DNA of 64,000 nt, from contig JBMNMG010000002.1 in NCBI GenBank assembly GCA_050953245.1, forward strand, positions 266,903-330,902, written 5' to 3'. This DNA comes from Bacteroidales bacterium. Lineage in GTDB: Bacteria; Bacteroidota; Bacteroidia; Bacteroidales; BM520. Under the pieces are notes generated by a model that saw nothing but the letters and a program-made list of their open reading frames with translations, did not search any database and was not told where the DNA came from. Below are positions 1-64,000 of this stretch, in pieces. Made by a program: the position numbers and the translations under genes. Each line of letters opens with the position of its first letter. The stretch's first letter is position 1.

Positions 1-2
1 CA

Positions 3-347
3 ATGGGAAGCTATTTTAAACAGCTAAAACTTTTATTTTCCAAAGAAGTAAAAGCATATAAATCGTTGGGTAGTTTCATTACAATAGGAAGTATTTTCCC
101 TGGTGTTTGGCAATGGCAAGTATTTTGGAATTTAACAGCATTTATTTCTATAATATTGGCAGTTATGAACATACTTCCAATCCCTGCTTTAGATGGAGGT
201 CATGTATTATTTGTTTTATATGAAATAATTTTTAGAAAAAAACCAGGGGATAAATTTTTAGAAAGAGCTCAAATGGTAGGTATGTTTATATTACTTGCTT
301 TAGTAGCACTTGCAATATGGAACGATTTAACAAGGTTTGTTTTTTAA
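3..347 (+). CDS. rseP: C-terminal part of an M50 site-2 (RIP) zinc metalloprotease, RseP-like; the gene begins upstream of the window
   Basis: Frame open from the window edge; hydrophobic C-terminus with ILPIPALDGGH motif typical of the RseP/M50 C-terminal region. Confidence 0.7.
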   Translation: MGSYFKQLKLLFSKEVKAYKSLGSFITIGSIFPGVWQWQVFWNLTAFISIILAVMNILPIPALDGGHVLFVLYEIIFRKKPGDKFLERAQMVGMFILLALVALAIWNDLTRFVF

Positions 348-416
348 AAAAATTTACTATTGTAAAATAATATTTTGAATTTTTAGATTAAATAATTTTA
401 AATATATAGATTAGAT

Positions 417-1934
417 ATGAAAACATTATTAATGATTTTAGACGGTTGGGGAATAGGTGACGGGAGTAAAGCTGACGTTATATCAAACACTCCAACCCCC
501 AATATAGATTCTTTAATTGAAAAGTATCCACACTCATCACTGTTAACATCCGGCGAAGATGTTGGTTTACCGGAAGGGCAAATGGGAAATTCAGAGGTTG
601 GTCACTTAAACATAGGTGCAGGTAGAATTGTATATCAAGATTTAGTTAAAATAAATAATGCTTGCAAAGACAATTCCATCATGCAAAATAAAACCTTAGT
701 AGATGCTATGAATTTTGCTAAAGAAAACAATTCAGCAGTACATTTTATTGGGTTACTTTCAGATGGATGTGTTCATTCTTCCAATAAACATTTATATAAA
801 CTTTGTGATATGACAATGGAATACGATATTAAAAACGTTTATATACATGCTATTACAGACGGAAGAGATACAGATCCAAAAAGTGGGTTAGGTTTTGTAA
901 ATGAATTGGAAGATCACCTAAAAATCAGCAATGGAAAAATTGCAACAGTAGCCGGTAGATTCTATACCATGGATAGAGATAAAAGGTGGGAACGTATTCA
1001 ATCAGGTTATAACGCAATGGTTAATGGAATTGGAAATACTGCATTTTCAGTTGCAGAAGCAGTTAAACAATCCTATGAAAAAGATGTAACTGACGAATTT
1101 ATAGTACCTACTGTTATTTTAGATAGTTTTAATGAACCGGTAGGTAAAATAAAAGATAATGATGTAGTTATCTTTTTTAACTTCCGTAACGATAGAGCTC
1201 GTCAAATAACGAGAGCATTAACACAAGAAGAATTTCCGGATTATAATATGAAACCTTTAAAACTGCACTATTGTACAATGACTCGTTACGATGATACATT
1301 TACAGGGTTACATATTATTTTTGATAAAGAACACGTAACAAATACGTTAGGTGAAGTAATTGCAAGTAATAATTTATCACAACTACGTATTGCAGAAACA
1401 GAAAAATATGCTCATGTTACATTTTTCTTTAATGGAGGTATAGAACAAGAATTCAACAACGAAGAAAGAATATTAATTCAATCTCCTAAGGTTGACACTT
1501 ATGATTTAAAACCGGAAATGAGCGCATACGAAGTAAAAGATGCAATAATAAAAGAATTAAAAACTCAAAAGTTCGATTTTATCTGTTTAAACTTAGCTAA
1601 TGGAGATATGGTTGGTCATACAGGAGTTTACGATGCAATCATAAAAGCAGTTAAAACGGTAGATGATTGTGTAGGGCAAATAATAGAAGTTGCAGTAGAA
1701 AATGGGTACGAAGCTTTAATTATTGCAGATCATGGGAATGCAGATAATGCAATTAACAAAGATGGTTCTCCAAATACAGCTCATTCATTGAATCCGGTGC
1801 CAAGTATTTTAGTCTCCGACAGATTTGAGAAAATTAATCCTGGTAGGTTATGCGATGTCGCCCCTACAATATTAACTATGATGGATATTGAAATACCATC
1901 CGTAATGACTGGTAAAGTGTTAATAAATAAATAA
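417..1934 (+). CDS. gpmI: 2,3-bisphosphoglycerate-independent phosphoglycerate mutase
   Basis: 505 aa; N-terminal [21 protein letters not shown] and ADHGNA motifs characteristic of iPGM. Confidence 0.93.
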
Positions 1935-1942
1935 TATTAAAT

Positions 1943-3835
1943 ATGAAAAATAAATCCAATATAAAACATTTAATAATGTTAGCAATAACATTATTAGTGT
2001 TTATATTGGATTTACATGCTAAAAATACTTTTCCTAATTCCGCATTAATCAATATCAAACCTGATACAACATCTAATTATCCTATAACTAATAGTGTAGA
2101 TTCTTCAAAAAAATCAGATGTAAGTTCCAGACTAATTAAATTAATCCAAGCAGATTTTGCCAAAAGTATTCCTAATCAACGAAATAAACAATCGTTAATT
2201 GGAAATATTATATTTTTGCATGACTCCACTTATATGTATTGTGATAGTGCAGTATTTGACAAGCAAAACAATAATATAGAAGCTTTTGGGAATGTTGAAT
2301 TTATTGAGAATGATACAATTTATCTTCAGGGGAAATATTTATATTACGATGGAAATAAAAAATTAGCGGAAATCAGGGATGATGTAAAGTTAGAAGATCC
2401 ATCAACAACATTAATAACTAATATCCTATTCTATAACAGAAACGAAAAAAGAGCATATTATACCACGGGAGCTCAAATAATAAATGCAGATAAATATTTA
2501 GAAAGTATAGAAGGAAATTATTATGTAAATACTAAAGATTTTCAATTTTTTAAGGACGTTTTAATAAGAAATCCTGATTACGAATTAGTGTCGGATACTG
2601 TTTATTATAATGCTAATACTGAAGTAGCTAAAGTAGAAGGACCAACCTTAATTTATACAGATAATAATACTTTATACTGTGAAAAAGGCATATATGACTC
2701 TAAAAGTAGACAAGCTTATTTAAATAAAAACTTAGGTGTTTATTACGATGAATATATAATTTTTGCTGATAGTGCTTACCATAAACAAAATCCTGATTAT
2801 TTAGAGGCGTATAATGACGTTATTTTAATAGATACATCCAACAATATAAAAACATGGTCAGAGTATTTGGAATACGATGATGAGGCTAATTATGCCTTTA
2901 TTTCCGACAATGTAGTAGTAAGATATATTGACAAACCGGAAGATAGTAACACATTGGAAAATAATGATACGATTAATAGAATAGATTCTGTAAACATTAC
3001 AAATAGCACTAATACTACATCAGCAGATACATCTTTTGTTTTTTGCGATACTTTAATGGCATATTTTTATTTAGAAATAATAACGGATAGTAGCTTAAAA
3101 ACTCAACCCGGGAGAATTAGCCCTCCAAATGATAGTATTAATTCTAATACTCATAATGTTAATGATACTCTTAACTTAGGAAATAATAATCCTCAATTTG
3201 AACATAAACAAGATAGTATAATTCCGGAACCTTTTGAGAGAGAAGAAAAGGAATCGGAAAAAAAATTAAAATCAATTCATTTTTATAAAAATGCTAAATT
3301 GGTTAATAACGATGCGCAAGGAGCTTGCGATTCGGCAGTATACAACAGTATAGATTCTATATTAGTTATGTATAAAATGCCGGTATTGTGGTTTGGAAGT
3401 AATGAACAAATTACAGGAGATTCCATATCATTTTATTTTAATGATAGTACATTAAAATATATAGTATCCGAAAATAATGGTTTTTTACTGTCGGTTGATA
3501 AATACGGCTCTTATAATCAGATAAGTGGAAGAAAAGTAGTAATAAATTTAAAAGATGAGCAAGTAGATAAAATCAACATTTATGAGAATTCCAGATCTGT
3601 GTATTTTTTAAGAGAAGACAATGGGGATATGATAGGTCCAAGCTTTATAAATGCGGATAACATAGAATTGAGATTCTCAGATAAAGAATTGAGTACTATC
3701 AGTTATAATGATAAACCGGAATTTGAAGTTTTACCATACGATAAGTCTAATCGAGAACGAGAGGCTTTAGAAGGTTTAAAATGGAGAGGAGCTGAAAAAA
3801 TTCCTAAAGAATCGACATTAAAATATTGTGATTAA
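1943..3835 (+). CDS. OstA/LptD-N-like (OstA_2) repeat protein with signal peptide, putative envelope/LPS-transport related
   Basis: Signal-anchor N-terminus; repeated OstA-like beta-jellyroll signatures (CDSAVFDKQNN..EAFGNV, ADSAYHKQ...EAYNDV); N-rich low-complexity insert mid-protein. Confidence 0.5.
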   Translation: MKNKSNIKHLIMLAITLLVFILDLHAKNTFPNSALINIKPDTTSNYPITNSVDSSKKSDVSSRLIKLIQADFAKSIPNQRNKQSLIGNIIFLHDSTYMYCDSAVFDKQNNNIEAFGNVEFIENDTIYLQGKYLYYDGNKKLAEIRDDVKLEDPSTTLITNILFYNRNEKRAYYTTGAQIINADKYLESIEGNYYVNTKDFQFFKDVLIRNPDYELVSDTVYYNANTEVAKVEGPTLIYTDNNTLYCEKGIYDSKSRQAYLNKNLGVYYDEYIIFADSAYHKQNPDYLEAYNDVILIDTSNNIKTWSEYLEYDDEANYAFISDNVVVRYIDKPEDSNTLENNDTINRIDSVNITNSTNTTSADTSFVFCDTLMAYFYLEIITDSSLKTQPGRISPPNDSINSNTHNVNDTLNLGNNNPQFEHKQDSIIPEPFEREEKESEKKLKSIHFYKNAKLVNNDAQGACDSAVYNSIDSILVMYKMPVLWFGSNEQITGDSISFYFNDSTLKYIVSENNGFLLSVDKYGSYNQISGRKVVINLKDEQVDKINIYENSRSVYFLREDNGDMIGPSFINADNIELRFSDKELSTISYNDKPEFEVLPYDKSNREREALEGLKWRGAEKIPKESTLKYCD

Positions 3836-3951
3836 TATTGTTTTTTTGTTATTTAAATAATATTCAAATAATTAACAATGTTTAACAGAAAAAATTTTAC
3901 CGGATCCAATAAAAAAACTAACTTTGCATAGTTCTTTCTTTTTAAATTTAT

Positions 3952-4108
3952 GGTTGGTTATATATATCCTTTCATGATAGTTCCTATGATTAAGATAATG
4001 TGTAATAATATGTAATGTGTGTATTAATGATTAATGTGTGTATATTTTACCCCCAAATTAACCAACCAAAGAAAAGAGGATAACTTAGGTAGTTATCCTC
4101 TTTTTTTT
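3952..4108 (+). ncRNA. Candidate ~155-nt small RNA of unknown family (promoter-like boxes upstream, intrinsic terminator at the 3' end)
   Basis: TTTG (3923-3926) and TAAATTTA (3943-3950) boxes; 9-bp closing helix GGTTGGTTA (3952-3960) / TAACCAACC (4049-4057); three TAATGTGT(GTA) repeats; terminator at 4075-4108; no ORF in the track. Confidence 0.3.
4075..4108 (+). terminator. Rho-independent terminator
   Basis: 11-bp stem AGAGGATAACT / AGTTATCCTCT with 5-nt loop followed by T8. Confidence 0.65.
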
Positions 4109-4242
4109 ATCCAAAATTTTTACAAGTTTTTATGTGTACTAAAAATAAAATGTAAGAATAATGTAACAGCAAAATATTCTCTAATTATTTAAAATTAATA
4201 TATTTGCATAAATACTTAAAATTTTTTAATAATAAAGTTTTT

Positions 4243-5541
4243 ATGAAAGGTCATATTACTGTAGAAAACAAAGGAATCTCTAAAAATAACAATTTTAAAA
4301 CAACCTTAGAAAATGCTATAAAGGCACAAAAAACACTAAAAGCGCAAAATGGGAAAGGTTCAGTATTTTTAGGGTGGTTAAATCTTCCAATTCAAGATAA
4401 TTCCGAATTGATAAAACAGATTAAAAACCAAGTAAAGAAAGTTAAATTAGATGCTATTGTTGTAATAGGAATCGGAGGATCTTATTTAGGAGCAAGGGCA
4501 GTAATAGAAGCCTTAAAACCTCATTATTTCGATAAAAAAGCTCCAGAGGTAATATTTGCAGGATATAATTTAAATGGAGTTTATTTTTATAATTTATTAG
4601 ATAAGTTAGAAAATTTAGATTACGGAGTAATTGTAATTTCCAAATCGGGAACTACTACAGAGCCTTCAATTGTTTTTAGGATTATCCGTGAAAAAATGCT
4701 AAAAAAATATTCAGTTCTAGACATTAAAGATAGGATAATTGTAATAACTGATAAAAGTAGGGGAGTTTTATGTAGTCTGGCTCAAACTCATGATTATGCA
4801 AAATATGTTATTCCGGATAATGTTGGCGGAAGATTTTCCGTATTATCACCTGTAGGGTTATTGCCAATAGCATTTGCCGGCTACGATATAGAAGAATTAT
4901 TAAAAGGTGCAGCCGATATGGCTCAAATTTGCGATACAAAAGTCAGTAATTTAAAAGACTTAGAAAATAATCCGGCAATTAAGTATGCAGTTTTACGGAA
5001 TTATTTTTATGAGTGTAATTATGTTGTAGAAACATTAGTTAATTATAATGATGAATTTCACTATTTTGCAGAATGGTGGAAACAATTATTTGGAGAAAGT
5101 GAAGGTAAAGACGGCAAAGGAATATTTCCGGCTTCAGTAAACTTTACATCTGATTTACACTCCTTAGGTCAATTTATCCAAGGAGGGAAGAAAATATTAT
5201 TTGAAACTATTTTAAATATAGAAGAAATTAAAAAAGATGTAAAAATTCCTATGGTTGATGATGATGTAGATAATTTAAACTACTTGGCAGGAAAAACAGT
5301 TAACTATGTCAATAAAGTTGCCCAAGAAGCTACAATTAATGCTCATATATGCGGAAACGTTCCTAATATAATTATCAACATCAATGAAGTTAATGAGTAC
5401 TATATAGGTCAATTAATCTACTTTTTTGAGTATGCATGTGCTATAAGTGCATATATCTTAGATGTTAACCCATTTGACCAACCTGATGTTGAAACATATA
5501 AGAAAAATATGTTTAAAATGTTAGGTAAACCACGCAAATAA
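4243..5541 (+). CDS. pgi: Glucose-6-phosphate isomerase (short bacterial type)
   Basis: GIGGSYLGA and SKSGTTTEP sugar-isomerase motifs. The track ORF starts at a TTG at 4204; the ATG at 4243 (MKGHITVEN) is the more likely start. Confidence 0.9.
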   Translation: MKGHITVENKGISKNNNFKTTLENAIKAQKTLKAQNGKGSVFLGWLNLPIQDNSELIKQIKNQVKKVKLDAIVVIGIGGSYLGARAVIEALKPHYFDKKAPEVIFAGYNLNGVYFYNLLDKLENLDYGVIVISKSGTTTEPSIVFRIIREKMLKKYSVLDIKDRIIVITDKSRGVLCSLAQTHDYAKYVIPDNVGGRFSVLSPVGLLPIAFAGYDIEELLKGAADMAQICDTKVSNLKDLENNPAIKYAVLRNYFYECNYVVETLVNYNDEFHYFAEWWKQLFGESEGKDGKGIFPASVNFTSDLHSLGQFIQGGKKILFETILNIEEIKKDVKIPMVDDDVDNLNYLAGKTVNYVNKVAQEATINAHICGNVPNIIININEVNEYYIGQLIYFFEYACAISAYILDVNPFDQPDVETYKKNMFKMLGKPRK

Positions 5542-5576
5542 AAACTTAAGTTAGAAATTAATATTTCTGTAAATAT

Positions 5577-8363
5577 TTATTTTACAACTATATTAATAAT
5601 CTTATTTGGAACAAAAATAAATTTTATAATATTTTTATTTTCAATCCATTTTTGTGCATCTTCTGCTGCAAGAACAGCTTTTTCAGCAGCATCTTTAGTA
5701 ACATCTGTAGGTAATTCTAATTTAAATCGAACTTTTCCATTAAATGATATGGGGTACTCGTAGCTGTCTTCTTTTATAAACTCCTCATTAAATTTAGGAA
5801 ATGGTTCGTATTCAATAGATTCGTTATGACCGCATAAACTCCATAATTCTTCAGATATATGAGGCGCATATGTAGATAGAACTATGATTAGCGGCTCTAA
5901 TATTTCACGTTTATTGCATTTTAAGTCCGACAAGTTATTTACAGCAATCATAAAAGCAGAAACTGCAGTGTTAAAAGAGAATGTCTTGATATCACTTTCT
6001 ACTTTTTGGATTAATGTATGTAAAACTTTTAATTCTTCTTTAGTTGCTTTATCGTCACTAATGTAAAATGTGTCATCGTTATTGTGGAATAATCTCCATA
6101 ATTTTTTGATGAATCTATATACACCTTCTATACCGTTAGTATCCCATGGTTTGTGTGCTTCTAAAGGACCTAAAAACATTTCGTATAAACGTAAAGTATC
6201 TGCACCGTATTTGTAGATTAAGTCATCCGGATTTTGAACGTTGTATTTAGATTTAGACATCTTTTCTATTTCCCAACCGCAAATGTATTTCCCGTCTTCT
6301 AAAATAAATTCAGCATCGTTGAACTCTTTATTCCAATTCTTAAATGCTTCAATGTCTAACTCATCGTTATGAACTATGTTTATATCTACGTTCATAGCTG
6401 TTGTGTCGTAATCTTTACGTAAGTTATAGGAAACAAACTTATTAGTTCCTTTAATTCTATAAACAAAATTAGATCTACCTTGAATTTTACCTTGGTTTAT
6501 CAACTTTTTAAAAGGCTCATCTTTACAAGCTAAATTTATATCATATAAAAATTTATTCCAAAATCGGGAATAAATTAAATGGCCTGCTGCGTGTTCGTCT
6601 CCTCCTAAGTATAAGTCTACATCTTTCCAATATTCATTAGCTTCTTTAGAAAAATATTCCTCATCATTAGTTGGATCCATATATCTTAAATAATATCCGC
6701 TGGAGCCGGCAAAACCGGGCATTGTATTTGTTTCTAATTTATAACCTTTATAAGTCCAGTTATTAGCTCTTGCAAGTGGAGGTTCACCGCTTTCAGTAGG
6801 TAGATAAGTAGATATATCAGGTAATTCCAAAGGTAAGTCCGATTCATCTATAGTATATGGATATCCGTCTTTATAATAAATTGGAAAAGGTTCTCCCCAG
6901 TAACGTTGTCTACTAAATATAGCATCGCGTAATTTGTAATTTATAGTTTTATATCCGATTTTTAATTCGCTAATTTTGTGAATAACAGTCTTAATAGCTT
7001 CTTTTACATCTATACCATTGATAAAATCGGAATTAATCATAAAACCTTCTTGAGCATCGTAAGATTCTTCCCAAGTGTTTGGATCGGAAGGTTTATCATC
7101 TTTAGCACAAACTACCTGAATTATAGGAAGTTTAAAGTGTTTTGCAAAAGCAAAATCTCTACTGTCATGTGCGGGAACTGCCATAATAGCACCAGAGCCG
7201 TATCCGGAAAGTACATAATCGGCAACCCAAATAGGAATTTTATCTCCTGTTAATGGGTTAACTCCGTAAGAACCTGTAAATACACCTGTTATTGTAGAAA
7301 CATCGGCCATACGTTCTCTTTCGGATTTGTTTTTTGCATAATTAACGTATTTTTCAACCTCTTCTTTTTGTTCTTCTGTAGTGATAGTTTCTATGATTTC
7401 GTGTTCAGGAGCTAAAACCATAAAAGTCGCACCCCATAAAGTATCGGGGCGAGTTGTAAATACTTCCAATTCTAAATCATCAAATTTATCTACTTTAAAA
7501 AATACTGTAGCACCAACTGATTTTCCTATCCAATTTCTTTGTACTTCTTTTAATGAATCAGGCCATTCTAAAGTATCCAACCCATTTAATAATCTTTCGG
7601 CATAAGCAGTAATTCTTAAAGACCATTGAGCCATTTTTTTCCTTACTACAGGAAAGCCGCCCCTTTCGGATAAGCCATCTTTTACTTCGTCATTAGCTAA
7701 AACAGTACCTAATTGAGGACACCAATTAACCCATGTTTCAGCTAAATATGCCAATCGGTAATTCATAAGCACTTCTTGTTTTTCATTAGTGCTCATATTA
7801 TTCCATTCATCTGCAGTAAAATTTAAAACTGTAGTGCAAGCTAAGTCTAAGTCTTTAGTCCCTTGTATTGAAAAAACATATTCTAATTCTTCAATTGGTC
7901 GTGCACTTTGAGCTTGATTGCAATAGTACGAGTTAAACAATTGGATAAAAGTCCATTGCGTCCATTTGTAATATTTAGGATCACAAGTTTTAACTTCTCT
8001 ATCCCAATCGTAAGATAAACCTATAATATCTAATTGATTTCTATATCTTTTAATATTTTGTTCGGTAGTTATTGCAGGATGTGTTCCTGTTTGAATAGCA
8101 TATTGTTCTGCCGGTAACCCATAAGCATCGTATCCCATAGGATGTAAAACATTATACCCTTGATGCCTCATGTATCTTGCATAAATATCAGATGCAATAT
8201 AACCTAAAGGATGCCCTACGTGTAATCCGGCTCCCGAAGGATATGGAAACATATCCAATACGTAAAACTTTGGTTTCTCAGATTTATTATATGCTTTAAA
8301 AGTTTTATTTTTTCTCCAATATTCTTGCCACTTTTTTTCTATGTCTTGATGGTTGTATGCCAT
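5577..8363 (-). CDS. leuS: Leucyl-tRNA synthetase
   Basis: 928 aa; class I HIGH-type (HVGHPLGY) and KMSKS (EKMSKSK) motifs; LeuRS-specific N-terminus [16 protein letters not shown]. Confidence 0.95.
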
Positions 8364-8365
8364 AA

Positions 8366-9013
8366 TTATTTTAAATTTTTAATTAAAGAATCAATAACTT
8401 CCGGATAATGTTTGTATTCTAATTTATGAATTTTATTTGCTAAACTTTCTATGGTATCGGAACTTTCCACTTCGCATTTTGCCTGAAATATTATATTGCC
8501 ACAATCGTATTCGTCATTAACATAATGAATAGTAATTCCACTTTCTTTTTCCCCAGCATCAATAACGGCTTTGTGAACATTATCACCATACATTCCTTTG
8601 CCTCCGTATTTTGGCAATAATGCAGGATGGATATTTATTATTCTATTATTATATTGTTTTATTAGCCATCGTGGAATTAAAGATAAAAAACCTGCTAAAA
8701 CGATAAAATCTATATCATATTCATCTAAAGTGTTTAGTAAATTATCTTTAAACTTATGATATTCAACTTTAATTAAATTGTTTTCCGAATCGCATTCTGT
8801 ATTTTGTGAATGTTTTTCACACTTATTATTAAAGAATTTTCTTTCGAAATAAATAGATGGAACATTAAACTTTTTAGCTCTTTCTCTAACGTATGCATTT
8901 TCTTTATCTGTAAGAATTAATTTTACATTAGCATAATCGGAATTTTTATAAAATTCCATTATTCTTTCAGCATTAGTTCCGTTCCCTGATGCGAAAATAG
9001 CAATATTAATCAT
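8366..9013 (-). CDS. purN: Phosphoribosylglycinamide formyltransferase
   Basis: [12 protein letters not shown]-terminus, INIHPALLP motif; carries a ~25-aa low-complexity insert. Confidence 0.85.
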
Positions 9014-9015
9014 TT

Positions 9016-11286
9016 TTATTTTTTAATAACTTTAGCAAATTTTACTTTATTGTCTATTTCAAATTTAATAATATACAAACCCTTTTTGCAGTTTTGTAAG
9101 TTAATAATAGTCTTATTATTAGAATATGTTATTTTAGCATCTATAATTGAACCTAAAGAATTGTAAACCTCTATATTCTTAACTTTTTGATTTATCTTAC
9201 AAATACCGTCACTTGGATTTGGATAAATAGTAACATCATTATTTAATATATCTATTCCGGAAGGGTCTAAGATCATAATATCATCTAACTCAACAGAATA
9301 ACCGTATTTAGTTTCACCTTCAAAGGCAATATAATAATTATCTGATAAATTTGGCAGTTCTATAGTGCGCAAGGTCCACTCAGGAGTATTTTCCGTATAT
9401 TCTTCAATTAGTTGCCATTCATTATATTCATCATTTTTGTAATACACTCTTAACTCATCATTTGCTCCATTTAAAGCTCTTTGAGCATGCATAAACGTTA
9501 ATTCTAAATTCTCAAAATCGCTTAAGTTGAGTTTTGGTGTAATTAACTTACAGATACTTTTATCAGGGCTATACATTCTAACTAAATATTCTTCAGAATA
9601 AGGTTCAGGGACACCTTCTTTAGAATGAACCCATTTGTCTTCCCCAAATTCTTGAAATAACATCCAGCCATCAGGCAAATTACTTGTAGAATCCCAATTT
9701 TCTATAAATGGAGGTATTAAGGATGCCATTGGATATGCTTCTACAGAATTAGACGGATTTGATTCGTAATTGTTACTGTATATAGATGTTATATAATAAG
9801 TATATAAAGTATTGTTTATAACGTTTTTATCAATATAACTATTAGTTTCAGTGGAATCTATTATCATATCATCCCTATAAATCCTATAATATAAAAACTC
9901 ATCATCTGATATTTCATTCCAATTTAAAACTACTTCACCATCGTAACTTTTAGCAGTTAAGTTGATAGGGGAGGTTTTAAATTTAGTTAAAGTTAACACA
10001 TTTGCTAAACATGCTTGAGTAAAAGTTTTAACTTGTTCAAAATTATTTACGCTTGTACCGATAGTATCACCAATGGTATGAATGTATGGGCTGTAATTAT
10101 TAGCATTTTCAAAAGGATAAATACCTACGTAACCATTTTCGTTAAAAGATGTATGATCACTATCGCCACCCCATAATGAACCTTTTTCTACTTCTAGTTG
10201 AGGTACGTAAATTTCTACATTTGATTTGTAAAATTCATATAAATCATTAGCGGAAGATGGGCAAATAACAGATGTTTTCATTTGATTACCCGGAGCTAAG
10301 TAACCGGACATGTCTATATTAAAATATCCAAGGATATTCATGTTTTGCTCTGCACATCTTGTTGCATAAGCATCGCTACCTACTAAACCGATTTCTTCAG
10401 CTGTAAATGTGCAAATAACTATAGATCTATCAAAGTCGTACTCACTAATAATTCTGGCAATTTCCATCATTCCGGCTGTTCCGGTAGCATTATCATCGGC
10501 ACCTGGTGCAGCTCCCCAATAAGTAAAAGAATCGTAATGAGAACCGCAAACTACATATTCATCAGGTATTTTACTTCCTTGTTTAACGGCAATAACGTTT
10601 TTAGAATTATAATCCTCTACATCCTGTAATTCAACATCAAAACCATATCGTTCAAAATGCTCTTTAATCCAGTTCTGAGCTTCAACAGCTTGAGGTGAAT
10701 TATAACGTCTGGTACCATAATCTTGTAAATGTTGTACGTAATATTCTAAAGAATCAGCATTTACCTTATCAACTAAATCTGCAATATCTTGGTCGAACAA
10801 AGCAGAATACCCTTTTAAGTTAACACCGGAATTTATATTAATCTCAGCTTGCTTATCTCTCAATCTAACAATACCTCTATAATTTACTTTCTCAAAAATA
10901 ATATCAGTATCCTTTTCAATTTTTACAATAATAAAATAATCATTACTGTAAATGATATTTCCATTTCCATTGTAGTTGTTGATATATTTATCTTGATTGC
11001 CTTGATTGTCTTTAAAAATGTTTAATAAAACATATTCAAAATTACCCCAGGCATCATTATCAATAACTTCAAAACTAGAATTTTTTATACAATTATAATC
11101 ATCTACAGTACATACGATAAACATATCGTTATAATAATTTATTTGTAAATTTTCTTTATTAATGTAATTGTAAAAACTGTCATCCTTGTTTAATTCAATA
11201 AATATTAAATCTTTAGCAAATGTGTTATTACAAATCACTAAAAAAATAACAAACAATAAACTCTTAAATGTTTTACTTATTTTCAT
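9016..11286 (-). CDS. Secreted M28-family aminopeptidase with Fn3-like and MAM-like modules and a T9SS C-terminal sorting domain
   Basis: M28 motifs SHYDS, GADDNATG, TAEEIGLVGS; signal peptide; C-terminal IYPNPSDGICKI...LYIIKF CTD pattern. Confidence 0.75.
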   Translation of the reverse strand: MKISKTFKSLLFVIFLVICNNTFAKDLIFIELNKDDSFYNYINKENLQINYYNDMFIVCTVDDYNCIKNSSFEVIDNDAWGNFEYVLLNIFKDNQGNQDKYINNYNGNGNIIYSNDYFIIVKIEKDTDIIFEKVNYRGIVRLRDKQAEININSGVNLKGYSALFDQDIADLVDKVNADSLEYYVQHLQDYGTRRYNSPQAVEAQNWIKEHFERYGFDVELQDVEDYNSKNVIAVKQGSKIPDEYVVCGSHYDSFTYWGAAPGADDNATGTAGMMEIARIISEYDFDRSIVICTFTAEEIGLVGSDAYATRCAEQNMNILGYFNIDMSGYLAPGNQMKTSVICPSSANDLYEFYKSNVEIYVPQLEVEKGSLWGGDSDHTSFNENGYVGIYPFENANNYSPYIHTIGDTIGTSVNNFEQVKTFTQACLANVLTLTKFKTSPINLTAKSYDGEVVLNWNEISDDEFLYYRIYRDDMIIDSTETNSYIDKNVINNTLYTYYITSIYSNNYESNPSNSVEAYPMASLIPPFIENWDSTSNLPDGWMLFQEFGEDKWVHSKEGVPEPYSEEYLVRMYSPDKSICKLITPKLNLSDFENLELTFMHAQRALNGANDELRVYYKNDEYNEWQLIEEYTENTPEWTLRTIELPNLSDNYYIAFEGETKYGYSVELDDIMILDPSGIDILNNDVTIYPNPSDGICKINQKVKNIEVYNSLGSIIDAKITYSNNKTIINLQNCKKGLYIIKFEIDNKVKFAKVIKK

Positions 11287-11579
11287 ATCTTTTAATTTAA
11301 TATATTTTACTTGATTTTATCTATTATTTCTAGATCAGAATTTTTTATTTATAAAGAGCAAATTTAAATAAAATCTTTGTAATAGGGTATTCCAATGTAA
11401 AAAAAAACAAAAATTAAGATATAATAAACTTTTTTAACAAATTAAACAAAATAATAAATTTTATATAAATATTCTTATAAAATCAAGGATTATAGGCAGT
11501 TAAAGGAAATCATAAAGATGATTCAGTCAATAATATTAATGTATTAAAATAATATAAAGTAGTTTTTTTTTGGAAAAAG

Positions 11580-11609
11580 TTTGTAAATTAAAAAAAAGTG
11601 TTATATTTG
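11580..11609 (+). promoter_or_regulatory. Putative Bacteroidota sigma-A promoter for tRNA-Phe
   Basis: TTTG (11580-11583) and TATATTTG (11602-11609), 18-nt spacer, box ends 22 nt upstream of the tRNA 5' end. Confidence 0.35.
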
Positions 11610-11631
11610 CACACTCAAATGAAAAACTGAT

Positions 11632-11704
<73 letters not shown>

Positions 11705-11710
11705 CCTTAA

Positions 11711-11744
11711 AGGGGATGATTCTTAGAATTATCCCCTTTTTTTA
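11711..11744. terminator. Intrinsic terminator after tRNA-Phe, possibly bidirectional (convergent gene ends at 11750)
   Basis: Stem AGGGGAT / ATCCCCT with 13-nt loop followed by T7. Confidence 0.7.
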
Positions 11745-11749
11745 TTCCA

Positions 11750-14095
11750 TTAGTTAATAGTGAATTTTGCTGAAGCATGTTTTTCGTTACTATATAATTT
11801 AATGAAATACATTCCATTGGCAAGATCAAAAATATTAAATGTTTTCTGAGTTAGTTGATTTGTATTTTCAAAATAATAAGTTTTTAGTGCTTGACCTGAA
11901 ATGTTATAGATAACTAATGAAATATCTTCTAATTGCGCGTTCAGATTAATCCTAAAAGCACCTTTATTAGGATTTGGAAGTACCTCTAATACAATATTTT
12001 CATCTGTAATTATTTCAGATTCATTTTTTCCTGCAGGATTTATTACATCATCTGAGAAATATACGACGTAACCACCAACTCTGTAATAAGGGTTATATCC
12101 ATCATTACAATTAGGACAAGTAACACCCGATACACAATCCGGATTATTTGGATGACAATAATCTACATAATCAGGATCAAAAATGTATTGTAGGGTTAAA
12201 GAATCATCTTCAATAAAATCTGATAAATCATAAAAATAAGGTTTAGAATTTGACCCCGGGTACCAACCGGCTCTGTTGTACTTCCAAGTTCCGTGTTGCG
12301 CTGTGCAATTGTCGGGATTAGGATTACATTCAGTAAATAAGTATTGAGTAAATGTATCTACACCATTTACTTTAAAAATATTATTAGAGTAATAAAATTC
12401 AGCTGCATTTTGAGAATTGTTTTTTTCCCAGTTGTGCCCTGTTGTGACAATTCTTAATTTTTGTTGTTTTACATTTTGTTTTGAATAAATAGTTTTAATT
12501 GGTACTGATAAGAGATTAGCAGGATTGCCTAAATCAAAATTTCCAATCCATACTTCTTCTAATAAACTATAATTATAAGTCGGTTCACCTTTAGTATAAT
12601 CTAAATAAAGATCGAACTGCCAACCGCCGGTTCCCCAAGTTTCGATATATACTCTAAATTCTACTTCACCTTGTAAGAGCGATTGATAATCAGTAACGTC
12701 AATACTATGTGAACAGCCTTTCCCAAACGGAGTTATATACCTAAACAATTCAACCCATTTTCCGTTTTTATCTTTAATCTGAAAATACCCTAATCTGTCC
12801 CAATCGTCGCAGCCACCTGGAACATCAGGGCAACTTACATCTAAATATGCAGAGATACTTTTAAATGCACCTACAAATTGTGGAAGCGTATAAGTTCCGT
12901 AATACCATTGGCTACCAATAGTCCCCATATCTATTACTGCATCATTTAAAGTTTGAATATATAAATCTTCTATATCATTGGAAACGTCAATTTGTTTTGT
13001 TATTTCAGATTCAACTCCATTGCTTCCTGTTGCTACAATTTTAATAGTATGTATCCCCCAGTCATCCGGAGTCCAATTTGCATAATATAAATTATCAATT
13101 TCTTTGCTTTTTATTATTTTATCATTTACATAAAATTTGATATCTTGAATATCCAAAACATCTTCAAAGTCAATATTTGCATACGCATAAATAGGATATG
13201 TCATAAGTTTTGGCATCAACAACGGAACTTCCTCAGTAAGACTTGTATAAATTTCAGGTTCAATTGACGAAAGATCAACAACTTTAAAAGATTGAGTTTT
13301 TTCGATAGGATAATATTGTTCATTTCCTTCTTGAAAAGCTTTAATTTTAACTATTCCCGAGTCTCCGGTAAAACTTAGTATGTTTTTTTCAACAGTAGCA
13401 GATCCTGAAGTAACTTCAAAAGTTACCGGTAAACTTGTATTTGTATATGCGACTAATTCAAAGGGTTCATCAGTATTATAATGCAATCCTAATGGTTCAA
13501 ATATTAAAACTTGATTGTTTTGTCCTGTTGGTACACAATCATCTCCTCCATTTAATTGATATGCATAAAGTTCAGCTATAACAATATGAGGATCATTAGA
13601 ATAATTTGAGTTAAAAACAATTTTAAAGAATCGTGCATATACAGCACCAAAATAAATTTCTGCAGTACTTCCGGAAGCATTAATATCAGGATATATAAAA
13701 TCTTCATTTACTTGTATTTGCCCCCAATCTATACCATCATTACTAAAATATACTTCAATGTTTTTAGGTTTATTATTGGGAGAGTCGCCTCTGGAAACTA
13801 TTGATATTCCATTTATTGGGAAAATTTCTCCCATATCTATCGAAATAAAATGAGGGTAAGACGATTCAAAATTTTTCCATTTAGTATGCCAAAAAGTATT
13901 TAAATCATTATCTATACAATTAATAGCTCTACCATTATTATCACCTTCACCAACAGTTTCTTCACTATCAAAATCTAAAATACTCCATTCGGCTCTGTCA
14001 ATTAAAATAGTATCGCATTGTGATTGTAATTGATTGTTAATAATTAAAGATAACGCTAGAACTAAAGCTTTTATAAGTAAAGTTTTATTTTTCAT
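11750..14095 (-). CDS. Secreted F5/8-type-C (discoidin) domain protein with PNGase-F-like C-terminal region and T9SS CTD
   Basis: Signal peptide; N-terminal discoidin-like region (NCIDNDLNTFWHTKW); RAGWYPG resembling the PNGase F RxGWCPG motif; C-terminal LPNPNKGAFRI...MYFIKL CTD. Confidence 0.55.
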   Translation of the reverse strand: MKNKTLLIKALVLALSLIINNQLQSQCDTILIDRAEWSILDFDSEETVGEGDNNGRAINCIDNDLNTFWHTKWKNFESSYPHFISIDMGEIFPINGISIVSRGDSPNNKPKNIEVYFSNDGIDWGQIQVNEDFIYPDINASGSTAEIYFGAVYARFFKIVFNSNYSNDPHIVIAELYAYQLNGGDDCVPTGQNNQVLIFEPLGLHYNTDEPFELVAYTNTSLPVTFEVTSGSATVEKNILSFTGDSGIVKIKAFQEGNEQYYPIEKTQSFKVVDLSSIEPEIYTSLTEEVPLLMPKLMTYPIYAYANIDFEDVLDIQDIKFYVNDKIIKSKEIDNLYYANWTPDDWGIHTIKIVATGSNGVESEITKQIDVSNDIEDLYIQTLNDAVIDMGTIGSQWYYGTYTLPQFVGAFKSISAYLDVSCPDVPGGCDDWDRLGYFQIKDKNGKWVELFRYITPFGKGCSHSIDVTDYQSLLQGEVEFRVYIETWGTGGWQFDLYLDYTKGEPTYNYSLLEEVWIGNFDLGNPANLLSVPIKTIYSKQNVKQQKLRIVTTGHNWEKNNSQNAAEFYYSNNIFKVNGVDTFTQYLFTECNPNPDNCTAQHGTWKYNRAGWYPGSNSKPYFYDLSDFIEDDSLTLQYIFDPDYVDYCHPNNPDCVSGVTCPNCNDGYNPYYRVGGYVVYFSDDVINPAGKNESEIITDENIVLEVLPNPNKGAFRINLNAQLEDISLVIYNISGQALKTYYFENTNQLTQKTFNIFDLANGMYFIKLYSNEKHASAKFTIN

Positions 14096-14228
14096 ACCAA
14101 ATAGTTTAATTGAAAATAATATTTCTTATGTTTTTTAACCCCCCAAAGATTATACAAATATAATAATAGTTTTTATTAATTATAAATAAAATTTTATCTT
14201 TGTATCTTATATAGTAAAAAGATTACTT

Positions 14229-15101
14229 ATGATATTATCAATGACAGGCTATGGAAAAAGTTCGTCTTTTTTCAATGGCAAAAAAATTAGTGTAGAGATC
14301 AAATCTTTAAATAGCAAGCAATTAGATTTATCGATAAAACTCCCTGTAATTTATAGAGAAAAAGAGTTTGAATTTCGTAAAATAGTTGGTTTAGAAGTTG
14401 TAAGAGGTAAGGTAGAAATTCTAGTATCCCTAGAAACCGATATTAATAAAAAGGAAGTTAATTTAAATAAAGAAGTAATAAAAAAATATTACAATTCACT
14501 TGTAGATGTAGAAAAAGATTTAAATATTTCCGACAAAACCGATTATTTGGCCGTAATAATGAAATTGCCGGATGTTATTATGGCTAAGGAAGAGGAAGTT
14601 TCCGAAGAAGAGTGGAATTGTGTTTTTAATTGTTTAAATGATGCTTTAATTGAATTCAATAAATTTAGAAAACAAGAAGGAGAAGCTTTATTCAATGACT
14701 TTTCAGCTCGTATCAACAATATCATAGAGAATTTAAATAAGATAAGAGAATTCGAAGATGAGAGAATAGAGAATATTCGTTCTAAAATTAATTTGGAATT
14801 AAATAGTTTAAAAGATATTGATATAGATAAAAATAGATTTGAACAAGAAATAATATATTATTTAGAAAAATTAGATATTACTGAAGAAAAAGTAAGATTA
14901 AAAAATCATTGTGATTATTTCTTAGAAGTATTAAATGAAAGTGAAAATCAAGGGAAGCAACTTAACTTTATTTCTCAAGAAATAGGTAGAGAAATTAACA
15001 CAATAGGTTCTAAGGCAAATGATTATGGTGTTCAGCATTTAGTTGTTTTGATGAAAGATGAACTCGAAAAAATAAAAGAACAAATAGCTAACGTATTGTA
15101 A
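14229..15101 (+). CDS. yicC: YicC/YloC family stress-induced protein (endoribonuclease family)
   Basis: MTGYGK N-terminus and C-terminal NFISQEIGREINTIGSKAND motif. Confidence 0.85.
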   Translation: MILSMTGYGKSSSFFNGKKISVEIKSLNSKQLDLSIKLPVIYREKEFEFRKIVGLEVVRGKVEILVSLETDINKKEVNLNKEVIKKYYNSLVDVEKDLNISDKTDYLAVIMKLPDVIMAKEEEVSEEEWNCVFNCLNDALIEFNKFRKQEGEALFNDFSARINNIIENLNKIREFEDERIENIRSKINLELNSLKDIDIDKNRFEQEIIYYLEKLDITEEKVRLKNHCDYFLEVLNESENQGKQLNFISQEIGREINTIGSKANDYGVQHLVVLMKDELEKIKEQIANVL

Positions 15102-15139
15102 TTTTTCCTGTATTATTAATACTATAAACAAATAGAGAT

Positions 15140-15703
15140 ATGCAAAAGATGCTAATTTTTTCTGCCCCTTCGGGTGCTGGTAAAACAACAATAGTAAAGC
15201 ATTTATTGGGAAAAATACCAAACTTAATGTTTTCTATATCTGCAACAAGTAGAGAGCCCAGAATAAACGAAATTAACGGTGTAGATTATTACTTTTTATC
15301 AGTAAATGAATTTAAAAACAAAATAAAAAATAATTGTTTTGTAGAATGGGAAGAAGTTTATACAGATACATTTTACGGAACTTTAAAAACTGAAGTTGAT
15401 AGAATTTGGAATCTAAATAAGTGCGTTATATTTGATGTGGATGTAAAAGGTGGAATTAATATTAAAAACAAGTATGGCAATAAAGCATTGTCAGTATTTA
15501 TTAAACCTCCATCACTAAAAGTATTGGAAGAAAGATTACGCAATAGAGGCACCAATACGGAAGAAGATATAAAACGCCGTATTCAAAAAGCAGAATATGA
15601 AATAAGTTTTTCAGACCAATTCGACAAAATCTTAATTAACGATAATTTACAAACAGCTTTTGATAAGTCGATAGAAATAGTAGAAAATTTTTTGAACAAC
15701 TAA
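15140..15703 (+). CDS. gmk: Guanylate kinase
   Basis: P-loop SAPSGAGKTT, ATSREPR motif, 187 aa. Confidence 0.92.
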   Translation: MQKMLIFSAPSGAGKTTIVKHLLGKIPNLMFSISATSREPRINEINGVDYYFLSVNEFKNKIKNNCFVEWEEVYTDTFYGTLKTEVDRIWNLNKCVIFDVDVKGGINIKNKYGNKALSVFIKPPSLKVLEERLRNRGTNTEEDIKRRIQKAEYEISFSDQFDKILINDNLQTAFDKSIEIVENFLNN

Positions 15704-15736
15704 ATTACAGAGTATAAAAATAATAATATAGAAAAT

Positions 15737-16282
15737 ATGAATATAGGCTTATTTTTCGGCTCATTTAATCCGATTCATAGCGGACATCTAACTATAGCAG
15801 AATATTTTGTTAAAAACGAATTAGTAAGTGAAGTTTGGTTTGTAGTATCTCCTCAAAGTCCGTTTAAACAAGATTTTATTGAAAAAAATGAAAGTGTAAA
15901 TCGAAATACTGATTTTTCAAAATTAATGTTAGATTTTGAAGAAAGGGTAAGCCTAATAAAAGAAGCAATAAAACTCAATCCAAAATTAAAAGTTTGTACT
16001 ATAGAGCAAACACTTCCAAAGCCATCCTATACAATAGATACACTAAACGAATTAGCAAAAAAATATCCATCTGAAAAATTTATAATCTTAATGGGAAGCG
16101 ACCAACTAAAAGGATTAGAAAAATGGAAAAATTGGGATGAAATTGCATCAACATATAAAATATTTGTGTATCCGCGAGGATACGAAGATTTTGCATATAT
16201 AAAACCAAATACAATAGTATTTGCCAATGCCCCGTTGATAGATATTTCTTCTACAAAAATTAGGAATCAATGGGCAAAATAA
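15737..16282 (+). CDS. nadD: Nicotinate-nucleotide adenylyltransferase
   Basis: GSFNPIHSGH nucleotidyltransferase motif, ISST near the C-terminus. Confidence 0.88.
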   Translation: MNIGLFFGSFNPIHSGHLTIAEYFVKNELVSEVWFVVSPQSPFKQDFIEKNESVNRNTDFSKLMLDFEERVSLIKEAIKLNPKLKVCTIEQTLPKPSYTIDTLNELAKKYPSEKFIILMGSDQLKGLEKWKNWDEIASTYKIFVYPRGYEDFAYIKPNTIVFANAPLIDISSTKIRNQWAK

Positions 16283-16481
16283 AATGACTGTAAAGAATTT
16301 TCAGTGTATCCATGCTTATTAAATATTTTTATTATAATAAAAGATAAATATAAAATAATATATTAACTTTGTAAAATATCGTTAAAATATTTTAGTAATC
16401 TAAAAAGCTATATTACAGTGATTTAGTATTTATTTTTTATAATACAATTAACATATTTATAATAATTAAAGTATCTTTATT

Positions 16482-18206
16482 ATGAGTGAAGTTAAGGTTA
16501 AAACTCCTTGGTATAGTAGTTTAGGTGATGTTCTTGCTCATTTAGACTATTTTGATGGCTCAATGTTTGAGATGGTGGCTGCAATTGCAGAAAAATATCC
16601 TCATCACATAGCATACGATTTTATGCAAAAAAAAACCACCTATAAACAATTAATTCAAAAAGTTGAAACTTGTGCTAAAGCTTTAAAAACTATAGGAATT
16701 CGTGAGGGCGATCGTGTTACAATTGCATTGCCTAATTGTCCTCAAGGAATTTGTATGTTTTATGCTGTTAATTTAGTGGGTGGTATAGCAAACATGATTC
16801 ATCCTCTTTCAAGTGAAAAAGAAATAGAATTTTATTTAAATGAGTCTCAAAGTGTCACAGTTATAACATTAGATCAATTTTATCATAAAATAGAAGCTGT
16901 CAGAAAAAATACATCAATAGTAAATGTTATAATAGCAAGTATTAAAGATGAACTTTTACCGTCAATCAAAGCCGGTTATATGTTAACCGCCGGTCGAAAA
17001 GTTGCAAAAATTCCGGAAGATGCACCTGTAATTCTTTGGAAAGATTTTATGAAATTGTCGAAAGCTTGCTTTTATAATTATAAAGTAAAAAGACAGTCTA
17101 ATGACCCTGCAGTAATTCTTTATTCAGGTGGTACAACAGGTACAACAAAAGGTATTGTTTTAACAAATCGTAATTTTAATGCCCTTGCAGAACAAATTGT
17201 TGCTACTAATCCTATGTTCAGACCAGGAGATAAAATGCTCGCAGCTATGCCTATATTCCATGGGTTTGGCTTGGGTGTTTGTATTCATTCCATGTTGGCA
17301 AAGGGAGGTAGATGTATTCTTGTTCCACGTTTTACTCCAAAAAGTTACTCTAAATTGATTACTAAACATAAATGTAATTTTATTGCAGGAGTACCTACTT
17401 TATACGAGGCAATTTTACGCTTGCCCAATATGAAAAAAGCACAATTATCAAATCTTAAAGGAGTGTTTTCAGGTGGTGATTCGCTATCAATAGAACTAAA
17501 GAAAAAATTTGATACTTATTTAGCTGAACATAATTCAACCATTAAAATTCGTGAAGGTTACGGCACAACAGAATGCGTTACAGCATCTTGTTTAACTCCT
17601 CCACATAAGTCAAAAGAAGGCAGCATAGGAATTCCTTTCCCTGATACATACTATAAAATAGTTGTTCCTGATACTGATGAAGAAGTTCCTTATGGACAAG
17701 AAGGAGAAATATTGTTAGCAGGGCCAACTGTTATGGCAGGTTATTATAATAATGAAGAAGAAACAGCAAAAACCTTACGTAAACATGCAGACGATTTAAC
17801 TTGGCTCTATACTGGCGACCTTGGAATAATGGATGAAGAAGGTTTTATCTATTTTAAAGGTAGAATTAAAAGAATGATTATTACTTCAGGGTATAGTGTA
17901 TTTCCAGCTCAATTAGAAAATATATTGGATTCTCACGAAAAAGTACAGATGAGTTGCTTTATTGGAGTTCCTGATTCATATAAAATGCAGAAAATAAAAG
18001 CATTTGTTATGTTGAAACCGGGTGTTGCTCCCAACGAAGAAACTAAAGAAGAATTGATGACTTATTGTAGAAAACGTATTGCAAAATATTCGATGCCATA
18101 TGATATAGAGTTTAGAGAAGAGTTACCAAAAACTCTTGTAGGAAAAGTTGCTTATCGTGTACTCGAAGAAGAAGAAATTGCTAAACTGAATGGACAAAAA
18201 CAATAA
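16482..18206 (+). CDS. AMP-dependent synthetase/ligase (long-chain acyl-CoA or acyl-ACP synthetase-like)
   Basis: Adenylation motifs YSGGTTGTTKG, GYGTTE, TGDLG; 574 aa. Confidence 0.85.
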   Translation: MSEVKVKTPWYSSLGDVLAHLDYFDGSMFEMVAAIAEKYPHHIAYDFMQKKTTYKQLIQKVETCAKALKTIGIREGDRVTIALPNCPQGICMFYAVNLVGGIANMIHPLSSEKEIEFYLNESQSVTVITLDQFYHKIEAVRKNTSIVNVIIASIKDELLPSIKAGYMLTAGRKVAKIPEDAPVILWKDFMKLSKACFYNYKVKRQSNDPAVILYSGGTTGTTKGIVLTNRNFNALAEQIVATNPMFRPGDKMLAAMPIFHGFGLGVCIHSMLAKGGRCILVPRFTPKSYSKLITKHKCNFIAGVPTLYEAILRLPNMKKAQLSNLKGVFSGGDSLSIELKKKFDTYLAEHNSTIKIREGYGTTECVTASCLTPPHKSKEGSIGIPFPDTYYKIVVPDTDEEVPYGQEGEILLAGPTVMAGYYNNEEETAKTLRKHADDLTWLYTGDLGIMDEEGFIYFKGRIKRMIITSGYSVFPAQLENILDSHEKVQMSCFIGVPDSYKMQKIKAFVMLKPGVAPNEETKEELMTYCRKRIAKYSMPYDIEFREELPKTLVGKVAYRVLEEEEIAKLNGQKQ

Positions 18207-19488
18207 ATCATCAGCAGACGTCTTAAAAAGAGTAAAATTTCAAAAGGGTGTTTATCGCTTTTGCTTATTTGTAATAGGCCCTTTTGTAAAAAAAATATTT
18301 CGTTTTAAATCAAAACCTTGTAAAGTAAAAAGTAAAACCTTTCTTGCACTTGGTAATCATACACAGGATCTCGATCCCGCACTTTTGGTTATAGGTACAA
18401 AGAAATATATGAAGTTTGTAGCAAATGCATCTTTAACTAAAGGTGTTTCAGGTTTTTTTCTGAATAATTTATTCGGAATTATTCCTCGCGAAAAAGGAGC
18501 AAGTGGAGAAGCAGTTATTGCATTAATAGAAAAAAATTTAAAAGCCGGAGTCCCTGTTGGAATGTTCCCCGAAGGAAATAAAACATGGGATGGTGAAACG
18601 GAATTTATTTCGAAACGTACTGCAAAGTTAGCTAAAGAATCAGGAGCGGCACTTATTACTTATAAATTTACAGGAGGATACCTTCTTAAACCACGTTGGG
18701 CAAGTTTTAAACGAAAAGGACCAATGTACGGTGAATTGGTAAACGAATATAGTGCTGAGCAACTTGCTTCAATGAGCGAAGAAGAAGTGTATCAAGTAAT
18801 GTGCGACGATTTATATGTTAATGCCTACATTGAACAGCAAAAAACAGGAGATTTATATATAGGGAAAAATTTAGCTGAAGGTTTTGAGTATGCAGCATAT
18901 CTTTGTCCTAAATGCGAACAATTTGGTACAATAACATCTTCAGGTAATGAAATTAGTTGTAATTGCGGTTTAACGGCCATCTATAATGATAAAGGTCGTA
19001 TAGAAAGCAATTGTTTAAACTTTGATACATTAATAGATTGGAATAGATTTCAAAAAAAATGGTTAAACGATAACTCCTCTACCCTTAAATTACAAATAGA
19101 TAGGCCAATTGTAAAAGATAAATATTTTAGTGTTGTTCGTATTGAAAATGGTGTTTATACAGAACTTTCAAATCATGCATCCTTAGCAATGTTTGGCAAT
19201 CGAATAGAAATATCATTTCAAAATTCAGAACAACTGAAAGAAAATGAAATAAAAACGAATCAAGTTCAAGATCAAAATAATGAACATTCTCCGGATGGAC
19301 AAGTTAAAATAGTTTATCCATTATCTCAAGTTTCCGGTTTTGGACTTTTCCGACAAAAATCGATCTATTTTAATTGTGAAAATCAAAACAACGATAAAGT
19401 TCGGTATCAACTTTTAGCTCATCATAAAGTTTCAGGTTTAAAGTACTATGCTTTATGGAGAGTGCTTACCGATCGGGAATATTTGTAA
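18190..19488 (+). CDS. PlsC-family (lysophospholipid) acyltransferase with extra Cys4 zinc-ribbon C-terminal domain
   Basis: HX4D-type block GNHTQDLDP and FPEGNKT block; CPKC...CNCG; 17-nt overlap with the upstream ligase. Confidence 0.65.
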   Translation: MDKNNKSSADVLKRVKFQKGVYRFCLFVIGPFVKKIFRFKSKPCKVKSKTFLALGNHTQDLDPALLVIGTKKYMKFVANASLTKGVSGFFLNNLFGIIPREKGASGEAVIALIEKNLKAGVPVGMFPEGNKTWDGETEFISKRTAKLAKESGAALITYKFTGGYLLKPRWASFKRKGPMYGELVNEYSAEQLASMSEEEVYQVMCDDLYVNAYIEQQKTGDLYIGKNLAEGFEYAAYLCPKCEQFGTITSSGNEISCNCGLTAIYNDKGRIESNCLNFDTLIDWNRFQKKWLNDNSSTLKLQIDRPIVKDKYFSVVRIENGVYTELSNHASLAMFGNRIEISFQNSEQLKENEIKTNQVQDQNNEHSPDGQVKIVYPLSQVSGFGLFRQKSIYFNCENQNNDKVRYQLLAHHKVSGLKYYALWRVLTDREYL

Positions 19489-19560
19489 AAAATCGGGAAG
19501 CCATCCCATTATAAAGCTTGAAAATTTCTTATATCAAAAAAATTATTATATTTGCAATGT

Positions 19561-19680
19561 AATTCTTCGGGGCGGGGTGTAATTCCCGACCGGCGGTAAA
19601 AGTCCGCGAGCCTTTATTAAGCAAAAGGTTGATTTGGTGAAATTCCAAAACCGACGGTAAAGTCCGGATGGAAGAAGTTA
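19561..19680 (+). promoter_or_regulatory. FMN riboswitch (RFN element)
   Basis: P1 TTCTTC/GAAGAA plus conserved GGGGCGGGGTGTAATTCCCGACCGGCGGTAAAAGTCCGCGAGC ... GGTGAAATTCCAAAACCGACGGTAAAGTCCGGATGGAAGAAG; directly upstream of the rib operon. Confidence 0.9.
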
Positions 19681-19747
19681 ATTATGTATTTGTATTTCAA
19701 AATTTTCCTTTCATTATTAACAAGCTCCGATAAATTTTATTGTGATT

Positions 19748-21046
19748 ATGCAGAATGCTAATGATATAAAATTTATGTGTAGAGCTATTGAGTTAGCAGA
19801 ATTAGGTAGAGGATTTACCAACCCTAATCCCTTAGTAGGTGCGGTAATTGTGTATAATAATGAGATTGTGGCATCAGGTTATCATGCACAATATGGGGCG
19901 CCTCATGCCGAAAGAGATGCCATTCAAAATTACATTAATTCCGGTAGAGATACTTCATTATTATCTAAAAGTACAATGTATGTTACCTTAGAGCCTTGTA
20001 ACCATTATGGAGTTACGCCTCCATGTACCGAAATTATCATTCAATATAATTTTAAAAGGGTAGTTGTAGGATTGAAAGATCCAAATCCTAAGATGGCAGG
20101 TAAAAGTCTTAGTTTGTTAAGATCAAAAGGTATTGAGGTCGATTTAATTGATAATGAAGAGATTCTTTCACTTCTAAAGAATCAAAATAAAATTTTTCTA
20201 AAGTATATCACTACTAAAAAACCTTATATGTTGATGAAAGTTGCCACTACTTTAGATGGTAAAATAGCAACTCATTCTAAAACTTCAGAAGCTATAAGCA
20301 ATGAACTTTCCCATACTTTTGTGCATTTTGCACGTCACAATTATGCCGGAATTATGGTAGGAAAAAACACTGTTTTGTCCGATAATCCATCCCTAAATTG
20401 CAGATTAAATTTGAAGAATGAGAATTACGACAAGCTGATAGATATTTATACTAAATATCTGATTGTTAACTTGTCTAATCATTATGAAGATAATACCAAT
20501 AAGAATATTAATATTAATATCAATTATACGGATATTGCAAAGAATTTTCTAAAGAAACTGAGTGTAGAAGGCGTTAAAAATCCGGTTAGAGTAATCGTAT
20601 CTTCGAAAGCGGATTTAGATATTAATTTTAATGTATTTCAGAATTTGGATAAATGTAGGACTCTTATAACTTACCTGAACTCTGAAAGTTTAAAAACTAT
20701 ACAAACTTTAAATGAGAAAGGAGTTGAAACTTTGTTAGTTGAGGGTTTGGATAATAAGAATGTTATCAATTTAGAATCGTTATTAGTAGAGCTTGGTAAG
20801 TTAAAGATAGATTCAATTTTATTAGAAGGTGGAGGCAATTTAAACTTTTCGTTTTTAGAGAACAATTTAATAGATGAGGTTTTATATTTTATTTCACCAA
20901 AGTTAGTTGGAGGTAAAGATGCTATTTCATCAGTAGAAGGGAAAGGTTTTGATTCAATTAAGGATGCTGTTTTATTAGATAAATCTTCAATAATAACACA
21001 ATATATAGATGGAGATATTTTAATTTCCGGAAAAATTTTAAAATAA
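19748..21046 (+). CDS. ribD: Bifunctional riboflavin biosynthesis deaminase/reductase RibD
   Basis: CMP/dCMP deaminase zinc motifs HAERDA and PCNHYGVTPPC; reductase C-terminal half with a ~50-aa N-rich insert. A GTG at 19742 is an alternative start. Confidence 0.9.
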   Translation: MQNANDIKFMCRAIELAELGRGFTNPNPLVGAVIVYNNEIVASGYHAQYGAPHAERDAIQNYINSGRDTSLLSKSTMYVTLEPCNHYGVTPPCTEIIIQYNFKRVVVGLKDPNPKMAGKSLSLLRSKGIEVDLIDNEEILSLLKNQNKIFLKYITTKKPYMLMKVATTLDGKIATHSKTSEAISNELSHTFVHFARHNYAGIMVGKNTVLSDNPSLNCRLNLKNENYDKLIDIYTKYLIVNLSNHYEDNTNKNINININYTDIAKNFLKKLSVEGVKNPVRVIVSSKADLDINFNVFQNLDKCRTLITYLNSESLKTIQTLNEKGVETLLVEGLDNKNVINLESLLVELGKLKIDSILLEGGGNLNFSFLENNLIDEVLYFISPKLVGGKDAISSVEGKGFDSIKDAVLLDKSSIITQYIDGDILISGKILK

Positions 21047-21058
21047 AGATAGGTTATT

Positions 21059-21706
21059 ATGTTTACAGGAATAGTTGAACAAGTTGGAAGAGTTAAAAAA
21101 ATACAACATAGAGGCAATTTTAGTAGTGTTGAGATCGAAATATTATCTAAGGATAAGAATGAGAAAGATAACTTTTTAAAAGTAGGTGATAGTATTGCAG
21201 TAAATGGAGTGTGTTTAACTGCAACTTCTTACAATAATTATATTTTTACCGCTGATATAATGGTAGAAACATTGAAATCCACAACACTTAAAACTCTAAA
21301 AGTTAGCGATATAGTTAATCTGGAAAGAGCATTAACTTTACAAACAAGATTAGGAGGTCATATAGTAACAGGTCATGTAGATGGAGTGGGAACAGTGTCT
21401 AATATTTTAAATGTGGAAAATGCTAAAATAGTAACTTTTAAATGTGAAAATAATATTTGTAAATACATTGTTAAAAAAGGTTCTGTTGCTATAGACGGTA
21501 TAAGTTTAACTGTTGTAGAGAGTGATAATATCAGAAATACTTTTAAAGTGGGGCTAATTCCTCATACACAAAACAATACAACATTAAAAGATATTTATGT
21601 TGGGTCTAAAGTAAATATAGAAGTAGACATTTTAATTAGATATTTGGAACAACTAAATAGAAACAATAACGTAGATAAAAAAAATAATATATATGAACAA
21701 ATATAA
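21059..21706 (+). CDS. ribE: Riboflavin synthase (alpha chain)
   Basis: MFTGIVE N-terminus, duplicated lumazine-binding repeats (GDSIAVNGVCLT / GSVAIDGISLT). Confidence 0.9.
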   Translation: MFTGIVEQVGRVKKIQHRGNFSSVEIEILSKDKNEKDNFLKVGDSIAVNGVCLTATSYNNYIFTADIMVETLKSTTLKTLKVSDIVNLERALTLQTRLGGHIVTGHVDGVGTVSNILNVENAKIVTFKCENNICKYIVKKGSVAIDGISLTVVESDNIRNTFKVGLIPHTQNNTTLKDIYVGSKVNIEVDILIRYLEQLNRNNNVDKKNNIYEQI

Positions 21707-22898
21707 TACAATAGATGAAGCGATTAATGATTTAATCGAAGGTAAAATGGTTTTGGTTTTAGATGATCCTGATCGTGAAAATGAAGGGGATTTAATTTTA
21801 GCAGCTCAGTTTGCCAATACGGATAACATTAATTTTATGGCCTCAAAAGCAAAAGGTTTAATTTGTATGCCAATGAGTAAAGCTTTTACACAAAAATTGG
21901 GCTTAGAGCAAATGGTACTTAAAAATACTGATAATCATTCTACAGCATTTACAGTATCTATAGATCATGTATCTACTACTACGGGGATATCTGCAGAAGA
22001 AAGGGCGATTACTGCTTTTATGTGTACCGAAGATGATGCGAAACCGGAAGATTTTAGGCGTCCGGGGCATATGTTTCCATTAGAGGCCAGAGAAGGTGGA
22101 GTGTTATTTAGAAGTGGTCATACGGAAGCAACGGTAGATTTACTAAAAATTGCAGGTTTAAAAGAATGTGGTGTTTGTTGCGAGATAATGTCGGATGATG
22201 GTACTATGATGCGCAGTAAAGATCTATTTAGGTTTGCACAAGAAAATGATCTTAAAATCATAAATATTGCCGATTTAATTCACTATCGCAGAAGAACAGA
22301 AAAGTTAGTTCACAGAGTAACATCAGCAGATATGCCTACAAGATACGGTCATTTTACAGCTTATGGTTACGTAAACGAAATAAATGGTGATCATCATGTT
22401 GCATTAGTAAAAGGAGATATTACAACTCCGGAGCCGGTACTTTGCCGAGTTCATTCGGAGTGTTTAACAGGTGAAGTATTTGGTTCTTTAAGGTGCGACT
22501 GTAAAGATCAGTTGGTAGAATCCCTAAAGCGTATAGAAAAAGAGGGTAGAGGAGTAGTTTTATATATGCGTCAAGAAGGTAGAGGTATAGGATTGATCAA
22601 CAAACTAAAAGCATATCATTTACAAGATCAAGGTATGGATACGGTAGATGCAAATTTAGCCTTAGGTTTTAAAGCAGACTTAAGAGATTACGGAATAGGA
22701 GCAGAAATTTTAGCAGATTTAGGTGCTAAAGATTTAATATTAATGACAAATAATCCATTAAAAATTAGTGGTTTGGAAGGATATGGTCTAAGAGTAGTAG
22801 ATAGACAACCTATAGAAGTTGGATGTACTGCAGATAATGAGTTTTATATGTACACAAAATATAAACGAATGGGGCATATACTACATGTTAAAAAGTAA
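21693..22898 (+). CDS. ribBA: Bifunctional 3,4-dihydroxy-2-butanone-4-phosphate synthase / GTP cyclohydrolase II
   Basis: DRENEGDL, GHTEA (DHBP synthase) and CRVHSECLTGE..LRCDC (GCH II) motifs. Confidence 0.93.
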   Translation: MNKYNTIDEAINDLIEGKMVLVLDDPDRENEGDLILAAQFANTDNINFMASKAKGLICMPMSKAFTQKLGLEQMVLKNTDNHSTAFTVSIDHVSTTTGISAEERAITAFMCTEDDAKPEDFRRPGHMFPLEAREGGVLFRSGHTEATVDLLKIAGLKECGVCCEIMSDDGTMMRSKDLFRFAQENDLKIINIADLIHYRRRTEKLVHRVTSADMPTRYGHFTAYGYVNEINGDHHVALVKGDITTPEPVLCRVHSECLTGEVFGSLRCDCKDQLVESLKRIEKEGRGVVLYMRQEGRGIGLINKLKAYHLQDQGMDTVDANLALGFKADLRDYGIGAEILADLGAKDLILMTNNPLKISGLEGYGLRVVDRQPIEVGCTADNEFYMYTKYKRMGHILHVKK

Positions 22899-22994
22899 AA
22901 AACAGTATAAAAACATTCTATAAGAAAAAACATTCTATAAGAATAAGTGAAGTATAAGAAATGACAATTAAACAGAAATAAAAAATTTTGAAAT

Positions 22995-23453
22995 ATGAAA
23001 TACGAAGGAAAATTAATAGCAAAAGGACAACGAATATGTATAGTTGCTTCTCGTTTTAACGAACTAATTACAAATAAATTGATAGGAGGTGCTCAAGATG
23101 CATTTTTACGCCACGAAGGCGAAGAAGACAAATTAGATATAGTTTGGGTGCCGGGTGCATTTGAAATTCCGCTTGCAGCTAAAAAAGTAGCATCCTTAAA
23201 AAAGTACGATGCAATAGTATGCTTAGGTGCAGTAATCCGAGGTGCAACACCACACTTTGATATGGTTGCATCAGAAACAACAAAAGGAATTGCTCAAGTA
23301 TCGTTACAATCGGAAATCCCGGTAATATTTGGAGTATTAACTACTGATACAATTGAGCAAGCTATTGAAAGAGCCGGAACAAAAGCCGGAAATAAAGGCT
23401 TTGATGCTATGAATTCAGCAATAGAAATGGTTAATTTATTGAAAACGATATAA
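22995..23453 (+). CDS. ribH: 6,7-dimethyl-8-ribityllumazine synthase
   Basis: 152 aa; [20 protein letters not shown] motifs. Confidence 0.93.
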
Positions 23454-23665
23454 ACCATTTTAGCTAGTTACGGTTATTCTTCCTACATGAAGAAATAGAC
23501 GTGAAATACTAAGAAAAAGATAGGATAAGTGATGTATTGTTAAATACTTAATACTTTATTGTCACCTTGTTTTTTTATTTCAAATTTCTGAGGAAATTCA
23601 AAAAATATTAGTACCTTTGATGTCGCGAATAATATATTATTTCAAGACAAAAATTTGGTATTTAT

Positions 23666-24271
23666 ATGCAAGAAAGTATTGAAAATAAGATACTTAATAA
23701 GGCAAAGAAGTGCGGACGTGGTTCCGTATTTTTCATCGGAGACTTTATCTCGTATGGGAATCGTAATGCGGTAAATAAAGCACTGGAACGATTGACGGAC
23801 AAAGGTCAAATGATGAGGGTGGCTCGTGGTATTTATTGCTATCCAAAAATAGAAAAAGTGTATGGACTTGGAGCCATTCCTCCTTCGCTAGAGGAAATTG
23901 CCCAAGCTATAGCTAAAAGAGATGGTGCCAAGATTGTACCATCTGGTCTATATGCACAATATCAACTGGGGCTTACCCAACAGATTCCTATGAATGTTGT
24001 TTACTTGACCAATGGGGTATCTCGGACGATAAATGTAATCGGTGGAAAAAGTATTAAATTTAAGCATGCATCTCCAAGATATTTTGCCATTCGTAATAAA
24101 TTGGCACTGCTCTTGACGACAGCTCTGAAAGATTGGAAAGTGGAAAACCTTACAGAGGATCAAGTTTCAATTATCAAAACTCAATTAATCGAAAACCCGC
24201 GCTTGGAAGTCTCCGATCTCAAACTGATGACTTCTAATGTGCGAGAATTTATACTTTCCCTATATGAATAA
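23666..24271 (+). CDS. AbiEi-like antitoxin/transcriptional regulator (type IV TA, winged-helix N-terminus)
   Basis: N-terminal F..DF...G....V.KAL.RL...G...RVARGIYCYPK pattern of AbiEi_4/DUF6088-type proteins; translationally coupled to an AbiEii-like gene. Confidence 0.6.
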   Translation: MQESIENKILNKAKKCGRGSVFFIGDFISYGNRNAVNKALERLTDKGQMMRVARGIYCYPKIEKVYGLGAIPPSLEEIAQAIAKRDGAKIVPSGLYAQYQLGLTQQIPMNVVYLTNGVSRTINVIGGKSIKFKHASPRYFAIRNKLALLLTTALKDWKVENLTEDQVSIIKTQLIENPRLEVSDLKLMTSNVREFILSLYE

Positions 24272-25274
24272 GTTTCTCACTTTATCAGAAGAACAGCGTA
24301 AAAACATCTTTATCAAGATGGCATATCAAGTTGGATTACCAGCACAAGTGTTGGAAAAAGACTTTTGGGTAACAGCCATCTTGCAAGCTGTTTTTTCATT
24401 ACCCATCGCGGAACATCTTGTTTTCAAAGGTGGAACAAGTCTAAGTAAAGGTTGGAAACTCATAGAACGATTTTCCGAAGATATTGATCTTGCTGTTAAT
24501 CCCGTGATTCTTGACATATCTGAGCACGACCTTACGAAGAGGCAAATCAAAAAATTACGCAAGAAATCTTCCCTTTATGTATTAGAAAAGCTTACTCCCA
24601 TGATTCGGGGTAAACTCGAACAGCAGAGACTGAGTGATTTTATCACCGTAAATCCACAGCCAAATGGAGAAGGAGACAACACTTATCCAGAACCGCGACA
24701 AGTATATATTCATTACAAGACTGTTTTTGAAGACACCCTTTCCTATCTTCGTCCAGATATAGTGTTGGAAATAAGTGCTCGTTCATTGCTGGAACCGACA
24801 AAGGGAATATCTGTCAGAAGCGAGATAAGTGAGTATTTGCCTATAGAGCCGATATCAGACAGCGTGATCCATACTGCTATCCCTGAAAAGACATTTCTCG
24901 AGAAAGTATTTCTATTGCATGAATTATTCTCTGTGTCAACTAATGATATAATAGCTGCAAGGAAGAGCAGACACTTATACGATTTGTATATGATGATGAA
25001 TACAGATTTTGCCAAGCGAGCAATAAAAAATGATGATTTATGGGAGAGTATACGCCATCATTGGGAAATCTACACATCTGTAAGAGGTGTGGATTATACT
25101 CCGGATGTACGTAGATATATTCAGTTAGTACCGAGAAAAGAAATTTTTGAGATGTGGAAAGCAGATTATGACGCGATGAAAGAATCCATGATTTATGGAA
25201 GGAAACCATCGTTTGAAGAACTCTTGAAGGCGATGTCAGAACTTGAAAACAAATTTAGGTATAGCAGTATATAG
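24264..25274 (+). CDS. AbiEii/AbiGii-family nucleotidyltransferase toxin (DUF1814)
   Basis: FKGGTSLSKGW..IERFSEDIDL nucleotidyltransferase core. The likely start is the ATG at 24264 (MNKFLTL), overlapping the upstream stop (ATGAATAA); the track ORF starts at 24237. Confidence 0.8.
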   Translation: MNKFLTLSEEQRKNIFIKMAYQVGLPAQVLEKDFWVTAILQAVFSLPIAEHLVFKGGTSLSKGWKLIERFSEDIDLAVNPVILDISEHDLTKRQIKKLRKKSSLYVLEKLTPMIRGKLEQQRLSDFITVNPQPNGEGDNTYPEPRQVYIHYKTVFEDTLSYLRPDIVLEISARSLLEPTKGISVRSEISEYLPIEPISDSVIHTAIPEKTFLEKVFLLHELFSVSTNDIIAARKSRHLYDLYMMMNTDFAKRAIKNDDLWESIRHHWEIYTSVRGVDYTPDVRRYIQLVPRKEIFEMWKADYDAMKESMIYGRKPSFEELLKAMSELENKFRYSSI

Positions 25275-25420
25275 CTCATTTTTTGCTTGCGTTATGAAAA
25301 TAGATCATACCGCATCTAAAAACAACTCATTAGGTGTAGAATTATCCTTGTATTTATAAAAAGAGTTGGACTAACTCACTAAGTAAAATTCACTTCTGAA
25401 AGTTTTGAAGATAATTTCAT

Positions 25421-25453
25421 AAAAAAAGGCTGTATTCTTAAATATACAGCCTT
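25421..25453 (-). terminator. Rho-independent terminator of rubrerythrin
   Basis: Stem AAGGCTGTAT / ATACAGCCTT; T-run on the minus strand (A7 at 25421-25427 on plus). Confidence 0.65.
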
Positions 25454-25482
25454 ATTATATTGATAGTTATTTAAAATAACGA

Positions 25483-26055
25483 TTAATAGTTGAAAGCTTT
25501 ACGTTCGAAATATGCTTTTGCATGTAAGCAAGCAGGACATTTTTCAGGAGCTTTTTTACCAAAATGAATATATCCGCAATTTCTGCAATACCAGAAAATT
25601 TCTTTATCTTCTTCAAAAACATTACCTGCTTTAACTTTTTCTAATAGTTGAAGATATCTTTTTTCGTGTCCTTCTTCTGCTTTAGCAACCATTCTAAAAC
25701 ATGTTGCAATTTCTTTAAAATCTTCTTCTTCTGCAACATCTGCAAAATGAGGATATAATTTTGTCCATTCTTCATTTTCTCCTGCAGCTGCAGCTTCTAA
25801 ATTCTTTTCAGTAGTATCAATAATTCCTGCTGGAAATGATGCAGTGATTTCTGCCATACCACCTTCTAAAAATTTAAAGAATCTTTTAGCATGTTCTTTT
25901 TCTTGTAAAGCTGTTTCTTGGAAAACAGCGGAAATTTGTTCGTAACCTTCATTTTTTGCTACTTTTGCAAAAAATTCATATCTGTTTTTTGCTTGAGATT
26001 CACCTGCAAAAGATTGTAACAAATTTTTTTCTGTTTTAGTTCCTTTAATACTCAT
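25483..26055 (-). CDS. rbr: Rubrerythrin
   Basis: Ferritin-like di-iron EEHA helices plus C-terminal rubredoxin CRNCG...CPAC. Confidence 0.92.
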   Translation of the reverse strand: MSIKGTKTEKNLLQSFAGESQAKNRYEFFAKVAKNEGYEQISAVFQETALQEKEHAKRFFKFLEGGMAEITASFPAGIIDTTEKNLEAAAAGENEEWTKLYPHFADVAEEEDFKEIATCFRMVAKAEEGHEKRYLQLLEKVKAGNVFEEDKEIFWYCRNCGYIHFGKKAPEKCPACLHAKAYFERKAFNY

Positions 26056-26269
26056 AATTTCTCCAATTTAAAATATTTAATATTAATTTATTATGCAATT
26101 ATACAATTTTTGTTTAATATACAAAGTTAATTTTTTATTAAAATAAAAGTTAAAGATACAAATAATATTTTAATTATTAAAGATTAGGACAATTAATATA
26201 ATAAGGTTATTAAATAACTTTGTAGCTTATTCGTTAAAAATTATTATTTTTGCAAAATCTATTTTGATT

Positions 26270-26341
26270 GGCCCTATAGTTCAACGGATAGAATGGAAGT
26301 TTCCTAAACTTTAGATCCAGGTTCGATTCCTGGTGGGGCTA
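26270..26341 (+). tRNA. tRNA-Arg (anticodon CCT)
   Basis: Hand-folded: acceptor GGCCCTA/TGGGGCT (G1:U72 and U6:G67 wobbles), anticodon stem GAAGT/ACTTT, loop TTCCTAA, T arm CCAGG-TTCGATT-CCTGG. Confidence 0.8.
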
Positions 26342-26391
26342 CAATTAGGCTTTTCGTGATATTAAAAATAAAATAAGAGAAATATAAGTAT

Positions 26392-26961
26392 ATGGGATTT
26401 TTATCTGTACTATTAATTGCAATTAGTTTATCTATAGATAGCTTTTCAGTTAGTATTGCCAGCAGTATGGCATGTAGAGCAAAGTTATGTGCAAAAAATT
26501 ATTACTTTTCGTTAATGCTGGCAATTTTCCAAGCAGGTATGTTTTGTATAGGCTGGCTATTAGCTTTTAAATTTCAGTTTATAATTGAATCTTTAGATCA
26601 CTGGATTGCCTTTGGATTACTTTTGGTTATTGGGTTACATATGATTTACGAGGCTATTAAAAAGCTTAGAAATCCTAATGATAAAAGTGTAAACGATTAT
26701 AATCCTTTTAAGTTTTGGAATGTTGTTCTTCTTTCCATAGGTACAAGTATAGATGCTATGGCAGTTGGTGTTGCGTTTGCATGTGCATTAGAAGATATTA
26801 CGGCAGCTATATTAATATTTTTCACCACACTGATTTTATCTGCGTTAGGCTTATTTTTAGGTAATAAATTGCAAAAAAACATCAAATTTCCTTTTGAAAT
26901 TATTGGTGGTATTATTTTAATAATAATAGGAACTAAAATTTTAATAGAGCACTTATTTTAA
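26392..26961 (+). CDS. mntP: Manganese efflux pump MntP family
   Basis: Six-TM 189-aa protein with duplicated SIDSFSV / SIDAMAVG motifs. Confidence 0.75.
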   Translation: MGFLSVLLIAISLSIDSFSVSIASSMACRAKLCAKNYYFSLMLAIFQAGMFCIGWLLAFKFQFIIESLDHWIAFGLLLVIGLHMIYEAIKKLRNPNDKSVNDYNPFKFWNVVLLSIGTSIDAMAVGVAFACALEDITAAILIFFTTLILSALGLFLGNKLQKNIKFPFEIIGGIILIIIGTKILIEHLF

Positions 26962-27254
26962 ACTGTTTTGATTACATCCCAAACAAAAGCTCTAATACCT
27001 ACTTCATAGTTAACAGAGTTTAATTTTTTAATATTTAAAAGTAAATCTTCTATTTGCTTTTCGTCTTCTAATACCGTTAATATTGAAGAGTTCATTTCGG
27101 GCCATGTATGAGTTCCTCTTCTAGGCTCTCCGTCGTTAGAACCTCTTCCTTGGACTTGTTCCCAAAATGTAAAGCCTTTAATTTTTAGCATATCTAACAT
27201 ATATTCTACGCGTTGTGTTAATGCTTGATTAAATACTATCAATACTGCCTTCAT
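26958..27254 (-). CDS. Small P-II-like, efflux-transporter-associated protein (last gene of the RND operon)
   Basis: 98 aa; MKAVLIVFNQAL..GFTFWE..GRG pattern resembles P-II-fold/DUF3240-type proteins found with RND pumps; position immediately downstream of the RND permease. Confidence 0.45.
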   Translation of the reverse strand: MKAVLIVFNQALTQRVEYMLDMLKIKGFTFWEQVQGRGSNDGEPRRGTHTWPEMNSSILTVLEDEKQIEDLLLNIKKLNSVNYEVGIRAFVWDVIKTV

Positions 27255-27288
27255 ATATTATTAATATTTTTATAATTCTTTTATAAAG

Positions 27289-27338
27289 GAGAAAGAGAAA
27301 TAAAATTATTTATTCAGAACAAAATATTTCTCTTTCTC
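27289..27338 (-). other. Intercistronic 14-bp stem hairpin between the RND permease and the P-II-like gene
   Basis: GAGAAAGAGAAATA (27289-27302) pairs with TATTTCTCTTTCTC (27325-27338); no clean U-tract. Confidence 0.4.
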
Positions 27339-27373
27339 ATTATTACTAAATGATTTATCTTTTTGAAAATATT

Positions 27374-30300
27374 TTATTTATCTTCTTTACAGACAAAATT
27401 GTCTGAGTTGTCAGGTTTATATCTACTATTATTACCATCTTTTTTAGGGCTATACGGATCCGGTAAATATTTTACTTCATCATCCGGAATATCCAAAAAG
27501 ACATATTGTTTCCTAAATTTCTTTTCTTTATCACGTTCACCATGACGAGAAAGAATTCCATAAACTATAGGTACTACATATAGAGTTATAAACGTAGATA
27601 CTGTTGCACCTCCTATCACTACTATACCTAATGGAACCCATAATTCTGATCCTTCACTTTTACTTAATGCCATAGGTAACATCCCTAAAATAGTTGTAAT
27701 TGCAGTCATTAATACCGGACGTAATCTTGATTTGCCGGATAATGCAATAGCTTCGTACAATTCGTAACCTCTATCTCTCATTAGGTTGATATAGTCTACT
27801 AAAACAATTCCATTTTTTACAACAATACCTACAAGTAAAATAATTCCTAAAGCACCAATTAAATTTAATGAAGTTTTAGTTATTAGTAATGCTAAGATTA
27901 CCCCGGATAATGCAAATGGTAAAGACATCATAATTATAAAAGGTTTCGAAAACGATTCAAATTGCGATGCCATAACTATGTAAACTAGTACTATTACTAA
28001 AATTAATAGCAAAATCATATCTCCAAAAGATTCTTGCATTCTTTCGTAATCTCCTCCAATTTGTACTAAAACATCATCCGGAATATGTGTTTCATCTACA
28101 ATTTTTTGAATATTTTTAGCTAAAATATTAATAGGAACGTTATGTGGTGTTATACTAACGGTAACAACACGTTCTCTTCTTTCTCTTTCAATATTAGGAG
28201 GTCCCCAATACTCATTGATACTTGCAACCTCTTTAAGTTTTATTATTTTGCCTTGAGGTGTCATTAACGACATTTCCTCTATATCAGAAATACTATTTCT
28301 AAAATCTTCGTGTAATCTAACTAAAATATTATATTCTTTTCCGTCTTCTTTAAGGAAACCTACTCTCATTCCGGTTATCCTATTCTTTACATAATTAGCA
28401 GCTGTTGCGCTATTTAAACCATTTCTGGCAAGTTTTTCTTTATCAAAAACAATCTGAAGTTCTGCTCTATCGTTTTCTCTACTAATTTTTATATCTCTAG
28501 CACCTTCTACATTTTTTATCTTATCAGAAAAAGTTTGTGCTAATTTATTAGTAGTATTAAAATCATGACCATATATTTTAATATCGATAGTATTACTACC
28601 TCCACCACCTCCTTGCCCTGTACTTACGGAATATTTGATGATTTCCGGAAATTTTTCTAATTCTGTACGAATGATTTCAGCAATCTCAAAAATAGATCTT
28701 TCTCTTTCATTCCTTCGATTAGTACGAATTGTCATATTAAGCTTATTGTTGGAAGCGCTACTAAATACATTTGCTATTGCAGATTCATCATTAGAGCCTG
28801 TAGAGGTGGATATTAAAATAGTTTCAGGAACTTTTTCCAATACTACTTCTTCTAATTTTCTGGCAGTTTGTATAGAGCGTTCTACTCTAGTTCCTGTTTG
28901 TAACTCAGCACTTATAGAAATAATCCCATTATCGGAAGGAGGAATAAAATCTGCCCCTATTTTTCCAGAAAATAAAGGTATTAATGTAAGAATAAAAAAT
29001 GCCAATAGTACTAATAACGAAATCCTTTTATGGCATAAGCACCAACGTAAACTTTTTGAGTATAATACATCTAATTTATTTAAAAATTTAACAACTGTAT
29101 TTTGATAAGTATATTTACGTTTTTTCTTTTTGTTATTATTGTTTTTAGGTTTTAAGAGTTGTGAAGATAACATAGGAGTTAAAGTGATAGCAACTAATGT
29201 AGATGTGGTAACAGTAATTGAAACTAACCAACCTAACTCTTTAAACATTACACCTGCCATTCCTTTTAATGTAGTTAAAGGAATAAACACAGCTAAAATA
29301 ACTAAAGTAGTAGCTATTACAGAAACCCAAACTTCGTTTGTACCATAAATTGCAGCTTCCCTCGGTCGTGATCCTCTATCTATATGCTTAGTAATATTTT
29401 CAAGCACAACTATAGCATCATCCACTACCATTCCTATAGCAATAGTTAATGAACTTAACGATATAATATTCAGAGAACTGTTATTAAGTCGTAAAAAGAT
29501 AAATGCTACAATTAGTGAAATAGGTATTGTTACGGCAATAATAAAAGTTGCCCTCCATCTACCTAAGAAAAATAAAACTACTAAAACAACAAATAATAAT
29601 GCAAATAATAATGAGGTGCTTAAACCGGATATGGCATAGGAAATGTTTTCTGATAAATCATAAATCATTTCTAATTCAATGTCAGGAGGTAATTCTTTAG
29701 ATAATTTTTGTATTTCTTTTTTAACGGCTTTACAAACCTTTACCGTATTAGCACCGGATTGCTTCATGATAATTAATCTACCTCCGGGTTCACCGTTAAT
29801 GCGTTCATCTAAAGTTAAGTCTTTAATAGTATCTCTTACTGTTGCAATATCTCTGACAAAAACTTGCCTTCCATCGGGAGTAGATAAAACAGGAATATCT
29901 TCAATTTCTTTACTTTCAATATATTCACTTTCAACACGTAGCTGATATTGCTCGTTACCCATTTTTACACTTCCGGATGCTAAGTTTAAGTTATTTGTTG
30001 CAATAGATTGACCGATTGCTTCTAAACTTAGATTGTAAGAATCTATTTTATTCGGATCAACTTCTACATAAACATATCTCGAGGGAGCTCCTGAAATACT
30101 AATATTCCCAATACCTTCAATTCTGTTTAGTGGGTTTACTATTTTATCTTCTAAGATTTTTTCTAATCCGGAATAGCTTTTGTCAGAAGTAATAGCAATC
30201 TGCATAATAGGCATCATACTAGTATTAAACCTAAAAATCATAGGTCTGGAACAATTTTCAGGTAATGCATCATAAACGTAGTCCATAGCAGATCGGACCT

Positions 30301-30619
30301 CATTAATAGCCTCTATAATATCTATTCCCCATTCAAACTCTAAAAATATAGACGACGTATTATCTTTAGATGTGGAAGTTATTTTTTTAACTCCATCTAC
30401 AGTGTTTAAAGAATTTTCCAGTAATTTAGTAACATTAGTTTCAATCTCACTACCATTAGCTCCCGGATAAGTAGTCATAATGGAAACAAATGGGGGATCC
30501 ATTTGCGGAAGCTGATCAATCGGTAATTGACGTAAAGAGTATAAACCTAATATGATTACAGCAGTAAAAATTAATATTGTTGAAATAGGTTTATTTATAG
30601 ATGTTTTATAAATACTCAT
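27374..30619 (-). CDS. RND (AcrB/HAE1-type) efflux transporter permease
   Basis: 1081 aa, 12-TM architecture with two large periplasmic loops, AcrB-family motifs (AIGMVVDDAIVVLENI); polybasic insert and an extended C-terminal tail. Confidence 0.92.
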   Translation of the reverse strand: MSIYKTSINKPISTILIFTAVIILGLYSLRQLPIDQLPQMDPPFVSIMTTYPGANGSEIETNVTKLLENSLNTVDGVKKITSTSKDNTSSIFLEFEWGIDIIEAINEVRSAMDYVYDALPENCSRPMIFRFNTSMMPIMQIAITSDKSYSGLEKILEDKIVNPLNRIEGIGNISISGAPSRYVYVEVDPNKIDSYNLSLEAIGQSIATNNLNLASGSVKMGNEQYQLRVESEYIESKEIEDIPVLSTPDGRQVFVRDIATVRDTIKDLTLDERINGEPGGRLIIMKQSGANTVKVCKAVKKEIQKLSKELPPDIELEMIYDLSENISYAISGLSTSLLFALLFVVLVVLFFLGRWRATFIIAVTIPISLIVAFIFLRLNNSSLNIISLSSLTIAIGMVVDDAIVVLENITKHIDRGSRPREAAIYGTNEVWVSVIATTLVILAVFIPLTTLKGMAGVMFKELGWLVSITVTTSTLVAITLTPMLSSQLLKPKNNNNKKKKRKYTYQNTVVKFLNKLDVLYSKSLRWCLCHKRISLLVLLAFFILTLIPLFSGKIGADFIPPSDNGIISISAELQTGTRVERSIQTARKLEEVVLEKVPETILISTSTGSNDESAIANVFSSASNNKLNMTIRTNRRNERERSIFEIAEIIRTELEKFPEIIKYSVSTGQGGGGGSNTIDIKIYGHDFNTTNKLAQTFSDKIKNVEGARDIKISRENDRAELQIVFDKEKLARNGLNSATAANYVKNRITGMRVGFLKEDGKEYNILVRLHEDFRNSISDIEEMSLMTPQGKIIKLKEVASINEYWGPPNIERERRERVVTVSITPHNVPINILAKNIQKIVDETHIPDDVLVQIGGDYERMQESFGDMILLLILVIVLVYIVMASQFESFSKPFIIMMSLPFALSGVILALLITKTSLNLIGALGIILLVGIVVKNGIVLVDYINLMRDRGYELYEAIALSGKSRLRPVLMTAITTILGMLPMALSKSEGSELWVPLGIVVIGGATVSTFITLYVVPIVYGILSRHGERDKEKKFRKQYVFLDIPDDEVKYLPDPYSPKKDGNNSRYKPDNSDNFVCKEDK

Positions 30620-30658
30620 TTTATTTTCTTAGTTAAATTTAACTATATTTATTTTTTA

Positions 30659-31675
30659 TTATTTAACAATTAATTTAGTACCTTCTAATAACTTGGCTTG
30701 TCCTTCTACAACTAAACTTAAACCTTGTAAATCTTCGTTTGCAAAGATTTCAATTTTATCGTCAAATCGTTGCCCTAAGGTAACGTTAATACGTTTTGCA
30801 ACACCATTGTCGTTTATAAAAATGTATCTATCATTAGATCCTTGAACTTTTAAAACAGATTGATACGGTACGATAACCGTTTGAATTTCCCCTAAAGCCA
30901 TGTTTACATTAGTGTACATTCCAGGTCTTAACTTATTACCGTTATTTGGTATCTTAATCTTCACTTTAAAAGTATGAGTAATAGGATCTATAGTTGGATA
31001 CACAATTTCTACAGTACCATTAAAAATATCGTTTGGGTATAAATTAGATATAATTTCTACATTCATTCCTCTTTTTACTAAAGGATAATAAGATTCTGGC
31101 ACATTTACCAAAGCCTTTAAAACATTAATTTGAGTTAATATTAAAACAGGCATATTTGCAAATATTTCGTTTTCCTCATAATTTTTTGCAGAAATAACAC
31201 CGCTAAAAGGAGCTTTAACAAAAGTGTTTTGTTCTAAAAATTTTAGATTTTCTTCCATTTGCTCCAACTGAAGTTTAGTTTGATCATAAATTTGTTGAGA
31301 AATGCTTCCACTTTTAATTAATTGTTCAACTCTCTCCATTTCTGTTTTTAAGTTAGTATAATTTAATTTTGCAGTGTTATATTGGTTTTCATCCATAGTG
31401 AATAAATTCTCACCTTTAGTAACATTATCACCAACATCTACAAAAATCCGAGAAATTCTTCCCATTACAGAAGGAGCTAAATTTACTTGTTCATAGCCTT
31501 CCAAAGTAGTTGAATAACTAACATTATGTGCAGATAACTGTTTATTTATTTCTTCTACACTTACCGTTGCAGGTTTGTTTTCTGTTTCATTAATTGAAGT
31601 AGAATCTTGTTTTTTGTTGGAATTACACCCTAAAACTAAGATTGCAATTATTAAAACTGGTAAATATCTTTTCAT
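30659..31675 (-). CDS. Efflux RND periplasmic adaptor (membrane fusion protein)
   Basis: Lipoprotein signal (LVLGC), biotinyl-lipoyl-like and coiled-coil hairpin regions; operon context. Confidence 0.88.
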   Translation of the reverse strand: MKRYLPVLIIAILVLGCNSNKKQDSTSINETENKPATVSVEEINKQLSAHNVSYSTTLEGYEQVNLAPSVMGRISRIFVDVGDNVTKGENLFTMDENQYNTAKLNYTNLKTEMERVEQLIKSGSISQQIYDQTKLQLEQMEENLKFLEQNTFVKAPFSGVISAKNYEENEIFANMPVLILTQINVLKALVNVPESYYPLVKRGMNVEIISNLYPNDIFNGTVEIVYPTIDPITHTFKVKIKIPNNGNKLRPGMYTNVNMALGEIQTVIVPYQSVLKVQGSNDRYIFINDNGVAKRINVTLGQRFDDKIEIFANEDLQGLSLVVEGQAKLLEGTKLIVK

Positions 31676-31724
31676 TTTCTATTTAAGATTTATTATTTTT
31701 TGTCAAATTATTTATTCAAGATAA

Positions 31725-33029
31725 TTATTCTACATTAAGTAATTGTTTAAGTTCTATTTGCGCATTAATTAACTGCAAAACAGCTTGGTTGTAATTGCTA
31801 TGCGCATTAATTAATTCGTTTGAAGCACTTGTTACATCTAATGTAGAAGCTCTTCCATATTCATATTTATTACTTATATTATCTAATACTCGTTTAGAAA
31901 CATCTATATTTTTTTGTTGAGTTTGATAGTTTTCGAAAGCAGAAATTACATTAGATTTCAATTGATTACTTTGAAGTATTAAAGCTCTTTTTGTATTATT
32001 AAAATTGTTTTCTGTAATTTTATAATTTAATTTGCTTTCTTGGATTTTTTTATAATTTATTCCTGAAGAAAAAATAGGTAAACTAATTTTAAAACCTACT
32101 AAATTTGGAGGAGTCATATTCATCATTTCTGTTTTTCCAAAATAAGTTTTTGCAGAAAATTGATAAAAAGCACTAATAGTTGGTAAATAGTTCATTATAG
32201 ACATAGTGGTTTGCTTGTCTGATAACATTAAATTTTGTTTTAGAAGTTGATAATCATAATTTCTTTCTATATCAAAATTAGAAGTAACTAATTTAGTTGC
32301 TTCATCTTCATTAATTAAGTCCTCCAGTTTATCAGTTAATACAATTTTTTGATCAACCTCACAACCCAATTGCAGTAACAAACTGTTATAAATAATCTCT
32401 AATTGTCTTTGAGAGTTAGTAATATTATTTTTTAATAGTGAAACTTGTACTGATAACTTATCAGCATCTGTTTGCTCCGCAACACCTACCTTTACGGAAT
32501 TTTCAGTTATTTCATATAAATGTTTAAGATTGTCGTAACTTTGATTAAGCAAATCAATAGTTTGTTCCATTACTAAGGCAGAATAGTATGTTTTTGCTAC
32601 ATTGGCAATTACAGTTTGGTTATTTTTTTCACTATTAATTTTGCTCATTTCTACAGCAAGATTTTGGATAAAAGTACCCATGATTTGTTGTCCGCTTAAA
32701 CCTAAAGCAGCAGTAACTGAAAAAGAACCGGATGGATTTAATGGAAATGACATAGCTCCAAAATTCATCTCGTATCCGCACAAGTTTTGGTAATCGAAGC
32801 CGGCATTTACTTGCGGTAATAATGAAGCTAAAGTTTGCCATTTTAAAGTTTCAGCCTTTTTTATTTCTAAAGAAGCGTTTCTTACGGAATAATTATGCTC
32901 TAAAGCATATTCTTTTGCTTCTTCTAACGAAAGCATCAAAACGCTTGAATCATTATTTGTATCTTGTCCAATTGTTGAATAAGATAGAAATATCAGGAAC
33001 AGAAATGTTAAAAGAGATGTTTTTTTCAT
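31725..33029 (-). CDS. TolC-family outer membrane efflux protein
   Basis: Signal peptide, duplicated OEP repeats; operon context. Confidence 0.85.
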   Translation of the reverse strand: MKKTSLLTFLFLIFLSYSTIGQDTNNDSSVLMLSLEEAKEYALEHNYSVRNASLEIKKAETLKWQTLASLLPQVNAGFDYQNLCGYEMNFGAMSFPLNPSGSFSVTAALGLSGQQIMGTFIQNLAVEMSKINSEKNNQTVIANVAKTYYSALVMEQTIDLLNQSYDNLKHLYEITENSVKVGVAEQTDADKLSVQVSLLKNNITNSQRQLEIIYNSLLLQLGCEVDQKIVLTDKLEDLINEDEATKLVTSNFDIERNYDYQLLKQNLMLSDKQTTMSIMNYLPTISAFYQFSAKTYFGKTEMMNMTPPNLVGFKISLPIFSSGINYKKIQESKLNYKITENNFNNTKRALILQSNQLKSNVISAFENYQTQQKNIDVSKRVLDNISNKYEYGRASTLDVTSASNELINAHSNYNQAVLQLINAQIELKQLLNVE

Positions 33030-33043
33030 TTGTTATTTATATT

Positions 33044-33649
33044 TTATCTTTTATCTTTATTATTTAAGTAATAATCTAATCCGGTATCTGTTGCAATAGC
33101 CCTTACAATAAAATCACAATAATATGATGATATTTTATTTATTGGGACTTTAGATTTTGATGAAAATTTTATTAGTGAAGTTATGTGTGACGATAGCATT
33201 TGAGCAGTAATTTCTATATCAATCTCTTCCCTAAATAAATTTTCTTCTATACCTTTTTGCAGTATTGAAGTAAAAAAATCAGTTAGAATAATAATTATTC
33301 TATTATCATTTTCTTTAGATAAGTGAGGATAAAATTTATCTAAATCTCTTGCAAAATTTGTAAATTTGTCTTTATGCATCCCCTTATATTTTGAGAAAAA
33401 CTCAAACAGTATATCTATCGCATTATTATCTTCTTTATTAATCAATTCATCAAAATATTTTTTCTTACTTTGTTCAATATTTATTAATATTTTTTCAATT
33501 AATACATCTTTACGATTAAAATATTTGTAAAATGTTTTTTTTGAAATACGCAAATTTGAACATATTTCATCAATTGAAACACTTCTTAGACCATGTTGAA
33601 AAAATAATTCAGATGATTTTTTTAATATTTTATTTTCAGTATCTAACAT
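33044..33649 (-). CDS. TetR/AcrR-family transcriptional regulator
   Basis: N-terminal HTH (ILKKSSELFFQHGLRSVSIDEICSNLRISKKTFYKYF). The track ORF begins at a TTG (33673); the ATG at 33649 is more likely. Confidence 0.85.
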   Translation of the reverse strand: MLDTENKILKKSSELFFQHGLRSVSIDEICSNLRISKKTFYKYFNRKDVLIEKILINIEQSKKKYFDELINKEDNNAIDILFEFFSKYKGMHKDKFTNFARDLDKFYPHLSKENDNRIIIILTDFFTSILQKGIEENLFREEIDIEITAQMLSSHITSLIKFSSKSKVPINKISSYYCDFIVRAIATDTGLDYYLNNKDKR

Positions 33650-33952
33650 TAGTCGAATTAATATAATTTGCAAAGATAAATTAAAATTATTATGGACTTG
33701 TTATTTTATTGTTAAATAATTATAAATTTAAAAAATAACATCGTAATCGTTTAGTTATCAGAGAAAAGCAAAAACTTAAAAAGTGTAATAGTTTCCTGAG
33801 GGGGTTCGATTAAGAATATTAAATAGATAAATAAACTTATAATTATTGAATTTATTTTTAATGTCAGTCTTATTTTAACTATCCCTTATATATTAAAAAT
33901 AAAAATACACGAAATAATAAAGTTATTTCTTGTATATCAGTATTTTATCCTT

Positions 33953-33988
33953 CGGATGCCATCCCGAATTTTTGCCGGATGCCATCCC
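33953..33988. repeat. Two copies of the 13-mer CGGATGCCATCCC (each an inverted repeat GGATG-C-CATCC), starts 23 bp apart
   Basis: Exact copies at 33953-33965 and 33976-33988, each followed by a T-rich run; ~105 bp upstream of the C69 dipeptidase gene. Confidence 0.8.
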
Positions 33989-34093
33989 TATTTTTAAAAA
34001 GAAGCGTAAGTTTTTGCTAACTCGTTTTTTTTATGTAAATTTGTTATTTAATTTTTTAGATTGAAATAAAGTTAAACGTTTAAAATTATTTTT

Positions 34094-35785
34094 ATGAAAA
34101 GAATTTTTGTTTTATCTCTTTTGATATTGTCGAGTTTATCGGCAATGTGTTGTACAAATTTTTTAATTACTAAGGGTGCTTCTGCAGACGGTTCTACTAT
34201 GATTACTTATGCAGCTGATGCTCACACACTTTATGGAGAGTTATACCATTGGGAAGGTAGAGAGTGGCTTCCGGGAACAATGTTGGATGTTTACGAATGG
34301 GATACAGGTAAGTATATGGGACAAATACCTCAAGCCCAACGTACATATAATGTTGTTGGAAATATTAATGAACATCAGGTTGCGATTTCAGAAACCACTT
34401 ATGGCGGTTTAGAAGAGTTATCGTCTCAAAGTGGTGCAATAATGGATTATGGAAGCTTAATTTATATTACTTTACAAAGAGCAACATCTGCAAGGGAAGC
34501 TATTAAAATGATTGCTGAATTAATGGATACTTACGGATATGCAAGTTCCGGTGAGTCTTTTTCTATTGCAGATAAAGATGAGGTTTGGATTATGGAATTA
34601 ATAGGTAAAGGAGAAGGTGAAAAAGGTGCAGTGTGGGTTGCTTTATTAGTTCCGGATGGAATGATTAGCGGTCATGCCAACCAAGCCAGAATTACTACAT
34701 TTCCACAAAAAGGTGAGAATGTAATAACTTCAGAAAACTTAGACAAAATATTCGATAAAAATGTAGATGTTGTTTATCATAAAGATGTAATATCTTTTGC
34801 AAAGAAAAAAGGTTTTTATAAAGGAAAAGATGCTGATTTTAGTTTTTGCGATACTTATGCTCCATTAACATTTGGTGCTGCTCGTGGTTGCGAGGCAAGA
34901 GTATGGGCTGGTTTTATGAAAGCTAATAAAGCTGCAGTTGCTCAGTACGAAGATTATGCACGAGGCGATAATTTAAAAAATAAGATGCCCTTATGGATAA
35001 AACCTGATCGTAAATTAACAGTATTCGATGTTATGACATTTATGAGAGATCATTACGAAGGTACATCAATGGATATGACAAATGATATAGGTGCAGGTCC
35101 GTTTAAATGTCCTTATCGTTGGCGTCCTATGGGTTGGGAATACGAAGGACAATCCTATTTACACGAAAGAGCAACATCTACGCAACAAACAGGATTTTCA
35201 TTCGTAACTCAATCTCGTAATTGGTTGCCTGATCCTGTAGGTGGTGTTATTTGGTTTGGAGTAGATGATTCATATACTTCATGTTATGTTCCTATGTATT
35301 GTGGAATAACGCAAACACCTTTACATTTTAGAAAAGGAAACGGATCCATGATAGAATATTCCCCAACCTCTGCATTTTGGATTTTTAATATGGTATCTAA
35401 CTTTGCATATTCTCGTTATTGTGACATGGTTGTAGATATTCAAAAAGTACAATCAAGATTAGAAAATAAATTTCATGATGAATTAATTAATTTTGATAAA
35501 CAAGTTGCAGCAGAAGTTGATAGAAATCCAAATAAAGCTGTAGCCATGATGAATACTTTCTGTGCTAATAAATCTGAAGAAACATTTAATGAATGGAAAG
35601 ATTTATTTATTTACTTAACAGTTAAGTATATTGATGGAAATATTAAAAAAGAAGAAAACGGAGTATTTATCAATAACGGATACGATGCTCGTCAACCTGC
35701 ATTCCCTGATCAACCGGAATATAGAAAAGAATGGTATAAGGTTATAGTTGACGATTGTGGTGATAATATCAAAGTCTTAGACTAA
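34094..35785 (+). CDS. C69-family dipeptidase
   Basis: Signal peptide then catalytic N-terminal nucleophile context CTNFLITKGAS; 563 aa. Confidence 0.85.
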   Translation: MKRIFVLSLLILSSLSAMCCTNFLITKGASADGSTMITYAADAHTLYGELYHWEGREWLPGTMLDVYEWDTGKYMGQIPQAQRTYNVVGNINEHQVAISETTYGGLEELSSQSGAIMDYGSLIYITLQRATSAREAIKMIAELMDTYGYASSGESFSIADKDEVWIMELIGKGEGEKGAVWVALLVPDGMISGHANQARITTFPQKGENVITSENLDKIFDKNVDVVYHKDVISFAKKKGFYKGKDADFSFCDTYAPLTFGAARGCEARVWAGFMKANKAAVAQYEDYARGDNLKNKMPLWIKPDRKLTVFDVMTFMRDHYEGTSMDMTNDIGAGPFKCPYRWRPMGWEYEGQSYLHERATSTQQTGFSFVTQSRNWLPDPVGGVIWFGVDDSYTSCYVPMYCGITQTPLHFRKGNGSMIEYSPTSAFWIFNMVSNFAYSRYCDMVVDIQKVQSRLENKFHDELINFDKQVAAEVDRNPNKAVAMMNTFCANKSEETFNEWKDLFIYLTVKYIDGNIKKEENGVFINNGYDARQPAFPDQPEYRKEWYKVIVDDCGDNIKVLD

Positions 35786-35821
35786 ATTAAACATTAACTA
35801 CAATAATCCTTAATTTTTATT

Positions 35822-37222
35822 TTGAAAAATAAAAATATATTAGGTTATTTATTTACATTGGGGCTTTTTTTTATAATAATAAGCCCCAATTTTTTAACTG
35901 AAGGTATGTTTATGGACGGCATTAATTATGCTGCCGTTTCAAGAAATTTATCTAAAGGATTAGGTACATTTTGGAAACCGTATTATAATGAACTGACTCC
36001 TTTTTATTATGGCTGTCCTCCACTATGTTTCGGAATCCAAAGTTTGTTTTTTAGAGTTTTAGGTGATTCTTTTTATGTAGAAAAAATATTTTCAGTTGTA
36101 AATATTTTAGTTGTAATATTATTAATTGACAAAATATGGAAATTAATAAATAATAACACTAAAAAAGGTTGGATTCCTATTTTATTGTTTGTTTTAATAC
36201 CATTGTCAACGTGGGCTGCAACTAATAATATTTTAGAAAACTCAATGACTGTTTTTGTGTTGTTGGCATTATTATTTTATATTAAAAGCAACTCCGAAAA
36301 TAGGTTATTGAATTTGATATTTGTTTCGGTTAGTCTATTTTTAGGCTTTTTGAGTAAAGGATTTCCGGTATTTTTTATTTTAACCTATCCTTTATTAAAT
36401 TGGCTTTTTTTTAAACATCAATCATTTAAAAGAGTATTAACAGATTATGTATTAATTGTAATTTTTCTTACAATTATCTGTGGCATAACGGTATTAATTT
36501 TTGAAAATTCAATAATATGGTTTAAAAAATATTTTGAACATCAAGTATTATATAGTATCACATCATGGAAAACGGTAGATAGCAGATTTTATATTTTATA
36601 TAAATTCTTATCCAACTTATCATTACCTGTTGGGTTATTATTGTTAATTACTTTATTTAGTTTAATAAAAAATAAAGGTAAAATTAAAATTGCAGATAAA
36701 AATGTAAAGTTGTTTTTCTTGTTTTTTTCAACATCACTTACCGGAGTTTTTCCTTTAATGATAACACTTAAACAAAGTGTATTTTATTTACTTCCGGTAA
36801 TGCCGATTGTCGCAATTTCGTTCGCATTTCTTGCAGTTAATTTATTAGAAAACTTAAGTACATCTCATGCTTTTTATAAAATTAGTAATATTTTAATAAT
36901 AATAATTTGTTGCATAAGCATAGGTTTAAATATTTATTTTTGTGGAAAAACAACTCGAGATAAAAACTTGTTATCTGATATTCATAAGGTGGGAAATTAT
37001 GTTGGCAATAATAAGTCTATTTCAGTAAATAGTGAAATGATGACATATTGGAGTACAATTGCTTATTTTACAAGATATTATAATATTACCCTAATTAATT
37101 TTGAAAATATGCAACTAAAATATTTAATAGTAAATACTAATACTAAAACAAACACTTTAGATGCAAATTATTCAAAAATAGAATTAGATTTAAAAATGTT
37201 TGAAATTTATCAAAAACAATAG
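35822..37222 (+). CDS. Polytopic membrane glycosyltransferase, ArnT/PMT (GT39/GT83)-like
   Basis: About 12 predicted TM helices with N-terminal loop FMDGINYA resembling ArnT/PMT_2-family proteins; start uncertain (TTG at 35822). Confidence 0.4.
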   Translation: MKNKNILGYLFTLGLFFIIISPNFLTEGMFMDGINYAAVSRNLSKGLGTFWKPYYNELTPFYYGCPPLCFGIQSLFFRVLGDSFYVEKIFSVVNILVVILLIDKIWKLINNNTKKGWIPILLFVLIPLSTWAATNNILENSMTVFVLLALLFYIKSNSENRLLNLIFVSVSLFLGFLSKGFPVFFILTYPLLNWLFFKHQSFKRVLTDYVLIVIFLTIICGITVLIFENSIIWFKKYFEHQVLYSITSWKTVDSRFYILYKFLSNLSLPVGLLLLITLFSLIKNKGKIKIADKNVKLFFLFFSTSLTGVFPLMITLKQSVFYLLPVMPIVAISFAFLAVNLLENLSTSHAFYKISNILIIIICCISIGLNIYFCGKTTRDKNLLSDIHKVGNYVGNNKSISVNSEMMTYWSTIAYFTRYYNITLINFENMQLKYLIVNTNTKTNTLDANYSKIELDLKMFEIYQKQ

Positions 37223-37276
37223 AATACAATTTTTTATAAATTGTTATATTTGTGGTACAGCAAAAAAAATTTAATT

Positions 37277-37960
37277 ATGAAACGAAATATTATTTTAAAA
37301 AGTTTAATTAGTTTAACATTACTATTAGCATTTAGTAGTGGTTATTCACAAAAAAGCTTTGGTGTCAAATTTGGATTCAGCCTAAGTAATGCCAGAATTC
37401 AAGTTCCAACCAGCTTCACATCCGGAGATTATAGTCGTGTTGATGATGATTTACAAAGTTTACCCGGATTTCATATTGGTTTTGTTAATCAATTGGATCT
37501 TGGCGAATATGTAGCAATTCAACCTGGAATTATGCTAGCAACTAAAGGGTATAAAGCTAAATTAAATATTTTACAAGCTACTGTAACCTCAATGAACTAT
37601 TATTTGGAAATACCAATTCAAATCATGGGTAAATACGATTTTGGCAAGGTAGAAGTATTTGGATTAGCAGGTCCTGTTTTAGATATAGGATTATTTGGAA
37701 AAACTAAAAGCTCCTTAAGTAGCGAAAGTTTTGGTAACTTTACAAATAACGACTCTTCAATTTTAGGTGAAGAAGGAAGATTAAAAAGATTTGACATTGG
37801 GTTAGATATGGGAGCAGGAGTAGAGGTAATGGATATGCTTCAATTTAGTTTACATTATGTTTTAGGTTTTATGAACCAATATAAAACGAAGACAGAAATG
37901 GAGTTTCCTCCCAAATATCACAATGGAAGTTTCATGATTTCATGTGCTTTCTTATTTTAG
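37277..37960 (+). CDS. Outer-membrane beta-barrel (porin-family/OMP_b-brl_2-like) protein
   Basis: Signal peptide MKRNIILKSLISLTLLLAFSSGYSQ, alternating beta-strand pattern, C-terminal aromatic residue. The track ORF starts 36 nt upstream. Confidence 0.55.
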   Translation: MKRNIILKSLISLTLLLAFSSGYSQKSFGVKFGFSLSNARIQVPTSFTSGDYSRVDDDLQSLPGFHIGFVNQLDLGEYVAIQPGIMLATKGYKAKLNILQATVTSMNYYLEIPIQIMGKYDFGKVEVFGLAGPVLDIGLFGKTKSSLSSESFGNFTNNDSSILGEEGRLKRFDIGLDMGAGVEVMDMLQFSLHYVLGFMNQYKTKTEMEFPPKYHNGSFMISCAFLF

Positions 37961-37982
37961 ATTTAATAATAATTTAGGAATT

Positions 37983-38028
37983 AAAAAAGGAGTTGTCGAA
38001 TAATAAAAAATTGACAACTCCTTTTTTT
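37983..38028. terminator. Bidirectional intrinsic terminator between convergent genes
   Basis: Stem GGAGTTGTC (37989-37997) / GACAACTCC (38013-38021), flanked by A6 upstream and T7 downstream. Confidence 0.7.
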
Positions 38029-38144
38029 GTTTAACCCTAAAATGTTTCTGAAAACCTCAATTTTTAGTCACCTAAACTATACTAATTGAGAAATTTCAAC
38101 CATTTTTTTGCATAATTTGTAAGAAAGTTAATTAATTCCTTAAC

Positions 38145-41100
38145 CTAATTAGTTTTAAGAAATTTATCATTCGAAATCGTTTTGTTGTCTTTAACAACAA
38201 TAAAATATAATCCTTCCTTAAAGTTGTTTACATCAATTGAAATTTTATTATCATCACAATTTATTGTTTTAACCAAAATCCCGTTTACGTTGTATATAGA
38301 AATATTTTTAATCTTATTATTGCTTTCTACATTGATAATGTTTTTTACAGGATTTGGATAAATAATAATTTCTGAATTAACAGATGTTTCTTTTACTGAA
38401 AGAATATTATCTAAAACAAGTGCAAAGTTTGGAATACCATAACCGTAATCAATATAATGGTCAGGATATTTACTTGATGTGGAATTAATAATTTGTTTTA
38501 ATTCTTTAGGCTTTAATGAATTATTTGCTTGAATTAAACAAGCTACCATTCCGCACGAAATAGGGCTTGAAAAGGAAGTTCCACTACCTTCTTCTATTTC
38601 ATTATTAGGTCTTAATACAGTAGAGTTTACACCTAAGGCACAATAATCAGGTTTTGGATAATTATTGCTATTATTTCCCAGTGAACTAAAACTTGCAATT
38701 TCGTTGTTAATATCAACAGCACCTATTGTTGCAGCTTCTTCAACATCAGCAGGAGTTCCTATTTGAGACCAATGCGAGCCATTGGAATTTCCGGCACTTA
38801 CACTTACATAAATTCCTCTTTCAGTTGCCATTTTGCAACCAATTGAAGAAGGACAAGTACTTCCGTCCATATCTGAAAATACATGATCCATTGAACTATC
38901 GTCAAAAGTGGAATAGCTTAAAGAAGAATTTATTATTTCCGAACCAATACTATCAGCTATTTCTGCACCTTTAACCCAATTGAATTCTTCAATAAGATAT
39001 TCTGAAAAAGCATCTTCAGTTCTTATTAAGATGTATGAAGCTTCAGGAGCTGTACCTACAAATTCATTCGGTAAATATGAAGCCATACAAGATAAAACAG
39101 AAGTCCCATGGCTATTTCCGGTAGGTGAATAAATATCTCCATATTTTTCAACTAAATCGCTTGTATAAATGATTTTGTTATTGTCAAATAAATGTTGCAA
39201 TCCGGTAAGTTGGTTAACATTATTAAAACCTGCATCTAATACTGTTATTATGATTCCATCACCTTTATATCCTGCATCGTGAACAGGAATACCGTTAATT
39301 TGATTAATTTGACCAAAACCTTGTCCATAAACAGATTTATTGTCAATATTATCTATTTGAGAATAATTAATTTTATCCCATTTGTTATTAAGACTTGTAT
39401 TATTAGACATTTCAGGACAAACATAAACAATACTGTCAATAAAGGTTAAGTTGTTGATACTTTCGATTAAACTATCATTTGCATAAACTACAACACAATT
39501 AAGCCATTTGCTTGCATAATTTACAATTGCGCTTGTATTTGCAATTTGATTAATATATTCCGGATTAACAGGTAAATCATCTGTAGTAATAGGAATGTTT
39601 AGCAATTGTCTTCTTGCAATAGCTCTTTCTGATAAATATTCAGAAGGATTATCAATGCTATACGGAGAATTGTTTTTATCCTTTAAGAATACGGCATATT
39701 GAGGAAATGACGGAATATCAGAAATTATTATACTCTCGCAAACTTCCATAGAAACACTGTTTTCGCAAACAGATTCTATACAGTAGTCATGTTGTCCCAT
39801 AGGAACACCAAAATCGGTAAATGTTGTATTTTCAGTATAACCTATAAAAATTAAATCTCGATAGATATTATATCCCAAAGGTGAATTTTCCGGTTCGTTC
39901 CATGATAAATTAACATTTGCGATAGAAGTATTTAATGTTAAATTTGTAACTTCACTACAAGCTTCATATGAGTTAATAATACAATTATTTATAAATGTAT
40001 AAAGCAACCCTGATTGAAGCATCGAAGGTGATGAATAAATAATATTTCCTGATGCGTCCTTTACTGTAAAAGAACATTCATCATCATAAGCTCCGGATAT
40101 CCATGTTAAACTTACTTCAATACCTGTTTCTACTTCAATGGCAAATTCCGCAAATGCTCCCGATTCTAAGGTTAATTCTTGTGAAGGTGCTCCATTACTA
40201 AATTCAACTTTTAATATTGCATCATTCCAACCATCACCGTAATCATCGGTAAAACTAAAAATAAGATCACAAGATTCTTTATATAAAAAATCGATTACAG
40301 TTTCAGTTCCAAGACCATCAGTTAATTTTAAAGTAAAAGGAATATTAATATTTTCAGTCGGGAATGATGACAATGATGTTATATCAAATAATGTCGATTT
40401 AATTTCATTAACTTCCATATTCCCAACTAAATCAGTGTTTGTATTTATTACAATATTGTTATCCGATGACTCTAATTCGGCTACAATATTATTTGCCGGG
40501 ATATTTCCATTATTCAGAATATTAATAATAAATATAAAGTTTTCGTTCGGATCTATTTTACCATCATCATTACCTTCTGAATCATCAATAACATAAGAGT
40601 CTAAAATAATTTCATAACCACTTATATCAGCGGTAAAGTAAATAATACAATCTCCGGAACTTAGTTGAACAGATCCTTTGAATAAAATACCTTCATTTAC
40701 CGGAATACCTTGCGATACGGAAAAAGAAAGTGCGTTATTGATGGTTACTGATTCATTACTATTTAAGTCAGGCAAACTTGCAACACTGTCTATTAATGTA
40801 ACATATTGATTATCTGTTGAAAAAACAATATCAGACATGATACTCATATTTACATCAGAAATATTTTTAAAAGTTAAATTTAATGAAACAGTTTCATTAG
40901 TATTAATTTGTCCATCATTATTGCCTTGGTTATCGTTTACAGTATAGCTTTCAACTTGCAATGGATTCAAACTTAATAATATTTCAAGTGCCTCATCATA
41001 ATCGGGGATACCGTAACCGTAAGTAGTACTATGGTTTGGATATCTATCACCTGTAGAATTTACAATTTGTAATAAATCCATAGGTTTAATTAAAGGATTT

Positions 41101-42374
41101 GCTTGAATTAAACAAGCAATCATGCCGGCAGTTATAGGACACGAAAAAGATGTACCATCGGCATATGAAATACTTCCTTCTGTACTAATTACAGTTGCAT
41201 CAATACCTCGTGCACAGATATCAGGTTTTGGATCTCCTGCACCGTTTGGTCCAATTGAACTAAAAAATGCTATCTCTCCAGCTGCATCTACTGCTCCAAC
41301 AGTGGCTACACTTACCACATCAGCTGGTGGACTTACCCAACGCCAATCATAAAGAATGAAGTTGGAATTACCTGCACTGCATGTAACAAAAATACCTTTT
41401 TCTGTAGCTAACTTAGCAGCTTTAGAACATGGAAGAGTTTCTCCATCTGATTGGTAGTATTCAAAATCCATTGATTCATCGTCAAAAGTGCTATATCCCA
41501 ATGATGTACTTATCAGATCACACCCTAAGCTATCGGCTGCTTCTGCACCAATAGCCCAATTATAAGGTTCAATTAAATATTCTTCGTTTGCATTTTCTGT
41601 TCTAATTAAAGCAAAAGCTGCTTCAGGAGCCGTACCAACAAACTCCCCAACTAAGTTAGTTGCAATACATGATAAAACATTAGTTCCATGGTTACTTGTA
41701 TTTGAATAAATGTTTCCTCCTTTAACTACAAAGTCCTTTTCAAAAACTATCCTATTTTCTTCATATAAGACATCAAAAGCAGGAATATTATTTAAATTGT
41801 CAAAACCTGCATCTATTACACCGATCAGAATTCCTTTTCCTCTAAACCCTTTATTATGAACAGGTATTCCGTTAATCTGGTTTATCTGCTCAAAACCATG
41901 ACCGTAATAATCGTTTTTACTTGTATTTTTATCTACCGGCTTAAAATTATTTTCGTTTTCGAGCTTATCCTTATGCTTACTTACAAAATTGGGATCTCTT
42001 GTTTCTTCATCTTTAGTATAATTCCCTGGGCTAATGTAAACTACACTCTCAACGTAAGGTAATTGCTGGATAGTATTAACAAGAGAAGAATTGCACGATA
42101 TTAATGCAACATTTAACCATTTTGATGTAAAACCAATAACAGCACCTACTTCGCTTAGCCCATTAACATATTCAGGATTTACAGGCAAATCCGTTTCATC
42201 TATAGGAATATTAAATTTTATTCTCCTTTCAATAGATCTTTGCGATAAAAATTCTTCAGGATTATTAATTGAATAAGGTGAATTGTTTTTATCTGTAAAA
42301 TGTACAGCATATTTTTGTCCTAACATACTGATGGACAAAAGAATAGATAATAAAAGCAAATAATATTTTCTCAT
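38145..42374 (-). CDS. T9SS-secreted protein with two complete subtilisin-like (S8) propeptide+catalytic modules
   Basis: Module 1 triad contexts VIDAGF / NHGTNVLSC / GTSFSCP; module 2 VLDAGF / SHGTSVLSC / GTSFSSP; both preceded by homologous pro-regions (YAVHFTDKNNSPYSINNPEEFLS vs YAVFLKDKNNSPYSIDNPSEYLS); C-terminal IYPNPVKN...LYFIVV CTD. Confidence 0.85.
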   Translation of the reverse strand: MRKYYLLLLSILLSISMLGQKYAVHFTDKNNSPYSINNPEEFLSQRSIERRIKFNIPIDETDLPVNPEYVNGLSEVGAVIGFTSKWLNVALISCNSSLVNTIQQLPYVESVVYISPGNYTKDEETRDPNFVSKHKDKLENENNFKPVDKNTSKNDYYGHGFEQINQINGIPVHNKGFRGKGILIGVIDAGFDNLNNIPAFDVLYEENRIVFEKDFVVKGGNIYSNTSNHGTNVLSCIATNLVGEFVGTAPEAAFALIRTENANEEYLIEPYNWAIGAEAADSLGCDLISTSLGYSTFDDESMDFEYYQSDGETLPCSKAAKLATEKGIFVTCSAGNSNFILYDWRWVSPPADVVSVATVGAVDAAGEIAFFSSIGPNGAGDPKPDICARGIDATVISTEGSISYADGTSFSCPITAGMIACLIQANPLIKPMDLLQIVNSTGDRYPNHSTTYGYGIPDYDEALEILLSLNPLQVESYTVNDNQGNNDGQINTNETVSLNLTFKNISDVNMSIMSDIVFSTDNQYVTLIDSVASLPDLNSNESVTINNALSFSVSQGIPVNEGILFKGSVQLSSGDCIIYFTADISGYEIILDSYVIDDSEGNDDGKIDPNENFIFIINILNNGNIPANNIVAELESSDNNIVINTNTDLVGNMEVNEIKSTLFDITSLSSFPTENINIPFTLKLTDGLGTETVIDFLYKESCDLIFSFTDDYGDGWNDAILKVEFSNGAPSQELTLESGAFAEFAIEVETGIEVSLTWISGAYDDECSFTVKDASGNIIYSSPSMLQSGLLYTFINNCIINSYEACSEVTNLTLNTSIANVNLSWNEPENSPLGYNIYRDLIFIGYTENTTFTDFGVPMGQHDYCIESVCENSVSMEVCESIIISDIPSFPQYAVFLKDKNNSPYSIDNPSEYLSERAIARRQLLNIPITTDDLPVNPEYINQIANTSAIVNYASKWLNCVVVYANDSLIESINNLTFIDSIVYVCPEMSNNTSLNNKWDKINYSQIDNIDNKSVYGQGFGQINQINGIPVHDAGYKGDGIIITVLDAGFNNVNQLTGLQHLFDNNKIIYTSDLVEKYGDIYSPTGNSHGTSVLSCMASYLPNEFVGTAPEASYILIRTEDAFSEYLIEEFNWVKGAEIADSIGSEIINSSLSYSTFDDSSMDHVFSDMDGSTCPSSIGCKMATERGIYVSVSAGNSNGSHWSQIGTPADVEEAATIGAVDINNEIASFSSLGNNSNNYPKPDYCALGVNSTVLRPNNEIEEGSGTSFSSPISCGMVACLIQANNSLKPKELKQIINSTSSKYPDHYIDYGYGIPNFALVLDNILSVKETSVNSEIIIYPNPVKNIINVESNNKIKNISIYNVNGILVKTINCDDNKISIDVNNFKEGLYFIVVKDNKTISNDKFLKTN

Positions 42375-42425
42375 ATCATTAAAATTAAGAAGTAAATAAA
42401 TAACGAAGATACATATTTTTATTAA

Positions 42426-43458
42426 TTAACGTGAGTTCGACTTAAGCAACTACTATTCTTTTTTCATCAATAATATCTTTATTGATGTTTATTGAAGGCT
42501 TTTTGTCGAAAAAAGAATACGCTGCCAAAGCAGATAACAGATTGATAATAAAGCTATCAAAACTTCTGTGACGTGTATGTTCAATCTGACAAATGTTCTT
42601 TAATTCATCATTTACTTATTCTATTAAAGCTCTTTTGCGAAGCATAATTCTATCATGTAAAAGCAAGAGAGCATTTTTCATATTTTTTCGTAGTTTGGTA
42701 ATTAAATGTACACCGTCAACAAAAAGTTGTTCAAACAAATTTTTACTGATATATCCTTTATCTCCAAAGAGTTTGCCAAAAATACGTTTATGCAAGTCCA
42801 TATTTTTCAGTGGTTCTCTGTCATCAACATTGCCGGGTGTAAGAATAAAATCTAAGATTTCGCCTTTGTCATTGATTATCAAATGAAGTTTGAATCCATA
42901 AAACCAACCCAAAGAACATTGTCCTTTTTGTGCTATATTTTTGAAAGTTTTGTGTTGTTTTTCTCTTTTTATGTGGCAACTACGAATAGGCGTAGAATCA
43001 ATAAAGGAGATTCCTGTACACTTACCTAGACACATCATTTTAACAAAGACAGCCAGCGGTACACATACTTTTCGCTGTAGTTCAACAAAACGATTATAGG
43101 AAACTGTTTGTGGAAAGTCTTTTTGCATATGCTTTTGGACGTAAAAGACATAAAAGCTTTTCAAGTTTTTGAACGATGCACTGTGAAACAAAATTAAGAT
43201 TGTCATTACTTCACTTTCTGACATTGTAAACTTGCGGTTTCTTTTCTTTGTTTGTTCACTTGGTAAGGAGTATTCTTTGATAGTTTTATCAAATTCTTTG
43301 AAAAACTCATCGATTATGAAATAAATTTCAGTAACTTTATGGTCTGGAATCATAGCAGAATTGTTAGTATATATTTGAAATTCAGAACTTTAAAATTACT
43401 GATTTTTCTGCTGGATTCCTAATATTTAAGCACTTTTCTTACATCGAACTCACGTTAA
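42426..43458 (-). mobile_element. IS982-family insertion sequence, copy A (transposase inactivated by a nonsense mutation)
   Basis: Terminal inverted repeats TTAACGTGAGTTCGAC ... ATCGAACTCACGTTAA; about 6 substitutions relative to copy B, no indels. Confidence 0.85.
42616..43353 (-). pseudogene. IS982-family DDE transposase truncated at codon 246 (TCA to TAA)
   Basis: Identical to the copy B protein for 245 aa; plus-strand T at 42617 versus G at 50527 creates a stop right after RALIE, removing the end of the R(3)E(6)K signature and 58 aa. Confidence 0.85.
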
Positions 43459-43651
43459 AGTACTCTTTATACTGCTCTCTGATAAATATTGTCCATGCCA
43501 CTATCCCAACAAGTAACGAACCGGTTGATGCCCACGCACCCCATTTCCAAGTTCCTACATAGCTAAAAACAAGCGGAAAAATATAGAGAAAAAAGAAACT
43601 AAGCCCTGTTTTATTATTCGTATTCATAATCTTCTCATTTTTAATAATCAA
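43439..43651 (-). CDS. Small (70 aa) two-TM membrane protein; C-terminus and stop codon come from the IS end
   Basis: Two hydrophobic helices; abuts the upstream gene (43652); the last five codons (NVSSM) and the stop lie in the IS inverted repeat. Confidence 0.4.
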   Translation of the reverse strand: MIIKNEKIMNTNNKTGLSFFFLYIFPLVFSYVGTWKWGAWASTGSLLVGIVAWTIFIREQYKEYFNVSSM

Positions 43652-44050
43652 TTAACGCATTTCAAATAGTGTCACATTGCCGTCTATATCTGCTTCAAAG
43701 CTATAGTCAGCACGAGCACCGCTTAAGCTCATATTCCAACTCTGCTTGTGAGGAAAGTAATAAAAGGTTGTACCGGACGGAAGTTCGGCGCCTTCAATGT
43801 CGACTAGTCGCTTTAAGCCCTCGGTAAAGACTTTATGTGCCGTTCGCAATTTAATAGAACTAAACGGATAAATTTTTTTATCTATATTTTCCATATCGCT
43901 TTTGCTCAACTTTTTGGGATCTTCTTTACGCCATTTATCGGTTTTGGTCTCATACCAATACCAATCTGCCTCACTCTTATTCTGTGGATTAATGGCAATT
44001 ACTCTTACCCTGTCGTCTTCTACGAAAATAGGTCCTGTAAAAAGCATCAC
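43652..44050 (-). CDS. Hypothetical protein, 132 aa, no recognisable family
   Basis: Uninterrupted ORF in a tightly packed same-strand four-gene array; composition matches the cargo. Confidence 0.5.
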   Translation of the reverse strand: MMLFTGPIFVEDDRVRVIAINPQNKSEADWYWYETKTDKWRKEDPKKLSKSDMENIDKKIYPFSSIKLRTAHKVFTEGLKRLVDIEGAELPSGTTFYYFPHKQSWNMSLSGARADYSFEADIDGNVTLFEMR

Positions 44051-44061
44051 TTCATCCGTTT

Positions 44062-44448
44062 TCAGAAATTGATAAAGTTCTTTCTGATTTCTTCAAGTTT
44101 ATCAGGTTGAAAAAGCAGGGAAATTTCCGTATTATTCCATTTTTCCATCTCCTTCTTCACCATATGCTCTACTGCTTCCATCTGTTTTTTATCAAATTCG
44201 CTACCGGATTCATCTACAACAGCACGAAACTCTTTTAGTGCCTCCTCAAGTGTTTTCTCTCTTTGCTTGCCGCTACTACCACTTAAAGAACCAGGACTGT
44301 TAAAAGCGTCTGACAATTCTTTCTGCCGATTTTCTTCATTGCCAAATGTTTCGCTGAAAGCATTTTTCACCTTATCGCATGAAGTGAAGAAAAGCATCCC
44401 TACAAATAAGGGTACTAACAAAAATTTCCTTTTCATATTCTTAATCAT
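44062..44448 (-). CDS. Hypothetical lipoprotein, 128 aa
   Basis: Lipobox LFFTSC after a basic/hydrophobic leader; charged helical remainder; ATGA overlap with the upstream gene. Confidence 0.55.
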   Translation of the reverse strand: MIKNMKRKFLLVPLFVGMLFFTSCDKVKNAFSETFGNEENRQKELSDAFNSPGSLSGSSGKQREKTLEEALKEFRAVVDESGSEFDKKQMEAVEHMVKKEMEKWNNTEISLLFQPDKLEEIRKNFINF

Positions 44449-44939
44449 TCCTTTATATCAATAATTATTGGATAAAAAGATGCCGTTAATGGTAAATATT
44501 TAATGGTGAGTCGCTCGCCATCGCTATAGTATTTAGTCATATGATGCTCCAACAACGACGCATCTTGATAGGTGCTGTCAGGGAGTTGAAACACAAAATA
44601 ATATCGGTCAATATGATGATAATTCAACATAATTCCGGAATATTCTGATTTGTACATAACTGCTTCAGTCGGTGTGCCGTAATGGTTCACAATAGCACGA
44701 ACTATTTTTCCGTTAACGAAGGAGTTAATTACAAACACTACGAATAGAGCAATTCCTAAAATCAACAGAGTTGCTGCAGTTTTGTCTTTAAACGACATGA
44801 TTTTCTTTTTGTCAAATTTAAATGTGCCACCCAATAGTCTTCTGAAAAGACCTATTACTAAAGCTAGTATAAGGACTAATACAATCACTCCCCAGCCCGA
44901 TTTTACAGTAAATGCTATTAAAGTTGCTATAAATTCCAT
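44445..44939 (-). CDS. Hypothetical membrane protein, 164 aa (two N-terminal TM helices plus a beta-rich C-terminal domain)
   Basis: TM segments at about aa 5-30 and 55-75; first gene of the minus-strand array, divergent from the DUF134 gene. Confidence 0.55.
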   Translation of the reverse strand: MEFIATLIAFTVKSGWGVIVLVLILALVIGLFRRLLGGTFKFDKKKIMSFKDKTAATLLILGIALFVVFVINSFVNGKIVRAIVNHYGTPTEAVMYKSEYSGIMLNYHHIDRYYFVFQLPDSTYQDASLLEHHMTKYYSDGERLTIKYLPLTASFYPIIIDIKE

Positions 44940-45047
44940 TATTATTATTTGTAATTGTTCTATATCATTTTACTTTTAACCCATAACATAAAATGAGAAT
45001 ACTTTGTTCATGGAGCAAATTTATTTAATAATTTTGTAACATTAAAT

Positions 45048-45059
45048 GAACATATGTTC
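45048..45059. promoter_or_regulatory. Perfect 12-bp palindrome GAACATATGTTC in the divergent control region (candidate operator)
   Basis: Lies 11 nt upstream of a TATATTTG -7-like box (45071-45078) and 45 nt upstream of the DUF134 start codon. Confidence 0.3.
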
Positions 45060-45104
45060 TAAACTTTTGTTATATTTGTACAGTAATTCAAAACCAAAAA
45101 CAGC

Positions 45105-45545
45105 ATGTCACGTCCAAAACAGTGTAGAAAAATTAAGTCACCGCCATTGATGTCGGGTTTTAAACCGTTTGGTATTCCACGTTCGATAACGGGAGGAGTA
45201 GTTTTGCAATACGATGAGTACGAGGCAATTCGATTGTTGGACTACGAAGGATTATTGCAGGAAGAGGCTGCCGAAAGGATGAATGTATCGCGTCCCACGC
45301 TTACACGAATTTATGCCAAAGCAAGAAAAGCGGTTGCCAAAGCATTTGTAGAAGGGAAATCGTTGGTGATTGAGGGCGGAAATGTAGAGTTTGGTGGAAA
45401 ATGGCATCGTTGTGGTCGATGCAATAGGGTTATGAATGGCAGACACAGGCACAATCAATATTGCGGAAATTGCAAAAAGCAAGAAATTGATGAGTCTGAA
45501 TTAACAAATAAAGATAATCAAAATGAGAATAGTAGTATTATCTGA
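45105..45545 (+). CDS. DUF134 (UPF0251) family putative DNA-binding protein with C-terminal CxxC...CxxC zinc-ribbon extension
   Basis: MSRPKQCRKI..P....FKP.G, EYEAIRLLDYEGLLQEEAAERMNVSRPTLTRIY (sigma70-r4-like HTH); tail CGRC...CGNC. Confidence 0.8.
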   Translation: MSRPKQCRKIKSPPLMSGFKPFGIPRSITGGVVLQYDEYEAIRLLDYEGLLQEEAAERMNVSRPTLTRIYAKARKAVAKAFVEGKSLVIEGGNVEFGGKWHRCGRCNRVMNGRHRHNQYCGNCKKQEIDESELTNKDNQNENSSII

Positions 45546-46353
45546 CAATAGGGCAAAATCATCGGATTTTGAAACCGAACATGGTTTATCTGTTTATCTT
45601 GAAACAGATAGCTATAACTGTTTGTTGGATGTGGGTGTATCGGACCTGTTTGCACGCAATGCCAAATTGATGAATATCGATTTAAGTGATGTGGACTATC
45701 TCTTTATCTCTCACGGACATGCCGACCATATTGGTGGATTACCTTCGTTTTTAGAGATAAACCAAAAAGCTAAAATCGTTGTCTCTTCGCGGATATTAAA
45801 TCGGGAGTATTACTCATCAAGAAACAGCATGAGAAAAATAAGCATCGATTTTGATTTTGATACGCTAAAAGAAAGACTGATTACTGTGGATGAAAAAGCA
45901 CAATTTGAAGAGGATATTGCTGTTTTTATCCCAAAAATCAAAAATCACCCGATGCCAAAAGCCAATCGTCTGCTTTTTAAAAATATCGGCGATGAATTGG
46001 TAAATGATGATTTTGATCACGAGGTAATTATTACTTTTGGGAAAGAGAGAAAGTTTGTCTTTACAGGATGCGGACATAGCGGTTTGCTGAATATTTTGGA
46101 AAGCGCAACAGCCGAACAAGCCGGACAAATAGCTGCCGTGATGGGTGGATTTCACCTGCTGGACAGTAGAAACGGAATGACGTTTGAAACTGAAAAAGAG
46201 ATAAAAGAATTGGGCGAAACTCTGAAAACTCGTTTTCCCGAAACTCTTTTTGTAACGGGACATTGTACGGGCGATACAACTTTTAATCAGTTGAAAAGCA
46301 TTTTGGGAGAGCAGATTACACAATTTTATGTTGGATATGAATTAAAAATTTAA
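45523..46353 (+). CDS. MBL-fold metallo-hydrolase
   Basis: HGHADHIGG (HxHxDH) motif, later GCGHSG and GGFHL; 23-nt overlap with the DUF134 gene. Confidence 0.8.
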   Translation: MRIVVLSDNRAKSSDFETEHGLSVYLETDSYNCLLDVGVSDLFARNAKLMNIDLSDVDYLFISHGHADHIGGLPSFLEINQKAKIVVSSRILNREYYSSRNSMRKISIDFDFDTLKERLITVDEKAQFEEDIAVFIPKIKNHPMPKANRLLFKNIGDELVNDDFDHEVIITFGKERKFVFTGCGHSGLLNILESATAEQAGQIAAVMGGFHLLDSRNGMTFETEKEIKELGETLKTRFPETLFVTGHCTGDTTFNQLKSILGEQITQFYVGYELKI

Positions 46354-46417
46354 CACGAAGAATTAATAGTAGGATAAAAAATAAGTCAGATATTTCACTT
46401 AATCTATTTATTAGTTA

Positions 46418-46539
46418 CCACGCCATTTATGGCGTGGATGATAAGAAAGTATCAAATGGGCTTTAGCCCAATAGTAAATAAATTTAGGCTAAAGCCTAAT
46501 AAAAATAAATCATTAATCTCCACGGCTTTAAAGCCGTGG
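46418..46539 (+). repeat. Array of four GC-rich palindromic hairpins in the MBL / NifX-like intergenic spacer
   Basis: CCACGCCATTTATGGCGTGG (46418-46437), GGGCTTTAGCCC (46458-46469), TTAGGCTAAAGCCTAA (46484-46499), CCACGGCTTTAAAGCCGTGG (46520-46539). Confidence 0.8.
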
Positions 46540-46594
46540 CAATTGATATTAGGAAAAAATATATTCAAAACGCATTAATATTTTAAATAATTAT

Positions 46595-46900
46595 ATGAAA
46601 ATCGCAATTGTATCAGAAAAAGAGAGTTTAGACGCACGAATTGATAGTCGTTTCGGGCGTTGTGCCTATTTTGCTATCTACGACACCGATAGCAAAACAA
46701 CAGAGTTTTTTCCAAATCCGGCGAAGGATTCACCCGAAGGAGCAGGTCCGGCAGCTGTGAAATTCGTCGCATCGAAAGGAGTAAAGAAGGTAGTGGCACC
46801 CGAATTTGGAGGAAAAGCGGAAACTATGCTAGAAAAGCTTCAAATCGAAATGGTTAGCGAGAAAGATAAAACTATTTCGGAAATTATTAGAGGTTTCTAG
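46595..46900 (+). CDS. NifB/NifX/NafY-family (dinitrogenase FeMo-cofactor-binding fold) small protein
   Basis: MKIAIVSE...RFGRCAYFAIYD, GAGPAAVKFVASKGVKKVVAPEFGGKA, the typical Nitro_FeMo-Co domain pattern. Confidence 0.8.
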   Translation: MKIAIVSEKESLDARIDSRFGRCAYFAIYDTDSKTTEFFPNPAKDSPEGAGPAAVKFVASKGVKKVVAPEFGGKAETMLEKLQIEMVSEKDKTISEIIRGF

Positions 46901-46955
46901 TAATTATAGGAAGATAGTGAAGTTTATTATTATGAACTAAAAGTTAGAAACAAAA

Positions 46956-47312
46956 ATGAAAGTACTTATTATTTTCAATCGTGAACCATATGACAACACA
47001 GATGTAACATGGAACGGGCTTAGGCTTGCAGATACTCTAAGAAACAAAGGACATGAAGTAAGGATTTTCCTTATGAATGATTCTGTTGATATGGCAAGAG
47101 ATGCTTGTAAAGCACCGGAAAATTATGATCAAGATTTATCGCAAATGCTTAAAGACTTAATTGCCAATGGTGTTTCGGTAAAAGTTTGTGGTACTTGTAT
47201 GGCTCGTTGCGGGATTTATAAAAACCATCCATATTTTGAAGGAGCAAATAAATCTACAATGGGTGAATTAGCAGAATGGGTAGTTGATAGCGACAAGGTT
47301 TTGACATTTTAA
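46956..47312 (+). CDS. DsrE/DsrF/TusD-like sulfur-relay fold protein
   Basis: MKVLIIFNREPY...ALRLA..L...GHEVRIFLMNDSV...GVSVKVCGTCMARCGI...DKVLTF matches the DsrE-family layout. Confidence 0.72.
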   Translation: MKVLIIFNREPYDNTDVTWNGLRLADTLRNKGHEVRIFLMNDSVDMARDACKAPENYDQDLSQMLKDLIANGVSVKVCGTCMARCGIYKNHPYFEGANKSTMGELAEWVVDSDKVLTF

Positions 47313-47418
47313 CAAAGTAAATAATCCTTTTATTTACAACTATTATTATAAGTGTTTCAAAATCAGCAACAAACTATAACGCTAAATATTATTTAAAAAG
47401 AATGTTTAATTAAAAAAA

Positions 47419-47462
47419 GGTATCTAATAAGCAACGTAGCAGCTGGATACTTATTAGATACC
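47419..47462. other. 13-bp perfect stem hairpin just upstream of the DUF5320 gene
   Basis: GGTATCTAATAAG (47419-47431) / CTTATTAGATACC (47450-47462), 18-nt loop; a U-tract exists only for the minus-strand reading (A7 at 47412-47418). Confidence 0.6.
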
Positions 47463-47486
47463 GCTAATAAAAAAGGAGAAATAATT

Positions 47487-47750
47487 ATGCCAAGATTTAA
47501 TCAACAAGGTCCCATGGGAGAAGGTCCAATGACAGGACGAAAAATGGGCAAATGCACCAATTACGGTGAAAACAATAGTTCTGCAGAAGAACAAGTAAAT
47601 GTAGGTAGAGGCGGAAGAGGCTTCGGTATGGGAAGATGTCGTCGTGGATTTCAAGACAACGATGGACTAAGTCAAGGTCGCGGTTTTGGACGTGGCAGAG
47701 GTCGCTCAGGTCAAGGACAAGGCAGAGGCAGAAGAGGTTTTTCAGACTAA
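47487..47750 (+). CDS. DUF5320-like protein with arginine-glycine (RGG/RG) rich C-terminal half
   Basis: N-terminal MPRFNQQGPMGEGPMTGRKMGKC matches the DUF5320 signature; C-terminal GRGGRGFGMGRCRRGF...GRGFGRGRGRSGQGQGRGRRGF; AGGAG-like motif 8 nt upstream. Confidence 0.65.
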   Translation: MPRFNQQGPMGEGPMTGRKMGKCTNYGENNSSAEEQVNVGRGGRGFGMGRCRRGFQDNDGLSQGRGFGRGRGRSGQGQGRGRRGFSD

Positions 47751-47759
47751 ATTTCAAAA

Positions 47760-48131
47760 ATGAAGAATATGACACAAAAAATTGCTATCCCGATGGAAAA
47801 CGGGCAACTATCTACTCATTTCGGACATTGCCAATATTTCGCGATTGTTGCAGTAGAGGACAAAAAAATTGTAGAGATAACAAAACAGATTCCACCTGAG
47901 CACAAACCCGGTGTATATCCGAGATGGGTTGCATCACTTGGTGTAACCGATGTTATCGCAGGCGGTATCGGTCAACGAGCTATTGACCTTTTCAACGAGC
48001 AGGGTATCAACGTATTTGTTGGTGCACCCGTAAAAAGCGAAGAGGAAATTGTAAATGAATTTTTAGCCGGAGAACTTTCTCTGAGCGCTAACTATTGTAA
48101 TCATGACGGGGATCACCATAGCCATTGCTAG
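47760..48131 (+). CDS. NifB/NifX-family small protein with Cys/His-rich C-terminal tail
   Basis: KIAIPMENGQLSTHFGHCQYFAIV, VIAGGIGQRAIDLF; tail CNHDGDHHSHC. Confidence 0.8.
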   Translation: MKNMTQKIAIPMENGQLSTHFGHCQYFAIVAVEDKKIVEITKQIPPEHKPGVYPRWVASLGVTDVIAGGIGQRAIDLFNEQGINVFVGAPVKSEEEIVNEFLAGELSLSANYCNHDGDHHSHC

Positions 48132-48984
48132 CGGCAAAGGCGGCACAGGTAAAACCTTTATTTCGACCAACCTATTCAACTCGCTGCGAGATAGCGGGTT
48201 GAATATGGCTTTGGTGGATTGCGACGCTGAGGCACCCAACGACAGGGAGTTTCTGCGAGAGGGAGTATTGCAAACTACGCAACCAGTTACTCAAAAAATT
48301 CCCGTTATCGACAAATCGAAATGCACTTACTGTGGAAAATGTGATGAATACTGCAACTTCAACGCTTTCTTTTTCCTAGAAGAACCACAAACTATCGAGG
48401 TGTTGGAAGAACTTTGTCACGGTTGCGGTGCTTGTTCCGTTGCCTGCGAATATGGAGCAATAACCGAGAAAGATGACCTTTTGGGAAAAATCAATCGATA
48501 TAAATTTCCAAACGGCAATGAGCTGATTGAAGGCAAAATGGAGGTCGGAGTTCATGTCTCGGTTCAGATAATTAAGGAATCGATTAAAGCAGCCGAAAAT
48601 TTCGATTTGGTATTGCTCGATTCGCCACCCGGAACAGGCTGTCCTTTTATTCAAACAGTTTACAAAGCCGATTATGTGGTATTAGTTACGGAGCCTACAC
48701 CTTTCGGACTTAGCGACTTAAAGCAATCGGTGGAGATTTTGAGAGAGATGAAAATTCCGTGCGGAGTTATTATCAATCGGGCAGATTTGGGAACCGATGA
48801 GGCTCTCAACTATCTGCAACAGGAAAATATTCCATTGCTTATGAGCGTGCCGTTTGACAGAGAAATTGCCGTTGCATACTCTAAAGGCGATATGATTACG
48901 AATTTGAGCAGCGAATGGCGTGAAAAATTCAATCAATTATACCGAAACATAAAAGAGGATTTTCAAAAAGTAAAGACAAAGTAA
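48103..48984 (+). CDS. MinD/ParA-superfamily P-loop ATPase with inserted 2x[4Fe-4S] ferredoxin domain
   Basis: Deviant Walker A IASGKGGTGKTF; CTYCGKCDEYC and CHGCGACSVAC cluster motifs; DSPPGTGCP switch region. Confidence 0.85.
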   Translation: MTGITIAIASGKGGTGKTFISTNLFNSLRDSGLNMALVDCDAEAPNDREFLREGVLQTTQPVTQKIPVIDKSKCTYCGKCDEYCNFNAFFFLEEPQTIEVLEELCHGCGACSVACEYGAITEKDDLLGKINRYKFPNGNELIEGKMEVGVHVSVQIIKESIKAAENFDLVLLDSPPGTGCPFIQTVYKADYVVLVTEPTPFGLSDLKQSVEILREMKIPCGVIINRADLGTDEALNYLQQENIPLLMSVPFDREIAVAYSKGDMITNLSSEWREKFNQLYRNIKEDFQKVKTK

Positions 48985-48986
48985 TT

Positions 48987-49856
48987 ATGGAATTAGCGAT
49001 AATCAGCGGAAAAGGCGGAACAGGAAAAAGCAGTATCAGCGCGGCATTTGCCACCCTTCAGAAAGAAGTAGTTTTGGCAGATTGCGATGTGGATGCGGCA
49101 AATCTCTACTTGCTTTTTAATCCCGTTTGTGATGAGGAACATGTTTTTGTTTCGGGACAAAAGGCAGTACTCGATAAAGATAAATGTATAGATTGTGGTA
49201 TTTGTGTGGATTACTGCCGTTTCGATGCCATTGAGGAGAATGAACAAGGAGTTTCTATCGTGGAAACACTTTGCGAAGGTTGTCTTTTGTGCGCTCGTGT
49301 TTGTCCGCAAGATGCCATTACCATTGAAGAGGAAGACAGAAGTCGCTACTATGCCGGACAATTTAAAAACGGCAAAATGGTCTATGGACGACTTGCTCCG
49401 GGTGAGGAAAACAGCGGTAAATTGGTCAGCAAAGTTCGTGAGAAAGCAAAAGAGATAGCAGAAAAGTCCGATATAGAACATATTATTATTGACGGACCGC
49501 CGGGAATCGGTTGTTCGGCAATCAGTGCCATAACTGGAGTTGATGCGGTACTTGTGGTAACAGAACCGTCCGTGTCAGGCGTTCACGATTTGAAACGTAC
49601 GCTACAACTTACCAAAAGTTTTAACCTGCCGACAAGCGTTTTGATAAATAAATACGATATAAATCGGGAAGTTTCGACTGAAATAGAAGCTTATTGCAAT
49701 GAAAACGGCATCGCTGTTATCGGCAAACTACCATTCGACCCGATTGTTGTGGAGGCTATGGTTAATTGCGCTTCAATTACCGACTATACTCCTGAGTCAG
49801 AGATAAGTAAACTGATAGAAAAAGCTTGTTCTACTATTTTTTCTACTACTCCTTAG
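48987..49856 (+). CDS. Second MinD/ParA-superfamily ATPase with inserted 2x[4Fe-4S] ferredoxin domain (paralog)
   Basis: ISGKGGTGKSS; CIDCGICVDYC and CEGCLLCARVC; DGPPGIGC. Confidence 0.85.
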   Translation: MELAIISGKGGTGKSSISAAFATLQKEVVLADCDVDAANLYLLFNPVCDEEHVFVSGQKAVLDKDKCIDCGICVDYCRFDAIEENEQGVSIVETLCEGCLLCARVCPQDAITIEEEDRSRYYAGQFKNGKMVYGRLAPGEENSGKLVSKVREKAKEIAEKSDIEHIIIDGPPGIGCSAISAITGVDAVLVVTEPSVSGVHDLKRTLQLTKSFNLPTSVLINKYDINREVSTEIEAYCNENGIAVIGKLPFDPIVVEAMVNCASITDYTPESEISKLIEKACSTIFSTTP

Positions 49857-50116
49857 TTACCCAAGGAGTGGTAGCTATGCCTTATCAGTAAACACTTAAG
49901 TGAAAAACTTAATAAAAACTTAATATCCTTTTTTTTATACTTTTAAGCAATACAACTACTTTTGTATCGGACTGGATTTTAGAAGTATGAAAAACAAAAC
50001 CACATTTTAGGATTTTTGTGTCTAACGCTTTTATATTGGTTGGGAAGTTTCTCAACTAATATTATTTAGTGTGCATAACTGATTAATATCTGGTAATCTA
50101 TACATTAAACAAAAAA

Positions 50117-50344
50117 ATGAAAAAACCAATTAGTGAAATGGAGTTAGCTGCGGATAAAAAAATCGAGATTATACTAATTGCAGGAATAGCTATTCTGACA
50201 GTAATATTAGTTGTGGGAGTTTTTGCTTATAGAAATTACGATATCCTAAATGAAAACTTCCCGGAAGTAAAAGGTTATAAATTCGGTTTTACCGAGGATA
50301 TTGTGAAGTTGAAAGATGGAACTGAAATTTATTATTTAACGTGA
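50117..50344 (+). CDS. Small single-TM ORF (75 aa) whose reading frame runs into IS copy B
   Basis: One TM helix (IEIILIAGIAILTVILVVGVFAY); the last codons and the TGA stop lie in the IS inverted repeat (TTAACGTGA). Confidence 0.35.
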   Translation: MKKPISEMELAADKKIEIILIAGIAILTVILVVGVFAYRNYDILNENFPEVKGYKFGFTEDIVKLKDGTEIYYLT

Positions 50345-51368
50345 GTTCGACCTAAGCAACTACTATTCTTTTTTCATCAATAATATCTTTATTGATGTTT
50401 ATTGAAGGCTTTTTGTCGAAAAAAGAATACGCTGCCAAAGCAGATAACAGATTGATAATAAAGTTATCAAAACTTCTGTGACGTGTATGTTCAATCTGAC
50501 AAATGTTCTTTAATTCATCATTTACTGATTCTATTAAAGCTCTTTTGCGAAGCATAATTCTATCATGTAAAAGCAAGAGAGCATTTTTCATATTTTTTCG
50601 TAGTTTGGTAATTAAATGTACACCGTCAACAAAAAGTTGTTCAAACAAATTTTTACTGATATATCCTTTATCTCCAAAGAGTTTGCCAAAAATACGTTTA
50701 TGCAAGTCCATATTTTTCAGTGGTTCTCTGTCATCAACATTGCCGGGTGTAAGAATAAAATCTAAGATTTCGCCTTTGTCATTGATTATCAAATGAAGTT
50801 TGAATCCATAAAACCAACCCAAAGAACATTGTCCTTTTTGTGCTATATTTTTGAAAGTTTTGTGTTGTTTTTCTCTTTTTATGTGGCAACTACGAATAGG
50901 CGTAGAATCAATAAAGGAGATTCCTGTACACTTACCTAGACACATCATTTTAACAAAGACAGCCAGCGGTACACATACTTTTCGCTGTAGTTCAACAAAA
51001 CGATTATAGGAAACTGTTTGTGGAAAGTCTTTTTGCATATGCTTTTGGACGTAAAAGACATAAAAGCTTTTCAAGTTCTTGAACGATGCACTGTGAAACA
51101 AAATTAAGATTGTCATTACTTCACTTTCGGACATTGTAAACTTGCGGTTTCTTTTCTTTGTTTGTTCACTTGGTAAGGAGTATTCTTTGATAGTTTTATC
51201 AAATTCTTTGAAAAACTCATCGATTATGAAATAAATTTCAGTAACTTTATGGTCTGGAATCATAGCAGAATTGTTAGTATATGTTTGAAATTCAGAACTT
51301 TAAAATTACTGATTTTTCTGCTGGATTCCTAATATTTAAGCACTTTTCTTACATCGAACTCACGTTAA
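50336..51368 (-). mobile_element. IS982-family insertion sequence, copy B (intact transposase)
   Basis: Same 1033-bp element and inverted repeats as copy A, offset exactly 7910 bp. Confidence 0.88.
50352..51263 (-). CDS. IS982-family DDE transposase (303 aa)
   Basis: DDE contexts FIDSTPI, GDKGY and RALIESVNDELK (R-3-E-6-K signature); size and element length (~1 kb) fit IS982. Confidence 0.88.
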   Translation of the reverse strand: MIPDHKVTEIYFIIDEFFKEFDKTIKEYSLPSEQTKKRNRKFTMSESEVMTILILFHSASFKNLKSFYVFYVQKHMQKDFPQTVSYNRFVELQRKVCVPLAVFVKMMCLGKCTGISFIDSTPIRSCHIKREKQHKTFKNIAQKGQCSLGWFYGFKLHLIINDKGEILDFILTPGNVDDREPLKNMDLHKRIFGKLFGDKGYISKNLFEQLFVDGVHLITKLRKNMKNALLLLHDRIMLRKRALIESVNDELKNICQIEHTRHRSFDNFIINLLSALAAYSFFDKKPSININKDIIDEKRIVVA

Positions 51369-51417
51369 TTAATTTTAAATATTGATTTCAAAAAATAAAA
51401 TTAATAAAATAATTGTG

Positions 51418-51450
51418 AAAAAAAGAGCTATCTATATTTTAGATAGCTCT
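51418..51450 (-). terminator. Rho-independent terminator of trpS
   Basis: Stem AGAGCTATCTA (51424-51434) / TAGATAGCTCT (51440-51450); T-run on the minus strand. Confidence 0.7.
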
Positions 51451-51476
51451 TAAAATATTTTAATTATCTAATTTTT

Positions 51477-52475
51477 TTAAAAAATAGGATTAATTCCAAT
51501 ATATTTACGTACTTCTTTCATAGTTGCATTAGCACTTTCACGAGCCTTTTCGGCACCTAACTTTGCAACTTCTGATAAGTATTTCTCATTGGAACGAATA
51601 TCTAAAATTTTAGTTCTTATAGGATCTATAAACTTGTTAACATCTTCAGCCAATTGTTTTTTCATATCACCGTATCTGATAGAACAATTATTCCATTTCT
51701 CATCAAAATATTCAACTGTATCCGGCGATGAAACGGCTTTCATTATTGTAAATAAATTTTCTATATAGTCCGGTTTTTCCTGATTTTGCATAGTAGGGCC
51801 ACTATCCGTAAGTGCCTTCATTATTTTCTTTTTCACTGCTTTTGGCTCATCAGATAAGTAAATACAATTATCTGCACCTTCAGATTTACCCATTTTACCA
51901 CTACCATCTAAACCGGGTATTTTTACAAGTTCGTTACCAAAGTTATATGCTGTGGGCAAATTAAATAACTCGCAGTTGTACATTCTATTAAACCTGGAAG
52001 CAAATGTACGAGTCATTTCTAAATGTTGTTCCTGATCTTTGCCTACAGGAACTTTATGAGCACGATGCAGTAATATATCTGCTGCCATTAAAGTAGGGTA
52101 GGTAAGTAAGCCTGCATTTAAATTATCAGGTTGCTTACGTGCCTTATCTTTAAACGAAGTACATCTTTCCAATTCCCCTAGATAAGCATTCATATTCAAA
52201 TACAGATATAACTCAATTACTTCTTTTACATCGCTTTGAACATAAATTGTAGATTTCTCAGGATCTATTCCGGCAGCTAAATATTCTGCTAATACTTGTT
52301 TTACATTTTCTTGTAAATGTTCAGCTAAAGGATGTGTAGTTAAGGAGTGTAAATCTGCTATAAAGAAATAACAATTATTGTTTTCTTGCATTTTTACAAA
52401 GTTCACAAGGGCACCCATATAATTGCCTAAATGTAAAGGTCCTGTGGGTCTAATTCCACTTAAAACTGTATCCAT
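51477..52475 (-). CDS. trpS: Tryptophanyl-tRNA synthetase
   Basis: 332 aa; SGIRPTGPLHLGNY (HIGH-type) and KMGKSEG (KMSKS-type) motifs. Confidence 0.92.
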   Translation of the reverse strand: MDTVLSGIRPTGPLHLGNYMGALVNFVKMQENNNCYFFIADLHSLTTHPLAEHLQENVKQVLAEYLAAGIDPEKSTIYVQSDVKEVIELYLYLNMNAYLGELERCTSFKDKARKQPDNLNAGLLTYPTLMAADILLHRAHKVPVGKDQEQHLEMTRTFASRFNRMYNCELFNLPTAYNFGNELVKIPGLDGSGKMGKSEGADNCIYLSDEPKAVKKKIMKALTDSGPTMQNQEKPDYIENLFTIMKAVSSPDTVEYFDEKWNNCSIRYGDMKKQLAEDVNKFIDPIRTKILDIRSNEKYLSEVAKLGAEKARESANATMKEVRKYIGINPIF

Positions 52476-52476
52476 A

Positions 52477-54033
52477 TTAAAAATTTATTTCTTCCATTAA
52501 TTCATTAAAAAACCTATAATCTAAAAAACTATAATTAGGCATAGAATGCAATTTTAATCGAACACCGTATTTTTTTTGCCACTCTCTTCGAATAGAATTC
52601 ATCCCTTTTTTAGTAAGATAAGCATAAACGTATGGGTTTACACCTAAATTCAATTTCTTTTCGTTTTGTTCACTCACAAGATATTTTAAAGTATCTTCTA
52701 TATCGTTCTCTAATAACATCGAAGATTTTATTACACCATCGCCTCCACATGAAGGGCATTTTTCGAAGGTTTCTATTTCCACTTCGGGTCTTAATCGTTC
52801 TCGAGTAATTTGTATCAATCCAAATTTTGTAGGAGGAAGAATAGAATGTTTAGCTTTATCTTTTACCATTTCATTTTGCAAAGTTTCGAAAAGAGTTTTT
52901 CTATTTGCCGCCTTTTTAAGATCAATAAAGTCAACTATAATTATTCCTCCAATGTCTCGTAATCTTAGTTGTCTTGCTACTTCCACCGCAGCATCCAAAT
53001 TAACGCTTAAAGCATTCTCTTCCTGATTACCATCAGTATTTACTCGTGAACCAGAATTAACATCAATTACATGTAAAGCTTCCGTTTTTTCTATGATTAG
53101 ATATATACCGTTTTTAATAGTTGTAATTCTTCCAAAAGAACTTCTAATTTGTTTGTCTATACCACAATTATTAAAAATATCGTTTTTACCTTTGTAAAGT
53201 TTTAATATGTCTATTTTTCCGGGAGCAATTTTTTTTAGTGTTTCTTTTACTTCATCATAAACATTTTCATCATTAACACAAATAGAATTAAAACTTTCAT
53301 TTAAAACATCTCTTAAAATAACATTAGTTCTATCTATTTCACTCATTAATACCGATGGAACTTCTGCAGTACGAAGTTTAGTTACAATATTATCCCATTT
53401 GTTTTTTAATCTAATCAAATCCGAATATAAATCAGCAACCATTCTATCTTCGGCAATAGTTCTGATAATAATTCCAAAATTTTTCGGTTTAATGCTCTTA
53501 ACTAAAGTTTTAAGTCTATCTCGTTCTTCCGGATTTTTTATTTTTTGCGAAATAGAAATTTTATTAGAAAAAGGTATTAATACTAAATACCTACCTGCTA
53601 ATGATATGTCTGTTGAAACTCTTGGTCCTTTTGTGTTAATAGCTTCTTTAACTATCTGAACCATGATTGTTTGTTGAGCTTTTAAAACATTTGAGATTTT
53701 ACCCGTTTTAGAAATTTCAGGTTCTATCTTAAAGTTTTCTACTTGTGGGATTTTTTTGGGGTCGGATTTTCGAACTGCCTCTATATAATTTAAATAAGTA
53801 TTTATTTTAGAACCTAAATTTAAATATAATAAAAAGGCTTTTTTTTCATGTCCAATATTTACAAAAGCGGCATTTAATCCGGGTAATATCTTTTGAACTT
53901 TTGCAAACATTACATCACCAACAGAAAAATCACTATCAGTTCTATCTTTATGAAGCTCTACTAGTAATTTATCTTCGAGGAGAGCGATATCTATATTTTT
54001 ATCTTGTTTCCTTATTACTAGCTCTCTTTCCAC
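52477..54033 (-). CDS. rng: Ribonuclease G/E family (Rne/Rng) endoribonuclease
   Basis: N-terminal S1 domain (GDVMFAKVQKILPGLNAAFVNIG), DNase-I-like region VIDVNSG, Zn-link-like CPSCGGDG; GTG start. Confidence 0.85.
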   Translation of the reverse strand: MERELVIRKQDKNIDIALLEDKLLVELHKDRTDSDFSVGDVMFAKVQKILPGLNAAFVNIGHEKKAFLLYLNLGSKINTYLNYIEAVRKSDPKKIPQVENFKIEPEISKTGKISNVLKAQQTIMVQIVKEAINTKGPRVSTDISLAGRYLVLIPFSNKISISQKIKNPEERDRLKTLVKSIKPKNFGIIIRTIAEDRMVADLYSDLIRLKNKWDNIVTKLRTAEVPSVLMSEIDRTNVILRDVLNESFNSICVNDENVYDEVKETLKKIAPGKIDILKLYKGKNDIFNNCGIDKQIRSSFGRITTIKNGIYLIIEKTEALHVIDVNSGSRVNTDGNQEENALSVNLDAAVEVARQLRLRDIGGIIIVDFIDLKKAANRKTLFETLQNEMVKDKAKHSILPPTKFGLIQITRERLRPEVEIETFEKCPSCGGDGVIKSSMLLENDIEDTLKYLVSEQNEKKLNLGVNPYVYAYLTKKGMNSIRREWQKKYGVRLKLHSMPNYSFLDYRFFNELMEEINF

Positions 54034-54044
54034 GATAATATAAT

Positions 54045-54079
54045 TTTAAAAAATCTATCGGTAAAACACCGATAGATTT
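54045..54079 (-). terminator. Hairpin plus U-tract between the bS22-like gene and rng (terminator or attenuator, or an rng 5'-UTR structure)
   Basis: Stem AAATCTATCGG (54051-54061) / CCGATAGATTT (54069-54079), 7-nt loop; minus-strand T-run; ends about 12 nt before the rng GTG. Confidence 0.5.
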
Positions 54080-54133
54080 ATATTCACTTGTAGATAATAT
54101 CTTTTTAAATTTAAGAAATAATAAATTTAGATA

Positions 54134-54229
54134 CTATCTGTTTTTCTTCTTTTGTCTATTTTTACGTAAACGTTTTTTGCGTTTATGTGTAGACATTTTG
54201 TGTCTTTTACGTTTTTTACCACTTGGCAT
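54134..54229 (-). CDS. 31-aa extremely basic peptide, probable small ribosomal protein (bS22-like); not in the ORF track
   Basis: Hand translation: MPSGKKRKRHKMSTHKRKKRLRKNRQKKKNR; the ATG lies 4 nt after the HU stop; terminator-like hairpin downstream. Confidence 0.5.
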   Translation of the reverse strand: MPSGKKRKRHKMSTHKRKKRLRKNRQKKKNR

Positions 54230-54233
54230 AGTA

Positions 54234-54527
54234 TTATTTATTTAATTTAACATTTTCTTTAACTAATTGTTTAAAGCTGTTTGAAGGCTTGAATGCCGGA
54301 ATATTATGGGCCGGAATAGTAATAGGTTTATTTTTTGAAATATTTCTACCGGTTTTTTGTTTTCTTTCTTTAATAATAAAGCTACCAAAACCTCTTAGAT
54401 ATACATTTTCACCTTCTTTTAAGGAATCTTTAATAGTTTCCATAAACATTTCTATAGTTGTTTGAACATTATTTTTTTCAAATCCTGTCTTATTAGCAAT
54501 ATTTGCTACAACTTCTGCTTTTGTCAT
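54234..54527 (-). CDS. hup: HU-family DNA-binding protein
   Basis: 97 aa; MTKAEVV...V.LRGFGSF...R..R.GRN..........IPA...P.FKPS pattern. Confidence 0.9.
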   Translation of the reverse strand: MTKAEVVANIANKTGFEKNNVQTTIEMFMETIKDSLKEGENVYLRGFGSFIIKERKQKTGRNISKNKPITIPAHNIPAFKPSNSFKQLVKENVKLNK

Positions 54528-54804
54528 AATTTTAATTTATTAATTTTAATGTTATTATAATTATAATAATATTTTTCTTAATTTATAATTTTTCAGAAAA
54601 AAATTCGTTCAGTGACGAATTGCAAAGTTAAATCTTTTTTGAAAAATAACAAACATTTAAATAATATTTTTTATAAATAGTTAAATAATAAGCTTTTTCA
54701 TAATTTTGTAAGAAAAAAAAGGAACGTTTTATAAAAAAATGAGACTATAATATACTAACACTTTAATTTTAATTTATTATTTTTGAACTTTAAATTTTAA
54801 TATT

Positions 54805-55188
54805 ATGGCAAAAGGACTAAACAAAGTTACGTTAATAGGTAATTTAGGAAAGGATCCGGAAGTAAAAGAAACTACTACTGGAAAAATAGCTAAGTTTACA
54901 TTAGCAACAAATGAATCCTACAGAAGCAAAAATGGTGATTTAGTTGATCATGTTGAATGGCATAATATCACTATTTGGAATAAACTTGCTGATATTGCAG
55001 AAAAATATCTTAAAAAAGGAGATCAAGTTTATTTGGAAGGTAAAATAAGGCGTAACGACTACGAAGTTGATGGCGAAAAACGTATAAGTTACGAGATTTA
55101 TGTAGATCAATTATTAATGTTAGGAGGAAGATTTTCTGAGAATGATTCTTTTCAAAATGAAAATCTAGATGTTGCAGATTCTATATAA
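54805..55188 (+). CDS. ssb: Single-stranded DNA-binding protein
   Basis: NKVTLIGNLGKDPE OB-fold N-terminus; acidic C-terminal tail. Confidence 0.9.
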   Translation: MAKGLNKVTLIGNLGKDPEVKETTTGKIAKFTLATNESYRSKNGDLVDHVEWHNITIWNKLADIAEKYLKKGDQVYLEGKIRRNDYEVDGEKRISYEIYVDQLLMLGGRFSENDSFQNENLDVADSI

Positions 55189-55211
55189 TCCTAAAATTAG
55201 TAAAGCAAGAA

Positions 55212-55808
55212 GTGATGATAAATGTATTTAAAAGATTTTTTCTATTATTTTTTTTCGTGTTAACTTTGTTATTAAGCATTACATCTTGTAAAGATGTAAC
55301 AACTCCCAAACCGATGGGCTATTATAGAATAGAGTTTCCGGAAAAAGAATACGATTTTTTTGATGAAGATGCCCCTTTTACATGTTTAATTCCTGTTTAT
55401 TCTCAAATGCAAGAAATTACAGATACAACAAAAAATGTTCGTTGGTTTAATTTAAATATTCCAAAATATGATGCAACTATACATTTAAGCTATCATAATA
55501 TAAATCAACCATTAAATGTCTATTTGGAATCTACACGCGATTTTGTTTATAGACACATGGATAAAGCATCTTCTATAGAAACTACGGAAATTATTATCAA
55601 CAATAATAATGTTTATGGTTTAGTTTACAATATCAATGGATCTGAAGCAGCCTCTCCTACACAGTTTTATTTAACGGATAGTACTACGAGGTTTTTAAGA
55701 GGTGCATTATATTTTTCTCATAAACCAAATAACGATTCAGTAGCACCAATAATAGAATTTATCAATAAGGATATAATGATGTTTATTAGAACTTTACAAT
55801 GGAATTAA
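55212..55808 (+). CDS. gldD: Gliding-motility/T9SS-associated lipoprotein GldD-like
   Basis: Lipobox ITSC followed by PKPMGYYRIEFPEKEY, which resembles the conserved GldD N-terminus; ~190 aa. The ATG at 55215 is an alternative start. Confidence 0.55.
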   Translation: MMINVFKRFFLLFFFVLTLLLSITSCKDVTTPKPMGYYRIEFPEKEYDFFDEDAPFTCLIPVYSQMQEITDTTKNVRWFNLNIPKYDATIHLSYHNINQPLNVYLESTRDFVYRHMDKASSIETTEIIINNNNVYGLVYNINGSEAASPTQFYLTDSTTRFLRGALYFSHKPNNDSVAPIIEFINKDIMMFIRTLQWN

Positions 55809-55843
55809 TTCTTGTTAAATATTAATTATAAAAAAATAGGTAA

Positions 55844-56959
55844 TTATTTTTGTAAATTAATAGATATCTCGTGAATTAACTCCATAATTTCGGTAATAGT
55901 TTCGGTAGATAAACCTAAACTATTACCTTTTTTTATTCTATCTTCTAACATTCTATTCCATCGTTCTATTTGCAAAGGAGATAAGTTTAAATCTTTTTTC
56001 ACTTTATCTATTTGCTTTACTACTTTGAAACGTTCAGATAGTATGGTAAGCAAGCTTTCATCTAAAATATCTAATAACTCTCTATATTCATTTAGTTTTA
56101 TTAGTTTTTCTGAAGATTTGGATAATTTTTCAATATTATTTTTGTATTTATGTAATTCTAAAATTAATTTTTTATATTCGGTAGGTGTAATTTGTTGTTT
56201 AGAATCTGACAATGCCTTCTTAGGATTATTATGAACTTCTACCATTAAACCATTAGCTCCTAATGTATATGCTCTTTCTGCAATTTCTTTAATATATTGT
56301 TTATCACCGGCAATATGGCTTGGGTCGCAGAATATCGGCATATTTGGAATTAAACTTTTAAGTTTAAGAGGTATTTCCCAATATGGATCATTTCTGAATA
56401 AAATAGGGAGGGAACTATTGAATCCTCTATGAATTGCAGCAATTTTATTTACTCCCACTTCGTTAATACGCTTGATAGCACCTAACCATAAATTGATATC
56501 CGGTATGATTGGATTTTTAATTAGAACAATAATATCTTCAGCATTCCCATAAGTTTTTATTGCTTGGGCTATTTCATCAATAAAAAAAGAATTAACAGTA
56601 GTCCTAGCTCCCACCCATAAAATATCAATTCCATTATCAAGAGCTATTTTTACATGTTCAGCATTCATTACTTCAATAGTAATAGGAATATTAAAAGTTT
56701 CTTTTACTTTTAGTAACCAATTTATTGCAGGTTCACCTATACCTGAAAAAGCATTGGGATTAGTTCTGGATTTCCAAATTCCTGCTCTAAAAACATTAAT
56801 TGAGTTATCTTTTATAAGTTCCTCGGCAGTTTCTATTATTTGAGTTTCAGATTCAGCAGAGCAAGGACCTGCAATCAATAAAGGAGAGTTTTTATATATA
56901 GGCCAATCTTGTAGTTTGTCGATAATAACAGAGGAAATATCAATATAATTATTTTTCAT
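55844..56959 (-). CDS. Bifunctional 3-deoxy-7-phosphoheptulonate (DAHP) synthase / chorismate mutase type II
   Basis: LIAGPCSAES, DPSH KDO8P/DAHP-synthase I-beta motifs; C-terminal ~90-aa AroQ-type helical domain (R..ID.LD..L..LL..R). Confidence 0.85.
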   Translation of the reverse strand: MKNNYIDISSVIIDKLQDWPIYKNSPLLIAGPCSAESETQIIETAEELIKDNSINVFRAGIWKSRTNPNAFSGIGEPAINWLLKVKETFNIPITIEVMNAEHVKIALDNGIDILWVGARTTVNSFFIDEIAQAIKTYGNAEDIIVLIKNPIIPDINLWLGAIKRINEVGVNKIAAIHRGFNSSLPILFRNDPYWEIPLKLKSLIPNMPIFCDPSHIAGDKQYIKEIAERAYTLGANGLMVEVHNNPKKALSDSKQQITPTEYKKLILELHKYKNNIEKLSKSSEKLIKLNEYRELLDILDESLLTILSERFKVVKQIDKVKKDLNLSPLQIERWNRMLEDRIKKGNSLGLSTETITEIMELIHEISINLQK

Positions 56960-56960
56960 A

Positions 56961-57890
56961 TTATAACCAATCGCGTCTTTTAAAATAGATAAACATAAGA
57001 ATAGCCATTATAATCATTATGAGTATTATACCAAAAAATGCGTCTTGTTCATCCGCAAAAGGAAGTCTAACATTCATACCGTATAATCCGGTAATAAAAG
57101 TTAAAGGAAGTACTATTGTAGAGAAGAAAGTTAAAATCTTCATTATTTCATTAGTTTTATTAGCCTGCATCGAATCAAAAGTTTTAGATAAACTCTCGAT
57201 CAATTCTTCATAATCTTCAGTCATATCCCAAATTTTTTGGATAGTATCTAATAAATCGCCCCAATAATCTTCCATTGAATCGGAAAATCCCTTTATTCCA
57301 CCGGAAGCAAATTGACGGAAAATTCTAAGTTGAGGTTTAAAAATAGTATTTAATAAAATAATGTTCTTCCTGGTTACAGAAATGCTTTCTATAGACTTTT
57401 GTGCTTTTTGATCAAATAAGTCAGTGCTAATATAATCTATTCCAATACCAATACGTCTTACTAACTTATATGTTTCGTTAATAATAGGATCTAAGATGTT
57501 ATATAATAATTGCTCTGATGAGGCTATCGAAAAATCAGGATGGTCTTGTTCCATTGTACTTTCTAAAACTTTTTGGGCATCATTAAACAAAAGTTTAGTT
57601 GTCCAATGAGGTTTCCCCACAGTAAAAATAGCATCTTCAGTCCAAAAAATATTAATTTCCCTAACTCTTAAAAATTTATTTAATTTATCAAAATAAGGAA
57701 AGTGTAAAATAATAAAGTAGTAGTCATCATATTCATCTATTTTTGAACGCTGTATAACAGAAGTACTTTTACAATCTTCTATATCTAACGGGTGAAAGTG
57801 CATTTCGTTAAGTAAAAAATTGTAATCATCTTCCGTTGGGGTAGGTATGTGATACCATTTTATCGTTCCAAATTTTAATTGATGAATCAT
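56961..57890 (-). CDS. corA: CorA-family magnesium/cobalt transporter
   Basis: C-terminal two TM helices with the YGMN signature (GLYGMNV). Confidence 0.85.
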   Translation of the reverse strand: MIHQLKFGTIKWYHIPTPTEDDYNFLLNEMHFHPLDIEDCKSTSVIQRSKIDEYDDYYFIILHFPYFDKLNKFLRVREINIFWTEDAIFTVGKPHWTTKLLFNDAQKVLESTMEQDHPDFSIASSEQLLYNILDPIINETYKLVRRIGIGIDYISTDLFDQKAQKSIESISVTRKNIILLNTIFKPQLRIFRQFASGGIKGFSDSMEDYWGDLLDTIQKIWDMTEDYEELIESLSKTFDSMQANKTNEIMKILTFFSTIVLPLTFITGLYGMNVRLPFADEQDAFFGIILIMIIMAILMFIYFKRRDWL

Positions 57891-57980
57891 TACTACTAAA
57901 TTAATAACTTGAATTGCTACAAAAATATGTAAATAACCTGCAAATATAATAAATATTACACAAAAACACTTTTTCTTTTT

Positions 57981-58046
57981 CTTAATTTTATTTAAGTATA
58001 ATCTTAATTTTATTTAAGTATAATCTTAATTTTATTTAAGTATAAT
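57981..58046. repeat. Three perfect tandem copies of the 22-mer CTTAATTTTATTTAAGTATAAT
   Basis: Copies at 57981-58002, 58003-58024 and 58025-58046; each contains the inverted repeat CTTAA-N6-TTAAG; lies in the corA/asnS divergent intergenic region. Confidence 0.9.
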
Positions 58047-58099
58047 TCTATTATTCCGAAATTTAGTGTAAATTTGCAGTAAAGTAAAATAAAAAATTT

Positions 58100-59545
58100 A
58101 TGGAAAGAGTTAAAAGAACCAAAATAGTTGATCTATTAAAAGATTTGGACTATGGAAAAGAAGTAGTAGTCAAAGGATGGATACGAAATAAAAGAGAAAG
58201 TAAAAATGTTGCTTTTCTTGCCCTAAATGATGGTTCAACTATTCATAATGTTCAAATTGTTATTTCGGACCCAAATGAAGAATTGATATCTAAATGTACT
58301 GTTGGATCGTCAGTTACTTGTGTAGGAATATGGAGCGAATCTGTTGGCAGTAAACAAAATGGTGAAATTTTATCTAAAGAATTAGTAGTAACCGGTTATG
58401 CAGATCCTGAAAAATATCCTTTACAACCAAAACGTCATTCCTTAGAGTTTTTACGTGAAATTGCGCATTTGCGATTCCGTACTAATTTATTTGGAGCAAT
58501 TTTTAGGGTTCGTCATTCTCTTGCATTTGCAATACATAAGTTTTTTAATGATAAAGGGTTTGTTTATATACATACACCTTTAATTACAGCATCTGATGCT
58601 GAAGGTGCAGGTGAAATGTTTAAAGTAACTACTTTGGATTTAAATAACATACCTAAAACTTTAGATGGAAAAGTTGATTTTTCAAAAGATTTTTTTGAAC
58701 GACCAACTAATTTAACTGTGTCGGGTCAGTTAGAAGGTGAGTTAGCAGCTACTGCGTTATCGGAAATTTATACTTTTGGTCCTACTTTCAGAGCTGAAAA
58801 TTCCAATACAACACGTCACTTGGCTGAGTTCTGGATGATAGAACCTGAAATGGCATTTTACGATATACATGACAACATGGATTTAGCTGAAGAAATGTTA
58901 AAGTATTTAGTTAAATATGCATTAGATAATTGTTATGATGATTTATTATTTCTTGAGCAAAGGGCCATCAACGAGCAAAAGAATTTACCTAAAGCACAGC
59001 AAAATGAAATGACTTTAATTGAAAAATTAAATTTTGTTTTAGAAAAAGAATTTGTTCGTCTGACTTATACGGAAGCAATAGAAATCCTTAAAAACAGTAA
59101 TTATAATAAAAAGAATAAATTTAAATATCCGGTAGATAAATGGGGTATAGATCTGCAATCGGAACATGAAAGATATTTAGTTGAGAAACATTTTAAAACT
59201 CCTGTAATTTTAACAGATTATCCTCAAGAAATTAAAGCATTTTATATGAAACAAAATGATGATGGAAAAACTGTTAGAGCCATGGATGTACTTTTCCCTC
59301 AAATAGGAGAAATAATAGGAGGTTCTGAGAGAGAAGCAGATTATGATGTTTTATTAGACAAAATGAAAAGAATGAATATCCCATATAATGAAATGGAATG
59401 GTATTTAGATACTCGCAGATTTGGAACAGTAGAACATAGTGGATTTGGATTAGGTTTTGAACGATTAGTACTATTTATAACCGGAATGACAAATATTAGA
59501 GATGTAATAGCATTTCCTAGGACTCCGGGTAATGCAGAATTTTAA
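58100..59545 (+). CDS. asnS: Asparaginyl-tRNA synthetase
   Basis: Class IIb OB N-domain; [21 protein letters not shown] (motif 2) and GFGLGFERL (motif 3). Confidence 0.93.
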
Positions 59546-59551
59546 ATTATT

Positions 59552-61042
59552 ATGTTAAAACAACGTCTTCAACAAAAAATGCAGCAAAAGCTTTCTCCTC
59601 AGCAAATTCAGCTGATGAAGCTTTTACAATTGCCTGTAATGGAATTAGAACAGAGGATTAAAAAGGAAATAGAAGAAAATCCTGTGTTGGAAGATATGGC
59701 TGATATAGGTACTACAGAAGACGATGATCAAGAAACTAATTTTTCTAAAGAAGATTCTGAGGATCAAATGGATCAAAATTCAGAGGAAAACGAAAAATCT
59801 GATGAAGATGAATTTACTATAGAAGATTTCTCCGAGTATGATGATGACGACGATATCCCTGCTTATAAATTATATGCAAATAATAAAAGCAGAGATGATG
59901 AAACTCCAAATATGCCTATTCCGGATAGAAGAAGTTTTTTCGACCACTTACATGATCAGTTACCGATGTTAGTTTTAGATGATAAACAAGAAATCATCGC
60001 AGAATTTATTATTGGTAATTTAAATGGAGCAGGTTATTTAAATAGAACTACTCAATCTATCGTAGATGATTTGTTAATTATTGAAGGTATTGAGGTTTCA
60101 GAAGAAGAAGTAGAAAAAGTCTTAAAAAAAATTCAAACTTTAGATCCTTCAGGGGTAGGAGCTCGTAATCTACAAGAATGTTTATTAATACAATTGCACA
60201 GATTTCCAAAAAACGATACTGTAGAACTTGCAATTAGTATTATAGAGAATTGTATGGATGAGTTTACTAAAAAACATTATCATAAAATTTTATCAAAACT
60301 TAAAATTACAGAAGAACAACTAAAAGATGCAGAAAAATTAATTGTTAAATTAAATCCAAAACCCGGAAATTCAAGTTCAGAATCTGCCAAAAATGTGGAA
60401 TACGTAACTCCTGATTTTGTTGTTTATGTAGTAGATGATAAAGTGTATGTTAACTTAACATCTAAAAACATGCCTGAATTAAGAGTTAAGAAGAGGTATT
60501 CAAGTCTGTATAATCAAATGGCAACTTCTGATAAACAGTCCGATAAGGAGGTAGCAGATTATGTTAAGAATAAAATAGAATCTGCAAATAACTTTATTTA
60601 TTTAATTCAGCAAAGGATGAAAACCTTAATTAATACTATGCAAACTATAGTTGATATGCAATATGAATTCTTCTTAACAGGAGATGAACGTAATATTAAA
60701 CCTATGGTTTTAAAAGATATTGCTGAAAAAATAGATATGAATATTTCTACGGTATCAAGAGTCGTAAATAGTAAATATGTTTCTACCCCTTATGGAACTT
60801 ATTTATTAAAATACTTTTTTTCAGAATCTGTAGAAAACGAATTTGGTGAAGAAATTTCTACTATAGAAATAAAAACTGTACTGGAGCAATGTATTGCTGA
60901 AGAAGATAAATCGGATCCGCTAACAGATGATCAATTAATGGAATTAATGAAAGAAAAAGGTTATCCAATAGCCAGAAGAACCGTTGCTAAATATCGCCAG
61001 CAATTAAAAATTCCTGTTGCTCGATTGAGAAAACAAATTTAG
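59552..61042 (+). CDS. rpoN: RNA polymerase sigma-54 factor
   Basis: N-terminal Q/L-rich region I, acidic region II, C-terminal HTH and RpoN box ARRTVAKYR. Confidence 0.93.
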   Translation: MLKQRLQQKMQQKLSPQQIQLMKLLQLPVMELEQRIKKEIEENPVLEDMADIGTTEDDDQETNFSKEDSEDQMDQNSEENEKSDEDEFTIEDFSEYDDDDDIPAYKLYANNKSRDDETPNMPIPDRRSFFDHLHDQLPMLVLDDKQEIIAEFIIGNLNGAGYLNRTTQSIVDDLLIIEGIEVSEEEVEKVLKKIQTLDPSGVGARNLQECLLIQLHRFPKNDTVELAISIIENCMDEFTKKHYHKILSKLKITEEQLKDAEKLIVKLNPKPGNSSSESAKNVEYVTPDFVVYVVDDKVYVNLTSKNMPELRVKKRYSSLYNQMATSDKQSDKEVADYVKNKIESANNFIYLIQQRMKTLINTMQTIVDMQYEFFLTGDERNIKPMVLKDIAEKIDMNISTVSRVVNSKYVSTPYGTYLLKYFFSESVENEFGEEISTIEIKTVLEQCIAEEDKSDPLTDDQLMELMKEKGYPIARRTVAKYRQQLKIPVARLRKQI

Positions 61043-61044
61043 AT

Positions 61045-61656
61045 ATGACAAAAGTTCATAATTTTATTTCAAAATTAATAAATATTATCTTTCATCCATT
61101 ATGTATGATTACGTATGTAATGGTATTTTTTTTATATCTTAATAATTTCTTTAATATTATTTTTCCGTCAAATATCAAGTATACCATTCTTGGTTTTGTT
61201 ATAGTTACAACTATATTAATTCCGTTGATGTGTTATTTATCGTTACGATATTTTAATCTCTTTGAAGGAGTTAATTTAAAAATCCAAAAGTTATTAATAA
61301 CAATCTTTTTTAGCATCATAGTTTTTTTTACTGCCAGATCTTTAGCTAAAATTGGATTACCCTTTACAATAGTTAGATTTTTATTTTTTAATTCAGCATT
61401 ATTATTAGTATTTGCGCTAGTGACGTTAATAGCAGATATTAATTTTTCTGCCATTGGGATAGGTGAGTTAATAGGAATTTATATGTGTTGGATGAGATAT
61501 TTAATAGTCGATAACATATATATTTTTGTTCACCTACTATTAATATTTGGATTAATAGGGTTTTCTCAAATATATCTAAAAAAAGTAAAACCATTAAATT
61601 ATTGCTTGGAAACTCTCATAGGAGTTTTCTTTGCAATTTTTGCTGTTTTATTTTAG
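61045..61656 (+). CDS. Hypothetical polytopic membrane protein
   Basis: 203 aa, about 6 hydrophobic helices; abuts the rpoN stop; no family recognised. Confidence 0.4.
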   Translation: MTKVHNFISKLINIIFHPLCMITYVMVFFLYLNNFFNIIFPSNIKYTILGFVIVTTILIPLMCYLSLRYFNLFEGVNLKIQKLLITIFFSIIVFFTARSLAKIGLPFTIVRFLFFNSALLLVFALVTLIADINFSAIGIGELIGIYMCWMRYLIVDNIYIFVHLLLIFGLIGFSQIYLKKVKPLNYCLETLIGVFFAIFAVLF

Positions 61657-61720
61657 TTAGATAATCAATTTAATATTATCTTAAGATATAATATTTTCTA
61701 TTTAGTATTTTAATTGGTTT

Positions 61721-62431
61721 TTACCAACCATCAGGAGTAAATGAAATACCTATCGATAATGGATTTAATTTGCTTCCACCACTTGGATCATAAACACTTA
61801 CTAATGAATAAGAAGCGTATAAATTAAACCATTTCCATCCAAATCTTACTATAGGACCAATTTGGAAATTGGATAAATTATTTAATTTGTATTTCTTAAT
61901 CTTTATTGCGTCAGTGGTCCCAAATATGAAATCAGTTCCTTTATATTTATGATGAGAGTTAATTAAGAATCCGATCTTAACACCGGCAGTAAATTTTAAT
62001 CCGTTATTAGCTCTATATCTAAATTCTAAAGGAATATCTATATAGTTAAGTGACATTTTATTTTTAGAAACACTTAAACTATTTTGTAAACTGTCTGTAG
62101 GAATAAAATAAAAATCTTCACCCCAGTTTTCATTATGTAAAGCAGTTGGTACCATATCCTTAGGTAAGGATTTTAAATAATAATTATAGAAAGTAAAACC
62201 ACCACCTATAGAAAATGCAAAGTTTGATTTTCCGAAAGGAACTACATAAGATGCATTTATACTAACTCCGGGATTAATGGCTTTATTATTAAAATTGTCC
62301 GGTTTGTTTATTGGAATAACAGTAAATACATCTGTAGAGTTTGTATATCTTCTTTTTATATGATCAGGAACTTGACTGAATAATGAAGTTGTTACAAAAA
62401 TAGTTAATAATATTGATACAAAACGTTTCAT
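61721..62431 (-). CDS. Outer-membrane beta-barrel (porin-family) protein
   Basis: Signal peptide; amphipathic beta-strand periodicity; aromatic-rich C-terminal strand (ISFTPDGW). Confidence 0.5.
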   Translation of the reverse strand: MKRFVSILLTIFVTTSLFSQVPDHIKRRYTNSTDVFTVIPINKPDNFNNKAINPGVSINASYVVPFGKSNFAFSIGGGFTFYNYYLKSLPKDMVPTALHNENWGEDFYFIPTDSLQNSLSVSKNKMSLNYIDIPLEFRYRANNGLKFTAGVKIGFLINSHHKYKGTDFIFGTTDAIKIKKYKLNNLSNFQIGPIVRFGWKWFNLYASYSLVSVYDPSGGSKLNPLSIGISFTPDGW

Positions 62432-62624
62432 ATTTTTAATTTTTATTTTTTAACCACCTGCAAATATAACTGATTATTTTGTAATTTTTATTTTCAGAAA
62501 TAAAAATTAGTTTCTTTAAATATGAAAAAACAACCAAAATGTTAAATAACGTTAAAAAAATAACTTTTCACTGACATTTTTATAATTAGACGATAAAAAA
62601 ATGTAACAATAAAAAGTTAAAAGA

Positions 62625-64000
62625 ATGTTGCCTACTAAGTCAGTTTTATTTATTTCTTTTTTTATGATGTTTATTAATACTGTCAATAATACAGTTTTAG
62701 CTCAATTTTCTGATAACTTCTCGGATGAAGATTTTACATCCAATCCATCGTGGTTTGGCACAGATTCTTTATTTATTGTTAATAAAGATGGAGAATTGCA
62801 AGTTTACGATCAAACAGCAAGTGAAGCTTTTTTATTTACTGAAAGTGAAATAGCTCAACAAGTTGAGTGGAATTTTAGAGTTAAACTTGCATTTTCACCA
62901 TCCGATAATAATTCTGTTAAAATTTGGTTATTAATTGATGAGTTTGACTTACACACGCTTACAATTTATAGAGGAGTTTATTTCTTAATTGGTGAACAAG
63001 GAAATTCGGATGCCGGACGTTTGTATGAGTATAATTATGGTGAAAGTAATCAAATATTATGTGGTATTGATGGAAGTCTGGCATCTGCTTTTTCTAAAGA
63101 TTTTAAAATTCGAAGAACAATAAATAATGAATGGATCATTTTTTCTAAAAATTCTAATGAATTTACTTATACGATAGAAGATAGAGGTTATTATAATTCT
63201 ACTATTAATAATTCAAATTATTTTGGTATTCATTGTAAATATACAAAATCTAATGCCCAAAAATTTTATTTTGATAATTTTGAAGTTAAAACTTTAGATA
63301 TAGATCTAACAAAACCTACTATTACAAATTTGATTTACAATTTCGATAATAGTTTTTCTGTATTTTTCTCCAAACCAATTATTCATAATAGTGTTTATAG
63401 TTATTATTTACAAAATAGTTTCTTAAATCCTGATACTATTATTCCAACAAGTCCAAATTCTTGTAAAGTACTTTTTAAGAAAGTTTTTAATGAAGATTAT
63501 GTCGATTATTTATGTGTTTCAGATATTTCCGATTTAAATTTTAATATTCTTAAAGATACATGTATATATTTTAAGATTAACTATTTATGTACCGGCGATG
63601 TAGTTATTAATGAGATTTTGTTTGATAATACTCCACAAATGTCTTACGATAAAAAATTTGTTGAGATATTTAATAAAACTCACTTGCCTGTTAGTTTAAG
63701 TAATTGGATTTTAGAAGTTTCTCCGGAAAAGTATTTTATTTTAGAAGATACTATTATTAATAATAATTCGTATTATGTTTTAAATAAAGACAATTACAAA
63801 TATTTCACATTACCGGATTCCGGTACTCTTAAATTAAAAATGCCTAATGGAAAAATAATAGATAGTATTTTTTACGAAAAATATCTTTTTAGTAGTTCTG
63901 AAAAAAGTAAAGGAGGTTGGTCCTTAGAGCGATTTAACAATAACTTACTATTTGAATGTATTGATACTTGCGGAAGTACTCCTAATAAAGCAAATTCGAT
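62625..64000 (+). CDS. Large secreted protein with lamin-tail-domain-like segment; 3' end lies beyond the window; not in the ORF track
   Basis: Hand translation from the ATG at 62625 shows no stop through 63998: MLPTKSVLFISFFMMFINTVNNTVLAQFSDNF...; GDVVINEILFD...FVEIFN...SNW resembles LTD motifs. Confidence 0.55.
   Translation, partial: MLPTKSVLFISFFMMFINTVNNTVLAQFSDNFSDEDFTSNPSWFGTDSLFIVNKDGELQVYDQTASEAFLFTESEIAQQVEWNFRVKLAFSPSDNNSVKIWLLIDEFDLHTLTIYRGVYFLIGEQGNSDAGRLYEYNYGESNQILCGIDGSLASAFSKDFKIRRTINNEWIIFSKNSNEFTYTIEDRGYYNSTINNSNYFGIHCKYTKSNAQKFYFDNFEVKTLDIDLTKPTITNLIYNFDNSFSVFFSKPIIHNSVYSYYLQNSFLNPDTIIPTSPNSCKVLFKKVFNEDYVDYLCVSDISDLNFNILKDTCIYFKINYLCTGDVVINEILFDNTPQMSYDKKFVEIFNKTHLPVSLSNWILEVSPEKYFILEDTIINNNSYYVLNKDNYKYFTLPDSGTLKLKMPNGKIIDSIFYEKYLFSSSEKSKGGWSLERFNNNLLFECIDTCGSTPNKANS

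Follow-up and report, generated by a model that had tools for sequence, protein, structure and literature searches.

Compound (composite) transposons such as Tn5, Tn9, Tn10 and the chlorate-reduction transposons (PMC3735179) consist of two copies of one insertion sequence (IS) around captured chromosomal genes. Transposition of such a unit uses its outer ends and leaves a single target duplication around the whole, and in the classical examples one IS copy is degenerate while its partner provides the transposase. IS982-family elements measure 845-1282 bp and have one transposase gene between terminal inverted repeats. Their termini start with a conserved 5'-AC (consensus AC(N)6T(N)5TT), and their direct repeats are 2-10 bp long (PMC7335449). 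No composite transposon was found in the review of this family, and the word 'composite' is absent from its text (PMC7335449).

Here we describe an 8.9-kb unit in a 64-kb stretch of DNA from a Bacteroidales bacterium (hereafter the window), which is part of a 751,824-bp contig. The unit lies between trpS and an S8 protease gene, and comprises 6.9 kb of cargo between two IS copies. It has the traits listed above for the Tn5/Tn9/Tn10 class, including one degenerate IS copy, and like the chlorate-reduction composite transposons (PMC3735179) it carries a metabolic operon, not drug resistance. Unlike the classical compound transposons, it is built from an IS982-family element, its host is an uncultured anaerobic member of the Bacteroidales, and its movement is proposed from sequence. 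We consider it probable (roughly 0.65) that the unit is a compound transposon that moved into the trpS-protease spacer.

Two copies of an IS982-family element

Pairwise alignment of the 1033-bp repeats at positions 42426-43458 and 50336-51368 showed that they are co-linear and equally oriented, with an offset of 7910 bp. Exactly six substitutions separate them (99.4% identity), in agreement with an original prediction that had counted about six by eye. The sequence TTAACGTGAGTTCGA occurs in the window at the four IS ends only, and none of 100 shuffles reached four matches. Comparison with relatives, together with the 5'-AC rule of the family (PMC7335449), set the true IS at 1027 bp with ACGTG...CACGT ends and one 303-aa ORF; the TTA/TAA adjoining each end is target DNA and lies outside the element. 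With these limits the left copy (IS_L) occupies 42429-43455 and the right copy (IS_R) 50339-51365, both on the minus strand. The terminal inverted repeat, ACGTGAGTTCGA, is perfect over 12 of 12 positions and matches at 16 of 18 overall. Both ends read ACGTGAGTT..., a partial match to the family consensus in which the AC and the T at position 9 are present and positions 15-16 are TA instead of TT.

Two HMM libraries support the assignment of both elements to the IS982 family, as had been proposed. The transposase scored 276.3 bits against the NCBIfam equivalog NF033520 transpos_IS982 (cut-off 130) and 243 bits (E=1e-72, threshold 27) against Pfam DDE_Tnp_1_3. DDE-domain HMMs align over residues 110-280, and an R241-x3-E245-x6-K252 motif is legible in the translation. 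The element resembles IS1187 of Bacteroides fragilis (1028 bp with a 7-bp repeat) and ISPrsp2 of Parabacteroides, which are likewise Bacteroidales elements of ∼1.02-1.03 kb with a single DDE transposase ORF, 5'-AC termini, inverted repeats and a 7-bp direct repeat (PMC7335449). Their transposases differ in length, at 326 aa for IS1187 and 324 aa for ISPrsp2 versus 303 aa here. The best plasmid-borne transposase relative in PLSDB shares 58% protein identity. By the usual identity criteria the IS would therefore count as new, the comparison being made by sequence for PLSDB relatives and by description only for IS1187; it is a previously undescribed member of the IS982 family.

IS_R contains an intact transposase gene (50352-51263, minus strand). 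The protein that it encodes recurs in identical form at other insertion sites in metagenomes and, given the full 303-aa ORF, is apparently functional. In IS_L a substitution at alignment column 218 creates a nonsense change (TCA>TAA) at codon 246, directly after the glutamate of the R(3)E(6)K signature, leaving a truncated ORF of 245 aa (42616-43353, minus strand) and an inactivated gene. The IS copies are in direct orientation, and the outer ends of the unit accordingly comprise one IRL and one IRR that form an intact inverted pair.

The flanking genes are those originally named: trpS, and a subtilase of the S8 family with a C-terminal sorting domain for type IX secretion (T9SS). The host flank includes the intrinsic terminator of trpS (51423-51451, minus strand), which a terminator scan identified by a 12-bp stem and T tail, with 0 such hits expected in shuffled sequence; 57 bp separate it from the outer end of IS_R.

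The target duplication around the unit

A direct repeat of 4-8 bp had been predicted at the outer junctions. Such a repeat is present and perfect, at the outer ends only, and could be refined to the 6-bp sequence TAATTA, found at 42423-42428 on the left and, identically, at 51366-51371 on the right. The outer ends match at 6/6 positions, compared with 3/6 for the two sides of IS_L and 5/6 for those of IS_R. A perfect 6-bp duplication surrounds the whole unit, and the individual IS copies lack one.

Single elements with AC...GT ends provide the reference. Among the 12 that were tabulated, 8 have perfect TA...TA duplications of 5-7 bp: another copy of the same IS (L007), whose duplication is 7 bp long, and 7 of the 11 related elements (IS or MITE-like). 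Adding a related IS on the plasmid of a Bacteroides finegoldii isolate (6-bp duplication TAAATA), duplications fix the IS ends in 9 of 13 single elements. Ends and repeat lengths are in line with the published features of the family (PMC7335449). As a control, flanks were compared between pairs, and a perfect match was found in 67% of cognate pairs versus 8% of 132 non-cognate pairs.

The 8% figure makes the duplication test a weak one, because it reflects the preference of the IS for sites of the form TA-NN-TA. This strict form was not found stated in the family review (PMC7335449). The original caution that TTAA is present at all four ends was justified, since TA...TA reflects the target preference of this IS group and leaves just the central two positions of TAATTA as informative.

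Origin and gene content of the cargo

The cargo differs from its surroundings in composition, as the original prediction had concluded from hand counts of G+C (55%, 47% and 38%), which were reproduced as 0.55, 0.47 and 0.38. Its G+C content is 37.7%, compared with 29.5% elsewhere in the window, and all 207 background windows of the same size stay at or below 33.3%. GC3 is ∼0.35 in cargo genes versus ∼0.20 in background genes (Mann-Whitney p=2e-6). The tetranucleotide distance of the cargo is 0.0295 versus 0.0108±0.0022 for the background (∼8 SD off), and its profile is near that of the flanks of a related cluster in another genome (distance 0.0121). This cluster lies on a 3.68-Mb contig (L231) of a Bacteroidales genome with 36% G+C, where the same genes are found without IS copies, at 91-93% nucleotide identity and in a larger native context.

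The left inner junction preserves a trace of the transfer. Positions 43457-43627 (minus strand) hold the first 57 codons of a gene for a 317-aa membrane protein, and all 57 encoded residues are identical to residues 1-57 of the L231 protein. The inner end of IS_L interrupts this gene at codon 57, where the intact donor-type site reads GACT-TAAAGTA-CTC. The remainder of the gene was not found in the 64-kb window, and host-type DNA lies directly beyond IS_L. At the right-hand end, homology with L231 stops at 50094; the last stretch of cargo (50095-50338, plus strand) has no L231 homologue, and neither alignment with L231 nor a protein search traced a donor counterpart for the right inner junction. 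An orphan 75-aa ORF runs from here into IS_R (50117-50344), and the protein search with it returned only itself. Composition, the IS-free cluster, the cut donor gene and absence of the segment from a sister lineage together indicate that the cargo is foreign to this locus, and its source would be another gut-type Bacteroidales bacterium. IS-bounded copies of the cargo are ∼100% identical throughout more than 10 samples, suggesting that their spread is recent.

Next to the remnant lie two further genes on the minus strand. The first is a lipoprotein gene split into ORFs of 132 and 128 aa and thus pseudogenised (43652-44448; blastp identity 89-92% to the halves of the 261/265-aa L231/L232 protein). 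The second encodes a 164-aa membrane protein (44445-44939) that is 98% identical to its L231 homologue and has no match in Pfam or NCBIfam. The remaining genes are on the plus strand, beginning with a putative DNA-binding regulator of the DUF134 family (45105-45545; Pfam PF02001, E=3.5e-25) and an MBL-fold metallo-hydrolase (45523-46353; Pfam Lactamase_B, E=1e-12). A hairpin-rich intergenic insert of 233 bp follows (46354-46586; fold z-score -7.06), which corresponds to a gap in the L231 alignment, is absent from the donor-type cluster and occurs inside cargo copies only. Beyond it are genes for a small NifX/ORP-like protein with a Nitro_FeMo-Co domain (46595-46900; Pfam E=3e-19), whose PDB matches include the orange protein 2wfb, a DsrE/TusD-like protein (46956-47312; Pfam PF02635, E=1e-21) and a DUF5320 protein (47487-47750; Pfam PF17253, E=5e-12). 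A second NifX-like protein (47760-48131; Pfam E=2e-18) resembles the Di-Nase domain of MrpORP, matching positions 263-365 of the NCBIfam model (E=2e-34) below the whole-protein cut-off. Finally, 48103-48984 and 48987-49856 encode two paralogous MinD/ParA-type P-loop ATPases (Pfam ParA/CbiA and Fer4), both of which contain a 2x[4Fe-4S] ferredoxin domain as an insertion.

The nearest known gene set is the ORP cluster of Desulfovibrio vulgaris (Orp3, Orp4, Orp5, Orp8 and Orp9/MrpORP; PMC6345978). The two ATPases, with two [4Fe-4S] ferredoxin motifs each, parallel the MinD-like Orp3 and Orp4 (PMC6345978), and the small NifX-like or Di-Nase-domain proteins parallel Orp8 and the C-terminal domain of Orp9. 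Unlike the D. vulgaris cluster, the cargo lacks the Mrp/NBP35-Di-Nase fusion (Orp9/MrpORP) and has stand-alone Di-Nase/NifX-like proteins only, the best cargo score against the MrpORP equivalog being 119 bits (cut-off 450). Moreover, its DUF134, MBL-fold and DsrE-like genes are additional. Desulfovibrio orp operons are divergent and sigma-54-dependent, with a cognate enhancer-binding regulator, whereas a Pfam domain search of the cargo found no sigma-54 activator gene. On gene content we regard the cargo as an ORP-complex-like operon, presumably with a role in handling Fe-S or Mo-containing clusters in anaerobes.

Arrival and spread at the trpS-protease locus

The original prediction that the entire 8.9-kb unit arrived as one composite transposon holds for its structure, the outer duplication and the foreign cargo; arrival in a single transposition step is what we infer from them. 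A two-step arrival would yield the same IS-cargo-IS structure and the same outer duplication, and is a possible, though distinctly less probable, account. Here a solo IS would have inserted at TAATTA and made the duplication, and a circle carrying one IS and the cargo, either translocatable-unit-like or borne on a plasmid or ICE, would later have integrated into the resident IS by a RecA-dependent or transposase-targeted route. Several contigs fit such a history. In one of them (L250), from a slightly diverged strain, a single IS connects the trpS flank to the protease flank, as expected for a solo IS at the same site, and others (L006, L105/L243, L242) link the left end of the cargo via one IS to its right end, as in a circle or tandem junction; the L242 record is 7940 bp long, that is, 7910 + 30. 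The IS copies are, in addition, SNP mosaics across samples. The contigs that join the cargo ends through one IS resemble the one-IS-plus-cargo circle junction of IS26-type translocatable units, from which this element differs in IS family and transposase chemistry (PMC5024762). However, the short-read assemblies contain all combinations of flanks a1 or a2 with b1, b2 or b3, as random traversal of a 1-kb repeat would give. Since every combination appears, single-IS junction contigs do not prove real molecules, and coverage of L250 is only ∼3x. To our knowledge, no translocatable-unit mechanism has been described for IS982-family DDE transposases.

An assembly misjoin is unlikely. It would require at least three IS copies, with the cargo elsewhere, for example beside the GmrSD-containing context b3, and a solo IS in the trpS-protease spacer. 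Contigs joining the left end of the cargo through an IS to b3 occur in at least four assemblies (L001, L004, L239, L245), among them the 11.9-kb L239 with the nonsense allele of IS_L, and further contigs link the trpS flank to b3 (L247) or to the protease flank (L250). No matching duplication was found at b3, and as evidence for a second insertion site these contigs are ambiguous because the short-read assemblies show every flank combination. The arrangement in the window is, by contrast, carried on the 751,824-bp contig with consecutive protein accessions across MinD1, the transposase and trpS. Its junctions recur independently, from trpS through an IS to the right end of the cargo in L003, with the SNP pattern of the right copy, and from the left end through an IS to the protease in L005 and L244. 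Six SNPs, moreover, distinguish the two IS copies.

That two unrelated IS insertions bracket native host DNA is effectively refuted: while AT-rich TA-NN-TA sites favoured by IS982-type elements are abundant in host intergenic DNA, the cargo lies ∼8 SD from host composition and fits a different genome, IS_L cuts a gene whose rest is absent and is directly followed by host-type DNA, neither copy has its own duplication, and a sister lineage lacks the whole segment.

That sister lineage (L256) has neither IS, cargo nor a1 flank, and carries different DNA without a protease gene at the corresponding position. Next to the IS, related contigs (L259/L260 and L011/L013) become 100% identical to the window from two separate breakpoints onwards, representing two recombinant states of the sister lineage in which the IS was imported with 0.1 or 1.1 kb of the window lineage's flank. 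A pattern scan of metagenome contigs for the exact empty site, as originally suggested, gave no hits. Neither the nearest genome with trpS (80% identity) nor a protease homologue (50% identical) supplied the site, being too distant or not syntenic. No relative was found with the cargo at the trpS-protease locus and lacking the IS copies.

For the compound transposon, we propose the following history. Through two insertions, IS copies in direct orientation would have come to flank a chromosomal cluster in a Bacteroidales genome of ∼36% G+C, one of them landing within the gene for the 317-aa membrane protein. The DDE transposase would then have moved the 8.9-kb unit by acting on its outermost pair of ends, of which the one in IS_R is transposase-proximal and the one in IS_L distal. 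In a Bacteroidales host of ∼30% G+C, TAATTA would have been cut with a 6-bp stagger and the unit integrated there, within the 165 bp that separate the trpS terminator from the start of the gene for the T9SS-secreted S8 protease. IS_L has since lost its transposase to the nonsense mutation but still has intact ends, and the unit could therefore still be mobilised in trans by IS_R. After the insertion, related lineages exchanged the element through homologous recombination in the core genes alongside it, and not through renewed transposition. On this reading the unit is a well-supported instance of a type of mobile element already known, and not a new mechanism.

Ends and target duplications of the IS982-family element

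Pairwise alignment of the elements at 42426-43458 and 50336-51368 bore out the original prediction that they are co-linear, equally oriented, 1033 bp long and 7910 bp apart, and set the number of substitutions, counted by eye as about six, at exactly six. The 15-mer TTAACGTGAGTTCGA was present at the four element ends only. Assignment to the IS982 family likewise held (Pfam DDE_Tnp_1_3, E=1e-72; NCBIfam IS982 equivalog, 276 bits against a cut-off of 130). The right copy (IS_R) encodes an intact transposase of 303 aa on the minus strand (50352-51263), and the minus-strand ORF of the left copy (IS_L, 42616-43353) stops after 245 aa through a TCA>TAA change. Because this stop directly follows the Glu of the R-x3-E-x6-K signature, the IS_L transposase is very probably dead; the ends of IS_L are intact.

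To tally target duplications, the ends were set as ACGTG...CACGT and 12 single elements were tabulated. Perfect 5-7-bp TA...TA direct repeats surrounded 8 of the 12 (for example TATTGTA, TAATTA, TATTTA, TACTTA, TAATA and TAAATA), including a single copy of the window's own IS in contig L007 (TAGTTTA). A protein search of plasmids located an IS982-family element of 58% identity on a plasmid from a Bacteroides finegoldii isolate; it contributed a further TAAATA duplication, additional to these eight. Since the bases beyond these ends vary in relatives and form cognate duplications, the IS is 1027 bp long with AC...GT ends (42429-43455 and 50339-51365), and the 1033-bp limits, which included TTAA, were dropped. 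The TTA/TAA at all four ends is target DNA, reflecting a TA-NN-TA preference. In its AC ends, size and repeat range the element agrees with the published IS982 family (5'-AC ends, direct repeats of 2-10 bp) and with IS1187 of Bacteroides fragilis (1028 bp, 7-bp repeat; PMC7335449).

Scanning metagenome contigs with the terminal 14-mer returned no further copy of the window's IS, only relatives and chance matches; the relatives were 66-70% identical and were accompanied by MITE-like elements of ~170-250 bp with the same termini. Five such ~170-250-bp elements from unrelated metagenomes (L145, L157, L161, L179 and L183) have ACGTGAGTTCGA termini, and four of them are bordered by TA...TA duplications of 5-6 bp. 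They resemble MITEs derived from this IS982 branch; the word 'MITE' is absent from the IS982 family review (PMC7335449).

Around the unit as a whole, the outer flanks are identical (TAATTA and TAATTA, 6/6), compared with TAATTA versus TAAAGT around IS_L alone and TATTTA versus TAATTA around IS_R alone. Because the IS prefers TA-NN-TA targets, only the two central bases of the duplication are informative; perfect matches occurred in 11 of 132 non-cognate flank pairs versus 8 of 12 cognate ones, a likelihood ratio of ~8. The outer duplication thus supports transposition as a composite unit only moderately, in keeping with the original caveat that this evidence was suggestive. The main rival, in which a circle made up of IS and cargo integrates into a resident IS, would yield the same final structure, and we consider it unlikely.

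Insertion site and alternative junctions

As predicted, the unit lies between trpS and a T9SS protease gene. The protease is an S8 subtilase that carries a T9SS sorting domain, and beyond trpS lie RNase G, SSB and GldD. From the TAATTA target it is 57 bp back to the trpS terminator and 51 bp on to the protease start codon (48 bp if counted from the last base of the duplication). On the 751,824-bp source contig the protein accessions run consecutively through MinD1, the transposase and trpS, which argues against a misjoin. From trpS relatives and the source annotation, the host is an uncultured member of the Bacteroidales whose nearest species representatives are rumen/gut MAGs at 80% protein identity. 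The same evidence led to rejection of a Flavobacteriales host, which GldD and T9SS had suggested.

Two features of the surrounding window may be recorded here. IS_L lies only 51 bp from the protease start codon with its transposase gene reading towards the protease; no obvious Bacteroidetes-type promoter motif was seen by eye in the interval (42375-42428), and IS982-family elements have been reported to affect target-site gene expression (PMC7335449). Further away, cargo-like GC3 (0.33-0.36 versus ~0.20) was confined among background ORFs to the adjacent DUF6088/AbiEi-like and AbiEii nucleotidyltransferase toxin genes (23666-25274). These probably form a second module gained by horizontal transfer, a type IV toxin-antitoxin or abortive-infection pair.

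The predicted empty site is ATAACGAAGATACATATTTTTAT-TAATTA-ATTTTAAATATTGATTTC. The originally proposed search for it gave 0 matches when metagenome contigs were scanned with the pattern AGATACATATTTTTA-N0-14-TTTTAAATATTGATTT. In GTDB, the best relative by trpS synteny (80% protein identity) was syntenic on the rng-trpS side and had neither protease nor cargo downstream. An ancestral trpS-protease adjacency was not found through protease homologues, the nearest non-identical one being 50% identical and in an unrelated context, and the plasmid collection gave no nucleotide match to the transposon and hence no vector.

Among short-read contigs, every combination of flanks around the IS was present. 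The trpS side was joined to the cargo right end, to the protease side (L250, a solo IS at the same site in a slightly diverged strain) and to a third context, b3 (L247); the cargo left end was joined to the protease side (L005, L244), to the cargo right end (L006, L105/L243, L242) and to b3 (L001, L004, L239, L245). SNP patterns within the IS were mosaic. This is what is expected from assemblers crossing a 1-kb repeat, and because all of at least six flank combinations occur with mosaic SNPs, we took the junction contigs neither as establishing a circle, a solo IS or another site of insertion nor as speaking against any of these. A 7910-bp IS-plus-cargo unit, free as a circle or in tandem as a one-IS translocatable unit and integrating beside resident IS copies, would account for the solo-IS contig at the insertion site, for the cargo-end-to-cargo-end junctions in several samples and for the association of the cargo with b3 as a second IS-bearing context. 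We regard such a unit as improbable; if true, it would mean that a member of the unrelated IS982 family behaves like IS26.

The b3 context, which comprises a GmrSD-type gene with its neighbours, is absent from the window. Its existence points to one or more additional IS copies, either in this genome or in one that co-occurs with it. This third copy adjoins a ~150-bp G+C-rich segment, CACCTAACGGTTTGCCGCTTTGCG... (L239:3650-3890; also L004, L009, L245 and L247), which is likewise absent from the window and looks structured, with apparent paired positions that vary between samples; a diverged second version in L009 suggests a repeated element. Separately, a JGI contig joins cargo to an inverted RNase G piece and then to window 26539-26775 (L003:2720-3242), and is probably a chimeric assembly.

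Source and content of the cargo

The hand G+C counts of the original prediction (0.55 and 0.47 in the cargo, 0.38 in trpS) were reproduced exactly, and the compositional difference that it had claimed extends to the whole segment: the cargo has 37.7% G+C versus 29.5% for the rest of the window, with equal-sized background windows all at or below 33.3%. Moreover, GC3 is 0.24-0.45 in ten cargo ORFs versus 0.196±0.043 in 39 background ORFs (Mann-Whitney p=2e-6), and the tetranucleotide distance from the host is 0.0295 for the cargo versus 0.0108±0.0022 (maximum 0.0167) for background windows. The cargo profile is close (0.0121) to that of the flanks of L231, a locus on a 3.68-Mb contig of GCA_040767765.1 to which a protein search led through a 96%-identical ATPase homologue.

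L231 carries the same cluster in a larger chromosomal context of ~35-36% G+C without any IS982 element, in the order 164-aa protein, DUF134, MBL-fold, NifX-like, DsrE-like, DUF5320, NifX-like and two MinD/4Fe-4S ATPases. Nucleotide identity is 91.5% over 43455-46353 and 93% over 46587-50094, and homology begins at the inner end of IS_L. There, the adjoining ORF is 100% identical to residues 1-57 of a 317-aa membrane protein of L231, the remainder of which is absent from the window; in the uninterrupted gene of L231 the sequence at the junction is GACT-TAAAGTA-CTC, a site of the kind this IS typically targets. Across IS_L from the cargo, the DNA is host-type (protease GC3 0.18). The right inner junction is untraceable because the last 241 bp of the cargo (50095-50335) have no counterpart in L231 or the protein collection, and the 75-aa ORF at this end has no full-length version in that collection. 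ORFs of 128 and 132 aa at 43652-44448 each represent one half of a lipoprotein gene (261/265 aa) that both L231 and L232 have in intact form, which indicates partial decay of the cargo after capture. Taken together, these comparisons show a foreign cargo with a visible source. Other Bacteroidales carry similar clusters in ordinary chromosomal surroundings, and two unrelated IS insertions around native DNA are therefore excluded.

Both ATPases belong to the MinD/ParA type of P-loop protein and contain an inserted 2x[4Fe-4S] ferredoxin domain, and two small proteins have a Nitro_FeMo-Co (NifX/NifB-like) domain. One of the latter is similar to the MrpORP Di-Nase domain (E=2e-34), and the second matches 2wfb, the crystal structure of the Desulfovibrio orange protein. 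The ORP complex of Desulfovibrio vulgaris, linked to Fe-S maturation and possibly cell division, comprises Orp3, Orp4, Orp5, Orp8 and the Mrp-Di-Nase fusion Orp9, with Orp3 and Orp4 being MinD-like and carrying two 4Fe-4S motifs each (PMC6345978). The cargo is similar but lacks the fusion protein; because of this we describe it as ORP-like, with a putative function, and do not count it among ORP systems.

A 233-bp intergenic insert (46354-46586) separates the MBL-fold gene from the first of the NifX-like genes; it is absent from L231 and confined to cargo copies. It has three or four strong hairpins (z = -7.06) and no Rfam match, making it a candidate REP- or MITE-like element or a candidate regulatory RNA; across 42000-52000 Rfam gave a single sub-threshold plant miRNA match, regarded as chance. 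One metagenomic cargo copy has a 1486-bp tandem duplication of the hairpin insert with the NifX-like, DsrE and DUF5320 genes (L104:625-3507), which could be real or an assembly effect.

Spread of the element and its probable history

IS-bounded cargo copies from more than 10 metagenomic samples are essentially identical to the window. A sister lineage, with 83-88% nucleotide identity in neighbouring core genes, occurs in three states. L256 has its own trpS; after it come 2 kb of unrelated DNA and then, in synteny, the OMP and C69-peptidase genes, with no IS, cargo, protease or spacer. L259 and L260 match L256 exactly as far as the trpS 3' end and are then 100% identical to the window spacer and IS. 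In L011 and L013 the switch comes already at the trpS 5' end, so that the IS and 1.1 kb of flank are the same as in the window. The IS was therefore introduced into this lineage on two or more occasions, with separate breakpoints, through homologous recombination in flanking genes rather than by transposing. In both pairs the contigs end inside the IS, and the DNA beyond it presumably entered along with it. Repeated import of identical cargo may hint that the operon is selectively useful.

The trpS-OMP segment is itself lineage-variable (window 38035-42374 and 35906-37222 versus L256:7836-9816): L256 has two small ORFs where the window has the 1409-aa S8 protease, a gene of host-like codon composition, and the sister lineage is without the 438-aa PMT_2-like gene.

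The most likely history has four steps. Two IS copies would have inserted around an ORP-like cluster in a Bacteroidales genome of ~36% G+C; their outer ends would then have been used to transpose the 8.9-kb unit into TAATTA in a ~30% G+C host; one transposase copy would have decayed; and the region would finally have spread to the sister lineage by recombination.

The IS is a new insertion sequence and the unit a new composite transposon, both within known kinds, and current understanding of transposition is unchanged. IS982 elements are familiar chiefly as promoters or disruptors of genes in single copy, and an example from this family is here added to the compound transposons. For a Bacteroidales branch of the family, including its short MITE-like derivatives, the ends and the TA-NN-TA form of the target are now defined. 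In this history, an anaerobe-specific ORP-like metallocluster operon would have been captured from one Bacteroidales chromosome and delivered to a much more AT-rich relative.

Follow-up and report, generated by a model that had tools for sequence, protein, structure and literature searches.

An IS982-flanked eight-gene module homologous to the Desulfovibrio orp cluster in a Bacteroidales genome

An array of eight genes in a 64,000-nucleotide stretch of Bacteroidales DNA (the window) is an already described system: its counterpart by sequence homology is the orp (orange protein complex) gene cluster known from Desulfovibrio. Five known orp components have homologues encoded here: the DUF134 protein Orp7, Orp8, the Di-Nase domain of Orp9, and the ATPases Orp3 and Orp4; the match to D. 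vulgaris DVU2103-2109 was judged indirectly, from D. gigas ORP, the NCBIfam model for MrpORP and descriptions in the literature. With a probability of about 0.7, we read the module as a Bacteroidales-type orp cluster on a slice of Petrimonas-like chromosome, whose products would form a metal-sulfur cluster carrier or processing machine.

ORP is an iron-sulfur ATPase complex of anaerobes and has been under study since 2007-2011. A physical complex of Orp3, Orp4, Orp5, Orp8 and Orp9 has been demonstrated, Orp3, Orp4 and Orp8 co-purify with Fe-S absorbance, MrpORP is an Fe-S cluster donor to these three proteins, and the orp genes are under OrpR redox control and expressed only at low redox potential (PMC6345978, PMC8359166). 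The first-pass annotation had called the ensemble uncharacterised. It has in fact been described as orp/ORP, but the part of that statement concerning function holds, since the role of the complex was still termed 'unclear' in a 2021 paper and a defined function is lacking in the literature. The Bacteroidales cluster is a further member of this known system.

RESULTS

Organization and conservation of the array

All eight ORFs lie on the + strand between 45105 and 49856 (Table 1), with gaps between successive genes of -23, +241, +55, +174, +9, -29 and +2 nt, confirming the same-strand array with small gaps or overlaps that had been proposed from the sequence. When the Pfam matches of the eight proteins were scored against the curated cut-offs all were above them, which bears out the family assignments made at first pass, and the motifs quoted there (HGHADH, FGRC/FGHC, CNHDGDHHSHC, the CxxC tail, Walker A and the ferredoxin motifs) were all found. 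The absence of nitrogenase genes was also correctly called.

Table 1. Features of the IS982-flanked segment (positions in the window)
Feature	Position	Strand	Evidence or remark
IS982-family element, left copy	42418..43458	-	terminal inverted repeats TAACGTGAGTTCGA / TCGAACTCACGTTA
Passenger gene, 5' fragment cut by left IS	43459..43651	-	homologue is a 317-aa L016 gene
Passenger lipoprotein pseudogene	43652..44448	-	1-nt frameshift giving 132-aa and 128-aa ORFs
Predicted membrane protein, 164 aa	44445..44939	-	divergent, co-transferred; no family assignment
Promoter-like TATATTTG	45071..45078	+	27 nt 5' of DUF134 start codon
DUF134 (UPF0251) HTH protein, Orp7 type	45105..45545	+	PF02001, 88.9 bits
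MBL-fold protein, HGHADH motif	45523..46353	+	Lactamase_B, 48.6 bits; accessory
Intergenic spacer	46354..46594		four short GC-rich palindromes
NifX-like A, orange-protein (Orp8)-like	46595..46900	+	PF02579 (Nitro_FeMo-Co, IPR003731), 69.5 bits
YchN-type DsrE-family protein	46956..47312	+	DsrE, 77.5 bits; lineage-specific insertion
DUF5320 small protein	47487..47750	+	PF17253, 47.4 bits
NifX-like B, stand-alone MrpORP (Orp9) 'Di-Nase' domain homologue	47760..48131	+	Nitro_FeMo-Co, 67.0 bits
MinD/NifH-class ATPase A, inserted 2x[4Fe-4S] ferredoxin domain, Orp3/Orp4 type	48103..48984	+	CbiA/ParA + Fer4
MinD/NifH-class ATPase B, inserted 2x[4Fe-4S] domain	48987..49856	+	CbiA/ParA + Fer4
Cargo right end	49857..50327		Petrimonas-type homology stops at 50094, within the donor's next gene
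Terminator-like hairpin, T-rich tail	50033..50062	+	3' of ATPase B; consensus match only
IS982-family element, right copy	50328..51368	-	intact 303-aa transposase, 50352-51263

The arrangement recurs elsewhere. The order DUF134-(MBL)-NifXA-(DsrE)-DUF5320-NifXB-ATPaseA-ATPaseB is kept in contigs labelled Bacteroidota or Ignavibacteria, and the core set is found beside orange-protein orthologues in Desulfobacterota, which shows that the array is not a chance arrangement. The Desulfobacterota sample comprised 80 loci retrieved around orange-protein orthologues that are 60-94% identical to D. gigas ORP (PDB 2WFB). Among the 46 of these loci that span at least 15 kb, both ATPases occur in 44 and a second NifX-like gene occurs in every one. 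The A-like ATPase gene lies 5' of the B-like gene in the Desulfobacterota loci, and DUF134 is directly upstream, often fused to the ORP domain. In locus L021 there is a PAS/sigma-54 OrpR-like regulator upstream. The module described here has neither OrpR nor a sigma-54 promoter, a search for the latter giving nothing above chance. TATATTTG fits the Bacteroidetes -7 promoter consensus, TAnnTTTG, and may serve as the promoter of the DUF134 gene. The spacer that follows the MBL gene had no match in an Rfam search and is unrelated in sequence to the spacer of equal length in the Petrimonas-type locus (L016).

Paired ATPases and NifX-like proteins

The two ATPases are paralogues (32% identity), each with a deviant Walker A motif, GKGGTGK[TS], and two CxxCxxCxxxC motifs, and they match the published description of Orp3 and Orp4 as paired ATPases of this kind. 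ATPase A has its best match in the first ATPase gene of the Desulfobacterota orp loci. Alignments of 77-78 sequences from two phyla revealed nine invariant cysteines per ATPase; in ATPase A (n = 78) these are C74, C77, C80, C84, C105, C108, C111, C115 and the switch-II C180. An AF2 monomer model of ATPase B (pLDDT 89.4) has archaeal MinD, FlhG, BcsQ and NifH as its closest folds, and no solved structure with the architecture of ATPase B was found.

The NifX-like pair carry the FGRC and FGHC motifs, and NifX-B ends in the Cys/His-rich CNHDGDHHSHC. Structure matches of NifX-A include D. gigas ORP (2WFB, E = 8.3e-7, only 31% identity), TM1290 (E = 1.1e-10) and MTH1175 (E = 2.8e-8). NifX-B did not match 2WFB; it matches TM1816 (1T3V/1O13, E = 2.5e-17) and positions 263-365, the C-terminal domain, of the NCBIfam MrpORP model NF041136 (119 bits, E = 2.2e-34). 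[quoted passage not shown] Orp9 also has an Mrp/NBP35 P-loop domain, whereas a profile search found none in the module. The anionic clusters borne by IPR003731 proteins include NifB-co/FeMo-co, thioferrate (in IssA) and the Mo-Cu-S cluster of ORP.

DUF134, MBL, DsrE-like and DUF5320 proteins

In the DUF134 protein, Cys7 at the N-terminus is invariant and the C-terminus bears a CxxC...C(xxC) tail, here CGRC...CGNC. Related loci L016, L018 and L019 keep the first CxxC and third Cys of this tail but not the fourth Cys. The remaining genes differ in their distribution: DUF5320 is core in Bacteroidales, the MBL gene occurs only occasionally, as an accessory, and the DsrE-like gene is a lineage-specific YchN-type add-on. 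The MBL gene is present in L016-L018 and in 4 of the 80 Desulfobacterota loci and missing from the L019 array; the nearest solved structures of its product are uncharacterised structural-genomics proteins (2P4Z, E = 6.5e-35; TM1679, E = 2e-21). The DsrE-like protein matches YchN (1JX7, E = 7.7e-17) and keeps the DsrE Cys78 position. Its relatives in other phyla are 84-93% identical and have unrelated neighbourhoods, and the gene was not found in L018, L019 or any of the 80 Desulfobacterota loci. A persulfide relay, which the first-pass annotation had named as the role of DsrE/TusD proteins, is thus not a core feature of the system.

The DUF5320 protein begins with an invariant MPxxxxxGPxGxGPMTGRxxGxC and ends in a cationic 49-residue tail (18 Gly, 12 Arg, 4 Phe and 1 Cys; pI 12), whose Gly/Arg/Phe-rich character is kept throughout the family. 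An insensitive search detected DUF5320 in 1 of the 80 Desulfobacterota orp loci. DUF5320 is a candidate counterpart of Orp5; against this, one paper suggests that the G20 small protein Dde_3197 is NifX-like.

Origin of the cargo

The segment is a ~6.6-kb slice of Petrimonas-like chromosome that lies, with an IS982 copy on either side, in a Bacteroidales genome of lower GC. The two copies are in direct orientation and identical at 1034 of 1041 positions (99.3%). The right-copy transposase scores 243 bits against DDE_Tnp_1_3 and 276 bits against NCBIfam transpos_IS982, and the left-copy ORF (42616-43353) carries a nonsense mutation that leaves 245 aa. Mobility of the module is largely supported by these flanks, by the GC contrast (0.39 in the cargo vs 0.30 in the window) and by 92-93.5% DNA identity to the Petrimonas-type chromosomal locus. 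Homology to L016 begins at 43455, inside its gene at 2682-3635, and a 75-aa ORF (50117-50344) lies beyond the end of homology on the right. Because both ends cut through neighbouring genes, the cargo is an arbitrarily captured fragment rather than an evolved cassette. The earlier view of it as transposon cargo therefore stands as regards its IS982 flanks and foreign GC, but not as a delimited, autonomous unit; the evidence from target-site duplications is ambiguous as to whether it transposed as a unit. The lipoprotein pseudogene is 95% identical at the nucleotide level, with one gap, to an intact 265-aa L016 gene. The divergent membrane protein gene, which had no match in Pfam and NCBIfam searches, has a homologue in L016/L017 (346 bits), is missing from L018 and L019, and does not belong to orp clusters elsewhere.

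DISCUSSION

From family knowledge, ATPases A and B would form an ATP-dependent heterodimer via the deviant Walker A motif, like MinD, NifH and Mrp. ATP binding and hydrolysis could gate low-potential electrons from the four [4Fe-4S] clusters or, again by analogy with the family, ATP could open and close an interface site with the invariant switch-II cysteines. The complex would act on an anionic, loosely held metal-sulfide species carried by the NifX-fold subunits, possibly an Fe-S fragment or a thioferrate-like or Mo/Cu-thiometallate-like species, which the cationic DUF5320 tail may help to retain. The Cys-bearing DUF134 protein would be a local regulator, and the whole would amount to a metal-sulfur cluster carrier or processing machine active only at very low redox potential. 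In general terms, the first-pass reading of an ATP-dependent, Fe-S-rich metal-sulfur cluster unit with its own HTH protein was right.

The same components could instead store and detoxify iron sulfide (thioferrate-like) or thiometallate as a 'split IssA', with NifX-A as scaffold, the DUF5320 tail wrapping the anionic polymer and the ATPases loading or mobilising the store. IssA, which binds thioferrate, joins an IPR003731 domain to a cationic, unstructured tail of Gly, Arg and aromatic residues that contains a single Cys; by description the DUF5320 tail resembles this tail in composition, MTH1175, matched by NifX-A, is placed in the IssA clade, and one transcriptome study found co-variation of the G20 orp genes with feoA and flavodoxin. 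We nevertheless consider both this function and this division of roles unlikely, as none of 140 representative DUF5320 proteins is a NifX::DUF5320 fusion, DUF5320 is so rare in the Desulfobacterota loci (by that insensitive search), and RG-rich tails also bind nucleic acids. A role for ORP-type ATPases as MinD-like positioning factors, the complex having a direct or indirect part in cell division or polar organisation and the Fe-S clusters serving only as redox sensors, was the first proposal, made for D. vulgaris. Inactivation of orpR causes morphological defects, MrpORP is polar, and MinD-like C-terminal amphipathic helices are reported in Orp3/Orp4 (PMC6345978, PMC8359166); MinD and FlhG are also structurally nearest to the ATPase B model. 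NifH-type Fe proteins are almost as close, however, and the proteins constantly encoded alongside these ATPases are cluster carriers of the NifX fold rather than MinC/MinE-type proteins. Nine invariant cysteines per ATPase, together with the connection to an Mrp Fe-S carrier, indicate metallocluster chemistry instead. It would also be strange for a division factor to survive IS-mediated transfer intact, and the original authors now term the role unclear, making positioning distinctly unlikely.

That DUF134 always opens the array, has Cys7 and Cys-rich tails, and is fused in frame to the orange protein (orange-protein::DUF134 HTH) in about 40 of the 80 Desulfobacterota loci could point to a regulatory circuit for metal-sulfide or redox status, in which NifX-fold proteins are ligand sensors for DUF134 and the ATPases reset the sensor. 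We regard this as very unlikely. DUF134 is not known to bind DNA, and D. gigas ORP is reported to have been isolated from cells as a free ~12-kDa protein. Its crystal contains a 120-residue chain without a DUF134 domain (PDB 2WFB), and a conserved pair of ATPases, with four [4Fe-4S] clusters between them, would be heavy apparatus for a sensor. Lastly, the truncated neighbouring genes, the frameshifted passenger gene and the inactivated left transposase might suggest inert, decaying DNA, a random chromosomal fragment hitch-hiking between IS copies. This is extremely doubtful as an account of the cargo: all eight orp-type ORFs are intact, dN/dS against the Petrimonas-type copy is 0.00-0.18 for seven genes, and at least nine metagenome contigs, drawn from several samples, contain identical copies.

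A probable orp-type cluster in the Bacteroidales genome

The array consists of eight open reading frames that are spaced by small gaps or overlap. All eight products score above curated Pfam thresholds, as DUF134, Lactamase_B, Nitro_FeMo-Co (two proteins, NifX-A and NifX-B), DsrE, DUF5320 and two CbiA/ParA-type ATPases with Fer4 (ATPases A and B). The family assignments made in the first-pass annotation are therefore upheld, and every motif that it quoted was found in the module proteins.

Our first lead to the identity of the module was a match of NifX-B to the C-terminal domain of the NCBIfam model MrpORP (NF041136 positions 263-365), which reached 119 bits against a cut-off of 450 for the model. 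NifX-A aligned with the D. gigas orange protein (ORP) structure 2WFB (E = 8.3e-7, 31% identity). [quoted passage not shown] We conclude, with a probability of about 0.9, that the module is an orp-type cluster. The first-pass annotation had described the genes accurately and made a reasonable guess at function (ATP-driven assembly or trafficking of a metal/sulfur cofactor), but it took for uncharacterised what is most probably the ORP system, described since 2007-2011, and the locus would not surprise a specialist.

In Desulfovibrio, the operons orp5-orp4-orp3 and orp7-orp8-orp9 flank the gene of OrpR, a sigma-54 activator, and the physical ORP complex consists of Orp3, 4, 5, 8 and 9 (PMC6345978, PMC8359166). 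The paralogues Orp3 and Orp4 both contain two [4Fe-4S] motifs and a C-terminal helix resembling that of MinD. The orange protein itself is Orp8, a NifX fold with a non-covalent Mo-Cu-S cluster, and Orp9 combines an Mrp domain with a 'Di-Nase' domain, which holds a cluster of the [3Fe-4S] type (PMC6345978, PMC8359166). Complex formation and the binding of Fe-S or heterometal clusters by the gene products are known for the D. vulgaris and D. gigas proteins only. Maiti et al. 2016 reportedly described the orp core as the orange protein and two Fe-S ATPases, and the two later papers cited here agree with this.

The module resembles the D. vulgaris-type cluster in its first gene, DUF134 (the Desulfovibrio gene DVU2107 presumably encodes a DUF134 protein), in its ORP-like NifX-fold protein and MrpORP-type Di-Nase domain, and in its two paralogous MinD-type ATPases with two [4Fe-4S] motifs each. 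Further likenesses are the restriction to anaerobes and a published history of horizontal transfer. In contrast to the D. vulgaris type, the module has no Mrp/NBP35 P-loop domain: the Orp9 architecture, an Mrp-type P-loop protein with CxxC fused to Di-Nase, is absent, and the Di-Nase domain stands alone as NifX-B. A stand-alone second NifX gene also occurs in D. gigas-type loci. The module is one operon-like array, whereas the D. vulgaris type is two divergent operons, and it adds MBL-fold and YchN-type genes and sits between IS982 copies. It also has neither OrpR nor a sigma-54 promoter. No gene for an OrpR-type EBP was found in the module, and OrpR is reported only from Deltaproteobacteria (PMC6345978, PMC8359166). 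Sigma-54 promoters of the Desulfovibrio kind were considered and rejected, as TGGCAC-N5-TTGC occurs at chance level and is not found upstream on the plus strand. What is new is a Bacteroidales member of the system without the Mrp domain and OrpR, with MBL and YchN-type accessories and a recent IS982-associated transfer.

Coordinates of features in the window
Feature	Position	Strand	Remarks
FMN riboswitch	19559-19685	+	118 bits, E = 5e-27
RibD-like deaminase/reductase gene	19742-21046		downstream of the riboswitch
Secreted protein, 1409 aa	38145-42374	-	abuts left IS982
Left IS982	42418-43458		direct orientation; transposase cut by nonsense mutation
Cargo with donor homology	43455-50094		
Predicted membrane protein, 164 aa	44445-44939	-	divergent from DUF134
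Eight-gene module	45105-49856	+	
MBL/NifX-A spacer	46354-46585		232 bp
Segment tandemly duplicated in L003	46367-47867		NifX-A, DsrE, DUF5320
YchN/DsrE-like protein, 118 aa	46956-47312		
Right IS982	50328-51368		direct orientation; transposase intact

Synteny with orange-protein loci of Desulfobacterota

The D. gigas ORP sequence was scanned against one genome per species, and the 80 Desulfobacterota loci recovered were then searched with the window proteins. The scan gave D. gigas-type loci and not the D. vulgaris Hildenborough locus, and the likeness of the window ATPases to Orp3/Orp4 is drawn from these loci and from published descriptions. The usual gene order is DUF134 - (DUF134::)ORP - ATPase A-like - ATPase B-like - NifX-B-like, with DUF134 directly 5' of ORP or fused to it; a Pfam scan of one fusion locus (L102) confirmed the architecture, the ORP domain being the C-terminal half of the DUF134 fusion protein. 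Among the 46 loci that span 15 kb or more, a second NifX gene was present in all and both ATPases in 44, where the pair matches ATPases A and B of the window with the order kept. The ORP orthologues of these Desulfobacterota loci score highest against NifX-A, and the downstream NifX gene highest against NifX-B. By synteny, the module agrees with genuine orange-protein loci in five gene families and in the placing of paralogue A before paralogue B, and in both a second NifX-like gene is adjacent to the ATPases. The D. gigas-type loci differ in that NifX-B follows the ATPases there and precedes them in the window, and in that fusion of ORP to DUF134 is common. In the named Desulfonatronovibrio genome (L021), a PAS/sigma-54 activator lies just 5' of the locus, as in D. 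vulgaris. An MBL gene was found in 4 of the 80 loci and a DsrE-like gene in none, and DUF5320 was seldom detected.

In about 40 of these loci (for example L102:8569-9357) the ORP orthologue is the in-frame C-terminal domain of a DUF134::Nitro_FeMo-Co open reading frame, often with a second, stand-alone DUF134 gene upstream. The ORP isolated from D. gigas is reported to be a free polypeptide of some 12 kDa, which implies that an internal start is used or that the fusion is processed.

Core and accessory genes of the Bacteroidales version

ATPase B has an identical counterpart (100%) in a 'Bacteroidales bacterium' MAG and one of 98% identity in a Petrimonas MAG; proteins labelled Bacteroidaceae, Fermentimonas and Ignavibacteria are 83-88% identical. 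All eight genes occur in the Petrimonas-type loci (L016/L017), while a related locus (L018) is without DsrE and another (L019) has neither MBL nor DsrE in its array. This variation in gene content defines a local core of DUF134, NifX-A, DUF5320, NifX-B and ATPases A and B. The MBL-fold gene is an occasional accessory, and its product resembles uncharacterised structural-genomics proteins only.

The DsrE-like protein aligns over its full length with the DsrE-family protein YchN of E. coli (1JX7, E = 7.7e-17) and keeps a Cys at the position of DsrE Cys78. It is not of the TusBCD/DsrEFH relay type: the match to DsrE 2HY5 has E = 0.77, the score against the NCBIfam TusD model is 34.9 bits (cut-off 89), and no DsrF/H or TusB/C partner genes are present. 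The gene is a YchN-type add-on, missing from L018, L019 and the Desulfobacterota loci, so a persulfide relay does not belong to the features that define the system.

The same small protein is 84-93% identical to MAG proteins labelled Bacteroidales, Flavobacteriales, Prolixibacteraceae, Cloacimonadota, Treponemataceae and Gammaproteobacteria, and its gene is 70.7% identical in DNA to one on a Legionella oakridgensis plasmid. The contigs of three relatives were examined (L103-L105; one labelled Cloacimonadaceae, one Gammaproteobacteria and one unlabelled), and the gene neighbourhoods there are unrelated. For a small protein, it is either unusually highly conserved or unusually mobile.

The spacer between the MBL and NifX-A genes carries four short GC-rich palindromes (CCACGCCAT..ATGGCGTGG, GGGCT..AGCCC, TAGGCT..AGCCTA and CCACGGCTT..AAGCCGTGG). 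The Petrimonas-type locus, which is otherwise 92-93% identical, has a spacer of the same length but of unrelated sequence, and the MBL gene (85% nucleotide identity) is more diverged from its Petrimonas-type counterpart than its neighbours are. Together these features suggest a mosaic or recombination patch. An invertible promoter was rejected, as the spacer is related to the Petrimonas-type spacer in neither orientation and has no repeat elsewhere in the window. The module has no Rfam match at E <= 1, and control by a riboswitch or other RNA (e.g. a Moco riboswitch) was likewise rejected. A reading as a defence island was dropped after PADLOC gave weak generic matches to MBL-containing models alone (28.7 and 21.3 bits).

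IS982-associated transfer of the cluster

The two IS982 copies are identical at 1034 of 1041 positions (99.3%), and the GC content of the module is 0.394, compared with 0.304 for the whole window. The cargo between them has 92-93.5% DNA identity to the Petrimonas-type loci (L016/L017, whose ATPase B bears the NCBI label Petrimonas sp.), where the cluster is chromosomal and without flanking IS982. The homology begins inside a 317-aa gene of the donor and stops inside a 241-aa gene, and a 265-aa lipoprotein gene of the donor lying between these ends is frameshifted in the window. By comparison, the seven comparable orp-type genes have dN/dS values of 0.00-0.18. Such a pattern is characteristic of an arbitrary slice of chromosome captured by IS elements, here with its orp genes intact and its passengers not. 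The first-pass annotation had called the module transposon cargo; the flanking IS982 copies and the foreign origin bear this out, but the ends cut donor genes and the slice is arbitrary.

Evidence that the whole unit moves as one is suggestive only. With TAACGTGAG...CTCACGTTA taken as the IS termini, ATTAAT borders the unit on both sides, but this AT-rich 6-mer is a palindrome, and on its own the right IS is flanked by ATTATT/ATTAAT (5/6 match), so the duplication signal is ambiguous. No empty insertion site was found, as contigs with the flanking trpS or protease genes all stop inside the IS. Searches of plasmids (PLSDB) returned only a DsrE-family gene on a Legionella plasmid, and ATPase A had no match in phages.

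Several related contigs show other arrangements. In a metagenome contig (L001:1-3428) the left IS982 and cargo are preceded by a GmrSD_N-domain gene and others, with a GC content of about 0.34, rather than by the type IX secretion protease gene; either a second insertion site or a misassembly across the repeat would account for this. In L004 (JGI 3300061354) the right end of the cargo leads through one hybrid IS982, with SNPs 1-3 from the right copy and SNPs 4-7 from the left copy, to the left end of the cargo. Such a joint is expected from a recombinational circle or a tandem array and is suggestive only, as the contig opens with 168 nt of the protease gene, a chimeric join. L001 and L004 were both assembled from short metagenome reads across a repeat. 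A third contig (L003, ENA ERZ28614712) carries a tandem duplication within the module (see table). In a related genome (L010; GCA_040436515.1, JBEFFC010024926.1) an IS982 end lies right beside trpS, where the contig stops in the IS, and the trpS-side flank has 85-92% nucleotide identity to the window. The IS at the trpS site may predate strain divergence or mark an insertion hot spot.

The transfer of the cluster between Bacteroidales lineages is recent and took place in one piece, and the orp genes stayed intact while passenger genes decayed. This argues that the eight genes are able to function outside their native genome, and it makes them a practical 4.8-kb candidate for heterologous reconstitution. 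That the cargo is inert passenger DNA, as the arbitrary ends of the slice might suggest, is highly improbable.

Possible mechanism and alternative functions

Few anaerobe-specific gene sets that lack an assigned function are as widespread as the ORP-type clusters; one ATPase query alone returned about 8,000 database clusters. Each ATPase paralogue has exactly nine invariant Cys (77-78 sequences, both phyla), eight in two CxxCxxCxxxC motifs and one in the switch-II motif PPGxGC, together with the signature lysine of a deviant Walker A motif. ATPase A matches Pfam Fer4_NifH at 39.6 bits (cut-off 25). The AlphaFold model of ATPase B (pLDDT 89.4) has archaeal MinD, FlhG, BcsQ and the nitrogenase Fe protein as its nearest folds, and no inserted ferredoxin domain in this ATPase architecture was found among solved structures. 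The pairing of an Fe-S ATPase of this structural class with NifX-fold carriers recalls NifH with NifX, NafY and the C-terminal domain of NifB. Unlike nitrogenase maturation, the module has no nifDK, nifEN or nifB, and its Fe-S motifs lie in an inserted ferredoxin domain and not at the Cys97/Cys132 bridging site of NifH; a single switch-II Cys alone is conserved.

The metal-sulfur clusters carried by IPR003731 domains are anionic and weakly ligated (NifB-co/FeMo-co, the thioferrate of IssA and the Mo-Cu-S cluster of ORP), and deviant-Walker-A ATPases work as ATP-dependent dimers. ATPases A and B would form a heterodimer that uses ATP turnover and the electrons of four [4Fe-4S] clusters to load, reduce or release a metal-sulfide on the NifX-fold subunits, with DUF5320 as a possible cationic clamp and DUF134 as a possible Cys-based local regulator. 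We give this general mechanism roughly even odds. The Desulfovibrio ORP products form an Fe-S-rich complex that an Mrp carrier can mature, and their expression needs a very low redox potential (PMC6345978, PMC8359166). The DUF134 gene that heads the module (PF02001, 88.9 bits) encodes an invariant Cys7 and a Cys-rich tail that is partly conserved in this lineage. A circuit that is chiefly regulatory is suggested by the DUF134::ORP fusions and appears quite improbable beside the conserved ATPase pair. The original proposal for the ORP complex, a MinD-like role in cell division, accords with the MinD-type fold of the ATPases, though the nitrogenase Fe protein lies nearly as close to the model of ATPase B, and we consider it improbable.

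A storage function like that of P. furiosus IssA draws on DUF5320, which has an invariant N-terminal motif with one Cys and a Gly/Arg/Phe-rich tail (pI 12). IssA likewise combines a globular domain of IPR003731 with a cationic segment of Gly, Arg and aromatic residues that contains one Cys; it carries domain and tail on one protein, however, and the module would have them on two. IssA binds thioferrate; the likeness that the module shows to it is one of sequence. NifX-A and the cationic DUF5320 could then form a two-piece store for an anionic Fe-S or thiometallate polymer, loaded or mobilised by the Orp3/Orp4-type heterodimer with ATP and low-potential electrons, the whole being a self-sufficient, transferable metal-sulfide cassette. 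We regard this as unlikely: all 140 representative DUF5320 proteins are small and stand-alone, and a NifX::DUF5320 fusion, which would be Rosetta-stone evidence, was found in none of them. If true, it would provide a biochemical function for the ORP complex and explain the spread of ORP genes among anaerobes of sulfidic habitats.

As the sole small Cys-containing protein of the module, DUF5320 is also a candidate counterpart of the small Fe-S protein Orp5 (Dde_3197). Dde_3197 is reported in one paper to resemble NifX-family proteins, and a DUF5320 gene lies near ORP-type genes in two loci (L022 and L083).

While the locus alone does not answer what ORP complexes do, the minimal Bacteroidales version is a guide to the true core (DUF134, a pair each of NifX-fold proteins and ATPases and, here, DUF5320), and the DUF134::orange-protein fusions and the putative IssA-like chemistry of DUF5320 are testable functional leads.

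Other features of the window

The 164-aa protein encoded beside DUF134 is predicted to have two membrane helices and matches no family. It was transferred intact with the cluster and is kept in the Petrimonas-type locus, and it is missing from other orp-type loci. The 1409-aa secreted protein has two subtilase (Peptidase_S8) stretches, propeptide-like N-terminal sequences that recur in similar form in each half, and a C-terminal sorting domain for type IX secretion. Elsewhere, an FMN riboswitch lies upstream of the RibD-like gene.
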